DNA of 64,000 nucleotides from Bryobacterales bacterium. Lineage in GTDB: Bacteria > Acidobacteriota > Terriglobia > Bryobacterales > Bryobacteraceae. The DNA is taken from contig CAVTJS010000003.1 of the NCBI GenBank assembly GCA_963735145.1, positions 2,739,194 to 2,803,193 of the forward strand, written 5' to 3'. The position numbers were made by a program, and so were the translations under genes. Shown here one piece after another: positions 1-64,000 of the stretch. The stretch's first letter is position 1. Every line of letters begins with the position of its first letter. Under the pieces are notes generated by a model. The model was not told the DNA's origin, did not search any database, and saw only the letters and a program-made list of their open reading frames with translations.

Positions 1-139
1 CCCCCGCGCTGAAAAAACGCAGTGGCACCTTCACGTTTCCGTCCTGCGCCTGTAATCGGATCGGTTCTCGCGCCAGCGTGTAGAGCAGTGTTCCGCCCAG
101 CGCGGCCGCGGGGATGGTCAGGAATTCTCGTCGTTTCAT
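1..139 (-). CDS. N-terminal part of a gluconate 2-dehydrogenase subunit 3-like small subunit (gene continues beyond window start)
   Basis: Absent from the ORF track because it is open at the window edge. Minus-strand ATG at 139-137, 8 nt after the stop of the GMC flavoprotein gene (148-150). Own translation: MKRREFLTIPAAALGGTLLYTLAREPIRLQAQDGNVKVPLRFFSAG. The RREFL twin-arginine signal and the position next to a GMC flavoprotein fit this family. Confidence 0.5.
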   Translation of the reverse strand, partial: MKRREFLTIPAAALGGTLLYTLAREPIRLQAQDGNVKVPLRFFSAG

Positions 140-147
140 GCCGCCAC

Positions 148-1899
148 TCATGCCAGCCTCCCGGGATTTTTCAGGTATTTTCCGATCATCGCGTCCGCCG
201 CCCAGTAGGTGGTGGCCAGCACCGTCAACGTTGGATTCCCCGACGCAGTTTGGGGGAACGACGACGCGCCAATCACCCACAGATTCGGAACGTCCCAGTG
301 CTGCAGATAGGGATTCACCACGCTCCACTCAGGCGACGTGCCCATCACCGCGCCTCCTTGAATGTGCGTGCTTTGATAATTGATCACGTTGTACCTGGCC
401 CGCGACGGGCGCGTGGAATCCACCTTCGCCCCCATCACCGGCGCGATCTTCGCCGCAAGCTCGTACGCAAAATCGCGCTGCTTGTGCTCGTGCTCGGTCC
501 AATCCAGCGTGAAGCGCAGCAATGGATCGCCGAACTTGTCGGTGTAAGTGGGGTCCAGATCCATATAGTTCTGGCGATACGACATGTGTTCCCCGTACAT
601 GTTCAATTGGGTCACACGGTCGTGCCATTGGAGCGAGGCGGCCTTCCACTCCGCGCCCCAATTGGATTTCGACGCGCCCGGAGGCAGAGCGCCAAAAGCG
701 CCGATGGGCAGATCGCCATTGCCGTTGAAGCTCAGCATTCCGTACCGCAGCGGTCCGTTGTCGCCGGTGAGGCCTTGGTCGCCGTCGAAGTCCGAAATGC
801 GCCGCCCGAGCGATCCCGCGCCCATAAATAAGTTCATAGGCTTGTCGAAAAAAATGCGTATCCCGCCCTCCACCTGATGCGTGAGGTTGCGGCCCAGCGT
901 TCCTTTGTCCGAAGCTGGATCGTAAGGCGTGCCGATCTTGGAAAGATAGAGCAACCGCGAATTATTCAATGTGAAGGAAGCGAGAACCACGGTTTCGGCG
1001 GGTTGGAAAAACTCGTCGCCATTCGCCGCGGTAAACTGTACTCCCGTGGCTCGCCCGTTTTCATGCACGATACGGCGCACCCAGCTTCCGGTTCGCAGTT
1101 CAAAGCTCTTGTGCTTGTGCAGCACCGGGAGCAGCGTGTTGCTGGGCTGCGCCTTCGCGCCGATCATGCAGCCGAAGCGCGAGCAATACGAGCAATAAGC
1201 GCAAGCCACGCGCGAGACGCCGTCTGGATTGGTGTAGTTCTCGCTCAGATTAGCGGCGGGCGTCGGATAAGGATGATAGCCCAGCTTGCGGGTGGCTTCT
1301 TCAAAGAGGTGAGACGCGTAAGTATTCTTGAGCGGCGGCGTAGGATATTCATGCATACGCGGCGACTCGAAAATGTTTCCGCCGTCGATCAGCTTGCCGC
1401 GCAGATTCCCGGCCTTGCCGCTCACGCCCATCATCTGCTCGGCGTACCAATAGTGCGGCTCCAGTTGATCGTATGTCACGCCCCAGTCCCGCACCGCAAG
1501 ATCGGCGGGCAGACGCGCCGCGCCGTGCTTTTCGGTCAAGTGCGTTCGCAGAGTGAAGACATCGGGCAGAAATCGAAAGCACATGCCGGTCCAATGCTCG
1601 CCCGCGCCGCCTACGCCGGTTCCGGGATGGAAGGAGCCGTACTGGCGGACGGGAACGGCCGTTTCATTCGCCGAGTGCCGGTGCGTGACGGTCTCTTCGG
1701 CGATGTTCTGCATCATGCGCAGGCGGATGTTGTAGTCCAGCTCGTCCATGTCCATGGCGTAGTCGGGGGTGCTTCGCGGACCTCCGCGTTCCAGCGCCAG
1801 CACGCTCACTGACGTACGGCTGACGAGCTCCTTCGCCATGGCGAGGCCGGTCCAGCCGCCGCCGATGATGACGACGTCTACGGGTTTGAGGTTGGTCAT
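148..1899 (-). CDS. GMC-family FAD oxidoreductase (flavoprotein subunit of a gluconate/sugar dehydrogenase-like enzyme)
   Basis: 583-aa ORF. N-terminal FAD Rossmann motif DVVIIGGGWTGLAMAKE. Length and C-terminal ..GASSFPQTASGNPTLT.. region are typical of GMC oxidoreductases. Confidence 0.9.
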   Translation of the reverse strand: MTNLKPVDVVIIGGGWTGLAMAKELVSRTSVSVLALERGGPRSTPDYAMDMDELDYNIRLRMMQNIAEETVTHRHSANETAVPVRQYGSFHPGTGVGGAGEHWTGMCFRFLPDVFTLRTHLTEKHGAARLPADLAVRDWGVTYDQLEPHYWYAEQMMGVSGKAGNLRGKLIDGGNIFESPRMHEYPTPPLKNTYASHLFEEATRKLGYHPYPTPAANLSENYTNPDGVSRVACAYCSYCSRFGCMIGAKAQPSNTLLPVLHKHKSFELRTGSWVRRIVHENGRATGVQFTAANGDEFFQPAETVVLASFTLNNSRLLYLSKIGTPYDPASDKGTLGRNLTHQVEGGIRIFFDKPMNLFMGAGSLGRRISDFDGDQGLTGDNGPLRYGMLSFNGNGDLPIGAFGALPPGASKSNWGAEWKAASLQWHDRVTQLNMYGEHMSYRQNYMDLDPTYTDKFGDPLLRFTLDWTEHEHKQRDFAYELAAKIAPVMGAKVDSTRPSRARYNVINYQSTHIQGGAVMGTSPEWSVVNPYLQHWDVPNLWVIGASSFPQTASGNPTLTVLATTYWAADAMIGKYLKNPGRLA

Positions 1900-1996
1900 A
1901 GTGGAATCGGGGCTTCGTTATTGAGGCTATTGCTATCGGAGGCGCTCGTCAAGCTGGGCGCCTGTGGCTAGTGGTTGGTGGCTGGTTGTCGGTAGC

Positions 1997-4705
1997 TTAC
2001 TCGTGGCGGAGCGCGATCATCGGATCCACTCGCGTGGCTCGTCTGGCGGGCAGATAGCCGGCCAAAGCAGCAACACCTGCCGTTACCAAGCTAGCGAGCA
2101 GCAGAGTGATCGGATCGCCCGGCTTCAGTCCATACAGCTCGCTTGCAATCAACCGGGACGTCACCAGCGCCGCGGGGATGCCGATGGCGAGTCCGACGCC
2201 GACCAGGAACATCGTTTCGCGCAGAACCATCCGAGCGATCTTGGCTGGTTGCGCGCCCAACGCCATTCGAAGGCCGATCTCGTTGGTCCTGCGATTCACG
2301 GCGTAAGCCATCAGGCCGTACAGACCGATCGCGGCCACCAGCAGCGCAAGCGCGCCGAATGCGCTGGATAGGGACGCCACCAGGCGCTCATCCACCAAAG
2401 AGTCGTCCAGTTGATCGTCGAGCGTCTTGACGCCATAGACGGGAAGGCGAGGATCGATGGCCTTCACCGCGTTCGTCACCGCCGTGGCCGCGCTGGCTGG
2501 ATTGATCGCGGTGCGAATTTCAAACGCGACGAAGGCCTCGGGATACTGGAACATCGAAATGTAAACCATCGGCAGGGAGCGTTCGCGAAGATCGTGATAT
2601 TTGGCGTCCTGGACCACGGCGATGATTTCGAGCCAGTCTGGATCGCCGCGGTAGCCGGGCATGCTGATGCGCCGGCCGATGGGATTCGCGTCGCCGAAAT
2701 AGAAACGAGCCATGGTTTGATTAATGGCAACTACTTTCACGGCGCCCGCGCGATCTGCGGGCGTAAAATCGCGCCCCAGCAAGATCGGAGTCTCAATGGT
2801 CTGGAAGTAGCGCGGACCGGCCGGGTTCACGCCCACCGGCGCCAGTTCCGAACGGGCCTCGATCCTTTGGCCCTCCACTCGAATCTCGGAAGTGGCGACG
2901 CTTGGATCGAGCGGGCTGTGTACAGACAGAGTTGCGGATCGGACGCCGGGAATGGCCTGGAAGCGATTCAAGAGGCGTTCGTACAGCGGGACTATTTGCT
3001 GGTCCGAATAACCGACCATTGTCGGGTTCAGGGAGAGCAACAGCACGTTGTCTTTGTTGAAGCCGGGATAGAAGTCTTTCAGGTTGGCAATGCTGCGCGT
3101 GAGCAGACCGGCGCCAATCGCGAGTACCAGCGAAACCGCCACCTGCACGATCACCAGAGCTTTGCCAAGACGCGAGCGCGCGGCCGCCCGAGAGCTGCGT
3201 GCCGATTGAAGCCCGAGCGGCGTGGAATCCAGCCGTGCCGCGCGCCACGCGGGAACCAGCCCGAACAGGAGCGCGGTGAGCACCGAGACGGCGAGAGTAA
3301 ATGCCAGCACGGTGCCATCGGGGCTCACCTTTAGAGAGATGGGAGAGCCGGAAGGCGCCATCAAAGGCAGAAGCGACTTGCCGGCCCAGAAGGCGATCGC
3401 CAGGCCGAGGGCGCCGCCGGCTAGTGCGACCAAAACACTTTCAGCGATCAACTGCCGAATCAAGCGGCTTCTTCCGGCTCCGATGGCGAGGCGAACCGCG
3501 ATTTCCCTCTGGCGCGCGTTTCCACGAGCCAGCAGCAGATTGGCGATGTTCGCACAGGTGACCAGCAGCAGGAGAACCACCACCGCCATCACGATGACGA
3601 GCGGTTTGGAGAATCGCTCGCGAAGCGTGGCCAGGCCATGTCCGCCCGCGTTCAATTGAAGCCGGGTGGAGCGGAAGGCCTCCTTGACGGGCGGCGTAGC
3701 CATTGGACCAGTGAGAGCATCGGCGGCCACCTGCATCTCTCGAGTGAAAATCGGTGACAAATAGGCGCTGGCCTGTTCGGTGCTGACGCCGGGTTTCCGC
3801 CGGCCCATGACGCGCAGCCAATTGCGGACCCCGGAAGTCATGATGTCAAAAGGACTGCCGGTGGCCGCAAAACCGGGCATCAGCTGCGCGATGGTAGGCA
3901 GGGGGACCGAGACATCGATGCGCGCGCCCGGCTCCAGGCCGAAGAACTCGGGAGCGGTGACGCCGACGATGGTGAACGGGGAATTGTTTAGCAGGACCTT
4001 CATCCCGACCACCTCGGGATCGAGCGCGAAGCGCTGCCGCCAATAGTCGTAGCCGATGACGGCCACCGGGCTGCGCGCGTTCTCATCGTCCAGTGTCAAC
4101 GTTCGTCCAAGAACCGGCCTCACGCCCAGTACCGAAAAATAGTCCCCGGAGACAATCTGACCGTTGGCGAGTCCGCCGTGTCCGTTCACTTCGAAATCGA
4201 GGATGTAGAGTTTGCGATATGCGACCGCTCCAGAAAGGACCGGGGAGACGGCGCGGAATTCCTGGAAGGCGGGATAACTGAAGGCCTCGTTGATTCCAGT
4301 GACCGGGCCGAAATTCTGGAACTCGACGAGTTGGTCGGGATTTTGGACCGGAAGCATCTTCAGCAAGGCGGCATTGATCAAGCTAAAGATGGCGCTGTTG
4401 GCGCCAATGCCCAGCGCGAGCGATGCCACCACGACCATGGTGAAGGCCGGACTTTTGCGGAGCGCGCGCAAGCTGTAGCGCACATCCTGCCACAGGCTTT
4501 CGAAAAATTCGATGCTGTTCATGTGATAGATCTCCTCGCGAATCAGAGTCGAATTCCCGAGCTTTCGGCGCGCCGCGTCCCGTGCTTGTTCGGGCGGCAT
4601 GCCGCGGGCCACGTTTTCCCAAGTTTCGATTTCGAGATAGTCCTCGAGTTCACGGTGGCGCTCGCTATCCCAGTATTCCCGGCGGAGCAATCTGGTCCAG
4701 CGCAT
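1997..4705 (-). CDS. ADOP-family duplicated MacB/FtsX-type ABC permease (orphan, no ATPase adjacent)
   Basis: 902-aa ORF. It has the characteristic permease-prefix N-terminus (MRWTRLLRREYWDSERHRELEDYLEIE..ARRKLGNSTLIREE) followed by two MacB_PCD/FtsX halves. Confidence 0.9.
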   Translation of the reverse strand: MRWTRLLRREYWDSERHRELEDYLEIETWENVARGMPPEQARDAARRKLGNSTLIREEIYHMNSIEFFESLWQDVRYSLRALRKSPAFTMVVVASLALGIGANSAIFSLINAALLKMLPVQNPDQLVEFQNFGPVTGINEAFSYPAFQEFRAVSPVLSGAVAYRKLYILDFEVNGHGGLANGQIVSGDYFSVLGVRPVLGRTLTLDDENARSPVAVIGYDYWRQRFALDPEVVGMKVLLNNSPFTIVGVTAPEFFGLEPGARIDVSVPLPTIAQLMPGFAATGSPFDIMTSGVRNWLRVMGRRKPGVSTEQASAYLSPIFTREMQVAADALTGPMATPPVKEAFRSTRLQLNAGGHGLATLRERFSKPLVIVMAVVVLLLLVTCANIANLLLARGNARQREIAVRLAIGAGRSRLIRQLIAESVLVALAGGALGLAIAFWAGKSLLPLMAPSGSPISLKVSPDGTVLAFTLAVSVLTALLFGLVPAWRAARLDSTPLGLQSARSSRAAARSRLGKALVIVQVAVSLVLAIGAGLLTRSIANLKDFYPGFNKDNVLLLSLNPTMVGYSDQQIVPLYERLLNRFQAIPGVRSATLSVHSPLDPSVATSEIRVEGQRIEARSELAPVGVNPAGPRYFQTIETPILLGRDFTPADRAGAVKVVAINQTMARFYFGDANPIGRRISMPGYRGDPDWLEIIAVVQDAKYHDLRERSLPMVYISMFQYPEAFVAFEIRTAINPASAATAVTNAVKAIDPRLPVYGVKTLDDQLDDSLVDERLVASLSSAFGALALLVAAIGLYGLMAYAVNRRTNEIGLRMALGAQPAKIARMVLRETMFLVGVGLAIGIPAALVTSRLIASELYGLKPGDPITLLLASLVTAGVAALAGYLPARRATRVDPMIALRHE

Positions 4706-4820
4706 GTCGATCTCCAGTATCCCATAGACGCCCTAGCGGAGAAAGAGCTAGTAAACAGCTTCAATCAAGGCTGCTTGGAATCACCTCCATAGACTGTCTA
4801 CTTGAAGAACCGGGCGGATA

Positions 4821-5609
4821 TCAATGGGATGCGACGAGTTCCAGACCGCTCTCCTGAATGGCGCGGGCGACGGCCGGCGACGCAAGGAATTGGATGAGCG
4901 CTCGCGCGGCGTCCGGATTCTTGGCGCCCATCGCAACGCCCGCGGAAAATACGGTGACTTTCTGAACCGCCGGCGGCAGCGGTCCTACATAGTCGATGCC
5001 CGGCACCGGAAGCAGTTCGCTGATCTGTTGAAATCCGATCTCGGCATCTCCCCGCGCCACCACGGCGCCAACCGGCTCGCCCGCGATCCTTTTGCACTTG
5101 CCTTTAATCTGATCCGCGATGCCCAGTCGCTGAAACATTTCACTTGAGAGATAAACGCCGCTGGCCGAGTCCGAATACGCGATCGATTTCGCGTTTAGAA
5201 GCGCGCGTTTCAGCGCGTCCACCGAGCCGATGTCGGGCTTGGTTGCTCCCGCGCGCACCGCCATGCCAATGCTGGATCGAGCCAGGTCGACCGAACTGCC
5301 AGGCAAAACCTTTCGTTGCTGGATCAGTTGGTCCAACGCAGGGCGAGCCAGAATGACAACGTCCACCGGTTCACCCCGCGCGAGGCGGCTTGGGATGGAA
5401 TCCTGCGCGCCGCCCATGGAGGCGCCGAAAGCAGTAACGATTTTGATATGCCTGGTGCGTTCAAACTCCGGAGTGACCTTTAGATAAGCCGCAGTGAAGG
5501 CGCCGGAGGTCAAAACTCTGATTTCGTCCGCGCGAGCCGAGCTTGTGAAACAGGTGAAAGAAAAGATGCACGCGACGAATAACGCCAGCCTTCTCGAAAC
5601 TGGAAACAT
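4821..5609 (-). CDS. periplasmic substrate-binding protein (ModA/PBP2-like), orphan
   Basis: 262-aa ORF with a signal peptide (LALFVACIFSFTCFTSSARA) and type-2 periplasmic-binding-fold features (VVILARPALDQL, AYSDSASGVY, GFQQISELLPVPGIDYVGPLP). No permease or ATPase partner is adjacent. Confidence 0.65.
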   Translation of the reverse strand: MFPVSRRLALFVACIFSFTCFTSSARADEIRVLTSGAFTAAYLKVTPEFERTRHIKIVTAFGASMGGAQDSIPSRLARGEPVDVVILARPALDQLIQQRKVLPGSSVDLARSSIGMAVRAGATKPDIGSVDALKRALLNAKSIAYSDSASGVYLSSEMFQRLGIADQIKGKCKRIAGEPVGAVVARGDAEIGFQQISELLPVPGIDYVGPLPPAVQKVTVFSAGVAMGAKNPDAARALIQFLASPAVARAIQESGLELVASH

Positions 5610-5644
5610 CCTTCAGAGTATAGTGGACCTCTGAGGAGGTTGAC

Positions 5645-7027
5645 ATGAGATGGATTTCCTTTATAGTTGGGATCTGCGGAATTGTGTTTCCGCCGTTGAA
5701 CGCTCAACCTGTGGCCGAGGCAAATAACGTCACGCTGGTGGGCCACAACGATCTTAACGGCCATGGGGACGGAGGCGAAGGCCTCGCGATCCAGCAGTGG
5801 CCCGATGGCCGCCGCGTTCTCTACCTGGCCCACGAAGGACAGAAGACCTGCGTCAGCATCGTGGATGTTACGCATCCGGAAAATCCCGTCCTCATCAATC
5901 AACTCCCGTCGCCTGCGCCCGGCATCACGCGCTGCAATTCCCTGGGTCTTTCGGGCAACGTGCTGGTGATCGCCAATCAAGCGCTCAAGAAAGGCCAGAA
6001 GACAGCGGGCCTGTGGGTATTGGATGTTTCCAATTTCGAGCGCCTCCGGAATGCGAAGCGCCTGGAGGATCTGGAACTCTCCTTCTTCGATACGTCGGGG
6101 CCGAACTCGCGCGGCGCGCATTGCGTGTGGTTTGTCGACGGCGAGTTCGCACACCTGACCACCGGCGCCGCCGATTTCGATCCCACCAATCCGAACGACG
6201 ATCAGTTTTACATGATTGTGGATCTGCGCGATCCGCGACGCCCGCGCGAAGTGGGACGCTGGTGGTACCCGGGAACCCGTAAAGGCGACGCCTGCCTTCC
6301 CGAGTGTTTACCGCCGCGCCATCCGAAATTCGACGACGGCTACCGGCCGCATCAAACCGAAGTTTGGCCGGATCACCCGGATCGCGCGTACGTCGCCTAT
6401 ATCGACGGTGGCGCGTTCATCCTGGATATTTCCGGACTGGCCGGCGTGAAGGCGGGCCGAACGGAAAGCTTTACTCCGAAGGTCGTGGGACATACGCAGT
6501 TTTCTCCGCCCTACCCGGCATGGACGCACACCTTTCAACCGATTTTCAGCCGCGGCATGGCGCTGGTTTCGGACGAGGACACGCAGGACAACTGCAAGGA
6601 TGCGCCGAAACTCGTATGGCTGCTCGACATTCGCGCCGAAACGAATCCGATGGTCATCGGCACCGCGCCGCTGCACCCGAGCGATGGCGAGTTGTGTACG
6701 CGCGGCGGCCGGTTTGGCGCGCACAATCTCCACCCCAATTTTCCCAGCGCAACTTCCGCGAATCTGAAGAACACAACAGTCGCCAGTTGGTTTAACGGCG
6801 GCGTCAGAATTTTCCACATCGCCGATGGACCCAAAGGCATTCCAAACGCGCCTCCGCATCTGGAAGAGATCGGCTTTTACATTCCAGCCGCGCCCGCCAA
6901 AAACCCGACCGCCACCAGCCAGATGAACCACGCCATCGTCGACGAAAATGGATTGATTTATGCCAATGACCGGTTCACCGGAGGACTCTACATTCTCCGT
7001 TATACCGGCGTGGTTCCACTAGACTGA
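5645..7027 (+). CDS. secreted LVIVD-repeat beta-propeller protein
   Basis: 460-aa ORF with an N-terminal signal peptide and repeated LVIVD-type strands followed by D..P (CVSIVDVTHPENP, GLWVLDVSNFE, FYMIVDLRDPRRP, AFILDISG). Function unknown. Confidence 0.6.
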   Translation: MRWISFIVGICGIVFPPLNAQPVAEANNVTLVGHNDLNGHGDGGEGLAIQQWPDGRRVLYLAHEGQKTCVSIVDVTHPENPVLINQLPSPAPGITRCNSLGLSGNVLVIANQALKKGQKTAGLWVLDVSNFERLRNAKRLEDLELSFFDTSGPNSRGAHCVWFVDGEFAHLTTGAADFDPTNPNDDQFYMIVDLRDPRRPREVGRWWYPGTRKGDACLPECLPPRHPKFDDGYRPHQTEVWPDHPDRAYVAYIDGGAFILDISGLAGVKAGRTESFTPKVVGHTQFSPPYPAWTHTFQPIFSRGMALVSDEDTQDNCKDAPKLVWLLDIRAETNPMVIGTAPLHPSDGELCTRGGRFGAHNLHPNFPSATSANLKNTTVASWFNGGVRIFHIADGPKGIPNAPPHLEEIGFYIPAAPAKNPTATSQMNHAIVDENGLIYANDRFTGGLYILRYTGVVPLD

Positions 7028-7167
7028 GTGGGTCCATCACTACTAGTACGCGAACGGCGGGCCTGGTACGAAAAAAGCGGCGCAATCGAAGCTCAGCGGT
7101 TTATACTGACCGTGGCAAGTGTGCTTCGATGTGTAAAGCGGCGGTTACCGTTGATTGAGTTGCTGTA

Positions 7168-7341
7168 GTGGGGAGATCTGCTGCGGTGGACTATCAGTTG
7201 GTTCATTGCCCGAAATGCCAATGGTTCTGCGCGTGTCCTTCCAGGCGTCGAACCGGCCTGGACTTGCTTGTAGCGCTCTTTTTCCTGCGTCCGTTTCGCT
7301 GCCGGTCATGCCACAAACGGCACTATCGCTTCTCGATCTGA
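7168..7341 (+). CDS. possible small zinc-ribbon protein (about 57 aa, GTG start; alternative GTG at 7186)
   Basis: Own translation: VGRSAAVDYQLVHCPKCQWFCACPSRRRTGLDLLVALFFLRPFRCRSCHKRHYRFSI*. Two CxxC pairs flank a short hydrophobic stretch. It is below the ORF-track length cut-off and has no convincing RBS. Confidence 0.3.
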   Translation: MGRSAAVDYQLVHCPKCQWFCACPSRRRTGLDLLVALFFLRPFRCRSCHKRHYRFSI

Positions 7342-7779
7342 TTACGATTGGTTCCCGTTAGGTGGACGACCACTCCATGCAATAGGAAAACTCGCGGTAT
7401 TCGGCTGTGGATTTGCCGGACTCGACAATATGGTCCACCCCGGAACACAAATCCCGTATAAGAGAGGAAGGAAGGCTCTTATTGCTGAGTTCCGGATCTT
7501 GCCCCGGCGCCCATGTTCCCGTGGCCACCACGCTCCAGTCCGATCCGCCGCGCATCACAGCTTTGACGACAATCTGTAGCACAAGTGACCTTTTGGGGCG
7601 GGCCTGCGGAGTTTTCCACGACCACCGCATTAGGCTTTTTCTTTCCATGTCTATAAGGTACAGTGCTAGCGGAATCCGGTCGAGGCACGCTAGTACTGGA
7701 CAGTACCTCGTACGGCGTAGCTGAGTGGTAGCGCCGGCTTAACCCCACCGGCGATCTGTGTCGTAAGTTATTGATTTTA

Positions 7780-7857
7780 TGGAGCTGGCGGAGGGGCTTG
7801 AACCCGCGACCCTCTGATTACAAAGTATAGGGAGGGGGCGTCCATGCTATCCACTCC
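7780..7857 (-). ncRNA. non-canonical tRNA/tmRNA-like element (tRNA-like-domain only)
   Basis: The minus strand reads GGAGTGGATAGCATGGACGCCCCCTCCCTATACTTTGTAATCAGAGGGTCGCGGGTTCAAGCCCCTCCGCCAGCTCCA. The 3' end GCGGGTTCAAGCCCCTCCGCCAGCTCCA resembles, from memory, the E. coli ssrA 3' end apart from a 3-nt insertion. GGAGTGG can pair with CAGCTCC at 6 of 7 positions. CCCTC/GAGGG closes a 17-nt loop. There is no canonical D or anticodon arm, and CCA is not encoded. Confidence 0.3.
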
Positions 7858-8056
7858 TTGCTTGTTTTCAATTACTTGCAAAATAGCGGTCGTCCACCTG
7901 ATGGCTCCCCTTGCTGCGCTTAAGTTTGTTAGCCGCGAACTTCAATTCTTGAATTTAGGACCGGCGACTTTAACGGTAGCGTTGGCGCCCCTTCGACGTG
8001 AACCGCGATCGATACCTCCATAAGTTCGATTCTGTTTGCAACTAACAACCTTCGGC

Positions 8057-9512
8057 TCAATCCGCGGACGTTCGCGCGTGTTGGGCCTGTTCGGCATTCT
8101 TCTCCAGCTGTTGGGGCACGGCCATGAACAAAGCCTTCAGGCCTTCCGTCATCGTCGGGTGAGCAAACATGGCGTCTCGCAAAATTGTGTAGGGCACGCC
8201 CGCCAGCATTGCGAGTTGAACCGTACCCATGAGTTCGCCGGCCTCAGGCCCAAAGGCCGTGAAACCGAGAATGCGGTCACTGTTTGCGTCGATCAGCGTC
8301 TTCATGAACCCGCGTTTCTCGGAAATGGTCCAGGCCCGCCAGGCGGCGTCGAAAGGCACGGACGCCATCCGGTAGGCAACGCCTCTTTCCCGCGCTTGTG
8401 ACTCGTTCAGGCCAACACGCGCTAGCTCCGGATCAATGAAAGACGCAGTACGGAACCAGCCGGTCCCGAGTGCTGCGGTGGCCTCCGTTCAGGTTTTCGT
8501 GAATAATGGCAAAGTCGTCCTCGGATACGTGCGTGAAGTATGGGCTCCCCGCGCAGTCTCCCATCGCCCACACGTTCGCGGCGGTTGTTTCCAGGCGATC
8601 GTTTACGCGGATGTGCCCCTTTTCGGTAACCTCGATTCCAGCCTTATCGAGTCCGATACCGCTTGTGTTGGGCGTACGTCCAGTAGCCGCCAGAATATCG
8701 GTTCCCTCCAAAGTTTGTATATTGGGGGTCCGCGTACCGTTCCCACTTTGGAGCTGAAGACTTACGTGCTCGCTGGAAAGACCGCGGACATCGACCACGT
8801 GCGTATCTAACAGTACGTCGATGCCTTCCTCCCGGAACAACTGCAGAATCGCCTGCGAAACCTCGGCATCTTCATTGGTGACAAGTTGCGAGCTGCGTTC
8901 GATCAGGGTTACGCGGCTTCCCAGTCTGCGCAGAGCCTGGCTCAGTTCAAGGCCGACGTAGCCGCCTCCCAAGACGATCAAGTGGTCGGGACGCCGCTGC
9001 AGGTCCAGCGCCTCGACATGGGTCAAGGGCTTGGCTTCGCGCAAACCGGGCGTGTCGGGTATTGTTGCGCGGCTTCCGAGGTTTACGAACACGCGGTCCG
9101 CGGTGAGTGTACGTTCGCCGCCTTCGCGCAATGCGACGTGAACGGTGCGAGGTGCGACGAATGTGCCGTCGCCGAAGATGAGTTCATCTCCAGCCGCGTG
9201 GTATTTGTCCAGATGAACCTGGATAATACCGTCGACCATTTCGCGTTTGCGCGCGTAGACTCCCGCCATGTCGATGGTGATCGGTCCGGTCTCGATGCCG
9301 AATTCACGCTGCCGCGCCACGAGCGAGGCGACCTTCGCCGAATAAATGACATTCTTGCTCGGCAGGCACGCCACGTTGGGACACGATCCGCCGATATACT
9401 TGCGATCGACGACGGCGGTTCGCCTTCCTTCTTTGGCCATCGTCCAGGCCGCCAATTTGCCGGCTGTGCCGCCGCCCAGCACGAGGACATCGTATTTTTC
9501 GGGTGCATTCAT
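8057..9512 (-). pseudogene. FAD-dependent pyridine nucleotide-disulfide oxidoreductase (dihydrolipoamide dehydrogenase/mercuric reductase-like), frameshifted
   Basis: ORF pieces 8433-9512 and 8057-8368 belong to one gene. Motifs: YDVLVLGGGTAGKLAA (FAD), GGSCPNVACLPSK (redox-active CxxxxC), LIVLGGGYVGLE (NAD), and a C-terminal dimerisation domain. Shifting frame at about 8436-8442 restores ..PYCVF/IDPELARVGLNESQARERGVAYRMASVPF.. This is a 1-nt indel, either real or an assembly error. Confidence 0.75.
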
Positions 9513-9586
9513 GGGGGCATCTCCTTTAGGTGGTCGATTTACGCAGCGAAGAACTGGTTGATGACAGCTGCCGTGTCATCCGGTCC

Positions 9587-10359
9587 CTAGATCCCTTTGA
9601 TCTCGCCGCCATCCATCCGGACGGAAGCGCCAGTAAGCCAGCGGGCCTCCTTGGAAACCAGGTACGCCATCAGGCCCGCAATCTCCTCCGGTTCACCATA
9701 GCGAGCGATACCGGCCTCCTCGGGAAACTGCTTCATGGCCTCTTCCACGCTCATTCCGTGCGCCGGCGCCCAATGATCGAGAAAAGATCGGCGGCGGCCG
9801 GTCATCACAGCACCCGGCACTACGCTGTTGACTTGGACTCCGTCTTTAATGCCTTGTTCGGCGAAGGCCTTCGCGAGCGCGATGATCGCCGCGTTGATGG
9901 TCGCTACCGCGGCGAAGCCCGGCTTCGGATCTAGCGCCGCGCTTCCGGAGATCAGCACGACAGCACCTTTGGAAGCCTTCAGTGCATCCCAGGCTCTGAT
10001 CGTGAGCCGGCGCGCACCGTGCAGCTTCAGCGCCAAGCCGTCCTCCCACTGCGCGTCCGTCATCTCGAACAAATCGATCTGCGGGACCGCGCCAGCAATG
10101 TTTATCAGAGCGTCGATTCTTCCGAAGCGATCGAGCGTCCCCTGGACCAGGGTCTCGGCCGAGCCAGGCTGGCGCAGATCGAGCGCGTAAATCAGGGGCT
10201 CGGCGCCGGCAGACTGTACCGCACAAGCAGTTTTCTTCAATTCATCCTCTTGCCTCGCGGCCAGAACAACGGCTTCGAAATCGCCTGCCAGGCGTATCGC
10301 GGTGGCACGGCGATTCCCTGGCTCGCTCCAGTGACGATGGCAACGGATTGATCAGGCAT
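9587..10359 (-). pseudogene. SDR-family oxidoreductase, frameshifted near the cofactor-binding loop
   Basis: The ORF 9587-10240 lacks the Rossmann start. Upstream, an ATG at 10359 gives MPDQSVAIVTGASQGI, and then the frame breaks at about 10310. The expected GIGRATAIRLAGDFEAVVLAARQEDELKK.. is readable in the frame of the long ORF. The start overlaps the stop of the upstream hydrolase gene. Confidence 0.7.
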
Positions 10360-11095
10360 GCGTCCTTCCTAACAGTTGGCCTGACAGTTCGCGTTCGGCT
10401 GCAAGCGTCTCCCCTGCCGCTTCCAAAATCACGCCCGCTACTACTTCGGGCGCCGTATGCATCGGAGTGTGGTCCACGTTGTGCGTTCGGATCTTTGCGC
10501 CCATGCGCTCCGCCATATAGCGCTGCGTCTCCGGCGCAATCATGCGATCCTCTTCCGCTAACAGAAACCACGACGGCTTCGTTTTCCAGGCCGGCACATC
10601 CGCTTTCTCCTGAATGCATTTCAGCGCGATCGGCCGCTGCACCGCTTCCAAAATTCTGGCCTGTTCCGGCGAGACTCTGTGCGCGACGGCGCGGGCAAAG
10701 AACCCGTCGGGCATCCAGATAAACCCATGCGCATCGGGCTCGAGATGCGGCGCTTCAGAATGCGGCTTAGCGCGATAAAAGACATCGGCAACCGTCTCAC
10801 CTTGAGCGGGCGCGAGCGCCGCAACGTATACCAGCGACTTTACCCGGTCATCCTTCGCACCGGCGATGACAGCGCCCGCATAGGCATGTCCCGCCAGCAG
10901 CACCGGTCCACCGGTTCGCTCAATCACGCGCTCGAGAGCGGCGATGTCCTCGGTAAGTGATGTAAGCGGAATCGGCGCACACGTTACTTTGAGGCCTTCT
11001 TTTCGCAGCGGCAAAATCACGTTCTGCCAACAGGAACCGTCAGCCCACGCGCCGTGGACCAACACGACTGTGGCCTTTTGAGCAAAGGAGCTCAT
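10352..11095 (-). CDS. alpha/beta hydrolase
   Basis: 247-aa ORF. It has a typical N-terminus (VVLVHGAWADGSCWQNVILPLRKEGLKV) and a nucleophile-elbow region (LAGHAYAGAV). It overlaps the upstream gene by 4 nt. Confidence 0.8.
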   Translation of the reverse strand: MSSFAQKATVVLVHGAWADGSCWQNVILPLRKEGLKVTCAPIPLTSLTEDIAALERVIERTGGPVLLAGHAYAGAVIAGAKDDRVKSLVYVAALAPAQGETVADVFYRAKPHSEAPHLEPDAHGFIWMPDGFFARAVAHRVSPEQARILEAVQRPIALKCIQEKADVPAWKTKPSWFLLAEEDRMIAPETQRYMAERMGAKIRTHNVDHTPMHTAPEVVAGVILEAAGETLAAERELSGQLLGRTHA

Positions 11096-12057
11096 TGCAC
11101 TGCTCTATTCGCTCGAAGAAACTCTTTCATCGCGGCCGCGATTTCGACCACATGCGTCTCGATGGCGAAATGCCCGGTATCGAGGAACTCGACCCGTGCG
11201 TTGGGTATGTCCTTTCGAAATGCTTCGGCGCCCGCCGGGATGAAGAATGGATCGTTCTTGCCCCAAATGGCAAGCAGCGGCGGCCGCGCTTTCCGAAAGT
11301 AATCCTGAAATGCCGGGTATAGCTTCACGTTCGACGCGTAGTCGAGAAACAAATCCAGCTGGATATCTTTATTCCCCGGACGCTCCAGCAGAGCCGCATC
11401 CAACGTGTACGATTCCGGCGGAACGCTGTCCGGATCGCTTACGCCATGCGTGTACTGCCAGCGCGTTCCTTCCAGCGTCAGAATGTTCTTACGGATTACC
11501 TCTCGGTTTTCTGGCGTTGCCTCAGCCCAATATTTCCGAATCGGCCCCCAGGCATCGCCCAGCCCTTCTTCATAGGCGTTCCCGTTTTGTGAAACGATCG
11601 CTGTCACTCGATCCGGGTGAGCCATCGCCAGACGGAATCCGGTTGGAGCGCCATAGTCGAACACATACAGTGCATAACGCCTGAGTTTGAGCGCTTGCGT
11701 AAAAGAGTTCAGCGTCGCGGCCAACCCATCGAATGAGTAAACGTATCTGCGCTCGGCCGGCACTTCTGTAAATCCAAAACCGGGGAGGTCCGGCGCGATC
11801 ACCCTGTAGTCGTCGGCTAGTCGGGGGATGAGTTCGCGGAACATGAACGATGATGCCGGGAAACCGTGAAGCAACAGAACTACCGGCGAACTTGGGTCGC
11901 CGGCCGCCCGGTAGAAGACATCGACTCCATCTGCTTCAACCTTGTGTATGGACGTGACAGGCACGAAGAATCCGGGACTCTTCGCCGTTTGGGTGGAACG
12001 AGCTTGACTCATGGTTATTGGCATGGCACACGACAAGCCAAAATGAAAAGATTTCAA
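11092..12057 (-). CDS. alpha/beta hydrolase (epoxide hydrolase/haloalkane dehalogenase-like)
   Basis: 321-aa ORF with LLLHGFPASSFMFRELIPRLADDYRVIAPDLPGFGFT and a VFDYGAP nucleophile region. The true start may be the internal MPITMSQ. Confidence 0.8.
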   Translation of the reverse strand: MKSFHFGLSCAMPITMSQARSTQTAKSPGFFVPVTSIHKVEADGVDVFYRAAGDPSSPVVLLLHGFPASSFMFRELIPRLADDYRVIAPDLPGFGFTEVPAERRYVYSFDGLAATLNSFTQALKLRRYALYVFDYGAPTGFRLAMAHPDRVTAIVSQNGNAYEEGLGDAWGPIRKYWAEATPENREVIRKNILTLEGTRWQYTHGVSDPDSVPPESYTLDAALLERPGNKDIQLDLFLDYASNVKLYPAFQDYFRKARPPLLAIWGKNDPFFIPAGAEAFRKDIPNARVEFLDTGHFAIETHVVEIAAAMKEFLRANRAVQ

Positions 12058-12280
12058 TTAGGAGTCGCCGGGAGGCGGTAAGCTTCTGGGCTGGCAGGTT
12101 TTCGAAGCGATCAGAGTGAGCCAATCTTGCCTTCAGCTGACCAAATAGGGACAGACCGCCGACACACTGACCGCCTTCGGTCACGCCTTTCGTCGCGGTC
12201 ACTTCGGTGACAGATTTGTGAGAGCGAGAGGGTGGTTTATTGGGCGCGGCGTCAAACGCACGACTATAAACTCATGGAAG

Positions 12281-13159
12281 TCACTTGATCTTGTCCAGGC
12301 CCTCGGTCAGCTCGATTGAGACTCCCCAAGGGTCGATGATGGTTGCCGTGGCGATGTTGTTCATGGCTGGGTCTCTTTTCTGGTAAGGCCGAACGGCCTG
12401 GATACCCTTCGCTTCGAGGGCCTTCGAGAACGCCTCCAGGTTCTTCACTTCAAATCCCACGTGATCTACAACGCGGCCGGCGGTCGGGACGTGAGTGATG
12501 GACTGATCGCCTTCCCAGCGGAAGAAGTTGAGGCTGTAGCCGACGCCCGGCAGGTCGGCGCCAATGAAGAAGTCGGTTTGTCCTGGACGCAAAGTCGCAT
12601 CGAACGCCTTCATGTACCACTGCTGCATCTCTACGTACTGCTTGTTGATGAAGTGGATGTGATGCGCCACGATAGGGGGCGCGTCTTTTTCAGCGCTGGT
12701 AACGAGCTCGATTTTTGCCCCGTCAGGGCCGAGAAAATACGCAAAGCGTCCATACACTGCCGACGTGCCCGATTTCGCCGGGGGTGGGTCACCAGGCTTC
12801 GGCTCCCGCCCTGTGGTTTCCTGATATCCCGCGGCTGCCAGCTTAGCCGCCATCGCCGGCACGTCCGGCACGGCGAAGCCGATGTGATCGAAGGCGGTGC
12901 CGCGGGTGGGGCCGGTTGGCTTCTGCACGCGCAGGAAGATGAACGCGTCGGGAAACTCGATTACATCGATGTCGCCGAACTTCATTGCTCTTCCGCCGAG
13001 CGTGTCGGCCCAAAACTTCTTATGGGCATCGATGCTCGTGACGTTGAGGTGATAGTGGCCGATGCGGACCGGTGCGTCCGGATGACTGACGAGTTGGGCC
13101 AAAGCAGGCAGCGCCGCGCATGACATCAGCGCCGCTAGAGGGAGAATAGCTATTTTCAT
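12281..13159 (-). CDS. secreted two-domain VOC (glyoxalase/dioxygenase-fold) protein
   Basis: 292-aa ORF with a signal peptide and two VOC modules (HYHLNVTSIDAHKKFWADTLGG..DHIGFAVPDV and HHIHFINK..DHVGFEVKNLEAF). It is a paralogue of the next gene. Confidence 0.8.
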   Translation of the reverse strand: MKIAILPLAALMSCAALPALAQLVSHPDAPVRIGHYHLNVTSIDAHKKFWADTLGGRAMKFGDIDVIEFPDAFIFLRVQKPTGPTRGTAFDHIGFAVPDVPAMAAKLAAAGYQETTGREPKPGDPPPAKSGTSAVYGRFAYFLGPDGAKIELVTSAEKDAPPIVAHHIHFINKQYVEMQQWYMKAFDATLRPGQTDFFIGADLPGVGYSLNFFRWEGDQSITHVPTAGRVVDHVGFEVKNLEAFSKALEAKGIQAVRPYQKRDPAMNNIATATIIDPWGVSIELTEGLDKIK

Positions 13160-13170
13160 TTGACGTAACC

Positions 13171-14043
13171 CTACTTGAAGTCAGCGAGTCCTTCCGTCAT
13201 TTCGATGTTCGTTCCCCAGGGATCTTTGATGAACGCGATCGCAATACCAAGCTGGGGCACCTTGGTGTAGGGACGATCCAGTTTGATGCCCTGGGCTTCG
13301 AGCTTCTTGGTGAACGCCTCGAGGTTCTTGATCTCGAAGCCGATGTGGTCGATCGCTCGGCCGGTGGTGCCGACGGTCGGCGTCGGAGACGGCGAGAAGT
13401 TCAGGAACACACCGGGCAGTTGATCCTGCACGAACGCGGCCCCCGGATTGGCCGGAAGCATCGTCGCGCCGAACGTCTTTGCGTACCAGGCCTGCATCTC
13501 GGTGTTCGTCTGCCCGAAGAAGTGGATGTGATGAAGCTGAATGGGGGCCTTCTGCGATTTGACTTCGACGAGTTCCACTTTGACATCCTCAGGACCGAGC
13601 ACAAACGCGATGTTCGTCGTCGGACTGGCGGCCGCGATGTCGTCGGTCACCTTCACGTTCGCGGCCACCGAATCGGAGGTGATCATTTTGAAGCCGTTCG
13701 CCTTGATCTTCGCCACTACCGGCCTGAGATCGGGAACCGAAAAGCCGATGTGGTTAACCGTCGTGCCGATGGAGCCGCCCGTCGGCGCCTGCATCGGACG
13801 GAAAAAAATCAGAACATTCGGGAACTTGATGATCTCCTGCTTCCGGTCACCGGAACCGACCTTGGCCACGCTGCCGCCCAGCGTGTCGGCATAGAACTTC
13901 TTCTGTGCTTCCATGTTCGTGGTGTTCAGATGGTGGTGCCCGTACACCACCGGACCTTCTCCGGCAACCAGAATCTGCGCACCAGCAACGGCCGGCGCCG
14001 ACACCAGGATGGTAAGCCCGATTCCGTTCAAAAAACGTTTCAT
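13171..14043 (-). CDS. secreted two-domain VOC protein (tandem paralogue)
   Basis: Within ORF 13171-14502, the plausible start is the ATG at 14043 (MKRFLNGIGLTILVSAPAVAGA), preceded by AGGAG at a 6-nt spacing. It has the same domain order and motifs as 12281-13159 (HHHLNTTNMEAQKKFYADTLGG, NHIGFSVPDL, HHIHFFG, DHIGFEIKNLEAF). Confidence 0.8.
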   Translation of the reverse strand: MKRFLNGIGLTILVSAPAVAGAQILVAGEGPVVYGHHHLNTTNMEAQKKFYADTLGGSVAKVGSGDRKQEIIKFPNVLIFFRPMQAPTGGSIGTTVNHIGFSVPDLRPVVAKIKANGFKMITSDSVAANVKVTDDIAAASPTTNIAFVLGPEDVKVELVEVKSQKAPIQLHHIHFFGQTNTEMQAWYAKTFGATMLPANPGAAFVQDQLPGVFLNFSPSPTPTVGTTGRAIDHIGFEIKNLEAFTKKLEAQGIKLDRPYTKVPQLGIAIAFIKDPWGTNIEMTEGLADFK

Positions 14044-14384
14044 GAACATCTCCTGGTCGCCAAGTCTACCATTCCGGAATTGGGCTGAAGATGTCTCAAC
14101 TTCGGACTTGCCCGTTATAGGGCTCGGAACCACCGGCGGGCGCCACAGAAATAGGCGGAACGCGAGTGTGAGCGATCCCAACAGTAACGTAGAATTGGTG
14201 GTCGAACGGATTACTTCCGGTTGGCCCGTCAGGACAACCCTTGAAAGTTGGGTAGTATGGTCCTCGGTGCCGATTACCCAGGCAGGGACAAATGTGAACC
14301 AAGGCGAAGTGCCCTTGCGGATGAAATACCGGCGGCTTCTGGCGGTCGCGCTGGGGTTGGCATTGCAGGCGGGATAAGGATCAA

Positions 14385-15867
14385 ATGAATCGAAGGGATT
14401 TTGTGCGGCTTGGATGGGCCACCGTGATCGGGGCGGGGGCAGGCAAGCTGCGGCCCGCGTTCGCTCAGTCGCTAGCGCTCCGGCAGGTTCCGGGGCCGCC
14501 ACCGCATCCGATGGTGGCGAGCTTGGAACCGAAGGCCACCGGGCGCGCGGCGGATTTCACCCTGCGGATCGCACCGATGATGGTCGAGCTGGCACCCCAG
14601 GTTGTGCTCAGCACTATCGGCTACAGCAACCAGGTCCCCGGTCCCTTGCTGCGGATGCGAGAGGGCCAGCGCGTCGCCGTAGAGGTTGTGAACGACACGG
14701 ACGTTCCTGAATACGTGCATTGGCACGGTTTGTTCGTTCCCTCGGACGTGGACGGGGCGGAGGAAGAAGGTACACCCCCGGTGCCTCCGCATGGCCGCCG
14801 GCGTTATCAATTCGTGGCCAAGCCGGCGGGTTCGCGATGGTACCACTCGCATACCGAGGCCATGCTGGATCTGCATCGCGGCGCCTACACCGGCCAGTTC
14901 GGCTTTCTCATGATCGATTCCGCGAATGACCCTGGGCTCTACGATCAAGAAGTCTTTCTGGCGCTGCGTGAATGGGAGCCTTATCTGACCACGATGGATC
15001 AGGACGAGGAGCGGCCGGATCCCAGCGATCCGATGCCCGAAAAACCCGCCACTCCAGACAAGCGTCCCAACGGGCTCGAAATCAGCGCTCCTCTTTATTC
15101 GATCAACGACAAAATGCTCGGTGCGGGGGAGCCCCTCCGCGTGCGAGCGGGTCAGCGCATCCTGATGCACCTGCTCAACGCCAGCGCTTCGCAAATTCAT
15201 CGCGTGGCGCTTTATCGGTCACAAATTTCAGGTGATCGCTCTCGACGGCAATCCCGTGCCCGCGCCTCAGCGGGTCGATGTGATTGAGATCGCCCCGGGC
15301 GAGCGCGTGGATGCGATCGTGGAGATGAATCAGCCGGGCGTTTGGATTTTAGGGGAGCTGCGCAATGTCGCGCGGCAATCCGGCATGGGCATCGTGGTGG
15401 AGTACGCCGATCAGAAGCAGCGCGCGCAATGGCATCCGCCTCCGAAGGCGCGCTGGGACTACACAATCTTTGGCACGACCGCGCCGCATTCCGCGCCGGA
15501 CGAGACCATCGACATGGTCTTTGAAAAAGTGCCTGGCGGGCCCGGCGGGATCAATCACTGGCTCATCAACGGCAAGGAATATCCGCATGAACGGGAATTC
15601 GTGTTCCGTCAGGGAAGGCGCTACCGGCTCGTGTTTCACAATCGCAGTGACGATTCTCACCCGCTGCACATCCACCGGCACCTGTTCGAGCTTGTCGAGC
15701 TCAACGGCAAACCGACTGCCGGCATCAAGAAGGATACTGTGATCGTTCCCGCATTTGGACGCGCCGCCGTGGATCTGGTCGCCGACCAACCGGGCCTCAC
15801 GCTGTTTCACTGCCATATCCAGCAGCACATGGACTTTGGTTTCAAGGCGCTGTTTCGCTACGCCTAA
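14385..15867 (+). pseudogene. Tat-exported multicopper oxidase, frameshifted
   Basis: ORFs 14385-15287 and 15232-15867 together carry the four copper-site motifs (HWHGLF, WYHSH, HPLHIHRH, HCHIQQHMDFGF) and a Tat signal (MNRRDFVRLGWA). The frame breaks at about 15210-15216. HRVALY/GHKFQVIALDG is restored by removing 1 nt. Confidence 0.8.
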
Positions 15868-16137
15868 GCGCCGCATCGCCTGCAAACCTGGCGGGGTGGT
15901 GGTTCTAGGAAGCCTACGGTTGTGCATCTGTCGAGCGGCATGGCTTGAAACCGGTGGTTATGAATCGACGACGGATTCGCTTACGGCAAGCCTCTTTAGT
16001 CCTCGGTAGCGTCAAGCGCCCCCACAATAATCTCTGATACGGCTTTTTCACACGTTCGACATACAAACGAAATATTGAAGGGATAAACTCACCACTTTGG
16101 CAACTATCCAACTACAAGTCCGAAAGGGAGGAACTGC

Positions 16138-17604
16138 ATGAAGACGATCCGGGGAAGGTTCCGAGCGGCAGTGCTCATGGGAGCTTCCGTCTCGATGCTG
16201 GGATTTGCGCCTGGGGCAAGGGCACAGTTTCCATTTCCGATCGGCAATTCGACGCCGAACGACAATCCGTGGCCTTACGCAACAACAACGGGCCGCTCGC
16301 CCGTGCTTGCGGTGGTTGGCGACATCGCCTGCCAGCCAGGCGGGGAGGCGACCGATGAGGCTTCGGGTGAAACCTGCACCACCGCCTCGTCCCCCTACAA
16401 CAGCACCTCTCTGTGGCAATCCCAGGAGGCCACTGCGAATCAGATTGAGAATATGAAGCCTGCCGCCGTCGCGCTCCTCGGAGATCTGCAATACCAGGTA
16501 GGCCGATATTCGGACTTTGAGGGATCGTTCGATTTGACGTATGGCGCTTTTAAATTTCTCCACCGGCCTGCGCCCGGCAACCACGAGTTTTATGACGAGC
16601 ATGGCGAGACCGGCGTTGGCGGCTACGGCTACTTCTCCTACTACAACGGCTTCCTGGTCGATACCACCAGTGGCGCTAGTGAGGGTATGCCTCTGATGGC
16701 TACGATCTCGGACCCGTGTCCCGTACCCAACAGCAGTTGCAAGGCGGGCAAGACCCCAGTTGCGGACCTCTCCCCCCAACCCATTCCGCGGGCGTATGGA
16801 CAGGCGGGGTATTTCGCGCCGGCGGGCGGACTCGAAACCGCGACATATTACAACGGCCCCTTGGCCGGCACCCCGGCCCCAGTCGGAGTCGGAGATGGCT
16901 GGTACTCCTACAATCTGGGCTCGTGGCACCTGATTTCGCTCAATATAGAGTGCTATACGCAGCCGGGCGGCTGTTCGAGCACGGGCACCTGGTTTGCCTC
17001 CGAGCTCCAATGGCTGAAAAGCGATCTCGCGGCGAATCAATCCGCGTGCACACTCGCCTACTGGCACCAGCCCACGTTCAGCGCCACTAACGGCATCACC
17101 GAGGAGGGCGTGACCGCTCAGGCCTTTTGGGAACTGCTCTACAAGTACGGAGCCGACCTGGTGCTGAACGGACACGACCACCTCTATGCCCGCTACCGCC
17201 CCCTGGACCCCTCCGGGAATTACGATCCAAACAAGGGCATACGGGAATTCATCGTGGGCACCGGCGGCGAGACACTCGATCCGATCTTCGTAACCTCTGT
17301 GACGGCCGCCCAGGCCGCGTCCACGGGTGCCACCGAAACAAACCAGGAGGATCCCACCGGCAACGTGAATTTCAACGCAGAGAATCTCCAGGCGTATACC
17401 GGGGACTACTGGGGTGTGATGGCCCTGACGCTTAATCCGAACGGCTACGCGTGGGATTTCGAGTCGGCACTGGCAGGTCCTACAGCTGCAATCAATGGTC
17501 CTACACTTCCTGCACCGACTGCGAATGGTGGTTATAGCGACAAGGGCGTTGGCACTTGCCACGGCCCGGTTAACCCGTTTGCCATTTTGTCTTCGCCGTT
17601 TTAG
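16138..17604 (+). CDS. secreted calcineurin-like metallophosphoesterase
   Basis: 488-aa ORF with a signal peptide and the phosphoesterase motif series VVGDIACQ, LLGDLQY, GNHEF, GHDHLYARY. Confidence 0.8.
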   Translation: MKTIRGRFRAAVLMGASVSMLGFAPGARAQFPFPIGNSTPNDNPWPYATTTGRSPVLAVVGDIACQPGGEATDEASGETCTTASSPYNSTSLWQSQEATANQIENMKPAAVALLGDLQYQVGRYSDFEGSFDLTYGAFKFLHRPAPGNHEFYDEHGETGVGGYGYFSYYNGFLVDTTSGASEGMPLMATISDPCPVPNSSCKAGKTPVADLSPQPIPRAYGQAGYFAPAGGLETATYYNGPLAGTPAPVGVGDGWYSYNLGSWHLISLNIECYTQPGGCSSTGTWFASELQWLKSDLAANQSACTLAYWHQPTFSATNGITEEGVTAQAFWELLYKYGADLVLNGHDHLYARYRPLDPSGNYDPNKGIREFIVGTGGETLDPIFVTSVTAAQAASTGATETNQEDPTGNVNFNAENLQAYTGDYWGVMALTLNPNGYAWDFESALAGPTAAINGPTLPAPTANGGYSDKGVGTCHGPVNPFAILSSPF

Positions 17605-17612
17605 TTAACCTT

Positions 17613-17651
17613 CCCCACCCTTCGCGAAACGGCGCGGAGGGTGGGGATTTT
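17613..17651 (+). terminator. Rho-independent terminator after the metallophosphoesterase gene
   Basis: CCCCACCCT-TCGCGAAACGGCGCGG-AGGGTGGGG forms a 9-bp GC-rich stem with an inner CGCG/CGCG extension, followed by ATTTT. It starts 9 nt after the stop codon. Confidence 0.7.
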
Positions 17652-17944
17652 ACGTAGCCTTGCCCCCTCCCAATTTTCCATTCCGACAGTGTTTTGTGAT
17701 TCAAAGGCGTTGGTTGCGCTGAGTACGGCGGACGCACCATTGAGCATCCCCCAGCGAAGTTGCTCAGTCAGATCGACTAAGCGCGAGCGCGCAGAAAAAC
17801 AGGCCCTTCGCGCTGCCCCGGCGAATGCGGCAAGCCGTAGCAGCGCTTGCCGCAGGTGCACCACTGTGATACCTTGCGGCGCATGAAGCCAACCCAGATG
17901 GCCGAGCGCAGCTTACACTCAGCAAAGGTTCGCCCAATAAGGAG

Positions 17945-18433
17945 TTGCTCGCAGGTGTGGTATTGCGCCAGCCTGACGTGACTTTCGATCAGGAAGCGAG
18001 GATCGATCTGGGCGGCGTCACGGCGCGCTTGATCTGGTTCGGCGAAGCGCATACCAAAGGCGATGAGTTGACCTTTGTTGAACCGGACCGCACGTTGATT
18101 TCGGGCGACGTGGTGCAGAACAAGACCATACCGATGATCTTCGGCGACGGTGGCACACCTTCCTCGTGGCTCGCGGTGGTGGATAAGGTGGCGGGCCTCA
18201 ACGCCGCGCACGTCCTGCCCGACCATAGTGCTCCCGGCGATGGTTCGCTGGTTGCTGCGGAGCGGAACCTGATAGCAGAAATTCGCACGCGAGCGCTCGC
18301 ACTCAAGCGGCAGGGTATATCGGCGGATGACGCTGGGAAAGAAGTCAGCGCAGGCCTCAAAATGTTACATCCCGATTGGCCCAACACTAATGCAACAGGA
18401 TTCGTCAAGAGCGTTTACGCCGATCATCAATAG
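17945..18433 (+). pseudogene. C-terminal half of an MBL-fold metallo-hydrolase (5'-truncated remnant)
   Basis: The 162-aa ORF matches only the distal part of MBL hydrolases (..WFGEAHTKGDELTFVEPDRTLISGDVV..VLPDHSAPGD..). The HxHxDH core is missing and is not encoded in any frame upstream. Confidence 0.6.
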
Positions 18434-18771
18434 AACGCTGTGATTCGACCTTAGCGGGGAGGCTTCATAGCCCCAGCCCTGTGGAAGAATCCGCCAGTGG
18501 TGCCGATGCCAGTGATCGTCCAGTGGCGGGCTGTTGAAGAAGTGAGCGCTCGAACCTAGCCCCAACGTTCCAAGTCATGATTCGTCCCCGATCCCGAGCC
18601 TGGCCCCCAACGGCGCTCCGGTAATTTGCCCGGCGCCGGATTCAACAACATCCTCGAGCGTTGCGAAGGAGGCGGAAATGGTTCGACAATAATAGAGAAG
18701 GCGTTGGAGTTCACCCTTAACCGCCCCATCGGGGAAGATGACTCCTACCAGGATGTCTCCGGCGGGCTTGT

Positions 18772-20829
18772 ATGCGATCTGAATACGCGGCAGCAGGGCT
18801 AAACTCCTCTCACCAGCTCCACTTGCTCAGCAGCGCCCAACACGCCGACAAATTGTTGGGCGATGTCGAGTCGATCCTCTCCGCTTCCAAATCAAAATCC
18901 GCCTTCAAGAAATACAAGAGTTCACTATTGCCGGCACAGGCCAAAGTCGTCGAGGACTACGTGGCTCGAATACGGACACAGTTGGAGCGTGTCCTGGAAG
19001 CCGAAGGGATTCCGCTGCCGGAACCCGCTTTCGAGTCTGTCCACACTATGCGTGTGACGCTCGCCTTTGTCAGGATCGCGTTCCAAGAGTGCACACCGAA
19101 TCGGATGCGCGGCTACGGCGAGATCCCGGAATCCGAGGTACGCATGCTCAATGGCCTCGTGGATGAGATGGTCAGCGCTGTTGAAAAGCTGGATTCGTAT
19201 CTCGCACGAGGGCTGGTGGACGACTTGGAAGCGCATCTGGAGCGGCTAGCGCGGGCGGGGGCCGATGTCGGTTTGCTGCAGATCCTTGAGCGAATTATCA
19301 ACGAGCACGGATTCGTTGAATTCCGCCCGACACTTTCTATGATCATCGATCGCCTGGAAACGAAGACTTTTGAGATTGCTCTGTTCGGCCGTGTCAGTTC
19401 CGGCAAATCCTCATTACTGAACCATGTTGTCCAGTCTGAAATTCTTCCGGTGGGCGTTAACCCGATCACTGCCGTACCGACGCGGCTAGTCTATGGCGCC
19501 ACTCCGAATGTTAGCGTGTGGTACGCGGACAAGAATCCTGAAAGATTCGATGTTTCAAAATTGCCGGAGTTCGTAAGTGAACGGCATAATCCCTCCAACT
19601 ACAAGCACGTGACACGAATCCAGCTAGAGTTGCCGTCGCCGCGGCTGAGGGATGGCATAGTGCTTGTCGACACACCGGGCCTGGGATCTTTGGCTACGTC
19701 GGGGGCTGCGGAGACGCTCGCGTACTTGCCGCGTTGCGACCTGGGCGTCGTGTTGATCGATGGCGGGTCCACGCTCACCGAAGACGATCTCGCTACCATC
19801 CGAACGTTGTACGAAGCGGGCATTCCAGCCTCTGTGCTTCTGAGCAAGAGCGACCTCCTCGCTGGGGAAGACCGGCTTCGATCATCACAGTACATCTCGG
19901 AGCAGATCTCGGCTCAGCTCGGGCTCACGGTGCCGGTTCATCCGGTGAGCATCGAACCAACACACTCCTTTCTTCTCGATGCATGGCTAACGGAAGTAAT
20001 TCTTCCGCTCTACGACAAGAACCTACAACTGATGCGGGAGTCCCTGTTCCGGAAGATTGGATCACTGCGAGGGGCAGTGGAAACCGCTTTAAAGCTCCGG
20101 CTCGATCGTACGCGGTTGTCCGACGGAGCGCCGGATCAAAGTCCAGAAGACCTCGCTGCCGTAGACAGCAGGCTCAGGATGGCCGCCGGCCGAATTGCGG
20201 AGGCTCGCGAGCTTTGCTTCCAGATTACTTACGCCGTTCGCGGCTATGGTGAACAGGCCTTGAGCAATGCGGCAAGTCGCTTAACGCAAACAGGCCTTCC
20301 CAGCACTGTCGTTCAAGAAGCGTTGGAGCAGAGCGCGGCTGAAAAGGCCGGCGAAGTATTTCGCGCTCTGAAGGAAGCTGCCAGCGAACTGGGCGGCACC
20401 TTGGAGTCTACAGCGCGGGCGCTCCATTTCGCGGAGTCAAACCAGGAAGAAGATCTCGCGGCCGCCATCCAGGAACTGCCAAAACTCGACCTCGGTGCAT
20501 TGGACATTGACGTGAAACCGGGCCTGTTCTTGAAGGTATCGAGGCGTCTCTCGATCCACAAGGTCGAAAGAGAATTGCGGCGTCAGATCGGGCAACGTGT
20601 TTCAGAGGCGTTTTCAAGTTTCGGAAGCATGTTGGACACCTGGTCACGGCGGACACTGAGCGAATTGCAGGTTCGATTCGATGCCGAAGCGGATGCCTAC
20701 CGCGCTCACATCAATCGCCTGGCTACGCGCGGGAAGGTTTCGACGGGCGAACAATCCGCTATTGCGCGCGACCTGGATCTGCTCGCGGAACCGGCCGGCA
20801 ATACGACCGCGGAGATCACAACTCGATGA
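18772..20829 (+). CDS. bacterial dynamin-like GTPase (BDLP) with a long helical N-terminal extension
   Basis: 685-aa ORF. G1 is FGRVSSGKSSLLN, G3 is VDTPGLGS and G4 is LLSKSDLL, followed by a long helical stalk. About 200 aa precede the GTPase domain. Confidence 0.8.
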   Translation: MRSEYAAAGLNSSHQLHLLSSAQHADKLLGDVESILSASKSKSAFKKYKSSLLPAQAKVVEDYVARIRTQLERVLEAEGIPLPEPAFESVHTMRVTLAFVRIAFQECTPNRMRGYGEIPESEVRMLNGLVDEMVSAVEKLDSYLARGLVDDLEAHLERLARAGADVGLLQILERIINEHGFVEFRPTLSMIIDRLETKTFEIALFGRVSSGKSSLLNHVVQSEILPVGVNPITAVPTRLVYGATPNVSVWYADKNPERFDVSKLPEFVSERHNPSNYKHVTRIQLELPSPRLRDGIVLVDTPGLGSLATSGAAETLAYLPRCDLGVVLIDGGSTLTEDDLATIRTLYEAGIPASVLLSKSDLLAGEDRLRSSQYISEQISAQLGLTVPVHPVSIEPTHSFLLDAWLTEVILPLYDKNLQLMRESLFRKIGSLRGAVETALKLRLDRTRLSDGAPDQSPEDLAAVDSRLRMAAGRIAEARELCFQITYAVRGYGEQALSNAASRLTQTGLPSTVVQEALEQSAAEKAGEVFRALKEAASELGGTLESTARALHFAESNQEEDLAAAIQELPKLDLGALDIDVKPGLFLKVSRRLSIHKVERELRRQIGQRVSEAFSSFGSMLDTWSRRTLSELQVRFDAEADAYRAHINRLATRGKVSTGEQSAIARDLDLLAEPAGNTTAEITTR

Positions 20830-20863
20830 TGCCAGATGCCGACTCGCGCGAGTACGCTTTCGC

Positions 20864-21286
20864 TTATCTGATTCGATCCGCGGAAGACGTGCCCGCCGAC
20901 TTTCCGATCCCCGAGCCGGCGCGTTTTCGAGCCCGGCCTGTTTCTGCCACGTGACGGCGCGGACTGGTTTGGACGGCGTGCATATCCGCCCCGCATTTTG
21001 TTGTTAGATGCGGATGCAATTCTTGTGTTGACTCATCCACGCTATAACGAGTCGCCTGTGCGACTGCTGCCGGACATCGCGTTTTACGAAGCTGTCCAAA
21101 GTACGTATCCTCGACCTCCTTCTCTTCGTCAACCTCCAGCATGGTTTCCGCGTAGCGGGGCAGATCCTCTTCGACGCTGATCATATGGAGGCTCGCATGG
21201 AGGCGCAACGTAAGTTCCACCGCTGTGTCAAACGCCTTCTGGGCTCCGTCCGAACCATCGTGGGCAACCAGAATCCGTTCAAACAT
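20864..21286 (-). pseudogene. universal stress protein (UspA family), probably decayed in its C-terminal half
   Basis: The N-terminus MFERILVAHDGSDGAQKAFDTAVELTLRLHASLHMISVEE is a typical Usp. After about residue 70 the sequence loses Usp character, although Usp-like strings (..GSTADRI-like SAGTSSADRI) reappear. The ATG lies 2 nt from the IS end. Confidence 0.55.
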
Positions 21287-21288
21287 TC

Positions 21289-21307
21289 TAGCAGCGTGAG
21301 GTGAAAC
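21289..21307. repeat. IS terminal inverted repeat (left)
   Basis: TAGCAGCGTGAGGTGAAAC. The reverse complement of 22752-22770 is TAGCAGCGCGTGGTGAAAC. Confidence 0.8.
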
Positions 21308-21316
21308 TGGCTGTTT

Positions 21317-22705
21317 TCACTGCGCGACGGTAATCATCTGAGCCGGGTCGGCAAGAGTCATTAAGTCGCCGAACCTTGTGACGAGTGTCGCTGGCGTAGA
21401 CCAGCCGCGGATAGAGGCGAGCACGGCCGAAAAAATGGCAGCCCGTGTACTCGCCAGGCCACGCGGCGTGCCTTTTCCGAACAGTTGTCGCATTAACAAT
21501 CCAAGATTGGCCGCGCCCGAGTGCACCACCAAGCGCTTGAGAATGTTTTCCCGGCCGCGCAAATGTAGGCGACGCATCCCGCCCCGATCATACAAGTGTT
21601 GATTCCATCGCTCCAGCTTCTCGCCGCGCTGGCGTAACAGCCGGAGGCCTCGCTCTCCACGAATGCGCCGTCGATTCGCATACACCGCTTGTTGTTCCCG
21701 CTGTTGCCCTCCCCACTGTTGCGGTCCGCGATTGGGTTCCGAGCAGTACGTGCGCAAGCCCCACTCGGTGAGTTCGTTTACCAGCGCGCGACTGTGATAA
21801 CCCTTGTCGGTGACCACTTCGCGCGGCCCGTCCGTGCTGACCTGCTTCACAACATCATCGCCGTTGGCATCCGCCACCACACTCGTGATGCGCTCGCCTG
21901 CTTCGGCTACCGTTTCGGGAATCGTTGCCGTGTCTCCAACGTCTGCCCCGTGCAGCGTTACGGCGACAATCGCCCCGGTCTCCATGTCTACCGCGTGCTC
22001 GGCCTTGTGAGCCAGATGCGTGCGTCCATCCTTCATCTTGGTGATGCGCGCATCGGGATCGTGCGGATGCGTCCAGTCATCGTTGGAACCCTTCTTGGGC
22101 CGCTTGCGATCCAACTTCGCCAACTGCTCACGCGTGGGAGTTTCGATGCCGCTTTCTTTGGCCAGCCGCACCAGAAACTCCTCGTAGCGCTCTCCGGTGT
22201 CGCGCCGCACAATCGACCGTAGCGCCGCATTGGCTTCCAGAGTCGTCGCGTCTACCCCGATCGTCGTCCCCTTCAGCAGCTTCTTTTCGGCCAACACCTG
22301 CAGCACCCACTGGAACACCGCCTGATGCGTGTCCACATCCATCAGCCGCCGGGTGCGCGAGATCGTCGAATGATCCGGCACGCTTTCGTCCAGCGCGATC
22401 CTCACGAACGATCGAATCGACAGACTATCGCTGGCCCGCCATGCGATTCCGCGCTCCGAATCGATCCCTTCAAAATAGCCCACCATCAACAGCCGGAAAT
22501 AGATTCCCGGCGACAAGCCCGGCCGGCCCACCTCACCGGCGTAGAAATCCTCGCAAATCGTTTCGACGTACTCGTCGAACTTCTTCTCATCCAGAATCTG
22601 ATTCAGCCGTTGGTAAAACGGATGGCTTGCCCCTATCGGCAGCGCCGCAGTCGGTGTCCACAACCTCTCTTGCCGAACGCGCTTCTTTCGTCGTCCCATC
22701 GCCAT
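21317..22705 (-). CDS. DDE transposase (InsH-type N-terminal domain + DDE domain)
   Basis: 462-aa ORF. The N-terminus HPFYQRLNQILDEKKFDEYVE..GRPGLSPGIYFRLLMVGYFEGIDSERGIAW is typical of IS5/IS1182-like transposases. Candidate catalytic residues are in GVDATTLEANA and TDKGYHS. Confidence 0.85.
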   Translation of the reverse strand: MAMGRRKKRVRQERLWTPTAALPIGASHPFYQRLNQILDEKKFDEYVETICEDFYAGEVGRPGLSPGIYFRLLMVGYFEGIDSERGIAWRASDSLSIRSFVRIALDESVPDHSTISRTRRLMDVDTHQAVFQWVLQVLAEKKLLKGTTIGVDATTLEANAALRSIVRRDTGERYEEFLVRLAKESGIETPTREQLAKLDRKRPKKGSNDDWTHPHDPDARITKMKDGRTHLAHKAEHAVDMETGAIVAVTLHGADVGDTATIPETVAEAGERITSVVADANGDDVVKQVSTDGPREVVTDKGYHSRALVNELTEWGLRTYCSEPNRGPQQWGGQQREQQAVYANRRRIRGERGLRLLRQRGEKLERWNQHLYDRGGMRRLHLRGRENILKRLVVHSGAANLGLLMRQLFGKGTPRGLASTRAAIFSAVLASIRGWSTPATLVTRFGDLMTLADPAQMITVAQ

Positions 22706-22751
22706 GTTTGGAAGACGATCAAACTACGTCCAAGGTCACACAGGCAACGGC

Positions 22752-22770
22752 GTTTCACCACGCGCTGCTA
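22752..22770. repeat. IS terminal inverted repeat (right)
   Basis: GTTTCACCACGCGCTGCTA, which pairs with 21289-21307 (2 mismatches). Confidence 0.8.
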
Positions 22771-23103
22771 GGCCCTTGCCGCCTTCTGAATTCGCACAAT
22801 ACTCACGTCCGACATCGCGATCAACCCCTTGTCCATCATTTCTTCCAGGATGGGTAACAGCCGTTGGATGTTTTCCTCGGTATCGACGATCTGGACCAGG
22901 ATTGGCAAGTCATGCGTGAGGATATGAGACCGGTGAATCTCCGCCGTGTCGCCGTACCCTTCGAGGCCGCGGAAGACCGTGGCTCCGGCGATCTTCAGTT
23001 CCAGGCATTTGTGAACTATAGCCTCATAGAGCGGTTTGCCCTGGTGGCGGTCATGCTCGGTGAAATGCAAGCGCAGCAGTTTAGCTGGCTGATAGTTTTG
23101 CAT
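22768..23103 (-). CDS. DUF190 (PII-like fold) protein, single domain
   Basis: 111-aa ORF with the DUF190 signature (GKPLYEAIV..AGATVFRGLEGYG..LPILVQIVDTEENI). Its stop codon TAG is formed by the CTA at the IS junction. Confidence 0.75.
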   Translation of the reverse strand: MQNYQPAKLLRLHFTEHDRHQGKPLYEAIVHKCLELKIAGATVFRGLEGYGDTAEIHRSHILTHDLPILVQIVDTEENIQRLLPILEEMMDKGLIAMSDVSIVRIQKAARA

Positions 23104-23851
23104 CGATAGCCTCCGGCTTCGTATCCGCCTGCCTTGTATCCGTTAAAGAGTGGGGGTGAATGAGGCGAACCATGTCCACCTCCGATACTACGATGAGTCC
23201 GTCCTGCAACATTTCCTCAACCGCTTCCGCAGCCAGACTCATTTTCTCTTCCGTCTCGATGACTGCGATCACCATGGGCAGGTCGCGGCTGGTGTGCAGG
23301 CGATTCTGTTTATGCGTGTGTCCTTTTACTCCATATCCCAGGATGCCGCGGTAAACGGTGGCGCCGGATATATCCAGCATGCGGAGGCGTTTGACGATCG
23401 CGTCGTAGAGCGGTTCTCCGTTCCATCGATCCGCCTCGCCCAGGAAGATCCACATCAGTTTGGCCTTTCCGGCTTTGCGCTCATGCAGCTGCTTCGGTTC
23501 CAGTCGTCGTTTTTCCTTCGTGGCGATCTTGACGACGGTCGTATCCTGAACTTCGATGAGTCCGTCTGTGACCCTGTCGTAGAGAGTTGGAAGAAGTTCG
23601 TCCACCTTCTCCGCGGTCTCGATGAATTCGATTCTGAGCGGCAAATGTTCGGACCGCGCCTCCATGGTCGGCGTGTGTATCACCTTGTGCGCTCCAAAAC
23701 CAGCCAGGGCTCGTGTTACCGTGGCGCCCGAAACGTTCTTGTGCAAAAGGAAGGTGAGGATCGATTCGTAGATCGGGGCCAAATGGAACTGCGTGTCCTC
23801 ATTGACGTAGATCGTGACCTTCTTTGCGGTTCCCTTGGAAAGCATGGACAC
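23081..23851 (-). CDS. tandem double DUF190 (PII-like) protein
   Basis: 256-aa ORF with two DUF190 repeats (..SGATVTRALAGFG..LPLRIEFIETAEKV.. and ..SGATVYRGILGYG..LPMVIAVIETEEKM..). A strong RBS (AAGGAGGAGG) precedes the ATG. It overlaps the next gene by 23 nt. Confidence 0.75.
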   Translation of the reverse strand: MSMLSKGTAKKVTIYVNEDTQFHLAPIYESILTFLLHKNVSGATVTRALAGFGAHKVIHTPTMEARSEHLPLRIEFIETAEKVDELLPTLYDRVTDGLIEVQDTTVVKIATKEKRRLEPKQLHERKAGKAKLMWIFLGEADRWNGEPLYDAIVKRLRMLDISGATVYRGILGYGVKGHTHKQNRLHTSRDLPMVIAVIETEEKMSLAAEAVEEMLQDGLIVVSEVDMVRLIHPHSLTDTRQADTKPEAIDAKLSAS

Positions 23852-23862
23852 CTCCTCCTTAT

Positions 23863-25036
23863 TTACCCCTCCGCCTGTTCGGCCGGCTTGATCTTGGTTC
23901 CCATCCTTGCAGCCACGGTCGTCTTGGACGCGGCGCCGGGCAATAAGAAATAGGCATTTGCGATCGCGGTGGGAACAACTGCGCTTGCAATCACGGTCGC
24001 TACCAGGTGCGAATACTGTGTCTGATTGATGATCTGATGATTGAGCCCGAAGAGCGCTGAGTCAAGCCGGTAGACATCATCAACGAATAATACATGCCGT
24101 CATGCCCTACATAGTTAAACTTTGGTAACCAGCATCGTTACGAATACTAATGGCGCGGCGATAAGGGCCGGAACCGATACCAACGAACCGGCTCGGATGA
24201 AATAGAACGGCGTCAGAAGCCCGAATGTCAACGTGCGCAGCCGGCGGATCAGCACGTGGTCCTTCCCCACCGTCCCGGCTAGCACCATGCCAATGATATA
24301 AGCCGGCAACACTGCCTCACTTCCGGCCCAAGCCGCCAAGCCGCCCATACCGAAAAGCGTGAACAGGATGTATTTCGTCTCCAACTCAGACACTCGGCCG
24401 CCGTAACGCTCAAAAAACGATGGTGTCAGAAACGGTAAAATCGAAAACACCACAACGCTAACCAGGACGAAGATCAACGTCCTCATAGTGAACGGCGCAA
24501 AGATCAGGCCAAGAGCGATAACGTCCCAAGATCATTGACGAAGCAGGCCGCCAGAATCCCTTTGCCGAAATCGGTCTGATTCAGGCCAAACTCCAACATT
24601 ACCGAATAGACCACGGCAACCGATGTGGTTGAGAGAGCTACGCCTGCCAGCCAACTGGGCATGATGGCCCAACCGAGCACGAGTGAGCCACGGCGGCGGC
24701 GCCCAGGAACGGCGCGAAGAAGCCAACCAGCCCGACGACGAAGGCCTCCTTCCATTTGGTCCGAAAGATTCCCGGGTCCAACTCCGCGCCGGCCAGAAAC
24801 GTCAGGATGATCGCACCGGTCCCCGCCAGAAACGTGATCCACGAAGACGTTGCCCCCAGCGCCTGCGTTCCGATCAGCGCGCCGATGATCAACTGCGCGA
24901 CCGTTCCAACCACGATTTCCGAGAGCGCGGTCGAGATTCGAAACCAAATCGAAAGCATCGTCGCCACCAAGGCCAAAACCAGCCAAAGGGCCGCTACAAG
25001 CCAGACCTGTTCCATCGGCTTGCTCTCCTCTTTCAA
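23863..25036 (-). pseudogene. cation:proton antiporter (CPA-type Na+/H+ or K+/H+ exchanger) with at least four frameshifts
   Basis: Antiporter-like TM segments are spread over three frames: 24638-25036 (..LSEIVVGTVAQLIIG..FLAGAELDP..), 24504-24680 (..WLAGVALSTTSVAVVYSVMLEFGL..), 24115-24486 (..LPAYIIGMVLAG..FYFIRAGS..) and 23863-24110 (..LMMSTGLT.. then ALFGLNHQIINQTQYSHLVATVIASAVV..). Confidence 0.7.
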
Positions 25037-25158
25037 TACTTATTGGGAAACCGTTTCGGAGGTCTGAACAGATGCCCCTACAACAGTTACCCGTCGTAGG
25101 AGTCATTGTCCGTGTGGCACGGAATTAAGCGAACTCCACCGCTCGGATAAAGCATACA

Positions 25159-26859
25159 TTATCGAGGGCCGGTCCGCACGTTTCCTTCCTGTTCAATCGC
25201 TTTTCGAGCGGAATCCATCCGCTCCAGATGATTCTTGATCGCGGGTACGCGGTCGCTGCTGGCGGTTTCGATCAGTCCTTCCACCGTTGCGATCAGCTCG
25301 TCGAGGCGGCGCTCGGATTCTTTTCCAACACTCAGCAATGCGGCATTGATGCTCTCCTCCCATTGCGACGTGAGGCGGGAGATGTTCGCGTAGACAATCT
25401 CAGGAATCCTTCGGGTAAAGTGGCGTCTTACTAGAGATTTGATCAATACGACCGGCGCGACCGGCGACAGGAGCTCCCAATTACGATCGAATATCCGGCC
25501 CGCCCGAATGTCGGGTTCCTGCGGCTCTTGAACCTCGATTTCCACTTCGGTGGTGCGGAGCGGGATGCCAAATGCTCGCAGCGTACTCTCCGACAGCCGG
25601 TCACGAAATTCCTGGAGGTAACGAAGAACCTGCCTTCTGGCCTTTTCAAGCGGCTCGATGACCCGTGCGTGCTCCGCCAGCGATATTCGGGCTAATTCGG
25701 CCGATAACGTTCCTTCCAGCCAGTCTTCGAAGGAGCTAAGGAGAACAGCCAGGCTCTTGGTCCAAGCGGGAAACCTTGAGGCGAAATCCGTACGTAAACA
25801 GCGTTCGAGCTCCAGTTGGTGCGGCTCGAAGACGGCCGCTGCAATGGCGCGCGTGCCGCCCACGGCGTGGCGCACAATAAGGCGCAGCTCGCTCTTGACG
25901 TCGGCCATTACTTGCTTCTCGCCGATCACCTGCCTTTTCACTGCTTCACGCTCAGAATCTAGAAGCTCTGCTGACTTCAGATGCAACGCCACGTAATCGG
26001 AGCATTCTCTCAGCAACGTATCGATCTTGCGTGAGAGGATTGCGCTGCGGCGTCCCCCGAACTCGGTCAGAGTGCGGTCTATAACCTTCTGCTCCAATTG
26101 CTCGCGCAGTTCTTCGTATCCAGGACGAACAGAGTACGGAAGAATTTCCGGTGAACTCCCAAAGCTCTTGGTCAACCGGGTGCGGATGAAATCGAGGACT
26201 TCAGAGCGCTCTTCGGTGCGAAGCAGATCCACTTTAGTCAGCAGTACGGACACGTTCGGCGTGTACCGATACAGGTTCTTCAACAGCTCGATGTCTTGCT
26301 GGGAGAGCGGAGGATCTACGCTAACCGCAACCAAGGCCAAGCCCACGTTGGGCAGCCAGCTCAGAGACGCTTCGGTGTTGTGCGCAAGCACGCTCTCAAG
26401 GCCCGGCGTATCCACGAATATCAAGCCCGGAAACCGTGCCAGGCTAGGGAGTTCAACCCGGATGGTTGCCACTCGTTTGTAATTCTCTGCATTCTCACGC
26501 TCCGAGACGTAACTCGCGATTTCATTCAGGGGAATTTCGTTTACGCGTCCTTCCAGGAATCGGACTTCGGCTCTCTCGGCGGGGCCAAATCGAATTTCAG
26601 TGACTACCGTTGTTACAGGGACCACTCCGACGGGTAGCAGCGGGCGACCGAGGAAGTGATTCAGGAAGCTGCTCTTGCCGGCTTTGAATCGTCCGACGAT
26701 TGCGATTGTGATCTCAGCCTGCGTCAGAGCGGACTGGCACGAGGTAAGGAGGGCATTAATCGGAGAGAGCCCATAGCGCTCGGCGATTTCTGAGACCAGA
26801 TCGAGACCTTGGCTAAGCTGAGGATCGACGGAAGTGGCCTTTGAATTGGTCGAGAACAA
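25159..26859 (-). CDS. bacterial dynamin-like GTPase (BDLP)
   Basis: 566-aa ORF with a TTG start in the track. G1 is VGRFKAGKSSFLNHF, G3 is VDTPGLES and G4 is LLTKVDLL, followed by a helical stalk. It is a paralogue of 18772-20829. Confidence 0.8.
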   Translation of the reverse strand: MFSTNSKATSVDPQLSQGLDLVSEIAERYGLSPINALLTSCQSALTQAEITIAIVGRFKAGKSSFLNHFLGRPLLPVGVVPVTTVVTEIRFGPAERAEVRFLEGRVNEIPLNEIASYVSERENAENYKRVATIRVELPSLARFPGLIFVDTPGLESVLAHNTEASLSWLPNVGLALVAVSVDPPLSQQDIELLKNLYRYTPNVSVLLTKVDLLRTEERSEVLDFIRTRLTKSFGSSPEILPYSVRPGYEELREQLEQKVIDRTLTEFGGRRSAILSRKIDTLLRECSDYVALHLKSAELLDSEREAVKRQVIGEKQVMADVKSELRLIVRHAVGGTRAIAAAVFEPHQLELERCLRTDFASRFPAWTKSLAVLLSSFEDWLEGTLSAELARISLAEHARVIEPLEKARRQVLRYLQEFRDRLSESTLRAFGIPLRTTEVEIEVQEPQEPDIRAGRIFDRNWELLSPVAPVVLIKSLVRRHFTRRIPEIVYANISRLTSQWEESINAALLSVGKESERRLDELIATVEGLIETASSDRVPAIKNHLERMDSARKAIEQEGNVRTGPR

Positions 26860-26967
26860 GCCGCGCCTCTACGTTCGTAGGAGCCATCGTTCCCGAGAAT
26901 CACGCGGGACGGTTAATGGTAGAGCCCCATCACCCCAGGTTCATTACACCCGCATTGTAGCAATCAG

Positions 26968-27666
26968 CTAGGGTTCGCCCAGGCCGCCGTGGCGGAGGAC
27001 ATGCGCCAGACCAGCTTTGACCGCGGCCGGTATCGGCAGCGCATCGATCTTGCGAACGGTTTGCGCGAACGGATAATCGAAGGACCGAAGCTCGATCGTT
27101 CCATCGTCCCAAACGGCGTAGCAGGCTTGCGGCCTCCCGGTCTTCGGCTGGCCCAAGCTGCCAGGATTGACCACTCGACGGTCTCCGAAATGGCGATCAA
27201 ACACCAGGTGTGTATGTCCAACCAGCAGAATGTCTGCCTGCGCGAACTCCAACTCGCTTTCCCAGCGCGGTGAGTCGGGTGGACAGTATGTGAACAAGGG
27301 CTCTGAAGGAACCGCGTGGCACATGGATACCTTCATTCCGCGAAGCTCGCGGTCGGCCCGGAGAGGAAGGTCGCGCAGGAATTGCTTTTGTGGTTCTGAG
27401 AGAACTGAGTTTGTGTACTCCTGCATTGCCTGCGCCATCTCCCGGAACAGCGGTGAGCAGCGAGGATCTTCCTTGAACCCGATGGCATGATCGTGATTTC
27501 CTCGGATCACGATAGACGCGTTTGCTTTGACGAAATCGATGACTTCGGCCGGATTGGGGCCGTAGTTCACCAAGTCACCGAGTACCCAAACTTCGTCGAA
27601 ATTTTCCGGCAGCCCCGCGAGTGCCTCCAGATTTCCGTGAATGTCGGAGATAATGCCGATTTTCAT
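26968..27666 (-). CDS. YfcE/MJ0936-type metallophosphoesterase
   Basis: 232-aa ORF with the motifs ISDIHGN, VLGDLVNYG, RGNHD and VGHTH. Confidence 0.85.
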   Translation of the reverse strand: MKIGIISDIHGNLEALAGLPENFDEVWVLGDLVNYGPNPAEVIDFVKANASIVIRGNHDHAIGFKEDPRCSPLFREMAQAMQEYTNSVLSEPQKQFLRDLPLRADRELRGMKVSMCHAVPSEPLFTYCPPDSPRWESELEFAQADILLVGHTHLVFDRHFGDRRVVNPGSLGQPKTGRPQACYAVWDDGTIELRSFDYPFAQTVRKIDALPIPAAVKAGLAHVLRHGGLGEP

Positions 27667-27804
27667 TTAAGCGGGGAAATCGCGAAGCCGTCGCAAAGGT
27701 TGAGGGCCGGAGCCAACACCAATGGCTAACGATAGCATTTCGAATATGGTGGCCACATAGTCGCTGCTCGCCTTGGTGTTTCGTTATAGGAGAAGGCGCG
27801 AGCA

Positions 27805-27933
27805 TCAGAACATCATTCTTCCGCCGACGCAAAGGAGCACGACCAGCGCCATGCCGTAAGAAATGTTGAGCGACGTGTGCCGCTCGTTCGGAGGAGCCGC
27901 ATCTCGCCGACGGTTCGGTAGGTTTGGAAACAT
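27805..27933 (-). CDS. possible 42-aa small membrane protein
   Basis: An ATG lies 11 nt after the stop of the 607-aa gene. Translation: MFPNLPNRRRDAAPPNERHTSLNISYGMALVVLLCVGGRMMF, with one hydrophobic helix. There is no clear RBS, so this is speculative. Confidence 0.2.
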   Translation of the reverse strand: MFPNLPNRRRDAAPPNERHTSLNISYGMALVVLLCVGGRMMF

Positions 27934-27944
27934 TGTCACAGGCT

Positions 27945-29768
27945 TTAACGCCGTTTCTCGTGATCGGCCACGTTCTCCGGTATTATCAGATCGGTGCACA
28001 TGAGCCGCAACACCTGAGCCGCGTCCAGCGGCAGCCCGATAATCCTGGCATCGCGGCCCGCACCAAGCACCTCCGTGAGCAGGTCCTTCTTGAGGGCAAT
28101 CCATCCGCCTGGCGTTTCGTAACTGACAAGGAAATGCCCTTCCCGCCGCGCCGCCAGCAGTTGCGCCCGGTCATAGGGCTCAGCTTTGTGCGCCGCCACA
28201 ATATGCCTGTCCGAAGAGCCGAAGTACTGGGCTGGCAGTTCCGGAATCGTCGACGCCTTCGAATCAGTCTCAGGGTCGTCCCCGGACACGATATACAGGC
28301 GCCCGGTTCTTGAACCGTCGCATGCCTCGGCATTTGAATCGCGCCGCCTGAGCTCGCTCTCGATGCGGTCATAAACGTCTTCGGCGAACTGTTGCGGGTA
28401 GTCGTACAACCGTTGTACTTCGGGGTCGATGTGGGGCAATTTCCGCCAGCCGTTCACCCAGGCGAGCTTTGCCGCGCTGGTGTCCCCATCGTTCCAAATA
28501 TCATCCAGAAAGACATCTTCCAGGCTGAATCGCGTTTCGGCATCGTGCTGCAACGCTTTGAGCGCCATGTGCTCGATGAGATGGGATGGCAACCCGAATA
28601 TAACTCCGTAGGGAGAACAGCCGCCGTCAACCGGCCTGAAACGTGGGAAATCGTCACGCAATGACTTGATCAATCGGTCAATTAGTGCACGGTACTCTTT
28701 TAGCAGCTGCACATGTCGCTGTCCCAGGGGCGAATAAACGACATGGCCGTCGCGATCCGCAGCGATGAAAACGTGCTCGATCATGCTGTAAGCGCTCAAC
28801 AGGTCGACGCGATTCAGAAACAGCTCGGGATCGGCAGATATGCCCTGACAGATGGCTCCTGCCATGTCGAGCCGCATTCGCTTGTCGCCGCTCCGCAGCG
28901 CGCAGTCATAGGCTTTGAGCAACCCCACGAGGCCCTGAACCAGCAGTGCGAAATCGAGCGCATTGGAGGTGCGCGTGCGAAGGACGACGCTATGCTCGTT
29001 CATAGACATGCCTTCCTTCGTGCGGTGGTAACGAATCTGTGAGGTCAGATGCCCGCCCAGCATTCGAACATGGGCTCTCTGGATTTCGAGCACGTCCGCT
29101 TCCGGAAGCGTCTCTGTGACCTGCTGGGCGACCTCGAAATAGGGCGCCAACTCATCGGTAATGAGGCTCTGCGCCAATGGAATCAGCCAGCGCGCGTCGC
29201 GCACGATCACGGGTTGATCGGCTGGTGAGCTGCTCCATAGTTCATCGAGCACGCCTTGAATTTCCGCCAGCCGCCCGCCGGCCTTTTCCTGTGCAAAGCT
29301 GCTTGGGTCCTCATCCCAGAGGCGCATGCTCAGAAATTGGAGACACCGGAGTACATACAAGTTGAACAGCGTGTGCGCGTAGTGCATGCGTCCGTTGCGA
29401 CCCGCCCAGCGAGTCTGCTGCCAGCAATAAAAGCCGCGAATCATCATCTCCGCCGGATGGATCAGGTCGTTATGCAGACCCTGAACCTGACGAGGTCTGA
29501 ATCCGCCGGCCCAATGCGCTTCTTCCAGTTGGCCTCTGAGACGAGTTTGGCTGGCCGTGACCGCGGTGCGTGCAAAGAAGCACTCCTCGAAATCGCGGGA
29601 CAAAAGAGACTGGTCCTGTAGGTACCCCGTCGGCTTTCGCTGGGCGTTCAGAACGGCCTCTATGCTCTCGACGATATCTACGCGATGCGTCAGAAACAGT
29701 CGCAGCAGCTCAACGTTTGCCTGAAACGGCACCTGACCAAACGGCTTCCCCGTCACGATTCGCCCCAC
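27945..29768 (-). CDS. 607-aa hypothetical protein, no recognisable domain
   Basis: A long uninterrupted ORF (GTG start in the track) with protein-like composition, unlike the Arg/Pro-rich shadow ORFs on the opposite strand. I recognise no motif. Confidence 0.7.
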   Translation of the reverse strand: MGRIVTGKPFGQVPFQANVELLRLFLTHRVDIVESIEAVLNAQRKPTGYLQDQSLLSRDFEECFFARTAVTASQTRLRGQLEEAHWAGGFRPRQVQGLHNDLIHPAEMMIRGFYCWQQTRWAGRNGRMHYAHTLFNLYVLRCLQFLSMRLWDEDPSSFAQEKAGGRLAEIQGVLDELWSSSPADQPVIVRDARWLIPLAQSLITDELAPYFEVAQQVTETLPEADVLEIQRAHVRMLGGHLTSQIRYHRTKEGMSMNEHSVVLRTRTSNALDFALLVQGLVGLLKAYDCALRSGDKRMRLDMAGAICQGISADPELFLNRVDLLSAYSMIEHVFIAADRDGHVVYSPLGQRHVQLLKEYRALIDRLIKSLRDDFPRFRPVDGGCSPYGVIFGLPSHLIEHMALKALQHDAETRFSLEDVFLDDIWNDGDTSAAKLAWVNGWRKLPHIDPEVQRLYDYPQQFAEDVYDRIESELRRRDSNAEACDGSRTGRLYIVSGDDPETDSKASTIPELPAQYFGSSDRHIVAAHKAEPYDRAQLLAARREGHFLVSYETPGGWIALKKDLLTEVLGAGRDARIIGLPLDAAQVLRLMCTDLIIPENVADHEKRR

Positions 29769-30424
29769 GATGAATCTGCACCCATTAGAGAGAGAGTATA
29801 ACGAGGGATTGAGGGGGATGGGGGCGTGCGGAAGGGCTGGCGTACTGGTTTTGTATCGGCTCCAATAATCCTCAAGCAGGCGCTCGGTGTTCGGCTAACG
29901 GGCACTCAATTGGGGGGAATTCGAAGGTTAAGTTTGAGATTAGCACGGCTGATGCCTTCGGTCTCCGAGTTCGCTACCGTTATGGTGCGACATCAGGCAC
30001 GAAAATACACGGCGAATGTAGCGCTTTCTCGCGTGCCGCGCATGCGGCATTGCCTGAGCCGTCTTTCCGATTGCAATGCGCAACGGCGGAGGTGGTGTAT
30101 ACGGCATTCCGGGCAACAAAAAATCCGCAAGTTTGCAGGCCCTATTGCGACCAAAAGTTCGAATCCTTCTCTGTCCACCATGTGCCCTCAGCGAGGTGCC
30201 TGGGTAAAACCATTTCTCGCTCCTTGGTTCCCCGTGTAGCCCTGAGAATAAAATCGGCAAGAAATCTGCACTGATTGTCGTAATCCACTCGCCGCATCTT
30301 GGTGTAACGTCCTCCCAATGGATTCGGGGGACGCCGGCGATGCATAGGCGCGCATCCCTACCGGCCGACTTAGCCCGACAGTTAGCCGGGCCCGCTGCTG
30401 CTCGTCAACGGCATCGCAAAAGGC

Positions 30425-31711
30425 CTATCGGCTTAGGTCGCGGTGCAGCACATACGAAACATCGGTCGGGATTCCGTCGATAAACTTCACCTTCACGATG
30501 ATTTGGTAATAGCGCGGAATTTGATTTGAGGTCCTGGTCAGCTTGTCAACCAGTGTTTTGGCAAGACCGATGTCGGTGAACGCTTGAACGGCGCCCTCCC
30601 GGCCCCAAGTGCGTGAACTGGAAAAACTCTGGATTACTGTGTTCCCCAACGGCCCCGGAGCTTGGGAGATCAGCGCGTAAGCTTCACCATCGTTGGCGGC
30701 CGAGCCGAGCCGCTTATCGGCGAAAAAAGCCAGCTCACCAGAACGTGGATGCAGGTTCCGGATGCCATCCGGCGTCTGCACCAGCGCTGGCTGCAGTTGG
30801 ATTCCCGGTAGCTTCGGGTCAATGACGACCTCGGGACCAATCAGGATCACGTTCGAATCACCCAATTCCTCAAATGGCAATTGGCTGCTGCGGACCAAAC
30901 GAATATCCTGTCTGCGGCTTCCAAGGAGTTTCGCGACCAGGAAGGAGGACATCACTTCGCCGGTCGGCATGTAGCTGTATGCCGGCTGCATGACGGGATT
31001 CCCAAGAAGTTTTCGTAGCGCTGATAACTCGGCGGACGCCGCGGCATCCTCCGGCCGTCGGATCGATATCTTGCGAAAAAAGATGTCGGTGCCTTGCAGC
31101 TCAATAAACAAAGGATCTGCCAGAGCAACCACTAATGGGCGTCGGGAGGTGAGAAACGGTTGCCACAATTGCTCCAGTTCCGGTGTCCATACGGTTGGGC
31201 TCGGATTGGCGCGAGCTCGCCAGAGTCTGATTCCCGAATATACACTCCAAACGCCCATCACCAACACGGCTGCTAACAAAGCAAATATCAGCGGCGTTCT
31301 CCCGATGCCTGCTTTCGGAAGGGTCGCGTCCCCCAGTGGTTCGACATGCCCCTCCCGCACCTTTGCAGGAGCTTCCGAGGTAGGGCGTGCGTCCCATCTG
31401 AGCTTGAAGCGCCCCTTCGGCAATTCGAAGACCAGCGTGTCATCCTTACCTTCTGTTCGATAGTATTCGCCAAGCTTCTGTCGGAGCCGTCCCACTTGGA
31501 GCCGAACGATCGCATCAGTCCTGGGATCGTAGGTGTGCGGCTTCCCGAAGGCGTCTACGCCGATGGAATACTCTTTGAGTTCGTCCGCCTCTCCGGCCAC
31601 CGCTTTGTCGGCCAAAAACTTGAGGAGGCGGCGGAGAACAGCAGAGCCGTGAAACGTATCACTTTTTAAGATACGCTCCAGCTGGATGGAGGGCTCGGTC
31701 TCCACAAACAT
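30425..31711 (-). CDS. membrane-anchored protein with an N-terminal regulator-like domain common in Acidobacteriota
   Basis: Within ORF 30425-31756 the likely start is MFVETEP (31711). The N-terminus is ..ILKSDTFHGSAVLRRLLKFLADKAV..LKEYSIGVDAFGKPHTYDPRTDAIVRLQVGRLRQKLGEYY..LPKGRFKLRW, followed by one TM helix (LIFALLAAVLVMGVWSVY) and an extracytoplasmic domain of about 260 aa. Confidence 0.6.
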   Translation of the reverse strand: MFVETEPSIQLERILKSDTFHGSAVLRRLLKFLADKAVAGEADELKEYSIGVDAFGKPHTYDPRTDAIVRLQVGRLRQKLGEYYRTEGKDDTLVFELPKGRFKLRWDARPTSEAPAKVREGHVEPLGDATLPKAGIGRTPLIFALLAAVLVMGVWSVYSGIRLWRARANPSPTVWTPELEQLWQPFLTSRRPLVVALADPLFIELQGTDIFFRKISIRRPEDAAASAELSALRKLLGNPVMQPAYSYMPTGEVMSSFLVAKLLGSRRQDIRLVRSSQLPFEELGDSNVILIGPEVVIDPKLPGIQLQPALVQTPDGIRNLHPRSGELAFFADKRLGSAANDGEAYALISQAPGPLGNTVIQSFSSSRTWGREGAVQAFTDIGLAKTLVDKLTRTSNQIPRYYQIIVKVKFIDGIPTDVSYVLHRDLSR

Positions 31712-31843
31712 TGCAAAGTCAGTATAACACCGGCCGGACCGCTGGCAGCTCCCCATCGAATCGCGGTGAGATACCGGTTACCAACATCCGGCTATGGCAT
31801 GTACGTTATTGATTATAAACACCTTATCCCCTAATGGGTTTTG

Positions 31844-31873
31844 TTGACAATGCCTTGGCCCAGGCAACATACT
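31844..31873 (+). promoter_or_regulatory. candidate sigma70-type promoter for the TonB-dependent receptor gene
   Basis: TTGACA (31844-31849), an 18-nt spacer, then CATACT (31868-31873), about 100 nt upstream of the ATG at 31974. This is pattern-only evidence. Confidence 0.35.
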
Positions 31874-31973
31874 CAGCCCAATACATCTAAAGTTTGCCTC
31901 CGAAGCGGACTCGCCCCAGCCGGTTGACCGCAGCTTGGCTCCGATAGTCCGAGGTTCGAAAGGGAGTTCCTTA

Positions 31974-34900
31974 ATGAAGAAATTGGTTTGGGCGCTTAGC
32001 GCGTTGGTCTGCTTGTCCTGTGCGCCAGTCTTTGGTCAATCGACGCTCGGTACCATTCTGGGCACGGTCCAGGATCAGTCGGGCAGCATCATACCCGCCG
32101 TCACGGTCACCGCCATGAACGTGGACACTGCAACCACGCGGACCGCGACGTCCAACGATGCGGGGCAGTATGAATTTCCAAACCTGCAGCCGGGAACCTA
32201 CTCGATCACCGCCGAGAAGACGGGATTCGCCACCGTGAAGACGGAACGCGTCACCCTGGACGCACGGCAGGAGCGCCGCGTCGATTTGACGATGGGGCTG
32301 GCTGCCATCCAGCAGAGCGTCCAGGTGAACGCTGAGACGGTGACCATCAACACCGAGAACGCGAACATATCCAATACCATCAACAACACCGTGGTGACGG
32401 ACCTGCCGGCCAACTATCGCGGCGGGTCCAGCAGTCCGCTGGCGGCCATCGTTGCGCTCCCCAACGTGCAGCAGGACCAGAACGGAACCATCGCGCTCAC
32501 CGGGTCGCTGCCCTTCATGACCGACTACAGCGTGGATGGCACCTCGACGGTCAACGTGCAAACCAACTCGCCGGCCACTAACATGTACCCGTCCACGGAA
32601 ATGCTGGCCGAATTTAAAGTCTCCGCCATCAACAACAACGCCGAACTGGAATCGTCGGCGGACGTGACGGTTACTACCAAGGGCGGCGGCAACGCTTTCC
32701 ACGGGAGCGCATTCGAGTATCTCCAAAATCGGGCGCTTGACGCCACAGCCTACGGGTCGAATGAAAAGCCGGCCAAGGTGTGGAACGATTTCGGCGCCAG
32801 CTTTAGCGGCCCGGTCATTATTCCGAAGCTCTACAACGGCCACAACAAGACATTCTTCTTCATGGACTACGAAGGGAACCGCAAGCCGGGATCGCAGTTG
32901 GTGATCGATAACGTTCCCACCGCCGCCATGGTGGGCGGCAATCTTAACGGAGTTCCCGGACCCCCGGCGATCAATCCGTTTACCAACGCTCCGTTCCCGA
33001 ACAACCAGATTCCGTCCAGTTTGCTCAACCCGGTAGCTCAGAAACTTCTGGCGACGTATTATCCAGCTCCCAATTACGATTCCGGCTCAACGACGGGCAA
33101 TTACCGGACCCTGGAACGATTGGCCAACCAAACCGATGGCTACGACATCCGCATTGACCAGTACATCGGAACCAGGAACCAGCTTTTCGGCCGTTGGAGC
33201 TGGAAGAATCTGCCCTACCAACAGCAGGCGTCCTTCGACGATATCGCGCAGTTATTGCCACCTATCAACGTCCAGCAGGACAACCGGAACCTGGTGCTGT
33301 CCGACAGCTACACTATCACTCCCCAATTGGTCAACGAGTTTCGTTTCGGATATAGCCACCTGACCACCAACCAGACCTATCCGTTCTCCGGCGCCTCCGC
33401 CGTAGCGGGGCTCGGCCTGCAAGGGTTGGATCTTGCCAACGCCGGTTCCGACGGCGGCTTTCCCGGATTCAACTTCAGTGCGGGAACTGGCTTCACGCCG
33501 ATCAGCCACGGCGACATCGGGCCCTCCAGCTCACGCACCATCCAGTTCACCGATAACATTTCGTGGATCAAAGGAAAGCACACGCTCAAGTTCGGCGTGG
33601 ACTTCCGCGCGGTGAGTTATACGACGGTGAACAACTTCGGCCTGTCCGATGAATTCGGGTATTTGAACTTTCTCGGCTTCTTTAGCGGCAACGCCTTCGC
33701 GGATCTATTGCTCGGGCTTCCCAGCTTGAACATTGTTTTCGACATTGGGCCGCACATTGACGAAATTTCGCATCACTTCGCCACATATGCGCAAGACGAG
33801 TGGCGCATTTCGAAAAGCCTGACGCTGAGCTTCGGCCTGCGTTGGGAGCTGCAGCCGCCGTTTACGGAGGCGCACGGTAACATCGCCAATTTCGATCCGG
33901 TGAACGGGGGCGAGCTGGTTTATCCGAACGGCGGGCTTCCTCCGGCGCCGTCGGTCTTGTACAGCATCAACGAATGCCCCGGCGTGGTGAACACTGTGCC
34001 GTGTTCGCCTGTGCTTACGGCGAGTCAGGCCGGGCTGCCGCAGGGACTGCGCTACACGTACTATAAGGACTTCGATCCGCGCATCGGAATTGCCTGGCGG
34101 CCGTTTAACAACGACAGCACCGTGTTTCGCGCCGGTTTCGGCATTTTCACGGTGCCCACTCTGGGAGGCGTCGCGTATCAGATGGCGGGCACCGGCGCCA
34201 CAAACTCACCCACATATGTGAACGCGCTGGTGAACGGACAGCCGCTGTTCCAACTGCCGTCGGTCGCTTACGGCAACGGCGGCCTGGTTCCGAGCGACGT
34301 TGGCACCTACACTTTCGACGTCGCCCAGCAGATCAATTATCGGGATCCCCAATCGGCCCAATGGAACGTGACGATCGAACACCAGTTGGGAGCCGCCTGG
34401 GCGACGCGAATCAGCTACATCGGAAACAATTCGTACCGTTTGCCACTGACCACCGACCAAAATTCCATCCGGCCCAGCACGACGCCCTACAGCCCTTCGG
34501 AAGAGCCGTTTCCGCAGTGGGGACCCATTTATCAGTTGGGGAACTGGGGATTCGCGAATTATCAGGCCATGGAACTGCAAGCGTCGCACCGATTCGGCGC
34601 CGGCTTCTATCTGCAGGCCACCTACGACTGGGCCAAGGACTTGAGCGACGCCAATAACGATGCGCCCGCCGCCTACGGCGCCGAACAAGGCAATTTCACC
34701 GGTCCGCTCGGATTTGTGGTGGGTGTGAACGACCGGTTCGATCTGCGCGACGATCGCGGCAACGCGCCGGGCGACCGCCGGCAGCGCTTCCTGTTTACCG
34801 GTATTTACCAGCTCCCCTTCGGCCATGGCCGAAAATACCTGGCGAATTCCAATACGTTTGTAAACGGTGTGCTGGGCGGATGGCAGCTCAGCTCCATCGC

Positions 34901-35384
34901 ACTGGCTGAGACGGGACCCTACCTCACTCCTTACGATAGCAATGCCGCGGAGAGCCAAGCCAATCTGAATGAGGCTGGCAGGCCGGCTGTGGTGCGGCCC
35001 GATCAGATCGCCAATTGCAACGTTTCCAATCCCGGCCCCAACGGATGGTTCAACGACAATGCGTTTGTTCCAACACCGGTTGGTGCGGGACGGATTGGGA
35101 ACGCGGGAGTCGGTGTGTGCGAAGGGCCGGGAACGGTAACCGTCGCGGCGGGCCTTTCGAAAACCTTCCTCATTCGCGAGAAAGTACGGCTGCGCTTTGA
35201 ATCCACCTTCACCAATATCCTGAACCATCCGAATTTCGCGCCGCCGCCTTCGATGGACGTCTCCTCGTTAACCCAATTCGGAGGCAACACCGCCACCAGC
35301 CCGTTCGGCGTTACGCAAAGCGTACAGACATCGGAGAACGCAGGCAATCGCGTGGGACAATTATCCTTACGGCTTGACTTTTAG
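31974..35384 (+). CDS. TonB-dependent receptor with an N-terminal carboxypeptidase-regulatory-like domain
   Basis: The start is taken at MKKLVWALSALVCLSCAPVFGQ (RBS GGGAG upstream). It has a CarboxypepD_reg-like beginning (TILGTVQDQSGSIIPAVTVTAMNVDT..YEFPNLQPGTYSI), a large beta-barrel body and a terminal ..LSLRLDF. Confidence 0.9.
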   Translation: MKKLVWALSALVCLSCAPVFGQSTLGTILGTVQDQSGSIIPAVTVTAMNVDTATTRTATSNDAGQYEFPNLQPGTYSITAEKTGFATVKTERVTLDARQERRVDLTMGLAAIQQSVQVNAETVTINTENANISNTINNTVVTDLPANYRGGSSSPLAAIVALPNVQQDQNGTIALTGSLPFMTDYSVDGTSTVNVQTNSPATNMYPSTEMLAEFKVSAINNNAELESSADVTVTTKGGGNAFHGSAFEYLQNRALDATAYGSNEKPAKVWNDFGASFSGPVIIPKLYNGHNKTFFFMDYEGNRKPGSQLVIDNVPTAAMVGGNLNGVPGPPAINPFTNAPFPNNQIPSSLLNPVAQKLLATYYPAPNYDSGSTTGNYRTLERLANQTDGYDIRIDQYIGTRNQLFGRWSWKNLPYQQQASFDDIAQLLPPINVQQDNRNLVLSDSYTITPQLVNEFRFGYSHLTTNQTYPFSGASAVAGLGLQGLDLANAGSDGGFPGFNFSAGTGFTPISHGDIGPSSSRTIQFTDNISWIKGKHTLKFGVDFRAVSYTTVNNFGLSDEFGYLNFLGFFSGNAFADLLLGLPSLNIVFDIGPHIDEISHHFATYAQDEWRISKSLTLSFGLRWELQPPFTEAHGNIANFDPVNGGELVYPNGGLPPAPSVLYSINECPGVVNTVPCSPVLTASQAGLPQGLRYTYYKDFDPRIGIAWRPFNNDSTVFRAGFGIFTVPTLGGVAYQMAGTGATNSPTYVNALVNGQPLFQLPSVAYGNGGLVPSDVGTYTFDVAQQINYRDPQSAQWNVTIEHQLGAAWATRISYIGNNSYRLPLTTDQNSIRPSTTPYSPSEEPFPQWGPIYQLGNWGFANYQAMELQASHRFGAGFYLQATYDWAKDLSDANNDAPAAYGAEQGNFTGPLGFVVGVNDRFDLRDDRGNAPGDRRQRFLFTGIYQLPFGHGRKYLANSNTFVNGVLGGWQLSSIALAETGPYLTPYDSNAAESQANLNEAGRPAVVRPDQIANCNVSNPGPNGWFNDNAFVPTPVGAGRIGNAGVGVCEGPGTVTVAAGLSKTFLIREKVRLRFESTFTNILNHPNFAPPPSMDVSSLTQFGGNTATSPFGVTQSVQTSENAGNRVGQLSLRLDF

Positions 35385-35396
35385 GATGGAAAACAC

Positions 35397-37097
35397 ATGA
35401 CTTTCTCTCGGCGCGATTTTATCGGTGCGGTTGGAGTTGCATCCTGCAGCGGACTGGCTCTCTTGCAGGGACAAGGCACGTCAGCCGACTTGATCCTTTA
35501 CAACGGCAAGATCGTTACCGTCGACGACGCGTTCTCGATTCGCGAAGCGATCGTCGTGAAAGACGGACGAATACTGGCGGTGGGTGGTAACGAGCTACGA
35601 AATCGATACACCGCCGCTCGCACCATCGACTTGCGCGGCCGCATGGTCATGCCCGGCTTTCACGATACCCATATCCACTTGGGCGGCCACTCTCGCCGCT
35701 ACATCGACCTGAACGACACCACCTCGCTCCAGCAGCTCAAACAACAAGTGAGCGAAAAAGCCAGGGAGTTGGGGCCCGGCGAGTGGATCACCGGTGGCGG
35801 CTGGGACGAGTATCACTTCACCGACGAACAGAAAAAGCCGTTGCGCGGCGACTTGGACGCTGCGGCGCCCAACAATCCCGTCGTGCTAGTCCGGGCTGGC
35901 GGTCATAGCTCTGTGGGAAACAGCAAAGCGCTCGAACAAGCCGACATCAATTCCGCCACGCCCGATCCCGCGCGCGGCCTGATCGAAAAAGACGCGAGTG
36001 GCGCACCCAACGGCGTGATCCGCGAGCGAAACGATCTTTACATGCGCCTGGTGCCCAAAGACCAACCGGCCGATGTTCGCGAAAGCCTGCTGGCCGATGT
36101 GCGCAAGCAGCTTCAACTCGGAATCACGAGCGTCATCGAAGCCGGATCGTCGGTGGAGCCGGATGTCGTCGGATCGTACGCCGAATGGGAGTTGCTGTAT
36201 CAAAAGCACGGTTCGGAGCTGCCGCGTGCTTCGGTGCAAGTAGGATACCCTTCGCCGCAAGGGCAGGCGAAGCTGGGCGCGATGAAGTTGAAGGAATTCG
36301 GCAAGAAGACTGGCGACGGAAACGACCGGTTGAGAGTCGGCTCGATCGGAGAGATGGCGGCTGACGGCGGATTCACGGGTCCAACGGCATGGTCGCTGGT
36401 GGACTACAAGGGACTGCCCGGCTTCCGTGGGCGGGCCTTCTTCACTCCCGAAGAGATCCACGCCAACATCGAGGAGGGCCACAAGCTCGGCTGGCAATTC
36501 GGAATCCACGCCATTGGCGACGCCGCCATCAAGATGACCGTGGACGCGTTGGACGACGTTCTCGCGAAGTATCCGCGCAACGATCATCGCCATTACCTCT
36601 GCCACTTTACTGTGTTGCCGCCCGCGCACACCATGGAGCTGATGGCTAAGGACAAGATCCACATCGCCCAGCAGCCCAATTTTACCTATAACCTGGAGGG
36701 CCGCTACGTCGAGACGCTGGAAGGCAACCGCCTCGCGACCAACAACGCCATTTCTACGCCAGTCAAGAAATACGGCCTCTTCATGGCGTTTGGCAGTGAC
36801 AATCTGCCCATCGGTCCCATGGTGGGTTTGTACGCCGCTGTCACGCGCAAGGGCGAGAGCGGGAAAGTGTATGGTCCCGGCGAAGCCGTCAGCATCAGGG
36901 AGGCCATCACGATGTACACCCGCAACGGCGCCTTCTTGACGCGCGAAGAGAAGATCAAGGGAACGCTCGAAGCAGGGAAGCTTGCGGACATGATCGTGCT
37001 GCCGGAAGATCTGCTCAACGTCGCACCCGACAAGATTTTGAACATGAAAGTGGACATGACCATCGTCGGCGGCAAAGTTCTCTACCAACGGGCCTAG
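35397..37097 (+). CDS. Tat-exported amidohydrolase (Amidohydro_3-type metal-dependent hydrolase)
   Basis: 566-aa ORF with a Tat-like signal (MTFSRRDFIGAVGVASCSG), the HxH metal site (PGFHDTHIHLGGH) and C-terminal ..GTLEAGKLADMIVL.. Confidence 0.85.
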   Translation: MTFSRRDFIGAVGVASCSGLALLQGQGTSADLILYNGKIVTVDDAFSIREAIVVKDGRILAVGGNELRNRYTAARTIDLRGRMVMPGFHDTHIHLGGHSRRYIDLNDTTSLQQLKQQVSEKARELGPGEWITGGGWDEYHFTDEQKKPLRGDLDAAAPNNPVVLVRAGGHSSVGNSKALEQADINSATPDPARGLIEKDASGAPNGVIRERNDLYMRLVPKDQPADVRESLLADVRKQLQLGITSVIEAGSSVEPDVVGSYAEWELLYQKHGSELPRASVQVGYPSPQGQAKLGAMKLKEFGKKTGDGNDRLRVGSIGEMAADGGFTGPTAWSLVDYKGLPGFRGRAFFTPEEIHANIEEGHKLGWQFGIHAIGDAAIKMTVDALDDVLAKYPRNDHRHYLCHFTVLPPAHTMELMAKDKIHIAQQPNFTYNLEGRYVETLEGNRLATNNAISTPVKKYGLFMAFGSDNLPIGPMVGLYAAVTRKGESGKVYGPGEAVSIREAITMYTRNGAFLTREEKIKGTLEAGKLADMIVLPEDLLNVAPDKILNMKVDMTIVGGKVLYQRA

Positions 37098-37109
37098 GCA
37101 AGTATTGCG

Positions 37110-37358
37110 ATGAATCGCCTGTACCTGTTAGGGCTGTTAGCGCTGTGCGCTTGTCTCTCACTGGAGGCGCAAACCAAGGCCGACCTGGTGGTTTTTCACG
37201 GGAAGGTCTATACCGAGAATCCGAAGCAGAAGTGGGCAGAGGCGGTGGCGATCCGGGACGGCAAGATCGTTTTCGTCGGAACGGACAAGCAGGTTGAAGC
37301 ATATCGCGGCCCTTCCACTCGAGTTATTGTAAAAGGTGCGGCCGTCAAACCCAGATAA
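37110..37358 (+). pseudogene. N-terminal fragment of a second amidohydrolase (3'-truncated)
   Basis: The 82-aa ORF has a signal peptide plus ADLVVFHGKVYTENP..AEAVAIRDGKIVFVGTDKQVEAYRGPSTRVI, which parallels the N-terminus of the preceding gene. Similarity is lost before the HxH motif and it terminates there. Confidence 0.6.
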
Positions 37359-37678
37359 ACATGTGGAGATCGTGCGTTTCGCCCCACCCGCAGCGGTATA
37401 TAAGCGTCCTTCGTCGCTCGGAGCGAAAGACGCGCTACTCCTACGGAATTGGGATTAGGGTGATACGGCTCGAAGTCCGGATGTAGGAAGTTTGCCGCCA
37501 GGAGGGAGTTCCAGCCTGATATCGCGCAATATCGGAATGCAAGCGAAGTTGCAGTGAAAGCCCTCAATGCGGTGTTGGTAGCAGAAATGGTACGTGCACC
37601 TCCGTCCGTGCCCCAGGGAGAATCCTACGGCCTCATGCTTATCGCAGCCTAGGACAGGGCTGATATGGATGGACTTCC

Positions 37679-39274
37679 TTATTTTTCGGGATCGAATGTG
37701 ATGCTGCTGTCAGCGGTGAACTTTTTGTAGTTCCGGAACTCGATCACGTTCCGGGTGCACCCGTTCGCTCCGTGCGCGCAGCTCAGCGCCTCGGAGTGGA
37801 CCGGCAGCAGATACTTGCCCTCGGCTATGACCACATAGTCGTAATCGACCGCCGATTCCACTGTGTCGAGAGGAAATGTCCTGGGCAGGTTTTGTGCAGA
37901 CAGCTCGATCCGTAACACCCGGTAGTTCTCTTTGTCGATCCAGATCGAACCCGTGTAGGCTGGCTGATCAGACTGGCCCTCCGCCTCAATGTGCCAGTGC
38001 GAGTTCGGTCGCTCCACCGAGAAATCGTAAAGGAACGCGGCCCGGTTCACAATTGTCGTGGCTTGTTTACCGTGGAAACGAGCGTTGGTGCTGGGAGACA
38101 GGACGTCCAGTTGCAGACTGGAGAATTCACCGCGCGTCCATGATCCGGTCTTTTCGACATCCACCCTGGGCGGTTGCCCATTGACAAGAATATTCTTGTA
38201 TTTCTCGGTGCCATCCTCCTCGATCACGTCGGCGGTAACATGGTCCAGCGCCTGCCAGGAGGTCTGGCTTCCGCGCGCTACCTGGGCCGCATATCGCGTA
38301 GTGTATTGCTTGACTACGTAATTGGGAAGAGTTTCGGTGAAAGAAAAAGCCTCCTCCCGAGCCTGATCGATGACCGGGTCTCCGGATGCAGGCATTCTCT
38401 GCCGCATGTTCCCATTCGGGGACGAATCTGGGTCCGCAGGTGCGCCGACCCGCGGCGGAGGGGGTGTCCGCGTTACGCCGTTGGCGACGTCGGCCTGAAG
38501 GCTCGGGCGTGCATCGGCGACCGTGGCGTCGGAGTTTGTGGACGGCGTGCTACCGCCGGTTGAGCTTCCGCGCTTCAACTGCGGCGGACCGTCGTCGTCG
38601 GTATCCCGCGGGGCCGACGGCGCAGATGGACGCGATACCGACCCAGACGTTGGGGCGGAATCTCCAGGAGTGATTTGCGCGCTCGGCGTGCCGTCAGAAC
38701 TCCCGGTTCCCCGTTGCCTGGGGCGGTCGGAGTCGTCATTGCTAATTGGGGAGCCGGTTGAGGGAGGATTACCGTGGTCGTTGCCGCTTGATGAGCCCAC
38801 TGGCGAGTTGCTCGATAAGGGATGCGACGTGTCGTTCATTGCCTGCGACGCGGCCACGTGCTCGTCCAGTGTGCCTTCCTTGACCATCGTCATAGTCGAG
38901 GCATGGTAGGCGTTGTTGACTTGCTTTGCGTCAATACGCACGTGATCGCCAGGTTGAAAATCGCCGATGTTTGCGGAAGCGCCAGAAACGGCTTTGTATT
39001 TAGTCGATTTCGCGATCGAGATAGTGTTTATGGTCTTGTCGTCGGACTCAACGACGACATTGTTCTCGCCAATTCTCCTCAACATCCCGGTGAACGTCAT
39101 CGCGGCCCGGTCCCGCCTGCTATTCGGCGCCTGACCTCCCGGATTGCCTTGCGGATACGGTCGGCCTGGATATCCACCACCGGGGTATCCAACGCCAGGG
39201 GTGATGATCTGGCCAAGACCCGGAAAACCGGCCAGCAGGAGAAAGGTCAGTAACAACGTGAACCCGCGAGACAT
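37679..39274 (-). CDS. secreted hypothetical protein with a Ser/Pro/Gly-rich linker
   Basis: 531-aa ORF with a signal peptide, a small N-terminal beta-rich domain, about 170 aa of low complexity (..SSSGNDHGNPPSTGSPISNDDSDRPRQRGTGSS..) and a C-terminal globular domain of about 240 aa. Function unknown. Confidence 0.7.
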   Translation of the reverse strand: MSRGFTLLLTFLLLAGFPGLGQIITPGVGYPGGGYPGRPYPQGNPGGQAPNSRRDRAAMTFTGMLRRIGENNVVVESDDKTINTISIAKSTKYKAVSGASANIGDFQPGDHVRIDAKQVNNAYHASTMTMVKEGTLDEHVAASQAMNDTSHPLSSNSPVGSSSGNDHGNPPSTGSPISNDDSDRPRQRGTGSSDGTPSAQITPGDSAPTSGSVSRPSAPSAPRDTDDDGPPQLKRGSSTGGSTPSTNSDATVADARPSLQADVANGVTRTPPPPRVGAPADPDSSPNGNMRQRMPASGDPVIDQAREEAFSFTETLPNYVVKQYTTRYAAQVARGSQTSWQALDHVTADVIEEDGTEKYKNILVNGQPPRVDVEKTGSWTRGEFSSLQLDVLSPSTNARFHGKQATTIVNRAAFLYDFSVERPNSHWHIEAEGQSDQPAYTGSIWIDKENYRVLRIELSAQNLPRTFPLDTVESAVDYDYVVIAEGKYLLPVHSEALSCAHGANGCTRNVIEFRNYKKFTADSSITFDPEK

Positions 39275-39730
39275 TGATCTCCCTGGACGAAGGTTAACAG
39301 CGAGCCGGCTGCGAAATCAAGTGAGCTTCCGGGAGTTTGGAAGTCCTGATGCTAATTAAGCTTGGGGTTAATTCGATGCTCGGGCGACAGGAAGTAAAGC
39401 GTGCCTCCACATTGGAACGTTGGTTCGCAGAACAGCCGGCCCTTGTAAGCGAGATCCTCCAGTTCGTCCTGTGACCTGTGAAATAGGCCCGATCAAGTCG
39501 GCTTGTGACCGCTAACCGTGTCGCTTCGTCGCTATCACGCGCCATTCATTCTGACGATCTAGACAGAGCCGCGCGGGCACTTACCGATAACGCCACCTTC
39601 GAGGAAGCAGCGAACGCCCTCAGGTTGCAGCCGTGGAGGCAGGCCCCCTCACAGGAGAGCACACCGCCTCCATTACTGGCATCATTGAATCATCCAAAGA
39701 TTCCGAATATGGATTCCAATGAGGGGAACA

Positions 39731-40621
39731 ATGATGAAGAACAAGACGATAGTTGGATTGCTGCTGGGGGTTAGCATGTGGGGCGTCACCGCGAACGCGG
39801 CGCAATCCGCCATCACCTGCGACCGCGAATGTCTGCGCGGCAAGGTCACGCAGTTGCTATATGCCTTCCTGAAGCACGACGTGAGCAAACTACCCGTAGC
39901 CGACACGCTGCGGGTGACCGAAGACGCCGTCGAGAAGCCGCTGGCAAAAGTCGGTCTGGTCAGGACGGTGACGCGCCTGCGCGGCTTTCGCCAGGATATC
40001 ATCGACGAGCGCGCGGGCGTTGCAGGCGCCGACGTTGTGGTGGAAGAGAGCGGAGCGCCCGTGCTACTCGTGGTGCGGCTGAAGATCGTCGCGGACAAGT
40101 TGACCGAGGTTGAACTTGTGGCCACGCGAAGCGCGGCAGAAGGGCTTATCTTCAACATCGACGGTCTTAGCGCACCGAGCGAAGCGATGAACTACGCGCC
40201 GCGCCCCGAGCAGCTTTCGACCCGCGACGAGGCCATCAAAGCGGCGCTGCACTATCCGGCCGGACTCAATGCCGCCAAGACTTTCGCCGATGTGGACGCA
40301 CCTTTTGCGGCGGGTGCCTATCGCTACGAAAACGGCCAGCTGATGGCAGGTCCGGACTGCAAGTTTGCCCCCGGCTGCCAGAACATCGCGACACAATCGC
40401 TCGCGATCTTCAATCGCCTCGGTAACGTCCAAACGCGCGTCGTCGCCGTCGATGAGCGCATGGGCATCGTCTGGCTGCGCATGGCTTGGGGCGCTCGCGA
40501 GCGCGGCGGTGACCAGCTCACGGTGTGGGAAACGTTTAAGGTCTACGACGGCAAAATCCACGCCGTGGAAGCGTTCATGAGAATCCTTCCGGTGGAGAAG
40601 CGCAACGGCGGATGGGAGTAG
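39731..40621 (+). CDS. secreted hypothetical protein
   Basis: The ORF is 39719-40621. The probable start is MMKNKTIVGLLLGVSMWGVTANA (signal peptide). No motif is recognised. Confidence 0.65.
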   Translation: MMKNKTIVGLLLGVSMWGVTANAAQSAITCDRECLRGKVTQLLYAFLKHDVSKLPVADTLRVTEDAVEKPLAKVGLVRTVTRLRGFRQDIIDERAGVAGADVVVEESGAPVLLVVRLKIVADKLTEVELVATRSAAEGLIFNIDGLSAPSEAMNYAPRPEQLSTRDEAIKAALHYPAGLNAAKTFADVDAPFAAGAYRYENGQLMAGPDCKFAPGCQNIATQSLAIFNRLGNVQTRVVAVDERMGIVWLRMAWGARERGGDQLTVWETFKVYDGKIHAVEAFMRILPVEKRNGGWE

Positions 40622-41540
40622 CGCCTGCCTCGCGGACTTCCGAATGTGGGACGCGGGGAAACTGCGGAGGCAAAGAAAGCTCCTTCCAGAACGCCCATCG
40701 CACAGCTGATCGGCCGAGGTGTCTTCCCTTCTGGCGCGAGGCCAAGCTTGGCGTTCTTAATCCTCGAAATACGGGATTCTCCAAGTGGCCGACGATCTGC
40801 TCGGGCCGGGCATAACATCCTACAACGAACTTCGGGCCCTTCTCGACGGGCAAATCCTCGGTTTGGGCATGAGGGCGCTCAGAGAATTCAAGAAAGATGC
40901 CAACGTGGAAGGCGGAGGCAGGCATCCGACTCAAACGGGGACCAAGTACCGGGCGACGGCGGGCGATGCGCGTCGATCCCCTGGTCGCTCTTCGATACGG
41001 AATAATCCCGGCGCACAGGTAAGGGACAAACCGCCCTTAAGAAGTACTTCGCATGAACGCCGAGTGCTTGTGTATGTCGGGTGATTTTGCCCGAGTGACA
41101 CTCCGACGCTCGGGATTCCGACTTCGGTCCGTGTTTTGGACGATCCGCTCGGAGGTGGAGGCGGCGTCTCAGTGAGCGCTGCTTTACTGATGACAACGTC
41201 CTTTATCATCCACTACCGGAGTTTGCAAGTTGAAAGCAATTTTCTGGTGAGAAGGATTTGGATCTGATCTTCCGAACGGTTCTTAACGACGATCAAACGG
41301 AGGTCAGAGTTCACGAAGCTTCTGGTCGATACCTGCACTCTTTCCGACGCCGCCCACAAGTTTCATGCGGGAGGCGCTCGGTCGCGATCACCTCCCAACA
41401 GGCCTACTTGCGATAACTCATTTCGATTGCCCCGGCAGATTCGTCTTGGGTGAGGGTCAGATTGTGCTCGCCCTTATTGGCCTGTGGTCAGTACGATCCG
41501 AATTGGGCTGACCTCCATCATACGCGAGCGAGGGTTCACA

Positions 41541-42392
41541 TCAGCCGCCCGGGAATCCGAACATCAACCAGGACTGGTTGGCTGCCCAGTGGGGGTAAAG
41601 CTCGGTCATCTGGTTGAACAGCTCTTGGTCGGACGTCGCGGTCTGCTGCAGCCGATCAAAGTCCAGCAGATAGCGCTTAGTGTCCTGGATCGCCGAGGGT
41701 GAGTCGGGCGCCCCAGGCTTCTTGTGACCGGCCACAACCATCGCCGGCTTCAGCGCTGCCAACCGGTCCAGCGCCGCGACCCAGTTCTTCCGGCTCTCGG
41801 GGGTGGTGTCGCCGACGTACATGTGGCACTGGTTGTACACCACGTCGCCAGCGACGACCAGGTCGATCGATGGCACGTGCAGAGACGTCGTATCGGGACT
41901 ATCGGTGTGGCCCTGCTCGATGATGCGCAATTCGTGGCCCTCGAGAGTGAACGTGTCGCGCTCATAGGGCTGAGGTGCAACCAATTTAGTGGCCACTTGC
42001 CCAGGAAACAACCGGCGGGCTAACCGCTCCACTGGGGGAGTGAAAGACATCTGCATGGCATTCACCGTCTTGGGCGTTGCTATCGCCCGAGCGCTCGGGA
42101 AACGGTCGAGCAGAACGCTCAGACCGTAGAAGTGATCGAAATGGCCGTGCGTTATATAGATGGTCTCCAGGTTGCGGTTATGCAGCGCGACCCAATCCGC
42201 GAGAGCCTCGGCCTCAGCCACCGTCGTCATTGCGTCTACCAGCACCGCGTCGTACTCGCCGAAGATTAAAGTCGACGTGATCGGGTCAAAGCCGAGCGCT
42301 TCGCCGAAGGGCTTTGGTCGCTCGCCTGCCATTGGCTTTCCCGGTGCGGTAAAGACGTTGACGCCGAGCGTGTCCGACGTGGGGGCGGTCAT
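41541..42392 (-). CDS. MBL-fold metallo-hydrolase
   Basis: 283-aa ORF with the canonical IYITHGHFDHFYG motif and downstream His/Asp ligands. Confidence 0.85.
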   Translation of the reverse strand: MTAPTSDTLGVNVFTAPGKPMAGERPKPFGEALGFDPITSTLIFGEYDAVLVDAMTTVAEAEALADWVALHNRNLETIYITHGHFDHFYGLSVLLDRFPSARAIATPKTVNAMQMSFTPPVERLARRLFPGQVATKLVAPQPYERDTFTLEGHELRIIEQGHTDSPDTTSLHVPSIDLVVAGDVVYNQCHMYVGDTTPESRKNWVAALDRLAALKPAMVVAGHKKPGAPDSPSAIQDTKRYLLDFDRLQQTATSDQELFNQMTELYPHWAANQSWLMFGFPGG

Positions 42393-42564
42393 GTGCGTGG
42401 ACTCTTTAAGTTCATATGATGCTCCTTTCTATGCCTGAACCTAGGGCGCCTGCCAATTCCGGGCCTTTTGCGGCTGAGCGGCGTTGTATCGTTCGCGCCA
42501 ACGGCCTAGCACTAAGCGGACATCCGTAAGCGTTTCAATCCGCCTCCCACCCGGGGCTGGGCGT

Positions 42565-43014
42565 TAACCGTACTTAAGGGCGGTGCTCTGTCCGACCTCG
42601 ATAATATAACCGTCAGGATCGCGGATGTAGCAGCGCGTCTCGCCGTACTTGGGGATCGGCTCGGTGATGAACTCGGCCCCTCGACTTTTCCATAATTTGT
42701 AGCACGCTTGAATATCCGCAACGCGGATATTCATAAAGCTTGCTGATCTTATTCGGGTCGGGGACGCTAAGCGTTACCGACGGCTTGTCGGGTGTCGGCC
42801 CGCCTCCGACGTTCACCAGGAGCCACGTGTTCGCGATCTGAATGTACCCAGGCGCGCCCTTGCTGTCGCCTCTGCTGAGAGCGCGGCCGCCGAAGACCGT
42901 CTCATAGAAGCGAAGCGATCGGTCGATGTCGGCGACGGTGAGAAAATGTGCGACGCTGAACCCGTCCCGCGGGGGCATCTCATAGCTCTTCTGTTCGATT
43001 TGTACGCTGTTCAT
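42565..43014 (-). pseudogene. VOC/glyoxalase-family protein, frameshifted
   Basis: From the ATG at 43014: MNSVQIEQKSYEMPPRDGFSVAHFLTVADIDRSLRFYETVFGG.. The frame breaks at about 42722-42735. The C-terminus FMNIRVADIQACYKLWKSRGAEFITEPIPKYGETRCYIRDPDGYIIEVGQSTALKYG* is readable in another frame and ends at 42565. Confidence 0.7.
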
Positions 43015-43319
43015 TGACGGCTCCGACTCCCACCACCGGACGCACGTCGCGCGCCACGACGAAGATACAGAAACGAAAGACTGAAGTAGAGACCATCGCA
43101 CACTATTGTTCGCGGACCGACACAGCGGGTCGACACGATCCGACTTTCGAATTCAGGTCCCCGTGGGGCTCTGGCTTTGTCTTCCGTCAATGCTATGACC
43201 TCGTGCCGGCGGGGAGCGCCGCACGATTTCTTCCGCTGTCTATTCAGACCACTCCTGGATGGAGCAACACGCCCGGAGACGCGGCGTCTCCTCAACAATG
43301 AGCGGGGGCATCGCAGTGT

Positions 43320-43450
43320 TCATCCGCCAACTGCCGAATGGGGCGTGCCCCCAGAGATCGGCGTTCCAATTCCGTGCTTTCGCATCTTGTAAATTAGAGT
43401 GGTACGCGGCAATCCAAGCTGACTGGCCGCTCCGTCCTGCCCCCCGATCA
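43320..43450 (-). pseudogene. remnant of a sigma54-dependent activator (only the C-terminal Fis-type HTH)
   Basis: ..QDGAASQLGLPRTTLIYKMRKHGI.. is the HTH_8 signature of NtrC-family activators. No AAA+ domain is encoded upstream. Confidence 0.5.
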
Positions 43451-43611
43451 GCCAGTTGGCTTGCAACTGCTGGCTTACTACAACGAGCAGAAATCGATTT
43501 GACAAAGGGTGGGGAGTCCTATCCCCCTCAGCGTTGCGATAGCGAGAGCCTGAAAAGGGCCGGCGGGCAAAAACGACGGACCCGGATCCCCGGGGTTGCC
43601 AAGTGGGTCAC

Positions 43612-44373
43612 TTATCTCGACTGAGCCAGCGCCAGCGCATCGGCACCCGCCGGGAATCGGAGTTGTCCCGTCGTGTCGTTCGCAACCCGCCATATCGCCT
43701 CGGCCACGTCGGACTCGGTGGTCACCGCAGCCGGTTGCGCGAACGCCGCGAAGATCGATTCCGCGAACGGGGCGTAGGCCTCGGGAATCAGTCCTTGCAT
43801 GCGGGATGCGCTATTACTCGTAAACCGCGTCGACGGGGCGTAGCCCGGCTCAACCAGTTTCACGCGCACATTGAACCACTCCGCCTCGAACGCCAGCGAC
43901 CCGGTGAATCCTTCGATGGCCGCTTTGCTCGCGGTATAGGCCGCGGCCAGCGGCATCCGGGCCAGGGTCACGCTCGAGGTCACGTTGACCACCACACCAC
44001 ACCTCAGTTCGCGAAACAGCGGCAGTACTGCATGCGTCATCGCCATCACACCGAAGGTGTTGGTCTCGAACACTTCACGCACGGTGGCTATCGGGGTGGC
44101 CTCGAAGGCGCCGACAACACCGATCCCCGCGTTGTTGACGAGCACGTCGATCGTCCCAAATGTCGAAATGGCTTCGGAGATGGCTTTATTAACGCTGCCG
44201 GAATTGGTGACGTCGAGCGGGACCACTTTCAGGCGATCACTTTGCGAGCCGAAGATATCCGGCTTCGGTTGACGCATGGTTGCTACGACATTCCAGCCTC
44301 GGTCGAGGAACAGCTCCGCTGTCGCCTTGCCGTAGCCTGAAGAAGTGCCCGTGATGAGGACTGTCTGATTCAT
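43612..44373 (-). CDS. SDR-family oxidoreductase
   Basis: 253-aa ORF with VLITGTSSGYGKATA (TGxxxGxG), NNAG and YTASKAAIEG (YxxxK). Confidence 0.9.
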   Translation of the reverse strand: MNQTVLITGTSSGYGKATAELFLDRGWNVVATMRQPKPDIFGSQSDRLKVVPLDVTNSGSVNKAISEAISTFGTIDVLVNNAGIGVVGAFEATPIATVREVFETNTFGVMAMTHAVLPLFRELRCGVVVNVTSSVTLARMPLAAAYTASKAAIEGFTGSLAFEAEWFNVRVKLVEPGYAPSTRFTSNSASRMQGLIPEAYAPFAESIFAAFAQPAAVTTESDVAEAIWRVANDTTGQLRFPAGADALALAQSR

Positions 44374-44399
44374 CGATGTCTCCGTTTCTTCCCTAGATC

Positions 44400-44965
44400 G
44401 ATTAGGACAGACAGGCGTCGGCTGGTGAGTCTATAATCAGACCGCCGACTTTCTTTATCGATCGTCGATAGTAGATCCGGCTCTGAGTCCGGGGCGCGGT
44501 CGCCTGCTCGATGTTCTCCTTGGTCGGTTGCCAGCGGTTTTCCACTCTTGTTCGACACTTCGACGGTAGTACGCAACCGCCGACTCCCCACCAACGTGCA
44601 TGTTGGACTTCTGGCTCAAGGCCTTCTCCAACCGGCCCGCCGTAATCGGGGCGATGGGCGTCGATGGGGTCTCCCGGTTCCCGCGCGCGGAGTTTCCGTG
44701 CATGCCAGGGGTCTTAGACTGCGCTGAGTCCGCCGGATGCTCGCGATTACGCATCCGCCAGTGTTGCCTTCCGCGATGCTGAACGACGTCGACACTCCGA
44801 TTGCGATTATTTCGCAGCTCAATACCCTGCCTGCACTTCCCCCTGTCAACGCTTCGATGGCAGCCTTACGGCTGTCCACGCATGACTCGGGGCCAGGATG
44901 GCTCGCTACGCCTTTCCTGCATGACTCTTTCATTCACAACTCCACGCCGGTTTGTACAGGCGCAC
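44400..44965 (-). mobile_element. 5' fragment of a bacterial group II intron (domain I region plus the first ~50 codons of the intron ORF), 3'-truncated
   Basis: The minus strand starts with GTGCGCC at 44965. The spurious ORF 44616-44933 (..KGVASHPGPESCVDSRKAAIEALTGGSAGRVLS..AEGNTGG..) and the following ..MHVGGESAVA.. / ..KENIEQATAPRTQSRI.. strings match sequences I recall being conserved at the 5' end of group II introns and the N-terminus of their reverse transcriptases. No RT body or domains V-VI follow. Confidence 0.6.
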
Positions 44966-45005
44966 TCAGCAGCCTGTTAAGCGACGCGCGTGCGCCGGCG
45001 GCTAC

Positions 45006-45104
45006 TGGCCCAACGCGCCACTGGTCGAGGCCGCCAATGGGGACTTGTACGGAACAACCATCTTCGGCCCCGGCCCGGGCGCCGGCACAATCTTCCAAAT
45101 CGAT
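45006..45104 (+). pseudogene. fragment of a GloVer-like (G-x-LYGTT..GTIF) tandem-repeat protein
   Basis: ..WPNAPLVEAANGDLYGTTIFGPGPGAGTIFQID.. is a single repeat unit with no gene context. Confidence 0.35.
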
Positions 45105-45128
45105 CCTCAGTACGGTGACTTTCTTGAA

Positions 45129-45334
45129 CGAGCCGCTACCCGTGAAGTGCTCGGACTCCAGCTTCCGGTGGCTTCAATTGAAGACGTCCTGCAAGGGAAG
45201 ATCGGGCGGCTTCTCATCCCGAACCGCGAAGCACTAAACGCAGGAAAGACCTGCTCGACATCGAGCGGCTGCTTGAATCTTATCCTGCTCTCAGAACTCG
45301 CGTGCCGGAAGAGATTCTCAGTCAGCTAGGATAG
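45129..45334 (+). pseudogene. 5'-truncated, frameshifted paralogue of the nucleotidyltransferase-fold gene at 52204-52725
   Basis: ..REVLGLQLPVASIEDVLQGKI.. then, after a frame change, ..RKDLLDIERLLESYPALRTRVPEEILSQLG*. It aligns with ..REVLGLRLPVASIEDVLQGKV..KKDLLDIERLLESYPALTETIPADILRQIR*. The nucleotide similarity is clear by eye but diverged. Confidence 0.65.
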
Positions 45335-46366
45335 CGCCGTCTTTTCCGCCAGCTGCTGCAGCTCCCAAATGTCCCGCCGGCTTTGCCCCAGCAGCGGCGC
45401 CAGCGCCATCTTGCCGGCGCGTCCGATTTGCGATTCCAGAAATATTAGTTCCTTCAATTGCCCCGGCAGCTCCGGGTCCGGCGTTACGGGAAAGCCCATC
45501 TCGCGGCGCAGCAAATCGCCTTTGGCGCGGGCACTCAATTCGAGCGACAGGTGCAGGTACGAAAGCATGTCGCCCAGGATCACCGGCGTGAAGGTGCTTT
45601 CGAGCGACCGCATGTACGAACCCACCGGCGACTTGCTGAAGGTCCCGGTTGCGATCATCTGCAGCAGATCGATGTCTTTGTCGAGCTTCATACCCAGCCA
45701 TTTTTCGAGCACTTTTTCGCTGCGCCAAAAGATGAACGCGATCACCGCCGGCAGAATCACCAGCACCACCACTGCCGCGATCACCGGACGCCACAAGGGC
45801 TGGTTGTAGAGTAGGTGAATCACGATGGCCATCGCGAGTCCGGGCAAAAACGTCAGCAGAGAGCGCGACCCGCGAATCTCGCTCAGGTTGGCCGAAACGG
45901 TTCCGAAGATGGCGGTGGCGCCGCCATGCATCATGGCGGTTCCCAGGCCGCGAATCGCGCTGGCGATAAGGCCGCTGGCGGAAATATCGGGAATGTAAGT
46001 CAGATTTTCGAGCACCGCGAACCCGGCGCCGACGGCGAATCCGGAGATCGCGGTGTCCACCATAAAGCCCACGCGATTGGATCGCAGCAGCCAGGCGATA
46101 TACGCCGCTTTTGCGATTTCCTCGACGACCGGCGCGCCCGATCGCGACCAGATCGCGGGCGAAACAAGCCCAGCCGCATAGACGGCCGTGTTTAAGCCGT
46201 AGCAGATCACCGCCACCGCGCATCCCACTGCGACGGATCGCAGAACGCGGCCGAGCGTCAGCAGTTTATAGGTATCGATCAACTCCAGCGCGAACAAAAA
46301 AATCAGCACCGGGAGCACGCTGGCGACAACTTGGGCGAGAATCAACCATAGGGCGGCCGGGGCCAT
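45326..46366 (-). CDS. PrsW-family intramembrane protease with a ~140-aa cytoplasmic C-terminal extension
   Basis: 346-aa polytopic ORF with PrsW signatures (VVEEIAKAAYIAWLL, GFAVLENLTYI, AMMHGGATAIFG). Its start overlaps the stop of the upstream gene by 1 nt. Confidence 0.75.
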   Translation of the reverse strand: MAPAALWLILAQVVASVLPVLIFLFALELIDTYKLLTLGRVLRSVAVGCAVAVICYGLNTAVYAAGLVSPAIWSRSGAPVVEEIAKAAYIAWLLRSNRVGFMVDTAISGFAVGAGFAVLENLTYIPDISASGLIASAIRGLGTAMMHGGATAIFGTVSANLSEIRGSRSLLTFLPGLAMAIVIHLLYNQPLWRPVIAAVVVLVILPAVIAFIFWRSEKVLEKWLGMKLDKDIDLLQMIATGTFSKSPVGSYMRSLESTFTPVILGDMLSYLHLSLELSARAKGDLLRREMGFPVTPDPELPGQLKELIFLESQIGRAGKMALAPLLGQSRRDIWELQQLAEKTALS

Positions 46367-49329
46367 CAGAGGATCCGCAGCGAGACCATGTATTCGGTGG
46401 TGATGTGGCCGTTACGATCGGCCGCGGCTGCGTAGCCGCCCGACAACGTGCTGTTCAAGTAGCTGAAGAGCACCATGCGAAGATCAAGCTGCGTTCCCAG
46501 GTTCACGTAATAACCGCGGCTGGGATCGCTGGTAAAGTTGGTCAGCAGGCCGGATGAAAAGAAGGTCAGCCGCGCCCAGTTGACGTAGGCCCAGGTGGAT
46601 CCGAATTCGCGGAAACGTTTGGGCGGCAAATTGTATTCGCCCAGCAGCTTGCCGAAGCTGCGCGCGCCCAGGGCGTCGATACCCACGCCGGGGAAACTGT
46701 AAAATTCGCGATACCGGTCGATGGAAAGATGATCGATGTAATTGTTCCCAAATGCGCCGAAGTAGAAACTGCCGAAGGGGCTGGCGAAATCGCCAAAAGA
46801 TTTTCCCGTGGAAGCCCGCAGCCAGAACGCGCTATTGCGCGGCAACAGAAATCCATGATCGTAATTCCCCCACAGGCTGGGGAAAGCGCCATGCGTGTAA
46901 TATAGGCGCGAGTGAAGGCCCCAAGTGGTGCCTTGCTCGTCATCCACGGCGCCTTGCGCCCGTTCCAGATTCGAATACTTCAAGCCCAGGTTCGCGTCGA
47001 GAAGATTCCCAATGTTGTTGGTGGAGACGTTTTGATATTCGGGGAGCGCGTTGAGATCGGAGTAACCGGCCACGCTCCAATCGAGCGAGAGCGTGCGCGG
47101 CGTATCGTAAAGCAAGTACTGGGTGTGCGCCAGCTTCAACGATTCGCCCTTGCGGCTCAGCTTGGTGGGGCCGAACAGATCGTAGAAATCGGCGTAATTG
47201 TAGTAGCCGGTCAGCTTCCAATCCCACAGGTGAGCGTCGAACGAAAGGTGCGCGCGCTCGTTGGAAGGCAGATTCGGATCGGGCGAGACGCTGGCATCGA
47301 AATTCACGCCCGCGATACGCAGGCGATCCGCAAATTCGGTGCGCATACCCACGGCGGCCGTATCCCTGTATCCTTGCACCACCGGATAGGCTGAAATCAA
47401 CTGGACATTGCGCAGCGGGTCGTAGGACCCGGCGCGCGTAATCAGGTTCTCCGATTTGATGGAAGACGGCGGCGGGAGCTTCCATTTGCGCAGCTCGGGA
47501 TATTTGTTGAGCGTGGCCTGGCCAAAATATTTGACGGCGCTCACGTCATCCAGCGGCTTCACGGGCACGCGCGCCGGGACGAATCCCTTGCTGGTATATT
47601 CGAACGCGATCAGCGATCCGTCGGCCAGCGGTATGGGACGGAACAGCCCGGTTTCGGCGTTGCTGATCACGTCCATCTTCTTCGTCGAAAAATCATATCG
47701 GAACAGATTCGACGCGCCGGTGTAATACGACGAGCCGTAGAGATAGCGGCCGTCGGGTGAATGTACGAAATTGCCGGGCGAGTTGTATTCGAAATCGTAG
47801 AGCACTTCCGGCATCGCCGCCGCGTCTTTACGCAGATCTGCGATCTTAAAACGCACCAGCTTCTGGCGGCCGCTCACATCGGAAATAGCGCCGGTAAGAT
47901 ACCGGCCGTCGGGCGAGACGTCGATATCGAAGATGTCATTGCCGTATTCGAAATCGTGCCGGACCGTCAGTTCCTTATACGGAACCTTAAACTCTACCAG
48001 CGCCGACAAACCATTATTATGACGGACGCCCCAGATGGAGCCATCCGCGCTATCGAACGCCAGGTCTCCGGTGCGAATGTCTTTCAACAATCGTTGGGAG
48101 TGATGCGTTTGGACATCGTAGACATTCAAGTCGCGCAAATCGTTATTGTCGGTGGTGTAGTAGATCTTGCGGCCACGCGGGTCCCAAGTAACAGACGTCA
48201 CGTAATACAACGCCGGTCCCTTGATGTCCTTCAGCTCGTCGATTTTTCCGGTGTCAATGTGAATGGCGGCAAGACTGGCCATATGTGTGGGGTAGCGAAT
48301 AGCCGCATAAATCACGTTATTCTTTGGATCGAAATACGCGCGAGAGACTGACCCTAGAGTTTGCTGCGTCAGCCTTTGCGGCATGGTCACCGGATACTTG
48401 CGGATCTCGGCGAGGTTGGCTTCCTGAAACTTGCGCTCATCGGCGATCCACATTTTCCAGGCGTCGTTCATTCCGATTCCATACACCTGCTTGAAGCGGG
48501 CCCCGAAATAGCGCTTGGTGTTTTCGCCGCGCGTGGTCCACGCGAGCAATTTTTCCGGACCATAGGTGTAACAAAGCCAGGTCATGAAGCGGGTGCCATA
48601 AAGGTAGGAATTGGCGCCGGTCTGAAAGTCGGCGGAGGTTCCTTCCGATTCCAGCCCCACCACATCGTAGATATAGGCGTCGTCGCGGACCATGGCGCGA
48701 AACACCATTTCATCCCAGCCGCCGATGGCGCGGCCGAGTCCGCCGGCCATCCAGGTTTCCATGAAGGTTGCGATGCCTTCGTGAAACCAGCGCGTCGAAT
48801 AATGCCTGGGGCTGGTCAGCGAACTATAGAGAATGGAAACCGGGTCCTCATCGGTAGGCACCACCTTGCCGAAGAATAGCGCGCGAAAGCGGCGATCCAT
48901 CGCATTGGAATTGTCGCCCATCACGATGTGGATGGACTCGTGATTCATGATCCAGGTCATGCGTTCGTTGGCGGGCAGGGTTTCGTAGGTGTAGCTGAAG
49001 GGAGCGATGCCGACATCGATAAAGTTGGACGGTACCGTTCCTGCGGCGCCGTGGCCGTAGTCGCCAAAATCCTCGAGCAAAACGGTTAGTTTCTGCGAGG
49101 GAGTGTAATGAAAGAGATTATTTTCGAAGTTCAGCGCATTTTCGTAAGAACGGATCAGGTGGGTGACCAGGTATTCATGGGCCGGGCTGTAATAAAGAAC
49201 CTCGACGTGCTTGGAGGACTGGACGAAGATCTTAGGATGGGCGGCGAAGGCGGGAGCGCAGAACAGGAAGGAAAGTAAAATGAGTCCCGCTATCCAACGC
49301 GGGACTCGTATGAAAACTCCGTTTAGCAA
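46366..49329 (-). CDS. 987-aa secreted protein: HExxH metalloprotease-like N-domain, PD40/TolB-like beta-propeller repeats, aromatic/Gly-rich C-terminal region
   Basis: It has a signal peptide (LILLSFLFCAPAFA), the zinc motif MNHESIHIVMGD, and repeats such as DVSPDGRYLTGAISD and VHSPDGRYLYGSSYY. The last ~350 aa show an alternating pattern suggestive of a beta-barrel or beta-sheet domain. Confidence 0.65.
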   Translation of the reverse strand: MLNGVFIRVPRWIAGLILLSFLFCAPAFAAHPKIFVQSSKHVEVLYYSPAHEYLVTHLIRSYENALNFENNLFHYTPSQKLTVLLEDFGDYGHGAAGTVPSNFIDVGIAPFSYTYETLPANERMTWIMNHESIHIVMGDNSNAMDRRFRALFFGKVVPTDEDPVSILYSSLTSPRHYSTRWFHEGIATFMETWMAGGLGRAIGGWDEMVFRAMVRDDAYIYDVVGLESEGTSADFQTGANSYLYGTRFMTWLCYTYGPEKLLAWTTRGENTKRYFGARFKQVYGIGMNDAWKMWIADERKFQEANLAEIRKYPVTMPQRLTQQTLGSVSRAYFDPKNNVIYAAIRYPTHMASLAAIHIDTGKIDELKDIKGPALYYVTSVTWDPRGRKIYYTTDNNDLRDLNVYDVQTHHSQRLLKDIRTGDLAFDSADGSIWGVRHNNGLSALVEFKVPYKELTVRHDFEYGNDIFDIDVSPDGRYLTGAISDVSGRQKLVRFKIADLRKDAAAMPEVLYDFEYNSPGNFVHSPDGRYLYGSSYYTGASNLFRYDFSTKKMDVISNAETGLFRPIPLADGSLIAFEYTSKGFVPARVPVKPLDDVSAVKYFGQATLNKYPELRKWKLPPPSSIKSENLITRAGSYDPLRNVQLISAYPVVQGYRDTAAVGMRTEFADRLRIAGVNFDASVSPDPNLPSNERAHLSFDAHLWDWKLTGYYNYADFYDLFGPTKLSRKGESLKLAHTQYLLYDTPRTLSLDWSVAGYSDLNALPEYQNVSTNNIGNLLDANLGLKYSNLERAQGAVDDEQGTTWGLHSRLYYTHGAFPSLWGNYDHGFLLPRNSAFWLRASTGKSFGDFASPFGSFYFGAFGNNYIDHLSIDRYREFYSFPGVGIDALGARSFGKLLGEYNLPPKRFREFGSTWAYVNWARLTFFSSGLLTNFTSDPSRGYYVNLGTQLDLRMVLFSYLNSTLSGGYAAAADRNGHITTEYMVSLRIL

Positions 49330-49342
49330 TGGTTCCTAGTCG

Positions 49343-50029
49343 CTATCGGTTGCCGCCGCCGCCACCGCCGTTGCCGAACGACATCCGCGCCACGCTCCCG
49401 TTCTGAAGCGCATTCAGGAAGCTGGCTTGGGAAGCCAAAAGCCCAAACGTTTGAGAGGCCATGACAGCACGGAAGTCGGTACGTTGCAAAAGGGAGCCGA
49501 ACAGCTTTTCGCCCGCAATCGCCTTGAAGGAATCCGTCCGGAGCAACGCTTCTAAGGGCGCGTTTTGAGCCAACGCCTTGTACTCCGCGCTGCCTTGGAC
49601 AGCCGCGTTCAGATCGGCGTGGGTTCTGAGCGCGTTCTGGAAGGCATTGGATAAGACCAGTCTTGCAAACCCGGGGTTCAGCGCTAACGCGCGAAACTGC
49701 TCATTGGCCAAAAGGGCTGCGAAAGATGCCTGCCGGGACATCGAGGCGAACTCGCTGCTATTCACCAGTTCCTGGAATGCGTGGTCCTTAGCCAGCGACT
49801 TGAATTCGCTGCTTTCCAAAATAGCTTGAGTGGCCACCGGCGCCGAGCCCGGAGCGGCAACGTCGGCCGAGTCCACTTGCCCGTCGCGATAGACATCGCG
49901 CTTACCGATTGCGCCTTGCGTCTTATCCGAGCTGACGTGCGTGTTGGAAAAATAAAACAGGATACCCGCGGCGATCAGGCCGCCCCCAATCAGTATGGGA
50001 AATCTCCATTTGCGTACTAACGAACTCAT
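49343..50029 (-). CDS. single-pass membrane protein built from ~9-residue (xxFxxLxxx) repeats
   Basis: 228-aa ORF with an N-terminal TM helix (FPILIGGGLIAAGILFYF). About 14 consecutive units follow, such as SSEFKSLAK/DHAFQELVN/SSEFASMSR/QASFAALLA/NEQFRALAL/NPGFARLVL/SNAFQNALR. It ends with a Gly-rich tail GNGGGGGGNR. Confidence 0.65.
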   Translation of the reverse strand: MSSLVRKWRFPILIGGGLIAAGILFYFSNTHVSSDKTQGAIGKRDVYRDGQVDSADVAAPGSAPVATQAILESSEFKSLAKDHAFQELVNSSEFASMSRQASFAALLANEQFRALALNPGFARLVLSNAFQNALRTHADLNAAVQGSAEYKALAQNAPLEALLRTDSFKAIAGEKLFGSLLQRTDFRAVMASQTFGLLASQASFLNALQNGSVARMSFGNGGGGGGNR

Positions 50030-50140
50030 CGAGTGCCTCCCTTTATATGTGGCTGCCTTATGTCCTGGTTACGTTATAGAGTGACACAATTCGAAGGGAT
50101 GTTGCAGGCGGGCAAAAAAAGTTTCGACGTTCCTACTTTC

Positions 50141-50581
50141 TCAGCCACCGCCGGCGCCGTCGTCGATCGGGAAAGTAAAGGACAGGATGTTGCGGTCCTC
50201 TTCGCGGCGGTAATCGATGGAATCCACCATGCTCCTTACCAGGAACACGCCTAACCCGCCGATAGGGCGATCGGCCAGGCCTCGCGAAAGATCCGGGGGA
50301 TCGGCTTCTAACGGATTGAAAACGCGGCCAGAATCAGCAATTTCCACCCGCAGCTTGCGTGGACCGGCCGGCGCATAGGCCACCTCCACGGCTCCCATTT
50401 CTGGAGTATAGGCGTAGCGGGCCACATTAATAAGGATCTCTTCCAGGATGAGGTCCAGTTTCGCGAACTCGTCAGAAGCGACGCCGGCCGCGACGGCGCC
50501 CCCGCGCACAAATTCGCTAAAAGCCGAAATCGACCCTGCGCTGGCTGGCAGAACGAGCCGTTTGACCGGAGGATCCATCAC
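50141..50581 (-). CDS. RsbW/SpoIIAB-type anti-sigma regulatory serine kinase (HATPase_c_2)
   Basis: 146-aa ORF. The N-box is LILEEILINVARYAY and the G-boxes are EIADSGRVFNP and GGLGVFLVRSMVD. It overlaps the upstream STAS gene by 4 nt. Confidence 0.8.
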   Translation of the reverse strand: MMDPPVKRLVLPASAGSISAFSEFVRGGAVAAGVASDEFAKLDLILEEILINVARYAYTPEMGAVEVAYAPAGPRKLRVEIADSGRVFNPLEADPPDLSRGLADRPIGGLGVFLVRSMVDSIDYRREEDRNILSFTFPIDDGAGGG

Positions 50582-50910
50582 AGGGTGGCGAGGGCTTCCT
50601 GAGCGGTGTCGAAGACCGGAAACAAGCCGATAAGCCGCGTCATTTCAAATACTTGGCGCGGTAATCCATGCAGCCCGCAGAGGATAAGAGAACCGGAACC
50701 TGATTGCAGCTTTTGCGCCACCGAGAGAAAACATCGCAGCCCCATGCTGCTGACGTACTGCAGGCCATCGAGATCCGCGATCAGATGCTTGGCGCCCTGC
50801 GTGATCCACCGATCGCAGGCCTGTTCGAACTCGTGGGCGTTCTCGGCATCCATGCGGCCCGTCACTTTGAGCAGCACAGCCTTTTCGAGTTCGGTGGGCT
50901 CAATATTCAT
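50578..50910 (-). CDS. STAS-domain anti-sigma-factor antagonist (SpoIIAA/RsbV-like)
   Basis: 110-aa ORF with ..LIADLDGLQYVSSMGLRCFL.., which contains the conserved phosphorylatable Ser context. Confidence 0.85.
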   Translation of the reverse strand: MNIEPTELEKAVLLKVTGRMDAENAHEFEQACDRWITQGAKHLIADLDGLQYVSSMGLRCFLSVAQKLQSGSGSLILCGLHGLPRQVFEMTRLIGLFPVFDTAQEALATL

Positions 50911-51012
50911 AAAGGTCCCAGCTTACTGAAGGCCGGGCGGAGAAAGCAACGCCGCCGACCGCATGTTACGATAACTCAATTCGGTGGGCCCCCAGCCCTG
51001 ATCGAACGTCTA

Positions 51013-51537
51013 ATGAACTTTTCGGACGACGACATCGAGAAGCTTCGGCCGAGGATACGATTCAAGGTGTGCTACGAAGTGGGCTTCTATTGCCCCGATG
51101 TGGATGATATCGTTCAGGAAAGCCTCGCGCGCTTCCTGGTGGCGACGCGTGAAGAGAAGATCCAGAATCCCGCGGCAGTGGGTGCATTTCTGAACGGCAT
51201 ATGCCGAAACGTGATCTCTGAATATCGCCGCAGGAATATGCGGGATGAGCCGATGCCGGAGGTAGTACCTGAACCGCCGAGCAAGTCGATCCCGGAAGCC
51301 GAGCTGTTCGAGCTTCGCCAAGCCATCGCCCAAGGCCTGGACCAGCTCTCCGCGCGCGATCGCCAGGTGTTGCGAGCTTTCTATCTGGAAGAAAAGTCGA
51401 AAGAAGAGATCCTGAAGCAGACGGGCATGAGCGACGAGAACTTTCGCGTGGTGCTGTGCCGGGCTAAGGAAAGATTTCGCGCGATTTATGTGGAGCAGAC
51501 GAAACATCGGAGGCCTTCGCGTCACATAGTTATATGA
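51013..51537 (+). CDS. ECF-type RNA polymerase sigma factor
   Basis: Within ORF 50704-51537 the plausible start is the ATG at 51013 (MNFSDDD..). Region 2 is DVDDIVQESLARFL..FLNGICRNVISEYRRR. Region 4 is LSARDRQVLRAFYLEEKSKEEILKQTGMSDENFRVVLCRAKERFR. Confidence 0.85.
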   Translation: MNFSDDDIEKLRPRIRFKVCYEVGFYCPDVDDIVQESLARFLVATREEKIQNPAAVGAFLNGICRNVISEYRRRNMRDEPMPEVVPEPPSKSIPEAELFELRQAIAQGLDQLSARDRQVLRAFYLEEKSKEEILKQTGMSDENFRVVLCRAKERFRAIYVEQTKHRRPSRHIVI

Positions 51538-52058
51538 GCATGGATTTCCATGAAGATCCGGTCCTACGGGAAGATCTCATCGCGCGCTACCTGCAGCGCC
51601 GGTTGAGTGCCCTATTGACCGAGGAATGGGAAAATCACTACCTGGAATGCAACGACTGCTTCGAGGAGATCCGTGCCACCGAGTTGTTGATTCGCGGGCT
51701 GGGCGAGCCGCTTGTCGAACGCAAACGAGTGAATGACGTCACTGTTCTGGCTTTTGCGCGAGGTACGCAACTGCTGGCGGCATCGCTCGAGTTGAGCGAA
51801 CTGTCCAAAGCGATCCGATTGGAGAGCGACACCAAGGTCCTGATCGATTTGAGCAAGGTGAGCCGGATCGACAGCACCGGTCTAGGTGTGCTGATGGGCT
51901 GCTACTCGCATTCCGTCAAGAACGCGGGCGTGCTGAAGCTGCTGAAGCCGGATGCGCCGGTGCGGCGGGTGCTGAGCATGACCAAGATCGATTCGGTGCT
52001 GCAAACGTTTGAGGACGAGACGGCGGCGATTGAGAGCTTTGGGCGCGCGCCAGCCTGA
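51534..52058 (+). CDS. soluble fusion of a zinc-anti-sigma (ZAS, HxxxCxxC) N-terminal segment and a STAS domain
   Basis: 174-aa ORF whose ATG overlaps the sigma stop (ATGA). The N-terminus has ..EEWENHYLECNDCFEEI.. (H-x3-C-x2-C). Residues ~70-170 form a STAS domain (VLIDLSKVSRIDSTGLGVLMG..LKLLKPDAPVRRVLSMTKIDSVLQTF). There is no TM segment. Confidence 0.7.
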   Translation: MSMDFHEDPVLREDLIARYLQRRLSALLTEEWENHYLECNDCFEEIRATELLIRGLGEPLVERKRVNDVTVLAFARGTQLLAASLELSELSKAIRLESDTKVLIDLSKVSRIDSTGLGVLMGCYSHSVKNAGVLKLLKPDAPVRRVLSMTKIDSVLQTFEDETAAIESFGRAPA

Positions 52059-52203
52059 GGAATCCACGTCGATCCGCGACAGATATCCTACCAGCCGATT
52101 AACTCAGATTAAAGTGTCGTTACATTTTGTACGGGCAGCCGGCCCATACGCCACCGAGCCGCGCCTAATGTCAAGCCTGCGCTAACCTGAGAACACCAGC
52201 CCC

Positions 52204-52725
52204 ATGAAAGCACTCTCCTTTTGGAAGGCCGTCACCCTGGACAAATCCAATCTCTTGGACGAAGTCTTCGCATTGCTCCAGGGGCACAAAGTTCGCTTCT
52301 GTGTGATCGGTGGTCAGGCGGTGAATGCTTACGTCGAGCCGCTCGTCAGCCTCGATCTGGATCTCGCGGTCGCAGTCGATCAGGTCGATGAAGTGCAAAA
52401 GCTCATGGCGACACATTTCCAAACGGAAGTATTTCCGCATAGCATCAACGTGAGCTCCGCAGGCTCGAATTTGCGCGTGCAGTTCCAGACCGATTCCCGG
52501 TACAGCGACTTTGTTGCCCGGTCCTCGATCCGAGAGGTCCTCGGCCTCCGCCTTCCGGTCGCCTCCATTGAAGATGTGCTTCAGGGGAAGGTTTGGGCGG
52601 CTCTAAGTCCGGACCGACGCGCAACAAAGCGAAAGAAAGACCTGCTCGACATCGAGCGCCTGCTCGAATCGTATCCCGCGCTTACTGAAACCATCCCAGC
52701 AGATATTCTTCGCCAGATCCGATAA
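52204..52725 (+). CDS. Pol-beta-superfamily nucleotidyltransferase-fold protein (function unknown)
   Basis: 173-aa ORF. VIGGQAVNAYVEPLVSLDLDLAV matches the G-[GS]-x(n)-D-x-D NTase pattern. A decayed paralogue lies at 45129-45334. Confidence 0.55.
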   Translation: MKALSFWKAVTLDKSNLLDEVFALLQGHKVRFCVIGGQAVNAYVEPLVSLDLDLAVAVDQVDEVQKLMATHFQTEVFPHSINVSSAGSNLRVQFQTDSRYSDFVARSSIREVLGLRLPVASIEDVLQGKVWAALSPDRRATKRKKDLLDIERLLESYPALTETIPADILRQIR

Positions 52726-52732
52726 GATCACC

Positions 52733-52903
52733 GTGCTAATCCGGCAGACTGCCTATTTCGATCCCAACACATGGCTCATCCTTCGCCGAATGTCGGAAGC
52801 GCGGGGCTGCAACAGGCAGGTTCTCATTCGGGAGGCCATTAGGGCGTATCTGCGCAAGCTGAGGCGCCGCAAGGCGACGACGGAACCCGCTCCGCATCGC
52901 TAG
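52733..52903 (+). CDS. possible ribbon-helix-helix (CopG-like) protein, 56 aa, GTG start
   Basis: Own translation: [56 protein letters not shown]. The beta-strand/helix/helix layout fits RHH proteins. It starts 7 nt after the NTase stop and overlaps the convergent E1 gene stop by 4 nt. It is below the ORF-track cut-off. Confidence 0.45.
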
Positions 52904-54990
52904 AACTGCAGCAACCGCTCTGCTTCGGCCGCCAGATTCTCCACCTGCGGCAGGATCTCGTTCTCAAGTTGCGGGTTATATCCAACCCAGGTATCGAGCG
53001 CGCCCACGCGGCCCACCGGTGCATCCAAACGATCGAACAGTTCATTCGCGATGCGTGCCGCGATCTCCGCGCCGTAGCCCCACGACAGGCAGTCTTCGTG
53101 CGCCACCATCACCCGGTTGGTTTTCTCCACCGACCCGCGGATGGTCTCCCAATCGTAGGGCGCGAGTGTGCGCAGATCGATCACCTCGATGCTCTTGTCG
53201 GGATTGCGCTGCTCCACCTGCAGCGCCGCCTGCAACATCTTTTGGACCACGGCGCCATAAGTGATCACGGTCAAGCTCTGCCCGCTTTTCACCACGCTCG
53301 CTTTGCCGAACGGGATGGTGTAATCGGGACCCGGATGCTGCGAGCGATTATAAAGCTCGCGATAAAGCTTCTTATGTTCCAGGAACAGCACCGGATCGTC
53401 GCAGCGGATGGCGGTCCGCAAGAGCCCGCAGGCATCCAGCGCATTGGACGGCATCACCACGCGAAGGCCAGGAATGTGCGTGAAAATCACCTCGCCGCAC
53501 TGGCTGTGATAAATGGCGCCGCCACTCAGATAGCCGCCGATTGCGACGCGCACCACCACCGGCGCGCTGAAGGCATTGTGCGATCGCCAGCGCAGCGTCG
53601 CTAATTCGGCGCGCAACTGCATCATGGCTGGCCAGATGTAGTCGAAAAACTGAATCTCCACCACCGGCTTTAGCCCGCGTTCGGCCAGCCCGATGGCCCG
53701 TCCGATAATTCCCGCCTCGGCCAGCGGACTGTTAAACACGCGGTCGCTGCCGAACTTGATTTGCAGCCCGGCCGTAGATTTGAAAACGCCGCCCTTGCCT
53801 TTCACTTCCGCCAGGTTCGCTTCCCGGCTGCAATCCGCCACGTCTTCGCCGAACACGACGATGCGCGAGTTGCGCCGCATTTCCTCATGCAGCGTGAGAT
53901 TGATCTCGTCCACCATGGTGTGCGCTTCGCCGCTCATCTGGGGCTCGGCTTCGAACTCCGCCGATGTCGGATCGATTTTGTCGGAGTAAAGATACTCGAG
54001 CGCCGAGCCTTTCGCGGGCGGATCGGCACGCAAGACACGATCGGTGGCCTGCTGGATCTCTTGATCCACTTCATGCACGATCACCTGCAATCCCTGGCGG
54101 TCGAGAACGCCTTCCGAGATCAGCCATTCTGGAAAGCGCAGCAGAGGGTCGCGCAATTCTTCGGCTTCGCGTTCGGCTTTGGTCTTATAGTCGCGCTCGA
54201 CGTCGGAAAGGGAATGGGAATAAGGACGCGTCACCATGGCATGCACCAGGGCCGGCCCCTTGCGCGCCCGCGCGTATTCCGCGGCTTCGGTCAGCGCCCG
54301 ATAGGACGCTATCAAGTCGGTGCCGTCCACCTCGATGCGCTTCAGGTTCGGGAATCCAGCCACGAGTTGCGAGACGTTTCCGCCCGCGGTCTGCTTCTCA
54401 ACAGGGACGGAAATGGCGTAGCCGTTGTCTTCAATGAGGAACACCAGCGGCAGATTTTCCAGGCTGGCGGCATTCATGGCTTCCCAAAACTCGCCTTCGC
54501 TGGTGGCGCCCTCGCCGCTTGAAACCAGCGTCACTTCATCGGAAGCCGGATCCAGATAGCGATAAGCTTGAGCGCAGCCGGCTGCTTGCAGGTACTGCGT
54601 GCCGGTGGCAGACGACCTCGAAGCGATGTGCAGCGCCGCGTCGGTCCAGTGGGAAGGCATCTGACGTCCGCCGGACGCTTGATCCAGTCCCGCTCCCACG
54701 GCCGCCAGCAGCATTTGCTCGGCGGTGACTCCTAGCGCGAGCGCCAGCGCGCGGTCGCGATAATAAAGATAAAACCAGTCGTATGCGGGCCGGAACACCA
54801 GACCCGCCGCCGCTTGCACCGCTTCGTGCCCGGCGCCACTGATCTGAAAGTAGATACGGTTCTGCCGCTTCAGCAGGATCTCGCGATCGTCCAACCGCCG
54901 CGCCATATACATAGCACGATAGGCCCGGACCAACTGCTCTTGCGAGAGCGAGGTATCCACTGGTGTTTGTACGCGGGTGGGCGTTGCCAT
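52900..54990 (-). CDS. fused E1 alpha/beta subunit of a 2-oxoacid (branched-chain/pyruvate-type) dehydrogenase, TPP-dependent
   Basis: Within ORF 52900-55425 the start is taken at the ATG at 54990 (MATPTRVQ..). The alpha part is ..[30 protein letters not shown].. The beta part is ..[28 protein letters not shown].. The upstream 145 codons overlap the divergent SurA-like gene and look non-coding. Confidence 0.85.
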
Positions 54991-55090
54991 CGCTTCTATA
55001 GATGCTTTCCCCGCTTCTAGTTTATCAGCGGGACGGGAACCCGATGGGGGCCTCTTATACCTGACCACAAGCCGCGCCCTTTCGTCCATA

Positions 55091-56251
55091 ATGGAGAGTA
55101 TGAAGTTGTTTGTGCCCCTCCTGATGCTTGGATCCAGCTGCGTGTGCGCCGTTAGTTTGGTCGCGGCAGACACGGCGGTGGTGGAAGAAATTGTTGCCAA
55201 ATGTAACGGCGATATCGTCACGCGAGGAGATCTGGATCGCGCCCGCCGCGAGCTGATCGAGACCCTGCGCGCGAACGGCATCGTGGGGGAGGAACTGGAG
55301 AAGCAGTTAGCGGAGCGCGAGAAGAACCTGCTTCGGGACCGCATCGACCAGTTGATTCTGACCCAGAAGGCCAAAGACCTCAACATCAATGTGGACAGCG
55401 ACGTCAGCAAGCAGATGGCCGCCATTCAATCCGACTCCAAGATTGCCGATCCGGAAAAGTTCCAGGCCTATATCAAGGAGCAGAGCGGCATGTCGTATGA
55501 GGACTTCAAGCAGGAGATGAAAAACCGCATTCTCACACAACGCGTGATTCGCGAAGAAGTGAGCGAGAAGATGTCGGTGAAGCACGAAGAGTTGGAAAAA
55601 TATTACAACGAGCACAAAACGGATTTCGTGCGCGATGAGCAGATCACCTTGCAGGAGATCCTGATCTCCACCGAAGGCAAGGATGAGGCGGGGATAGCAG
55701 CCGCTGAGAAGAAGGCCAAGGATCTGGTGGCGCGCGCGCGCAAAGGGGAACGTTTCGCCGAGATGGCGCGCGACAATTCCGATTCCGTCAGCGCCAAGGG
55801 CATGGGCGAACTTCCGCCTTACAAAAAGGGCGTCATGGGCAAGAATCTCGAGGATCTGGTTTGGAATCAGCCCAAAGGCTACATCACCGATCCTATCAAG
55901 ACCAGCAACGGATTCTTGATTCTGCGCGTGGAGGATCACCAGAAGGCCGGCCAAGCCGAGCTCGCCGAAGTGGAGAGCCGGATCCAGGAAATACTTCTCG
56001 CGCCCAAGTTGGACGCCGCCGTCCGCGACTATCTCACCAAGCTGCGCAAGGACGCGTTTCTTGAGATCAAGGCCAATTACATCGACACCGGAGCGGCGGG
56101 CGGCAAAGACACCGCCTGGGTGGATCCCGCGCAGCTGAGACCTGAGACCGTGAAGAAGGAAGAAGTTATCAGCACCACCCGGAAAAAGAGACTGCTGTGG
56201 ACCATCCCGGTTCCGGGAACCCAGACCACGTCGATCAGTTCATCGCAGTAG
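55091..56251 (+). CDS. SurA-like periplasmic chaperone/parvulin-type peptidyl-prolyl isomerase
   Basis: The start is at [20 protein letters not shown] (or the ATG at 55100). It has a SurA_N-like helical domain and a PpiC rotamase domain ([29 protein letters not shown]). Confidence 0.8.
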
Positions 56252-56266
56252 GGGCGCCGGGTCTCC

Positions 56267-57404
56267 ATGAAGTCGCCCTACCTTAGCGATCTAAAGCCAA
56301 ACCAGGTTTTCACCACTACTTTTCTTGTTCACGGCAAAGACGTTCGCCAGAAGAAGTCCGGCGAGCCCTACCTTTCCCTGCTGCTCGGAGACCGCACGGG
56401 CGAGGTGGACGCCAAGATGTGGGATAACGTCGCCGAAGTGGTGGACACCTTTGAGCGCGACGACTTCGTCAAGGTGAAAGGACTGCTGCAGATTTTCCAG
56501 AACCGTCTGCAGATGACGGTCCACAAGATGGCGCGCGTGCTGGATTCGGATATCGATTTCGCCGATTTTTTTCCAGCTTCCTCGCGCGATCCCCAGGAAA
56601 TGTTCGCCGAGCTGCGCGCCCTGGTGGCGGCCATGCGCAATCCGCACCTGCGCGGCGCTGCTGGACGCGTTTCTGGACGATGAACCTCTGGCGCGCATGT
56701 ATCGAACCGCGCCGGCCGCGAAAAACGTGCATCACGCTTACCTGGGCGGATTGATCGAACACGTGCTTTCGGTCTGCCGGCTGTGCCACCTTACTTCTTC
56801 GCATTACGACACTGTGGATCCGGACCTGTTGCTGACCGGCGCAATTCTTCACGATATCGGTAAGGTGGCCGAATTGACCTACGAGCGGAGCTTTGGTTAC
56901 AGCTCGGAAGGCCAATTGCTTGGCCACATTGTCATCGGACTGCGTCTGTTGCACGAGAAGCTCCAGCAGGTGCCCGATTTTCCGCCCAAGCTCCGGGTTT
57001 TAGTAGAGCACCTGATCATCAGCCACCACGGCGAACTGGAATATGGCTCTCCCAAAGTGCCGCTATTCCCCGAAGCGATGCTGCTGCATCATCTGGATAA
57101 TCTGGATTCCAAAATGGAGTGCATGCGGGCGCTGACCGAGAAGGACCGTCATATCGACGGTTGCTGGACCGGCTACAGCCCGTCGCTGGAACGCGCCATT
57201 CTCAAGAAAGCGAAGTATCTGGAGGATGCGCCGGCACGTGAAGTTCCCCCGATCTCGTCCGATTCGTCCGCATCGCAGGAGCCGCCCACGCCAGAGCCGC
57301 TAAGCGCCGCAGAGCGTTCGCAACACCCGTCGCAACAGCGGTTCACGCCGAGTAGCTCTCCCTTCGCGGAAAAATTGCAGCAAGCATGGCGCAAGGATTC
57401 GTAA
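56267..57404 (+). pseudogene. YhaM-like OB-fold + HD-domain 3'-5' exoribonuclease/phosphohydrolase, frameshifted
   Basis: ORFs 56267-56683 (OB fold: FLVHGKDVRQKKSGEPYLSLLLGDRTGEVDAKMWD) and 56697-57404 (HD: HHAYLGGLIEHVL, ILHDIGKV, ISHHG) join if 1 nt is removed at about 56652-56656 (..NPHLR/ALLDAFLDDEPLARMYRTAPAAK..). Confidence 0.75.
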
Positions 57405-59419
57405 CGCCAGCCGCTTCCCGCACACTTCCAGACGGCAGAGGCAACCTGCTGCGGGGCATCCTCGCAGGCGGGTTTATCGCGGGCTTGTTTCTGTTCTTCA
57501 ACTGGCGCGGGCTCCTCGTCTACTACACCGGCGACGACATGATGAATCTGTATGGCTACTGGAGCCAGCCGCTCAGCTCGCTGGTGAAGGCCAACATTTT
57601 CTTCTGGACGCCATACTATCGTCCCTTCGGCGGCATCGTCTATCGAAGCCTGTTTGCGATCTTCGGTTTTAATCCTTACCCGCTCTACGTCGTGTACTTC
57701 GCGGCGATGCTGCTGAACCTGTGGCTGGCCTATATGGTGTTCGCGAGGATCGGCGGATCAAAGGAAATTGGCGCCATCGCCACGCTGCTGTACGCCTTCC
57801 ACGGCAAGTTCGATTATCTGTATTACAACGCCGGATCGATGTACGACGTTTTCTGCTTCCTGTTTTATTTTCTTGCCTTAGTGATTTATCTCCGCGCCAG
57901 GCTGCGCGGCCGGTTCCTGGGCGCATGGCATACGCTCGGGTTTCTGGCGTGTTTGATATGCGCTTTCAATTCCAAGGAAATGGGCGCCACGCTGCCGGTG
58001 ATCGTTTTCCTGTACGAGCTGATTTTTCATCCGCCGGATTTCCGCAGCGCTCGTGCGCTCCTCCGCTGGTGTTTGCGGGAAGGAAGAATGGCGCTGCTGG
58101 GCGCTTTGTGCGTGTTGATCTACATTCCAGCCAAGCTCGGGGCCGGCGGCTTGGCCCAAGACGCTGCCTACGTTCCCAGTTATACCTGGGCTCGCTGGAT
58201 TGAGGACACCGGGACATACCTGGGTTACTTGATTTATCGCAACAATCCCGCGGTGGTGCTCAATGTCACGCCCTTGACTCCTCTTGGTGTGGCCGTCTTT
58301 TATGGCATACTCGTCGCGGTCGCGCTGTGGATCCGCTCTCGCGTGGCATGGTTCGGTTTGCTCTTCTTCGCGATTACGCTGCTGCCGGTATCGTTCATCC
58401 CCGCGCGCCTGGGCTTCGTGCTTTACCTGCCGTTGGCCGGCATGGCGCTTTACGTCGCAGTTTGCCTGGTGCGCTTCAAAGAAAGACTGTGCCGGCTGAT
58501 TTCCGACGACCTTCCCGGCCAGGTTCCAGCTTTGGGTGCACGAGTCTCTACTTCGGTGGCGCTGTTCATCGCCACGGCTCTCGTGATTTCAGCGGTGGAT
58601 TACCGAAATTGGCAACGCGCGCCCGACCCGCGGTTTTCGCCCCAAAAGATCACCATTACCGAATTCTCGCGGCTGTACCCCAGCTTGCCCCACGGCGCCA
58701 AGATCCTATTTGTCCATAGTCCGTTGGATTCGAACTATGACATGGTGTTTCTGCTGCGGAATTATTATCGCGATACGAACCTTTTCGTCACCGAGTTGAA
58801 CGGCCCCCAGGCACAGCGTATTCCTCTGGATCGCCTGCCGCATTACGATCACATTTTCGATTATGCTGAAGGCCATTACGTGGAGCTGGAGAACGACGAT
58901 GCCGCCCAAAGCGTGCAACTTCACATCGTGAAGACGGCGAACCCCAGCGACGCTTTCGGCGAAGTGATGAGCATCGGGCGGCCGGGCGCTTCTCAATACA
59001 TCGTGAAAGGCGTATTGGTGGGCGATCCCAAAGCGGATGGCTATTGGACCTTCGATGAACCCGAGCTACGGTTCCGGCTTTCGTCCGTTCAACATAACGT
59101 GTTCCGGGAGCACTTCCTTCTTCCGTTTGAGACGCTCAAGCAGACTGGCCCGCTCAGGGTGGATTTTTATGTGAACGAGCATTTACTCGATCAAGCGCGG
59201 TTCGCCAAGGACGGCGAAGTGATCTACCAGCATCCTGTCCCGGCGGATTGGTTGAAGACCGATAGCCTCACGATGGTGCGTATGAAGGTCCTGAATCCGT
59301 ACATCGCTCCGCGCGACGGCGCCCGGCTAGGCGTCCTGCTGCGGTCCGCTGCGTTCGCCCCTAGCTTTCCAGGTGTTGCCGCGCCCGCTGAAACACCGCG
59401 CGAAACATCGACTCAGTGA
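57386..59419 (+). CDS. large polytopic membrane protein, possibly a GT-C-type (ArnT/PMT-like) glycosyltransferase, with a soluble C-terminal domain
   Basis: 677-aa ORF. About 400 aa contain many hydrophobic helices with an early ..YYTGDDMMNLYGYW.. loop, followed by a ~230-aa hydrophilic domain. The function is an inference from architecture only. Confidence 0.5.
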   Translation: MAQGFVTPAASRTLPDGRGNLLRGILAGGFIAGLFLFFNWRGLLVYYTGDDMMNLYGYWSQPLSSLVKANIFFWTPYYRPFGGIVYRSLFAIFGFNPYPLYVVYFAAMLLNLWLAYMVFARIGGSKEIGAIATLLYAFHGKFDYLYYNAGSMYDVFCFLFYFLALVIYLRARLRGRFLGAWHTLGFLACLICAFNSKEMGATLPVIVFLYELIFHPPDFRSARALLRWCLREGRMALLGALCVLIYIPAKLGAGGLAQDAAYVPSYTWARWIEDTGTYLGYLIYRNNPAVVLNVTPLTPLGVAVFYGILVAVALWIRSRVAWFGLLFFAITLLPVSFIPARLGFVLYLPLAGMALYVAVCLVRFKERLCRLISDDLPGQVPALGARVSTSVALFIATALVISAVDYRNWQRAPDPRFSPQKITITEFSRLYPSLPHGAKILFVHSPLDSNYDMVFLLRNYYRDTNLFVTELNGPQAQRIPLDRLPHYDHIFDYAEGHYVELENDDAAQSVQLHIVKTANPSDAFGEVMSIGRPGASQYIVKGVLVGDPKADGYWTFDEPELRFRLSSVQHNVFREHFLLPFETLKQTGPLRVDFYVNEHLLDQARFAKDGEVIYQHPVPADWLKTDSLTMVRMKVLNPYIAPRDGARLGVLLRSAAFAPSFPGVAAPAETPRETSTQ

Positions 59420-60047
59420 GCTTGCCGGTAGAGGTGTTCTGCTGGCTGGGATGGTAGGAACTGATCAGCAGCGGCTGGTGTTCGCCGGTGCGATGCTCCG
59501 CGTTGTGAGCGAAAACGAACCCGGAGCGCCGGGTAATTTTATTTTGGTCGCGCAGGATGCCGAGATACACGTCGAATGCGAGCCGGCCGAGCGCCACCAC
59601 TACTTCCACGGTCTTGAGCAGCGCCAGTTCGCGCTCCAGATAGGGGCGGCAGGTGCGAATCTCCTGGACCGCCGGCTTGTTGTCCGGCGGCGCGCAGCGG
59701 ACGGCCGCGCTCATGTAAGCGTCGATCAGCTTCAATCCATCGTCGCGCGAAACGCTGGTGGGCTGCGACGCAAAGCCGGTGGCGAACAGAACCTTGTACA
59801 GGAAATCGCCCGAGCTGTCGCCGGTGAACATGCGCCCCGTGCGATTGGCGCCGTGGGCTCCGGGCGCCAGCCCAATCAGTAGCAGCCGGGCGCGGGGATC
59901 GCCAAAGCCAGGTACGGGCTTCGCCCAATAATCCCAATCCCGATAGGCGCGGCGCTTGATGCGTCCTACTTCGGCGCGATAGGCAACCAGCCGCGGGCAC
60001 TGTTGGCACGATACGATCTTGCGCTGCAGGCTTTCGAGAGGCTGCAA
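59361..60047 (-). CDS. uracil-DNA glycosylase (Fe-S containing family 4/5 type)
   Basis: 228-aa ORF with the N-terminal CQQCPRL cysteine cluster and the GLAPGAHGANRTGRMFTGD and SSYHPSQQN motifs. Confidence 0.8.
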   Translation of the reverse strand: MQPLESLQRKIVSCQQCPRLVAYRAEVGRIKRRAYRDWDYWAKPVPGFGDPRARLLLIGLAPGAHGANRTGRMFTGDSSGDFLYKVLFATGFASQPTSVSRDDGLKLIDAYMSAAVRCAPPDNKPAVQEIRTCRPYLERELALLKTVEVVVALGRLAFDVYLGILRDQNKITRRSGFVFAHNAEHRTGEHQPLLISSYHPSQQNTSTGKLTESMFRAVFQRARQHLES

Positions 60048-60182
60048 ACTACAAGATTAGTGTATTCAGGCCGAGCAAGTACCAAGTTGCAAAAATTCGC
60101 ATCTGGCGCTCCCTGACGGTCGCGGTTCGGAAAAGCTGTCTGAACCGCGCGCGTAAGCAAGCGGCATTTCTGCAACCTGGTA

Positions 60183-61289
60183 CTAGCGGGAAATGGCGGT
60201 GCGCATATTCTCAAGGGAAGCTTCGAGCGACGTCAAATCAGCCGCGGGATTGGTTTGAATGGTGCTCGCGAAGAGCGGAACCAATTCCGGATCGCGCCAT
60301 CCACGCCGAACTTCTTCCTCCATTACCGCAAAAGCCTCTTCCGGCGATAACGCGGACTTGTAGGGGCGCTCGCTGGTTAAAGCATCGTAGATATCGGACA
60401 CCTGCAGAATGCGCGCCAGCAGCGGAATGGATTCGCCCGCCAATCCGTCCGGGTAGCCGGACCCATCCCAACGCTCGTGATGGCTGCGAATAATCGGCAG
60501 CACCGGCGCTAAACTACCCATGGGACGGCAAATCTCCTCGCCACGGGTGGGATGGCTCCGCATCACTTCCCATTCCTGGCTGGTAAGCGATCCTTGTTTA
60601 AAGAGAATGGCGTCTGGAACGGCGATCTTGCCGATATCGTGAAGATAGCCGCCGCGATAGAGCGCGGTAAGATCCTGGCTCGGGAGGCCCAGCGCCTCGC
60701 CCAGCATCACCGATGCCACCGCCAGCCGCTGGCAATGCTTGCCGGTGTACTTGTCGCGATGCTCCACGGTTTGGGCCAGTGCTAGCAGGATAGTTTCGGC
60801 CTCTTCGAGCGAATCGATAAGGGCTTTGTTGCGCAACATGGCACGCACCCGCGTCCGCACCACGGCCGGATGCAGCGGCTTGATCAGAAACTCATCGGCT
60901 CCCGACGAAATGCCGACGATTTCGTTCTCCACGCCCTGGAGGTTGGTGATCATCAGGACCGGGATCAACTGCGTGGCGCGGCGCGCCTTCATCCAGCGGC
61001 AGAGCTCCGGACCGCTCATCTCCGGCAGCATCAGGTCCAGAATTACCAGGTCGATTTTTTCGGATTGCAGTAGCGCTGTCGCTTCAGACGCCCGATGCGC
61101 CTCAAGAATTTTGTATGGGGTGGTTTTGAAAATGGCCTTCAATAACCGGCGGTTGATGTCCTCGCTATCCACCACCAAAATTGTTGCCGGAATTTGGGCG
61201 CTGTCATCCGCTTCAAAGAAAGGGATGGGTGCAATTATGGAGGTGGAAGAGGCCGAACGCGAAATCGCGAGATTTTCCTTGCTTGGCAT
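60183..61289 (-). CDS. response regulator with HD-GYP output domain (c-di-GMP phosphodiesterase type)
   Basis: 368-aa ORF. The REC domain is ILVVDSEDINRRLL..DLVILDLMLPEMSG. The HD-GYP domain is YLHDIGKIAVPD..HHERWDGSGYPDGL. Confidence 0.9.
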   Translation of the reverse strand: MPSKENLAISRSASSTSIIAPIPFFEADDSAQIPATILVVDSEDINRRLLKAIFKTTPYKILEAHRASEATALLQSEKIDLVILDLMLPEMSGPELCRWMKARRATQLIPVLMITNLQGVENEIVGISSGADEFLIKPLHPAVVRTRVRAMLRNKALIDSLEEAETILLALAQTVEHRDKYTGKHCQRLAVASVMLGEALGLPSQDLTALYRGGYLHDIGKIAVPDAILFKQGSLTSQEWEVMRSHPTRGEEICRPMGSLAPVLPIIRSHHERWDGSGYPDGLAGESIPLLARILQVSDIYDALTSERPYKSALSPEEAFAVMEEEVRRGWRDPELVPLFASTIQTNPAADLTSLEASLENMRTAISR

Positions 61290-61412
61290 TGGCAGATCGG
61301 CCCGGAAGCAGCAAGCTCCAAATGGGACTATCGTCGGAACAATGCCAAAAGTTTAAGGGGAATGGCGCGGTGGCTCCTTCTAAGCTACTGAAACGAAACG
61401 GCGACTAAGGCC

Positions 61413-62198
61413 TTACTTCTTATTTAGTTGGGACTGAATGTCCGTCACGTAGCTTTGTGTTTCCTGAATTTGCGGGACGCCACCATCCTTATCCACCCGT
61501 GCCTCGCCCGCATTATAGGCCGCCAAAGCCAAACTCACGTCGTTGTTGTATTTTGTTAGCAATTGCTTAAGCAGCTCGGTGCCGGCCTCGACATTCTGGT
61601 GCGGATCAAACGGGTTTTTCACCCCAAATTGCTCGGAAGTAGCCGGCATGAGCTGCATCAACCCCTGAGCACCCTTCCAGGAAACCGCGCAGGGCCGCGC
61701 TCCGGACTCCTCCGCGATCACCGCCCGGATCAATTCCGCCTTCACTCCCTGCTGCTGGGAGGCCTCCCCCACCAGCTTGTCCAGTTCGGCGGCTGGAATA
61801 GGATCGCAGGGAGGGAGACTGAATGGGACGGGCGTTTCCACCCATGGAACGGTAAAAAAGGAAGCCGCTGGGGTAGGCGCCTTGCCCATGACTCCGGCCA
61901 CTTGTTTGATAACCGCGATACGCTGCTTGGCGATGGACTCGGCCATGGCGGATTTCACCGCATCGGGATTGGGCTGCTGGCTGCTCGGCTGTTGCACCGT
62001 AGGCGGCTGCGCTGGAGGCTGTTGCACCAGGGATTGAACCGCAGGCGTCGATTGTTCCGCGGGTTGGACATCCGGCAGCTTTTGCGGGTCAGGTGTTGGC
62101 GGGTCGGCTGGTTTAGTCTGCGCCGACACCAACCCAGCCGACATCAGTGCAGCCAACAACAGGACCATAAGCCAGATGTGCCTCATCTCTGTTCTCAT
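61413..62198 (-). CDS. secreted lytic transglycosylase (SLT domain) with a Gln/Pro-rich linker
   Basis: Within ORF 61413-62441 the start is taken at MRTEMRHIWLMVLLLAALMSAG (62198; alternative 62186). SLT motifs are AEESGARP, GLMQLMP and AAYNAGEARV. Confidence 0.8.
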   Translation of the reverse strand: MRTEMRHIWLMVLLLAALMSAGLVSAQTKPADPPTPDPQKLPDVQPAEQSTPAVQSLVQQPPAQPPTVQQPSSQQPNPDAVKSAMAESIAKQRIAVIKQVAGVMGKAPTPAASFFTVPWVETPVPFSLPPCDPIPAAELDKLVGEASQQQGVKAELIRAVIAEESGARPCAVSWKGAQGLMQLMPATSEQFGVKNPFDPHQNVEAGTELLKQLLTKYNNDVSLALAAYNAGEARVDKDGGVPQIQETQSYVTDIQSQLNKK

Positions 62199-62253
62199 CG
62201 GCGGGAATTGCCGGAGGGAAGATACCGCCGGCGGAGTATAGTAGAGCTTCTGC

Positions 62254-63267
62254 ATGAGAATCATCGCCGAAGCGCCCTGCCGCATCGACCTGGCGGGAGG
62301 CACGCTCGATATCTGGCCCTTGTACCTGTTCCACCCGGGCGCGGTCACCGTGAATTTTGCCATCAACCGGTTCACGCGTTGCGCCATCCAAGCTCTGGAC
62401 TCGGCCGAGATCCGGCTCGGCTCAAGCGATCTCGGCGCCACGGAGAACTACCGCTCGCTCGCTGAACTGGACGTTGCCGTCCGGCCTCGGCTGCCACTGG
62501 CGGCTCATCTGCTGCGCTTTTTTCGTCCGTGTAACGGCCTGGCGATACAAACCGATTCCGAATCGCCCGCTGGGGCCGGGATTGCCGGATCGTCGGCGCT
62601 GATGATTGCCACCGCGAGCGCACTGAATCGTTTTACCCGCTCCGGCCACGGCCCTGAAAAAATCCGCGAGATCGCCCAGAACGTCGAAGCGCAGATCATT
62701 CGCGTGCCGACCGGAGTGCAGGATTATTATCCGGCGCTGTACGGCGGCGTCAGCGCCATCGAACTCGGGGCCGGGGGCATGCGGCGTGTCGAGATCCCGG
62801 TGGATCTGGACGACTTCAATCACCGCTTCGTGCTCTGCTACACCGGAGCGCCGCGGAACTCCGGCATCAATAACTGGGAGGTGACCAAAGCCTACATCAA
62901 CGGCGACCGCAGGGTGCAACGCAACTTTGGACATATCGCCGCGATCGCATCCAGCATGCGGGGCGCCGTCGAAAAAGCCGATTGGAGCGAGGCCGGCCGG
63001 CTGCTGCGCGAAGATTGGTCGCTTCGCCGGAGCAACGTGCCGGGCATTTCCACGCCTCCGATCGATCGATTAATCGCGTTGGCCAGGCGAGCCGGCTCAC
63101 TGGGCGCTAAAGTCTGTGGGGCGGGCGGGGGTGGTTGTGTCTTTTTTCTTGTGGAGCGTGGTGCCCAGGAACGCGTGGCGCGAGCGATTGCGAAGGCCGG
63201 AGCTGAAATTCTGCCTGTGCAAGTGGCCGCGCGCGGTGTCACAATTCGAAAGGGATCGAAGAATTAA
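62254..63267 (+). CDS. GHMP-family sugar kinase
   Basis: 337-aa ORF with APCRIDLAGGTLDIWP, the phosphate-binding loop SESPAGAGIAGSSAL and C-terminal GAKVCGAGGGGCVFFL. Confidence 0.85.
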   Translation: MRIIAEAPCRIDLAGGTLDIWPLYLFHPGAVTVNFAINRFTRCAIQALDSAEIRLGSSDLGATENYRSLAELDVAVRPRLPLAAHLLRFFRPCNGLAIQTDSESPAGAGIAGSSALMIATASALNRFTRSGHGPEKIREIAQNVEAQIIRVPTGVQDYYPALYGGVSAIELGAGGMRRVEIPVDLDDFNHRFVLCYTGAPRNSGINNWEVTKAYINGDRRVQRNFGHIAAIASSMRGAVEKADWSEAGRLLREDWSLRRSNVPGISTPPIDRLIALARRAGSLGAKVCGAGGGGCVFFLVERGAQERVARAIAKAGAEILPVQVAARGVTIRKGSKN

Positions 63268-64000
63268 ATGGAAGCGCTGCGGGCGGCAATTCAGGACCAG
63301 CCGGAGGGCCGGCTCGACGTGGCCGCGCTCGAAATCGCTTCCATCGAGACGCCGGATCTGGATCCAGAGCCGTTCCTGGGAGTTCTGGATAGAATTGCAT
63401 CCGGAATCGCGGCGCGGCTTCCCGATTCCGCCGATGGCCGCGAGTTTGTTCGCCTGGCGAACGACTATTTGTTCGGCGATCTGGGCTTCCGCGGCAACGA
63501 AATCGACTATAACGATCCGCGTAATAGCTGCCTCAATTATGTCTTGGATCGCCGCACCGGAATCCCGATCGCGCTTTCGGTGATTTACATCGAGGTGGCC
63601 AGACGGTTGGGGCAACCCGTTGCCGGAGTCGGACTGCCCGGGCATTTTATCGTCCAATATAATGACGGCGAATTTGCAACGTATATCGATCCGTTTTACT
63701 CCGGCAAACTCCTCACCACGGAGGATTGCAGGAAGCTGGCGCGCGACCGTACCGGATCGGATGCCGATGCCACCGCGCTCGCGCCCGTCGGCACACGCTA
63801 TATCCTGGTGCGCATGTTGAACAATCTGCGCTCGGCCTATTTTCGCGGCAAACAGTTCGACAAGATGGTGGCGGTGACGGATCTACTGATTGAGGCCTTC
63901 CCGCGAAACCCGGAATACTACAAAGCCCGCGGAGTGGCTCGTTTGCGGATGCGGCAATTCCGGAGCGCTCAGAAAGATCTGGAGCTGTATTTGAAATATT
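63268..64000 (+). CDS. SirB1/transglutaminase-like + TPR protein (UPF0162-like), 3' end outside the window
   Basis: Absent from the ORF track because it has no stop in the window. The ATG at 63268 directly follows the GHMP kinase stop. Own translation: MEALRAAIQDQPEGRLDVAALEIASIE..NSCLNYVLDRRTGIPIALSVIYIEVARRLGQPVAGVGLPGHFIVQY.., followed by a TPR-like tail. Confidence 0.65.
   Translation, partial: MEALRAAIQDQPEGRLDVAALEIASIETPDLDPEPFLGVLDRIASGIAARLPDSADGREFVRLANDYLFGDLGFRGNEIDYNDPRNSCLNYVLDRRTGIPIALSVIYIEVARRLGQPVAGVGLPGHFIVQYNDGEFATYIDPFYSGKLLTTEDCRKLARDRTGSDADATALAPVGTRYILVRMLNNLRSAYFRGKQFDKMVAVTDLLIEAFPRNPEYYKARGVARLRMRQFRSAQKDLELYLKY

Follow-up and report, generated by a model that had tools for sequence, protein, structure and literature searches.

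A probable fluoride-stress gene island with two riboswitch-preceded dynamin-like GTPases in a Bryobacteraceae-like acidobacterium

Related systems

Fluoride riboswitches (crcB motif, RF01734) head regulons such as the ppaC-uspA-eno-gpmA-crcB operon of Enterobacter cloacae FRM (PMC5533749; Weinberg 2010, PMC2864571), and a fluoride-riboswitch operon with universal stress protein (USP), enolase and pyrophosphatase genes confers resistance (PMC5533749). Fluoride is reported to set off lysis in diverse bacteria (PMC12700350). Bacterial dynamins are known as pairs, such as Campylobacter Cj-DLP1/2 (5OWV), the fused DynA of Bacillus, IniA/IniC of Mycobacterium and the Nostoc BDLP (2J68), with a Dynamin_N GTPase between helical bundles and two diverged paralogues kept together in the genome. 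The Eleos system (LeoA/LeoBC, formerly 'Dynamins'; PADLOC model) also has dynamin-like GTPases encoded close together. IniA is stress-induced by envelope-acting drugs. In the fluorometabolite cluster of Streptomyces cattleya, flH is Na+/H+ antiporter-like. The flJ gene of the Streptomyces cluster encodes a DUF190 protein (PMC9173684).

The locus described here lies in a 64,000-nt stretch of a Bryobacterales genome (contig CAVTJS010000003.1), referred to as the window. Its three aptamers resemble those of RF01734 regulons in P1, P2, the pseudoknot, the invariant nucleotides and the placement in 5' leaders, and the islands to which it is related share with these regulons genes for USP, enolase, pyrophosphatase, a cation/proton antiporter, MFS and MutS-like proteins. 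The islands differ in having dynamin-like GTPases directly behind the aptamers and several aptamers, one per dynamin, and in the window a fluoride exporter was not detected by a weak tblastn check that covered CrcB only. By fold and by sequence, the two window GTPases (BDLP1 and BDLP2) match IniA and NosDLP best. Differences from the known pairs are the long helical extension conserved at the N-terminus of BDLP1, partner genes that encode a HEAT-like protein, DUF190 proteins and a Na+/H+ exchanger, and the convergent orientation of the two genes in the window, 4.3 kb apart. IniA likewise responds to stress, whereas the inducing signal here would be an inorganic anion sensed by RNA. An antiporter-family gene and a DUF190 gene also occur together at the fluorine-related S. 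cattleya locus, but that cluster is biosynthetic and neither a riboswitch nor a dynamin has been reported for it.

Two dynamin-like GTPases

The initial annotation placed BDLP1 at 18772-20829 (+, 685 aa) and BDLP2 at 25159-26859 (-, 566 aa), and these coordinates, strands and lengths were reproduced, both proteins matching Pfam Dynamin_N (E 4e-23 and 6e-23, respectively). The G1, G3 and G4 motifs it had listed are likewise present, as GRVSSGKS/DTPG/SKSD in BDLP1 and GRFKAGKS/DTPG/TKVD in BDLP2, and G1-G4 can be assigned in BDLP1. The two GTPase domains share 31% identity over 242 aa (BLASTP E 1e-28). Among solved structures, the sequences closest to BDLP1 are IniA, Cj-DLP1/2, NosDLP and mitofusin, while those closest to BDLP2 are Cj-DLP (5owv_C, E 5e-16), IniA and NosDLP. 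An AlphaFold2 model of BDLP1 (pLDDT 67) agrees with the helical extension noted earlier, with about 200 helical residues ahead of the GTPase domain, and this N-terminal region (~190 aa) is conserved. The best Foldseek matches of the model are IniA 6j72 (E 4e-12) and NosDLP 2j69, aligned over 560-680 columns, and on this model BDLP1 is predicted to have a full-length dynamin-like fold. Residues 463-477 of BDLP2 form a hydrophobic patch.

Both proteins are full length and 79-80% identical end to end to their counterparts in L074, an intact sister locus, and BDLP2 orthologues were found at 46-89% identity across 15 loci. The suggestion that the two dynamins are partners is supported by this comparison, as both orthologues are adjacent (divergent) or lie in one island in L059, L062, L063, L065, L074, L075 and L077. 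Up to three dynamin paralogues occur per island (L059, L076).

Fluoride riboswitch aptamers

The window contains three matches to the fluoride riboswitch and no more, each immediately ahead of an island gene. Aptamer 1 (18691-18754, +) lies in the BDLP1 leader, its 3' end 17 nt ahead of the ATG at 18772, and scores 37.2 bits with RF01734 (E 1.1e-6 in a whole-window search; gathering score 34). Aptamer 2 (26871-26943, -), in the BDLP2 leader, reaches 32.6 bits (E 7e-6) and misses gathering by 1.4 bits in the window. Aptamer 3 (25090-25152, -), the leader of the exchanger/DUF190 unit, begins 7 nt past the BDLP2 stop codon and scores just 18.9 bits (E 0.22), below gathering. A clade model, R1, gives 64.4, 59 and 58.3 bits for aptamers 1 to 3, its training set being the sequences that it scores highly. 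All invariant positions are retained in the three copies, and in 842 kb of 54 control loci around homologues of a 607-aa gene discussed below no fluoride aptamer match better than E 0.44 was obtained. The three aptamers were absent from the feature list of the initial annotation.

In related loci from acid-soil metagenomes and MAGs, all of which look like a single lineage, 11 of the 12 BDLP1 orthologues have a same-strand aptamer 12-120 nt upstream, as do 12 of the 16 BDLP2 orthologues. Since four BDLP2 orthologues (L056, L061, L074, L077) and one BDLP1 orthologue (L075) have none, the coupling is frequent and not obligate. Rfam matches above gathering stand ahead of both dynamin orthologues in L059, L062, L063 and L065, ahead of BDLP2 orthologues also in L064 and L066, and ahead of the BDLP1 orthologue in L074. 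Orthologues of aptamer 3 precede the exchanger in L055, L056, L057, L064, L069, L074, L077, L078 and L080, that of L064 above gathering (40 bits, Rfam). Pairing in P1 and the pseudoknot together reaches 99.1% and includes 3 compensatory pairs, a result matched by 0 of 500 shuffles, and P1 and P2 (37 copies) are 94.3% paired (compensatory pairs 5/8). The pseudoknot pair U-A of aptamer 2 is swapped for C-G, and in P2 of aptamer 3 a compensatory U-A takes the place of the C-G of the L074 orthologue. Judged from these sequence comparisons, putative fluoride riboswitch control of both dynamins is well supported.

In the BDLP2 leader, the 3' strand of aptamer 2, GCUCCUAC, has its complement in GUAGAGGC, the segment with the ribosome-binding site (RBS), and the predicted ligand-free fold hides the RBS and the TTG start. 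This anti-RBS helix is kept in two sequence versions, GCUCCUAC with GUAGAGGC in the window and L055, and, in L059-L065, AUAGCUC with the AUG-containing GAGCUAUG. In acid soil, where HF may diffuse into the cell, the risk of a rise in cytoplasmic fluoride would be strong, and the fluoride would then bind the aptamers. Binding would fix the 3' aptamer strand of the BDLP2 leader in P2 and the pseudoknot; the RBS and start codon would thereby be released from it and BDLP2 translation turned on.

A probable fluoride-stress gene island

We consider it probable, with moderate confidence, that the genes here make up a fluoride-stress island, in a Bryobacteraceae-like acidobacterium, whose dynamin pair is fluoride-induced, probably for membrane maintenance. 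The three aptamers head three units, namely BDLP1, BDLP2, and the exchanger with the DUF190 and USP genes, and this arrangement recurs in related genomes. Related islands additionally hold enolase, pyrophosphatase, MFS and MutS-like genes, which are classic members of fluoride regulons, and the enolase and pyrophosphatase genes stand behind aptamers. That each dynamin lies behind its own fluoride riboswitch suggests that fluoride switches on bacterial dynamins, a link for which no publication was found in the fluoride-riboswitch literature searched. Going by family and genomic context, the dynamins would have a role in fluoride stress: the two proteins would repair or remodel the cytoplasmic membrane under fluoride or acid stress, probably as a hetero-pair in the manner of other paired bacterial dynamins. 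Where relatives have an intact exchanger, it may contribute to ion or pH homeostasis, as assumed from its family.

The YfcE-type metallophosphoesterase gene (26968-27666, -, 232 aa) was correctly assigned at the outset (Metallophos_2 E 3.5e-22; TIGR00040 62 bits against a cut-off of 56.25) and does lie 108 nt from BDLP2. The gap had been taken as intergenic spacing; it is occupied by aptamer 2, which would give BDLP2 its own control. The proposed place of the enzyme in a dynamin module holds in part: orthologues (53-79% identity) occur in four of the seven islands fetched via BDLP1 (L074, L075, L076 and L077), while their position varies (ahead of BDLP2, ahead of BDLP1 or in a separate operon) and the gene was not found in 19 metagenome loci anchored on BDLP2. 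In L074 it is translationally coupled to BDLP2 (79% identity), in L075 it overlaps the BDLP1 start (53%), and the L076 orthologue has 55% identity. The phosphoesterase is probably an accessory island member and, by analogy with enolase and pyrophosphatase, may be over-produced as a dinuclear-metal enzyme that is sensitive to fluoride.

Decay of the downstream unit

The 4.3 kb between the dynamins had been described as insertion sequence (IS) and pseudogene DNA, a description that omits two intact DUF190 genes. This interval represents what lies conserved downstream in the BDLP2 unit (exchanger, two DUF190 genes, USP), altered by an IS and a deletion of ~1.5 kb. The Na+/H+ exchanger is a pseudogene (23866-25036, -), with a Pfam Na_H_Exchanger match on its first fragment; tblastn with the intact 406-aa L074 product spreads over three reading frames, and the DNA alignment reveals two 1-nt deletions and five of 8-18 nt. 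The tandem-DUF190 gene (23081-23851, -, 256 aa; PF02641 twice, E 7e-58) is intact and 85% identical over its full length to the 249-aa L074 protein; it follows BDLP2 or the exchanger in L057, L059, L062-L066, L070, L071, L074 and L075, and lies elsewhere in the island in L077, L078 and L080. The second DUF190 (PII-like) gene (22768-23103, -, 111 aa; PF02641 E 7e-32) is 93% identical to residues 1-110 of 114 in L074 and intact save its last ~4 codons, which are replaced by the IS end. Both DUF190 genes would constitute the intact remainder of the unit.

The IS1182/IS5-type element (21288-22771; DUF772 and DDE_Tnp_1) has 20-nt terminal inverted repeats (21288-21307 and 22752-22771, 90% complementary) and a transposase ORF at 21317-22705 (-), and scores 155 bits with the IS1182 model NF033551, under its cut-off of 270. 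Its insertion point is where the DUF190 gene meets the USP gene; in L074 these two overlap directly. The USP gene (21089-21286, -) is truncated to aa 1-66 of 140; these are 94% identical to L074, and the Pfam Usp match is limited to residues 1-80 of an ORF (20864-21286) that runs from USP into antisense DNA of a HEAT-like gene remnant. The remnant (20826-21090, +) is frameshifted, and tblastn with the 288-aa L074 product recovers residues 1-89 only. A full-length HEAT-like gene (~290 aa) follows BDLP1 in L074-L080, with a HEAT_2 match in L076 and L059. The deletion junction lies at ~21089/21090, and ~1.5 kb is gone compared with L074, an AAA_16 gene included. The island tail is thus decayed in this genome: the exchanger is a pseudogene, an IS is inserted, and the HEAT-like and AAA_16 genes have gone in a deletion together with half of USP. 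The system may therefore be only partly functional here. Both dynamins, both DUF190 genes and the three aptamers survive intact.

Alternative readings

Dynamin-family GTPase domains dimerise with GDP-AlF4-. Since GTPases are trapped by Mg/Al-fluoride transition-state analogues, the dynamins could themselves be fluoride-sensitive and therefore be over-produced, be fluoride-tolerant isoforms, or serve as a sink, to sustain a housekeeping membrane function with no dedicated repair response. That cells resist fluoride by strongly expressing the enzymes it inhibits is an accepted principle (PMC5533749; PMC11777429, Table 2); the aptamer-preceded enolase and pyrophosphatase genes of the same islands follow it, and the phosphoesterase would suit it. 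We nevertheless regard this as unlikely: nothing indicates that dynamins are essential or limiting in bacteria, many genomes are without any, and the multiple paralogues per island suggest a dedicated machine over a spare part. Somewhat less probable still is that the island is here a decaying relic whose aptamers and dynamins are inactive and no longer selected, as the seven exchanger deletions, the deletion that truncates USP and the HEAT-like gene, the IS and a further frameshifted gene nearby (14385-15867) might indicate. The end-to-end conservation of both dynamins, the intact DUF190 genes, the invariant positions of all three aptamers and the compensatory pair in aptamer 3 argue against it.

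That the pair is an Eleos-type anti-phage system in a coincidental fluoride context is extremely improbable. LeoA and LeoBC are matched weakly (E 1e-6 to 1e-3), and an integrase, restriction-modification genes or a TnpB-like gene can be found close to some islands. However, these matches span no more than 90 residues, essentially the P-loop region, whereas the models are ~560-600 residues long, an operon of leoA-leoBC type is absent, the neighbours are fluoride-regulon rather than defence genes, and each dynamin has its own covarying aptamer. The anti-phage reading first raised thus draws no support from the PADLOC run, which gave local matches of 16-26 bits only. Very unlikely, too, is the originally proposed unit for membrane remodelling or anti-phage defence, in which a 607-aa protein would act together with the phosphoesterase and BDLP2, and BDLP1 would be their distant partner. 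The three genes share one strand in the window, and the phosphoesterase is tied to either dynamin in L074 and L075, as described above; against the unit, PADLOC detects no system, the phosphoesterase and BDLP2 have a riboswitch between them here, and the 607-aa gene is missing from L074 and from L055, where BDLP2 is 89% identical.

The conserved hypothetical 607-aa gene (27945-29768, -) lies outside the fluoride-stress island in our judgement. It indeed has no recognisable domain (zero matches in Pfam, NCBIfam, PADLOC and PHROGs), although it is no orphan, with >2,100 homologues and 75-91% identity across Bryobacteraceae. The proposed association does not recur: within ±8 kb of the gene in 54 species-level loci of other genomes, neither a dynamin nor a phosphoesterase orthologue was found (0 of 54 each), and its neighbourhood has no conservation at all across loci. 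The gene is therefore an unrelated neighbour that belongs to no module. Its distance to the phosphoesterase is 278 nt, beyond the 108-138 nt given for the gaps, and the candidate 42-aa membrane peptide (27805-27930, -), listed in the initial annotation only, is conserved in 0 related loci. In one locus, L011, a phosphoesterase relative with 32% identity lies ~4.5 kb from the 607-aa gene.

Predicted fluoride riboswitch leaders of the dynamin genes

The window holds a dynamin island, very probably under fluoride riboswitch control, that is partly decayed in this genome. When the whole window was searched against all 4,227 Rfam families, one fluoride riboswitch aptamer exceeded its gathering threshold (aptamer 1; 18691-18754, forward strand; RF01734, 37.2 bits against a threshold of 34, E 1.1e-6), its 3' end lying 17 nt before the start of BDLP1, the first of two dynamin-like GTPase genes. 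A permissive scan added two matches below 34 bits, both on the reverse strand. Aptamer 2 (26871-26943; RF01734, 32.6 bits, E 7e-6) ends 11 nt before the start of the second dynamin gene, BDLP2, and aptamer 3 (25090-25152; RF01734, 18.9 bits, E 0.22) is placed between the BDLP2 stop codon and a Na+/H+ exchanger gene, with its 3' end about 53-74 nt before the exchanger start. These are the only three aptamer matches in the 64-kb window. The initial annotation had overlooked all of them and listed the 108 nt between a metallophosphoesterase gene and BDLP2 as a gap, a stretch that is in fact occupied by aptamer 2.

Related loci were searched with Rfam and with a clade-specific covariance model, the comparison set being 19 BDLP2-anchored metagenome loci and 7 BDLP1-anchored loci. 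A same-strand aptamer lies 12-120 nt upstream of 11 of 12 BDLP1 orthologues and 12 of 16 BDLP2 orthologues. The positional counterparts of aptamer 2 reach 34.4-48.5 bits with Rfam (L059, L062-L066), and that of aptamer 3 reaches 40 bits in L064; an exchanger aptamer is present in the window and in L055, L056, L057, L064, L069, L074, L077, L078 and L080, and enolase is preceded by an aptamer in L076 and L077. Because related loci have aptamers at the same positions, the weaker matches, aptamers 2 and 3, are supported. As a negative control, 842 kb surrounding homologues of a 607-aa protein encoded in the window gave no aptamer match better than E 0.44.

Pairing of P1 and the pseudoknot reaches 99.1% across 25 aptamer copies, with compensatory swaps (GC/AU, CG/UA and UA/CG) that include a U-A to C-G exchange in the pseudoknot between BDLP1-type and BDLP2-type aptamers, and 15 columns are invariant in all 25. 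Across 37 copies, in an alignment fitted to the model, P1 and P2 are 94.3% paired and five of eight pairs show compensatory changes. Both dynamins and the exchanger/DUF190 unit are headed by leaders of fluoride riboswitch architecture, conserved with covariation; judged by their sequences, the predicted aptamers fall within RF01734 as ordinary members. It is very probable that the island is regulated in a fluoride-dependent manner.

In leaders of the BDLP2 type, the aptamer's 3' strand matches the complement of the ribosome-binding region and can form an anti-RBS helix. The segment GCUCCUAC pairs with GUAGAGGC in the window and L055, where the ligand-free minimum-energy fold buries the TTG start together with the ribosome-binding site, while in L059-L065 AUAGCUC pairs with GAGCUAUG, the AUG included. 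Fluoride, by stabilizing P2 and the pseudoknot, would free the ribosome-binding site of BDLP2 and in this way switch its translation ON. Switches of this type can work within a polycistronic transcript, so that co-transcription of BDLP2 with the phosphoesterase gene is compatible with it. For the BDLP1 leader, single-sequence folds were no better than shuffles and the leader alignment was uninformative as to the platform.

The two dynamin-like GTPases

Both dynamin reading frames were confirmed, BDLP1 at 18772-20829 (forward strand, 685 aa) and BDLP2 at 25159-26859 (reverse strand, 566 aa). Each matches the Pfam family Dynamin_N (PF00350) with 82-83 bits (E about 1e-23), and the G1, G3 and G4 motifs that had been quoted for them were found in both, within a dynamin-type GTPase domain in which G1-G4 could be located. 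Between their GTPase domains the identity is 31% (E 1e-28). The nearest solved relatives by sequence are IniA, Cj-DLP1/2, the Nostoc BDLP (NosDLP) and mitofusins, BDLP2 itself matching Cj-DLP, IniA and NosDLP. Fold comparison covered BDLP1, BDLP2 being compared by sequence: an AlphaFold2 model of BDLP1, of moderate confidence only (pLDDT 67), was aligned by Foldseek over almost its full length with IniA (E 4e-12, 578 columns) and NosDLP (E 5e-11, 677 columns), followed by Cj-DLP and mitofusin. In this model the GTPase domain is set in long helical bundles, with a predicted full-length similarity to solved BDLPs. Neither sequence contains a segment of transmembrane strength; a hydrophobic patch at BDLP2 residues 463-477 (LLSPVAPVVLIKSLV) gives no more than a hint of membrane binding through a hydrophobic tip or paddle. 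On these sequence comparisons, BDLP1 and BDLP2 appear as ordinary members of the BDLP/mitofusin class.

The genes are convergent and non-adjacent in the window, 4.3 kb apart. Their orthologues are adjacent and divergent in L059, L062, L063, L065 and L075, and in L078 and L080 no BDLP2 occurs within 10 kb of BDLP1.

An anti-phage role had also been raised for the pair, and PADLOC was run on the five proteins of the region concerned. A LeoA/LeoBC (Eleos) system would be expected to give full-length model matches in one operon, whereas the window's dynamins give only short local ones: the best BDLP1 matches cover no more than 90 residues, at 25.9 and 24.9 bits, and that of BDLP2 scores 16 bits; assignment to Eleos was rejected. 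The phosphoesterase gave a weak PDC-S10 match, and no further backing for a defence function emerged from this check.

Downstream genes and partial decay of the island

Downstream of the BDLP2 orthologues, and on the same strand, lie genes for a Na+/H+ exchanger, a tandem-DUF190 protein, a single-DUF190 protein and a USP. Among intact loci, L074 is the nearest sister to that of the window; its BDLP1 and BDLP2 proteins are 80% and 79% identical to the window's, and against it the decay can be traced. The exchanger gene has lost single nucleotides at two places and 8-18 nt at five others; with five of its seven indels of that length, its decay is real, and homopolymer sequencing error is ruled out as the origin of the frameshifts. 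An IS1182-type element of 1,484 bp, with 20-nt inverted repeats at both ends, is inserted exactly at the DUF190/USP junction, its transposase scoring 155 bits with NF033551 (IS1182) against a curated cut-off of 270. A deletion of about 1.5 kb has joined the HEAT-like gene following BDLP1, at codon ~89, to codon ~66 of the USP gene, and with it an AAA_16 gene was lost. The description of the interval as a decayed operon of IS and pseudogene DNA is consequently apt for the tail of the locus (exchanger, IS and deletion) but not for the two DUF190 genes, which are intact relative to L074 and belong to the remainder of a conserved island.

The metallophosphoesterase and the 607-aa protein

The initial annotation grouped BDLP2 with the phosphoesterase and the 607-aa protein as a possible functional module. 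The phosphoesterase (26968-27666, reverse strand) is of the YfcE family (TIGR00040, 62.0 bits against a cut-off of 56.25; Metallophos_2, PF12850, E 3.5e-22). Its partnership with the dynamins holds in part, for orthologues of 53-79% identity recur in four of the seven BDLP1-anchored islands, but their position varies and none was found in the 19 BDLP2-anchored metagenome loci, not even in L055, whose BDLP2 is 89% identical to that of the window. In L074 a distance of 3 nt separates the phosphoesterase stop from the BDLP2 ATG (17179-17183), so that the two genes are translationally coupled; no riboswitch separates them there and none was detected upstream of the phosphoesterase. The gene overlaps the BDLP1 start in an MFS-phosphoesterase-BDLP1 operon in L075, forms part of a separate operon with a weak aptamer in front in L076, and is divergent from BDLP1 in L077. 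Varying in place and missing from the BDLP2-anchored loci, it is treated here as an accessory member of the island.

The 607-aa protein (27945-29768, reverse strand) had been regarded as an orphan, yet it has more than 2,100 homologues, with identities of 75-91% among many Bryobacteraceae species and 55-58% in three gammaproteobacterial MAG loci; an exhaustive HMMER search yielded 352 cluster representatives, the most distant at about 30% identity. Neither the protein nor seven distant homologues, among them a fusion protein of 1,683 aa (P0200), matched a domain in Pfam, NCBIfam, PADLOC or PHROGs. Its AlphaFold2 model is confident and mostly helical (pLDDT 85, pTM 0.89), and none of its Foldseek matches in the PDB has an E below 1e-3. 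A weak resemblance to guanylate kinase, by fold and profile, is confined to the C-terminal ~120 residues, guanylate kinase being the sole hit of a profile search of PDB sequences (E 0.043, residues 469-562); the position of the P-loop reads GRLYIVSGDDPETDSKAS, so the kinase P-loop is absent.

The neighbourhoods of this family were sampled in 54 species-level loci with flanks of ±8 kb. No dynamin, no phosphoesterase orthologue and no homologue of the window's 443-aa upstream ORF occurred in any of the 54, the nearest approach being L011, where a protein 32% identical to the phosphoesterase is encoded about 4.5 kb away. Clustering of the flanking ORFs revealed no conserved neighbourhood and gave a single partly recurrent ORF (12/54, no Pfam match), and the sampled neighbours are unrelated. 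Conversely, none of the 26 dynamin-anchored loci (L055-L080) encodes the 607-aa protein, whose place in L074 is taken by a cytochrome c gene. The three genes therefore do not co-occur outside this genome in either set, an outcome that the initial annotation had itself named as refuting the module, and the proposal is abandoned. The suggested 42-aa membrane peptide (27805-27930, reverse strand) is conserved in no related locus and is rejected as a gene. A hairpin at 27885-27868, 60 nt past the stop of the 607-aa ORF, is suggestive only, and promoter and terminator scans gave counts equal to those of shuffled sequence.

Islands in related genomes

Islands of related genomes are larger, with additional genes for enolase, pyrophosphatase, MFS transporters and pairs of MutS_V ATPases, and with a HEAT-repeat protein encoded directly 3' of BDLP1. 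In L059 (2980-8367, reverse strand) and L076 (9001-14582, forward strand), BDLP1 and the HEAT-repeat gene are followed by a third, larger dynamin of 777-834 aa. Known companions of the fluoride riboswitch include enolase, pyrophosphatase, USP, cation transporters and mutS-like genes (PMC2864571, PMC5533749, PMC7266159), and a DUF190 gene, flJ, belongs to the fluorometabolite cluster of Streptomyces (PMC9173684).

Several of these loci show further arrangements. L076 also has an aptamer-headed operon of enolase, phosphodiesterase, a 643-aa dynamin and MFS, with a second, weaker aptamer immediately before the dynamin. A riboswitch-headed BDLP1 operon continuing into MFS transporter and HEAT-like genes is seen in L078 (10001-17500), L080 (9788-17356) and L079 (10001-15026); the last contig terminates in a further partial dynamin, and in L078 and L080 genes for two ATPases with MutS_V domains (about 540 and 517 aa) come next. 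The 'mutS' genes long known to accompany the crcB motif may thus be placed in one operon with a dynamin. Some islands adjoin an integrase and an XhoI-type restriction-modification pair in L078 (1209-4755), a Cas12f/TnpB-like ORF in L059 (13752-15593) and an IS transposase in L055 (393-1226), and fluoride islands may move horizontally.

Possible function of the dynamin pair

Bacterial dynamins such as DynA, IniA and Cj-DLP1/2 bind membranes and remodel or repair them. To our knowledge, the role and timing of these proteins are largely open, and only a few (DynA, IniA, LeoA and Cj-DLP1/2) have been linked to a physiology. Fluoride builds up in the cytoplasm when the external pH is low, and it brings about lysis in diverse bacteria (PMC12700350). 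Given the family role and the fluoride-caused lysis, we propose, tentatively and by analogy, that the pair might be a fluoride-induced device for membrane maintenance. HF/F- or Al-F complexes flooding cells in acid soil would be the trigger, and the BDLPs could conceivably be dedicated effectors, the RNA-sensed ion switching on a pair that would protect or remodel the cytoplasmic membrane, a reading to which we give somewhat less than even credence; in relatives its companions would be a HEAT-like adaptor, a third dynamin or ATPases of the MutS-like kind. The main rival is that the riboswitch serves to over-produce fluoride-sensitive enzymes, a logic already known for enolase and pyrophosphatase (PMC5533749, PMC11777429), which are also encoded in the related islands, and which could be extended to the GTPases and the dinuclear-metal phosphoesterase.

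The RNA class and the protein class were each known before; what is new is their coupling, an RNA sensor of known ligand standing directly before two dynamin paralogues, and up to three in relatives. Full-text searches that did not extend to the genes listed by Baker et al. (2012) and Breaker (2012) found no paper joining a fluoride riboswitch to dynamins, and co-mentions of the riboswitch with GTPases were unrelated. Should the membrane-maintenance proposal be true, a BDLP clade would for the first time have a defined chemical inducer and a physiological role, and fluoride resistance would have a new mechanistic branch besides export and enzyme over-production. The fluoride "super-regulon", many members of which are still without a known role, would gain a class of membrane-remodelling GTPases and possibly metallophosphoesterase, HEAT-like and DUF190 proteins. 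The expanded fluoride islands that Acidobacteriota of acid soils carry may be rich in new resistance functions, which would be relevant to the engineering of fluoride-tolerant degraders of organofluorine compounds (PMC11777429).

Other features of the window

The window has a G+C content of 56-63%, and those homologues of its proteins that carry names belong to MAGs of Bryobacteraceae and Bryobacterales (Acidobacteriota). No tblastn match to the CrcB fluoride channel was obtained in the window, a weak test made with an approximate E. coli CrcB query. Just upstream of aptamer 1, on the forward strand, lie a putative ORF of the secreted calcineurin-like phosphoesterase type (16138-17604; GNHEF and GHDH motifs by eye) and a short ORF resembling a truncated metallo-beta-lactamase-fold protein (17945-18433). 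Two overlapping forward-strand ORFs in different frames (14385-15287 and 15232-15867) together make up a multicopper-oxidase-like gene (HWHG and HCHIQQH motifs by eye), which looks like a second frameshifted gene near the island. Elsewhere in the window a mobile intron is present, its group II intron domain 1-4 RNA lying at 44709-44928 on the reverse strand (RF02005, 187.7 bits against a gathering threshold of 49), and the BDLP2-anchored locus L058 ends in a fragment of the same intron family.

Follow-up and report, generated by a model that had tools for sequence, protein, structure and literature searches.

How is an ECF sigma factor held and released when its putative inhibitor has no membrane anchor? 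This question is raised by a locus of a soil acidobacterium (Bryobacterales bacterium), in which an ECF sigma factor is encoded with a soluble putative inhibitor that carries a STAS domain in place of the usual membrane sensor. ZAS domains sequester ECF sigma factors, and partner switching between STAS proteins and RsbW kinases classically controls group 3 sigma factors (SigB/SigF). The locus lies within a stretch of 64,000 nucleotides (the window), to which all coordinates given here refer, and the gene coordinates, overlaps, and gaps reported for it in a first-pass annotation were all borne out when the window was rechecked.

The ECF sigma factor and its fused partner

The sigma gene (51013 to 51537, + strand) encodes an ECF (group 4) sigma factor of 174 amino acids that consists of sigma2 and sigma4 only. 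The protein passed the ECF superfamily model TIGR02937 (E = 3.3e-15; 56.1 bits against a cut-off of 42.9) and also matched the Pfam models Sigma70_r4_2 and Sigma70_r2, and none of the NCBIfam subfamily models reached its cut-off with the window's sigma. The stop codon of the sigma gene overlaps the start codon of the following open reading frame as ATGA at 51534 to 51537. This frame (51534 to 52058, + strand) encodes a soluble ZAS-STAS fusion of 174 amino acids, the putative cognate anti-sigma factor. Because the highest Kyte-Doolittle hydropathy over any 19 residues of the fusion is only 1.23, no membrane helix is expected in it, and its AlphaFold2 model had a pLDDT of 88.5. The first-pass annotation had asked for an assembly indel to be excluded as the source of the fusion; at least 120 full-length homologues of 170 to 179 amino acids (78 to 95% identity), together with more distant full-length relatives down to about 39% identity, indicate that the frame is real and not an assembly artefact.

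To the N-terminal residues 1 to 57 of the fusion (51534 to 51704, + strand) we assign, from the AlphaFold2 model and a family profile, a three-helix domain resembling zinc-anti-sigma proteins. The helices of the model span residues 9 to 20, 26 to 36, and 40 to 57. The motif HYLECNDC (H-x3-C-x2-C) occupies residues 35 to 42 (51636 to 51659), and H6, H35, C39, and C42 are the candidate zinc ligands. The window's own N-terminal 72 residues had no match in Pfam even at E <= 10; the zinc-anti-sigma assignment of this copy therefore rests on family-level evidence. At that level, zf-HC2 was matched by 13 of 19 family N-termini (best E = 3e-5, Pfam), and the top PDB match of the family N-terminal profile was Mycobacterium tuberculosis RslA (3HUG_B; E = 1.1e-3), the ZAS anti-SigL, with the H-x3-C-x2-C motifs lining up in the alignment. 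Furthermore, hhalign matched the family N-terminus to a 244-amino-acid zf-HC2 protein with 96% probability (E = 4e-9). This protein, which passes the zf-HC2 gathering score and contains a hydrophobic stretch that presumably spans the membrane, is encoded directly after a sister clade of sigma factors (which share about 38% identity with the window sigma's L001 orthologue). Collectively, these profile matches indicate that the fusion N-terminus is homologous to ZAS proteins. The anti-sigma similarity that the first-pass annotation had read from the motif was thus upheld for the family, and not by a Pfam match of the window's copy.

The zinc ligands appear to be kept or lost together. Among 144 relatives, a histidine or cysteine at position 5/6 was found in 138 of the 140 that carry H-x3-C-x2-C, and it was missing in all four that do not. 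A zinc-less subclade has lost all four ligands, yet its members are still paired with a sigma and still carry STAS. A class I anti-sigma domain has four helices, the fourth of which binds sigma2, and in all solved class I complexes helix 4 blocks sigma2 (PMC7406223). No such fourth helix is present in the AlphaFold2 model of the fusion, in which STAS strand 1 starts at residue 61, too soon after helix 3 for another helix to fit. According to the model, the anti-sigma domain is truncated and its sigma2-binding fourth helix is replaced by STAS; since the sigma2-blocking helix is missing, inhibition of the sigma may need the STAS domain or another partner.

The C-terminal part, in contrast to the window's N-terminus, was recognized directly. 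The STAS domain covers residues ~61 to 170 (51714 to 52043, + strand). PF01740 matched residues 88 to 163 with E = 1.1e-10, and Foldseek gave TM-scores of about 0.8 to TM1081, SpoIIAA, and RsbV (3F43, 1TIL_B, and 6M36). S114 (51873 to 51875), in the motif DSTGLG, aligned with Ser58 of SpoIIAA (1TH8_B); D113-S114 is invariant in the fusion family, and S114 was unchanged in 31 sequences. The fusion STAS is therefore complete and of the SpoIIAA/RsbV type, and the proposal that a ZAS-type anti-sigma domain and a complete STAS domain share one soluble polypeptide is supported by the family-level evidence.

Comparison of loci indicates that an ECF sigma factor and the fusion have stayed coupled genetically across deep divergence, so that the predicted co-occurrence of the two genes held. 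An ECF sigma gene lies directly upstream of the fusion gene in loci L001 to L015, where the sigma orthologues are 65 to 88% identical, and in seven other loci (L016, L018, L020, L022, L024, L028, and L029), frequently with a stop/start overlap of 4 nt. The sole exception among the lineages with upstream DNA was P0127, in which the sigma gene is convergent. One relative, P0273, is a naturally tethered sigma-fusion protein; its AlphaFold2 model had a pTM of 0.45 and gave no confident packing of the sigma against the anti-sigma.

The arrangement is thus similar to that of the ZAS anti-sigma factors of the pairs RslA/SigL, ChrR/SigE, RsrA/SigR, and RsiW/SigW in that the fusion gene comes directly after an ECF sigma gene and overlaps it, the motif H-x3-C-x2-C runs across helices 2 and 3 with an upstream histidine as the candidate fourth ligand, and the family matches RslA and zf-HC2 at the profile level. 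It differs from them in having three predicted helices without the sigma2-binding helix 4 and in including a zinc-less subclade. The C-terminal partner also differs, as the fusion carries STAS where RslA and RsiW have a membrane anchor and an extracytoplasmic domain, ChrR has a cupin, and RsrA has nothing. No description of a zf-HC2/STAS fusion was found in the literature, in agreement with the first-pass remark that no characterised example of this wiring was known, and the main text of the ECF classification paper makes no mention of STAS.

A divergent STAS/kinase pair beside the fusion

On the opposite strand, the gene for a stand-alone STAS anti-sigma-factor antagonist of 110 amino acids (50578 to 50910, - strand; PF01740, 2.5e-20) starts 102 nt away from the start codon of the sigma gene in divergent orientation. 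The protein passed the anti-sigma-antagonist model TIGR00377 (73.9 bits against a cut-off of 53.45), and the second serine of its VSSMGL motif lined up with Ser58 of SpoIIAA. Its gene overlaps by 4 nt that of an RsbW/SpoIIAB-like serine kinase of 146 amino acids (HATPase_c_2; 50141 to 50581, - strand; PF13581, 3.9e-22). Compared with Bacillus subtilis RsbW (6M36_A), the kinase retains the N-box E..N, the G1 motif DSGRVF, and the G2 motif GGLG, and RsbW was its sole match in a sequence search of the PDB. It missed the RsbW equivalog cut-offs, however, with 35 against 145 bits for PRK04069 and 33 against 155 bits for TIGR01924, and on these scores is classed as RsbW-like and not as RsbW. The separate STAS/RsbW-type kinase pair that had been described as divergent from the sigma gene was confirmed by PF01740, PF13581, and the 4-nt overlap.

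The pair resembles SpoIIAA-SpoIIAB and RsbV-RsbW in combining a STAS protein bearing a phosphorylatable serine with a HATPase_c_2 kinase that has its ATP motifs, encoded by overlapping genes. Unlike in those systems, a second STAS domain is fused to a ZAS anti-sigma domain, and the local sigma is an ECF sigma only: no group 3 sigma was found in the cluster or in the 38 scanned open reading frames of the window, in which the ECF sigma was the only sigma detected. A PP2C phosphatase was likewise not found by the Pfam scan of these 38 larger frames.

Of the 15 genome loci L001 to L015, 14 share the gene order, which, like the existence of at least 120 full-length fusion homologues, goes beyond chance; the STAS/kinase pair was divergent from the sigma-fusion pair in 14 of these 15 and in L018. 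Conservation of the pair beside the fusion, with both STAS serines and the kinase ATP-binding motifs kept, was found in the Bryobacterales clade; there, the pair and the operon described below were conserved at 54% identity or above, and only there. The two pairs stayed divergent, with about 85 to 155 nt between them, down to 54% fusion and 46% kinase identity, a range over which the flanking genes are variable. The pair was not found within about 8 kb of the distant members P0137 and P0127, nor within 8 kb upstream of P0132, the contig of which ends just after the gene. The expected conservation of the neighbourhood held for sigma and fusion, with the exception of P0127, and did not extend to the pair and the PrsW operon, which are missing from the readable flanks of P0137 and P0127 and upstream of P0132. 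For this reason, the conserved core consists of sigma and fusion only. Ser114 is still invariant in P0137, P0127, and P0132, and, as these members keep it with no adjacent pair, the local kinase is not the partner of every member.

Promoter-like elements and the envelope operon

The most conserved block of the intergenic region between the stand-alone STAS and sigma genes, in an alignment of 15 loci, was TGTTACGAT (50964 to 50972, + strand), which may be read as the extended -10 element of a housekeeping-type promoter. Elements resembling TGnTACACT were present upstream of sigma in L018, L026, and L027, so that a TGnTAnnnT element is conserved upstream of the sigma genes.

On the - strand, the kinase gene is separated by a gap of 111 nt from the gene for p228 (49343 to 50029), a protein with a single membrane pass and short xxFxxL repeats that belongs to no recognised family; its homologues (43 to 60% identity) occupy the same position in the loci, L018 included. 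A promoter-like block precedes it (50071 to 50124, - strand), composed of AAACTTTTTTT, TGCAAC (50106 to 50101), N15, GTCAC (50085 to 50081), and TCTATAACGT, and its central elements have the look of an ECF-type -35/-10 pair. The spacing between them, however, is about 2 nt under that of textbook ECF promoters (Bacillus sigmaW/sigmaM consensus). In the 15 aligned loci the blocks were nearly invariant and their spacing was fixed; the TGCAAC-N15-GTCAC pattern occurred once, at the p228 position, in 11 of the 15, and the one further match in the window lies antisense inside a gene, as expected by chance.

Downstream of p228 lies the gene for a 987-amino-acid protein (46366 to 49329, - strand) with an HExxH motif (HESIH) and an N-terminal hydrophobic segment, which is presumed to be exported. 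Its only Pfam matches were weak (PD40, a beta-propeller model, 0.002; Peptidase_MA_2, 0.019), and a search against PDB sequences returned nothing significant; its orthologues are syntenic and 71 to 88% identical. This gene overlaps by 1 nt the gene for a 346-amino-acid homologue of PrsW-family intramembrane proteases (45326 to 46366, - strand), which has a C-terminal extension of about 130 residues and EEIAK and HLLYN motifs in its translation. The row of a single-pass repeat protein, an HExxH/PD40 protein, and a PrsW-family gene was thus as first described, with a weak PD40 match.

PrsW is the site-1 protease of the membrane anti-sigma factor RsiW in Bacillus, and the first-pass annotation had drawn on this precedent. 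Membership of the family stood, as the window's protein matched PF13367 with E = 1.2e-17 (64.5 bits against a cut-off of 23.5), and as in PrsW-RsiW-SigW of B. subtilis a PF13367 membrane protease gene lies in the neighbourhood of an ECF sigma. The analogy with RsiW did not stand. In contrast to B. subtilis PrsW, the protein has an extra C-terminal domain and falls far under the NCBIfam PrsW equivalog NF033739 (23 bits against a cut-off of 225), and the local anti-sigma is soluble, with no extracytoplasmic site-1 cleavage site. Because there is no membrane anti-sigma substrate here, the Bacillus analogy does not transfer, and a role as site-1 protease of this anti-sigma was ruled out, the fusion being soluble and devoid of a membrane segment. 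The PrsW-like protein is more likely a target gene product or a bystander than an activating protease.

A possible link between ZAS sequestration and partner switching

The reading we prefer, to which we give about an even chance, is that the fusion is a ZAS-type anti-sigma factor whose sensor module has been swapped for STAS and which is wired to a partner-switching pair. The fusion would be the cognate anti-sigma of the ECF sigma encoded just upstream, and its three-helix zinc-binding domain, probably derived from a classical membrane-anchored ZAS anti-sigma, would hold the sigma, most likely via sigma4. In the fusion lineage the transmembrane and extracytoplasmic sensor part would have been exchanged for the cytoplasmic STAS domain, which would be the signal-receiving module. 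In the Bryobacterales clade, the divergently encoded RsbW-like kinase would bind and/or phosphorylate Ser114 of the fusion, and the stand-alone STAS would compete with the fusion for this kinase; we infer both the kinase-STAS contact and the sign of the switch. The cascade would thereby end on a ZAS-type and not on a kinase-type anti-sigma. The sigma operon would be transcribed from the housekeeping-type extended -10 promoter, and control would therefore be post-translational. The p228/987-aa/PrsW-like envelope operon, with its ECF-looking promoter, would be the most likely local target, its place in the regulon being suggested by that promoter.

Four other explanations have to be weighed. The fusion could sense redox state or metal in the manner of RsrA: its soluble ZAS domain would respond to thiol oxidation or to the loss of zinc by letting go of the sigma, STAS would serve only for structure or dimerisation, and something else would be controlled by the neighbouring pair. 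This would agree with the conservation of all four candidate ligands in most fusion members, with the distant members that have no adjacent kinase, and with the finding that zinc motifs are over-represented among soluble class I domains, which frequently act as redox sensors (PMC7406223). However, the subclade that has lost every ligand still keeps its sigma pairing and STAS, which argues that the role of zinc is structural and not sensory. Furthermore, the site has two cysteines only, in an H/H/C/C set like that of ChrR, Ser114 is invariant and the STAS domain is conserved more than would be expected of a passive appendage, and the divergent pair is syntenic down to 54% identity; we consider a sensor of this kind unlikely. 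The domain inventory can also be matched one for one to a stressosome-like multimeric hub, with the fusion (helical N-terminal domain and STAS) as RsbR, the stand-alone STAS as RsbS, the kinase as RsbT, and the N-terminal domains capturing the sigma, and RsbS and a Listeria stressosome chain were among the Foldseek matches, at ranks 28 and 39. Such a hub seems improbable, as RsbS is less close to either STAS domain than are SpoIIAA, RsbV, and TM1081, the antagonist model TIGR00377 is passed by the stand-alone protein, the kinase matched only RsbW in the PDB, and the gene order is not rsbR-S-T, with the fusion gene co-transcribed with sigma.

HATPase_c_2 kinases are the anti-sigma factors of the SigB and SigF systems, and besides the ZAS domain the kinase alone in the cluster has a precedent for sigma binding. 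It could thus be the true or an additional anti-sigma of the ECF sigma, with both STAS domains as antagonists and the fusion N-terminus as a mere tether, a view helped by the possibility that the truncated three-helix domain does not suffice to block sigma2. RsbW-type proteins bind group 3 sigmas with a contribution from region 3, however, and ECF sigmas have no region 3. As, in addition, three distant lineages have the sigma-fusion pair and no neighbouring kinase, and genuine ECF anti-sigma domains are homologues of the fusion N-terminus, we think it improbable that the kinase acts in this way. Finally, the sigma-fusion pair could be a unit of its own, with the STAS/kinase pair and the PrsW operon as independent neighbours that clade synteny alone has kept nearby; the synteny is documented within one order-level clade only, and the distant members have neither neighbour. 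Against this, the divergent arrangement outlasts the flanking genes, to the identities given above, and a STAS-bearing anti-sigma and a STAS kinase, lying side by side, match each other specifically in function, so that adjacency with no wiring appears rather unlikely.

A more specific form of the preferred ZAS-STAS reading, which we put forward tentatively and hold to be somewhat more doubtful, is a third mode of partner switching, in which a serine-phosphorylation cascade, made up of the RsbW-like kinase and the competing STAS, meets an ECF sigma via an anti-sigma with STAS in cis. Here, STAS would take the place of the sigma2-binding helix that is missing, and phosphorylation or kinase docking at Ser114 would directly open the sigma/anti-sigma complex. 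To our knowledge, no partner switch other than PhyR-NepR-EcfG is established as controlling an ECF sigma. In this system of the Alphaproteobacteria (EcfG being ECF15), release of the sigma from a small, soluble anti-sigma is brought about by an antagonist whose action depends on phosphorylation (PMC7826278). The antagonist there works in trans and joins a sigma-mimic to a response-regulator receiver, whereas the phospho-module proposed here is a STAS domain, the putative serine target of an RsbW-like kinase, fused in cis to the anti-sigma. M. tuberculosis Rv1364c combines PAS, PP2C, RsbW, and STAS domains in one polypeptide that targets a group 3 sigma; it likewise fuses anti-sigma and anti-anti-sigma modules in one chain, but its anti-sigma is of the kinase type and not a ZAS domain. 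Pseudomonas aeruginosa HsbA, a STAS protein, works on FlgM/FliA, and thus also on a helical, non-kinase anti-sigma, although in trans.

Two classic bacterial gene-switch mechanisms would thus be joined in this acidobacterial family in an arrangement that we have not found described. If the reading is true, ZAS sequestration and STAS/RsbW switching, two major paradigms of sigma factor control, would be linked in one polypeptide.

Gene layout and reality of the fusion

The gene encoding the ECF sigma factor (51013-51537, +; TIGR02937 match 3.3e-15, above cut-off) closes in an ATGA that, in the raw sequence, supplies the start of the 174-aa ORF (51534-52058, +), the fusion of a putative zinc anti-sigma (ZAS) domain to a STAS domain, the latter matched at 1.1e-10 over residues 88-163. 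Divergent from the sigma gene, with 102 nt between, is the gene for a stand-alone STAS protein of 110 aa (50578-50910, -; STAS match 2.5e-20), which shares 4 nt with that of a 146-aa HATPase_c_2 kinase (50141-50581, -; match 3.9e-22). A gap of 111 nt separates the kinase gene from the envelope operon, which, in the ORF map, consists of p228, encoding a single-pass membrane repeat protein (49343-50029), a gene for a 987-aa protein (46366-49329) and, sharing 1 nt with the latter, a gene for a 346-aa PrsW-family protein (45326-46366; PrsW-protease match 1.2e-17). Domains were assigned from Pfam and NCBIfam. The ORF map and raw sequence reproduced every structural statement of the first-pass annotation on gene positions, overlaps and gaps. 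PDB sequence searches with the 987-aa and PrsW-like proteins returned nothing useful, and no PP2C phosphatase was found among 38 larger ORFs of the window.

A homologue search covering 5.8 billion proteins retrieved at least 120 full-length homologues of the fusion (170-179 aa, 78-95% identity) from many independent metagenome contigs. This rules out an assembly indel, which had been flagged for checking, and shows that the fusion is genuine rather than two merged genes. When representatives clustered at 50% identity were scanned exhaustively, full-length relatives extended down to ~39% identity; as just 15 clusters had scores below 1e-30, the family is small.

Sigma and fusion are called as one ORF in some assemblies (locus L001, 7479-8522; proteins P0271, P0272, P0273, and P0122). 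P0271 and P0272 were rejected as natural tethered proteins, being frameshift artefacts with sigma4 out of frame. A near-intact sigma is joined to the fusion in L001 and P0273 (348 aa), and these could be either real single polypeptides of the sigma-ZAS-STAS kind or products of sequencing error; the model of the P0273 read-through protein (pTM 0.45) was uninformative on sigma/fusion packing. Several database entries for the sigma (P0274, P0284, and P0302) are over-extended at the N-terminus (272-302 aa), beginning at upstream TTG/GTG codons and running antisense through the STAS gene (window 50704-51537, +), so public gene calls for this sigma family are unreliable at the 5' end. The sigma itself carries a conserved extension ahead of region 2.1 (residues 1-30, window 51013-51100), E-x-L-E-K-L-R-P-R-L-R-F-K-V-x-Y-x-V-G-F-x-C-P-D, in which R12, R16, G24, and C27 are invariant in 15 orthologues.

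After the fusion gene comes an AbiEii-like nucleotidyltransferase gene (52204-52725, +; PF08843, 1.5e-5), and just past the PrsW gene is a degenerate remnant of AbiEii-like sequence (45195-45291; direct repeat, 73% identity over 97 nt); the seven-gene cluster is thus bracketed by copies. In L001 and L011, an AbiEii-like homologue stands at the PrsW end. Elsewhere in the window, two dynamin-family GTPase genes flank a DUF772/DDE transposase gene (the three at 18772-20829, +; 21317-22705, -; and 25159-26859, -) and a DUF190/P-II-like gene (23081-23851).

A predicted anti-sigma domain and its sigma factor

The N-terminal 72 residues of the window fusion gave zero Pfam matches even at an E value of ≤10, and family-level profiles were used instead. 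When 19 diverse family N-termini were scanned singly against Pfam, 13 matched zf-HC2 (best E = 3.1e-5). The top PDB match of the N-terminal family profile was 3HUG chain B (E = 1.1e-3), M. tuberculosis RslA, the zinc anti-sigma of SigL, with H-x3-C-x2-C in register. The nearest outgroup sigma clade (P0310, P0313) is ~38% identical to the L001 orthologue of the window sigma, and its sigma gene is followed by one for a 244-aa protein, whose N-terminal zf-HC2 domain passes the gathering score and which also has a proline-rich linker, a hydrophobic stretch that presumably spans the membrane, and a domain at the C-terminus. The fusion N-terminal profile aligned to this zf-HC2 protein with 96% probability (E = 4e-9, 36% identity over 45 columns). 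Among relatives bearing H-x3-C-x2-C, 138 of 140 have His or Cys at position 5/6, a residue that is also gone from the four relatives without the motif (P0128, P0131, P0132, and P0273), suggesting that the candidate zinc ligands act as a unit; these four probably form one clade, so the loss counts as one event, not as statistics. Collectively, four lines of evidence identify the N-terminus, at family level, as a predicted anti-sigma domain. The first-pass assignment of a ZAS domain is therefore upheld for the family by the zf-HC2 and RslA matches but not by Pfam on the window copy.

Across 15 loci (fusion identity, 61-92%) in genomes of Bryobacterales and other Acidobacteriota, the fusion gene comes directly after the sigma gene, usually with the same 4-nt overlap. 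The same order was found in the distant members P0123 (54%, L018), P0134 (40%, L022), and P0137 (39%, L024) and in the zinc-less P0132 (L028) and P0131 (L029), and a sigma fragment precedes the fusion in P0124 (L020) and P0128 (L016). The only exception is P0127, whose gene sits beside a Peptidase_C14 gene and faces an ECF sigma gene in convergent orientation. Sigma and fusion thus form a conserved core, as expected for a putative cognate sigma/anti-sigma pair.

On the P0127 contig (JGI 3300047160), the fusion paralogue directly follows a gene for a 698-aa caspase-like Peptidase_C14 protein, and a second, 177-aa STAS paralogue is also present. In the sister sigma clade (~38% identity; L026 4001-8615 and L027 4001-8582), a conserved operon comprises genes for the sigma, a zf-HC2 protein whose hydrophobic stretch presumably crosses the membrane, a DUF8256 protein and a large, caspase-like TPR-CHAT protein. 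Together, these hint at a recurrent link of the sigma lineage to caspase-like proteases. At L008, detection of the sigma upstream of an intact fusion gene was confined to its C-terminal 73 residues (~7700-8001), and the STAS/kinase/PrsW block is missing from the 8 kb upstream, which may reflect rearrangement, insertion or masked sequence.

A possible partner switch and its rivals

The AlphaFold2 model of the fusion (31-sequence alignment; pLDDT 88.5, pTM 0.66) has helices at residues 9-20, 26-36, and 40-57, and a complete STAS domain opens with its first strand at residue 61. The fusion has no hydrophobic stretch (top 19-residue Kyte-Doolittle value, 1.23), in line with the membrane anchor having been reported absent. 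Class I anti-sigma domains have four helices, of which helices 1-3 touch sigma4 and helix 4, past a flexible linker, covers sigma2 regions 2.1/2.2 (PMC7406223). Unlike these, the modelled fusion appears to be without helix 4 and to have STAS in its place, a feature that the first-pass annotation had not seen; STAS is therefore the obvious candidate for the second sigma contact or its regulation. By alignment, Ser114, in DSTGLG, is equivalent to SpoIIAA Ser58, and D113-S114 is invariant in all relatives covering the site.

We propose that a STAS domain took the place of the membrane and extracytoplasmic sensor in a ZAS-type anti-sigma and that, in the clade of the window, the fusion became the end-point of a partner-switching pair. 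Ser114 would be bound and/or phosphorylated by the RsbW-like kinase, for which the free STAS would compete, and phosphorylation would either release or lock the sigma. The architecture is solid, and so is its conservation; the partner-switching mechanism on the fusion is unproven.

Several rival explanations were weighed. The fusion could be an RsrA-like redox sensor; the candidate zinc ligands, kept in most relatives, speak for this, and their joint loss in four speaks against it. It could instead belong to a stressosome-like assembly; in Foldseek, its STAS part matched TM1081, SpoIIAA, TM1442, and RsbV at target TM-scores of ~0.8, and RsbS and a stressosome chain ranked far lower. Alternatively, the kinase could be the real anti-sigma.

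The kinase retains the N-box E..N, G1 DSGRVF, and G2 GGLG in alignment with B. subtilis RsbW and falls far below the RsbW equivalog cut-offs, and is therefore RsbW-like, not an orthologue. Its partner, the stand-alone STAS, scores above the cut-off of TIGR00377, the model for anti-sigma antagonists, and places the second Ser of VSSMGL on SpoIIAA Ser58.

The remaining rival is mere adjacency. The STAS/kinase pair lies divergent from sigma-fusion in 14 of the 15 loci and in L018; none was found within ~8 kb of P0137 or P0127, or in the 8 kb that precede P0132, where the contig stops just past the gene. Conservation of the neighborhood, which had been flagged for checking, thus holds for sigma and fusion in near and distant members other than P0127, but not for the STAS/kinase pair beside P0137 and P0127.

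The envelope operon and the wider meaning

The p228, 987-aa, and PrsW-like genes are syntenic in 12 loci, and two more loci are cut by contig ends; L018 retains a p228 homologue after the kinase gene. The 111-nt gap contains the best-conserved non-coding block of the region, in which AAACTTTTTTT is followed by a short spacer, TGCAAC, 15 nt, GTCAC, and TCTATAACGT, with fixed spacing. TGCAAC and GTC are like the ECF -35/-10 elements of Bacillus sigmaM, sigmaW, and sigmaX promoters; the spacer is ~2 nt short of theirs. A second GCAAC-N15-GTCAC match in the window (19609-19633) was dismissed as chance level, antisense in a dynamin-like gene. Upstream of the sigma gene, the conserved element TGTTACGAT looks like the putative extended -10 in a promoter of housekeeping type and is found again, as TGnTACACT, in L018 and the sister clade. 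An autoregulatory ECF promoter there was rejected, since the window GCAAC stands at variable distance elsewhere and the conserved element looks like an extended -10; the sequence thus gives no indication of autoregulation, and control is expected at the post-translational level. The first-pass annotation had offered the PrsW operon as either the regulon or an envelope-stress input. Because the fusion is soluble, the PrsW-like protein cannot be its site-1 protease, and it fails the PrsW equivalog model (23 versus 225 bits). We favour reading the envelope operon as a candidate target over reading it as an input.

Few bacterial signalling devices are as abundant as ECF sigma factors, yet only a handful of routes are known by which cytoplasmic signals reach them, namely redox-sensing ZAS proteins, PhyR-type mimicry, Ser/Thr kinases, and C-terminal extensions. 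Acidobacteriota, Actinobacteria, and Planctomycetes have expanded sets of STAS/RsbW networks, most of which have no known output. The closest functional precedent for ECF partner switching is PhyR-NepR-EcfG, whose phospho-module differs and acts in trans. The ECF sigma, ZAS domain, STAS, RsbW-like kinase, and PrsW-family protein are of known kinds; their combination is not known. Full-text literature searches found no description of a zf-HC2/STAS fusion. STAS is absent from the main text of the ECF re-classification paper, which considers it probable that there are more soluble anti-sigma variants.

If the proposal is true, a ZAS anti-sigma with a STAS sensor beside a STAS kinase would mean that ECF sigmas can be connected to partner-switching networks. 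Sigma, fusion, STAS, and kinase make up a compact, soluble four-protein system in which the transmission of STAS phosphorylation to a neighbouring domain can be tested, and the set could be of use to synthetic biology as a candidate orthogonal switch. The Bryobacterales that carry it are an abundant yet poorly studied soil group, and because the family is widespread in their soil and peat metagenomes, it is probably of importance to stress or envelope responses.
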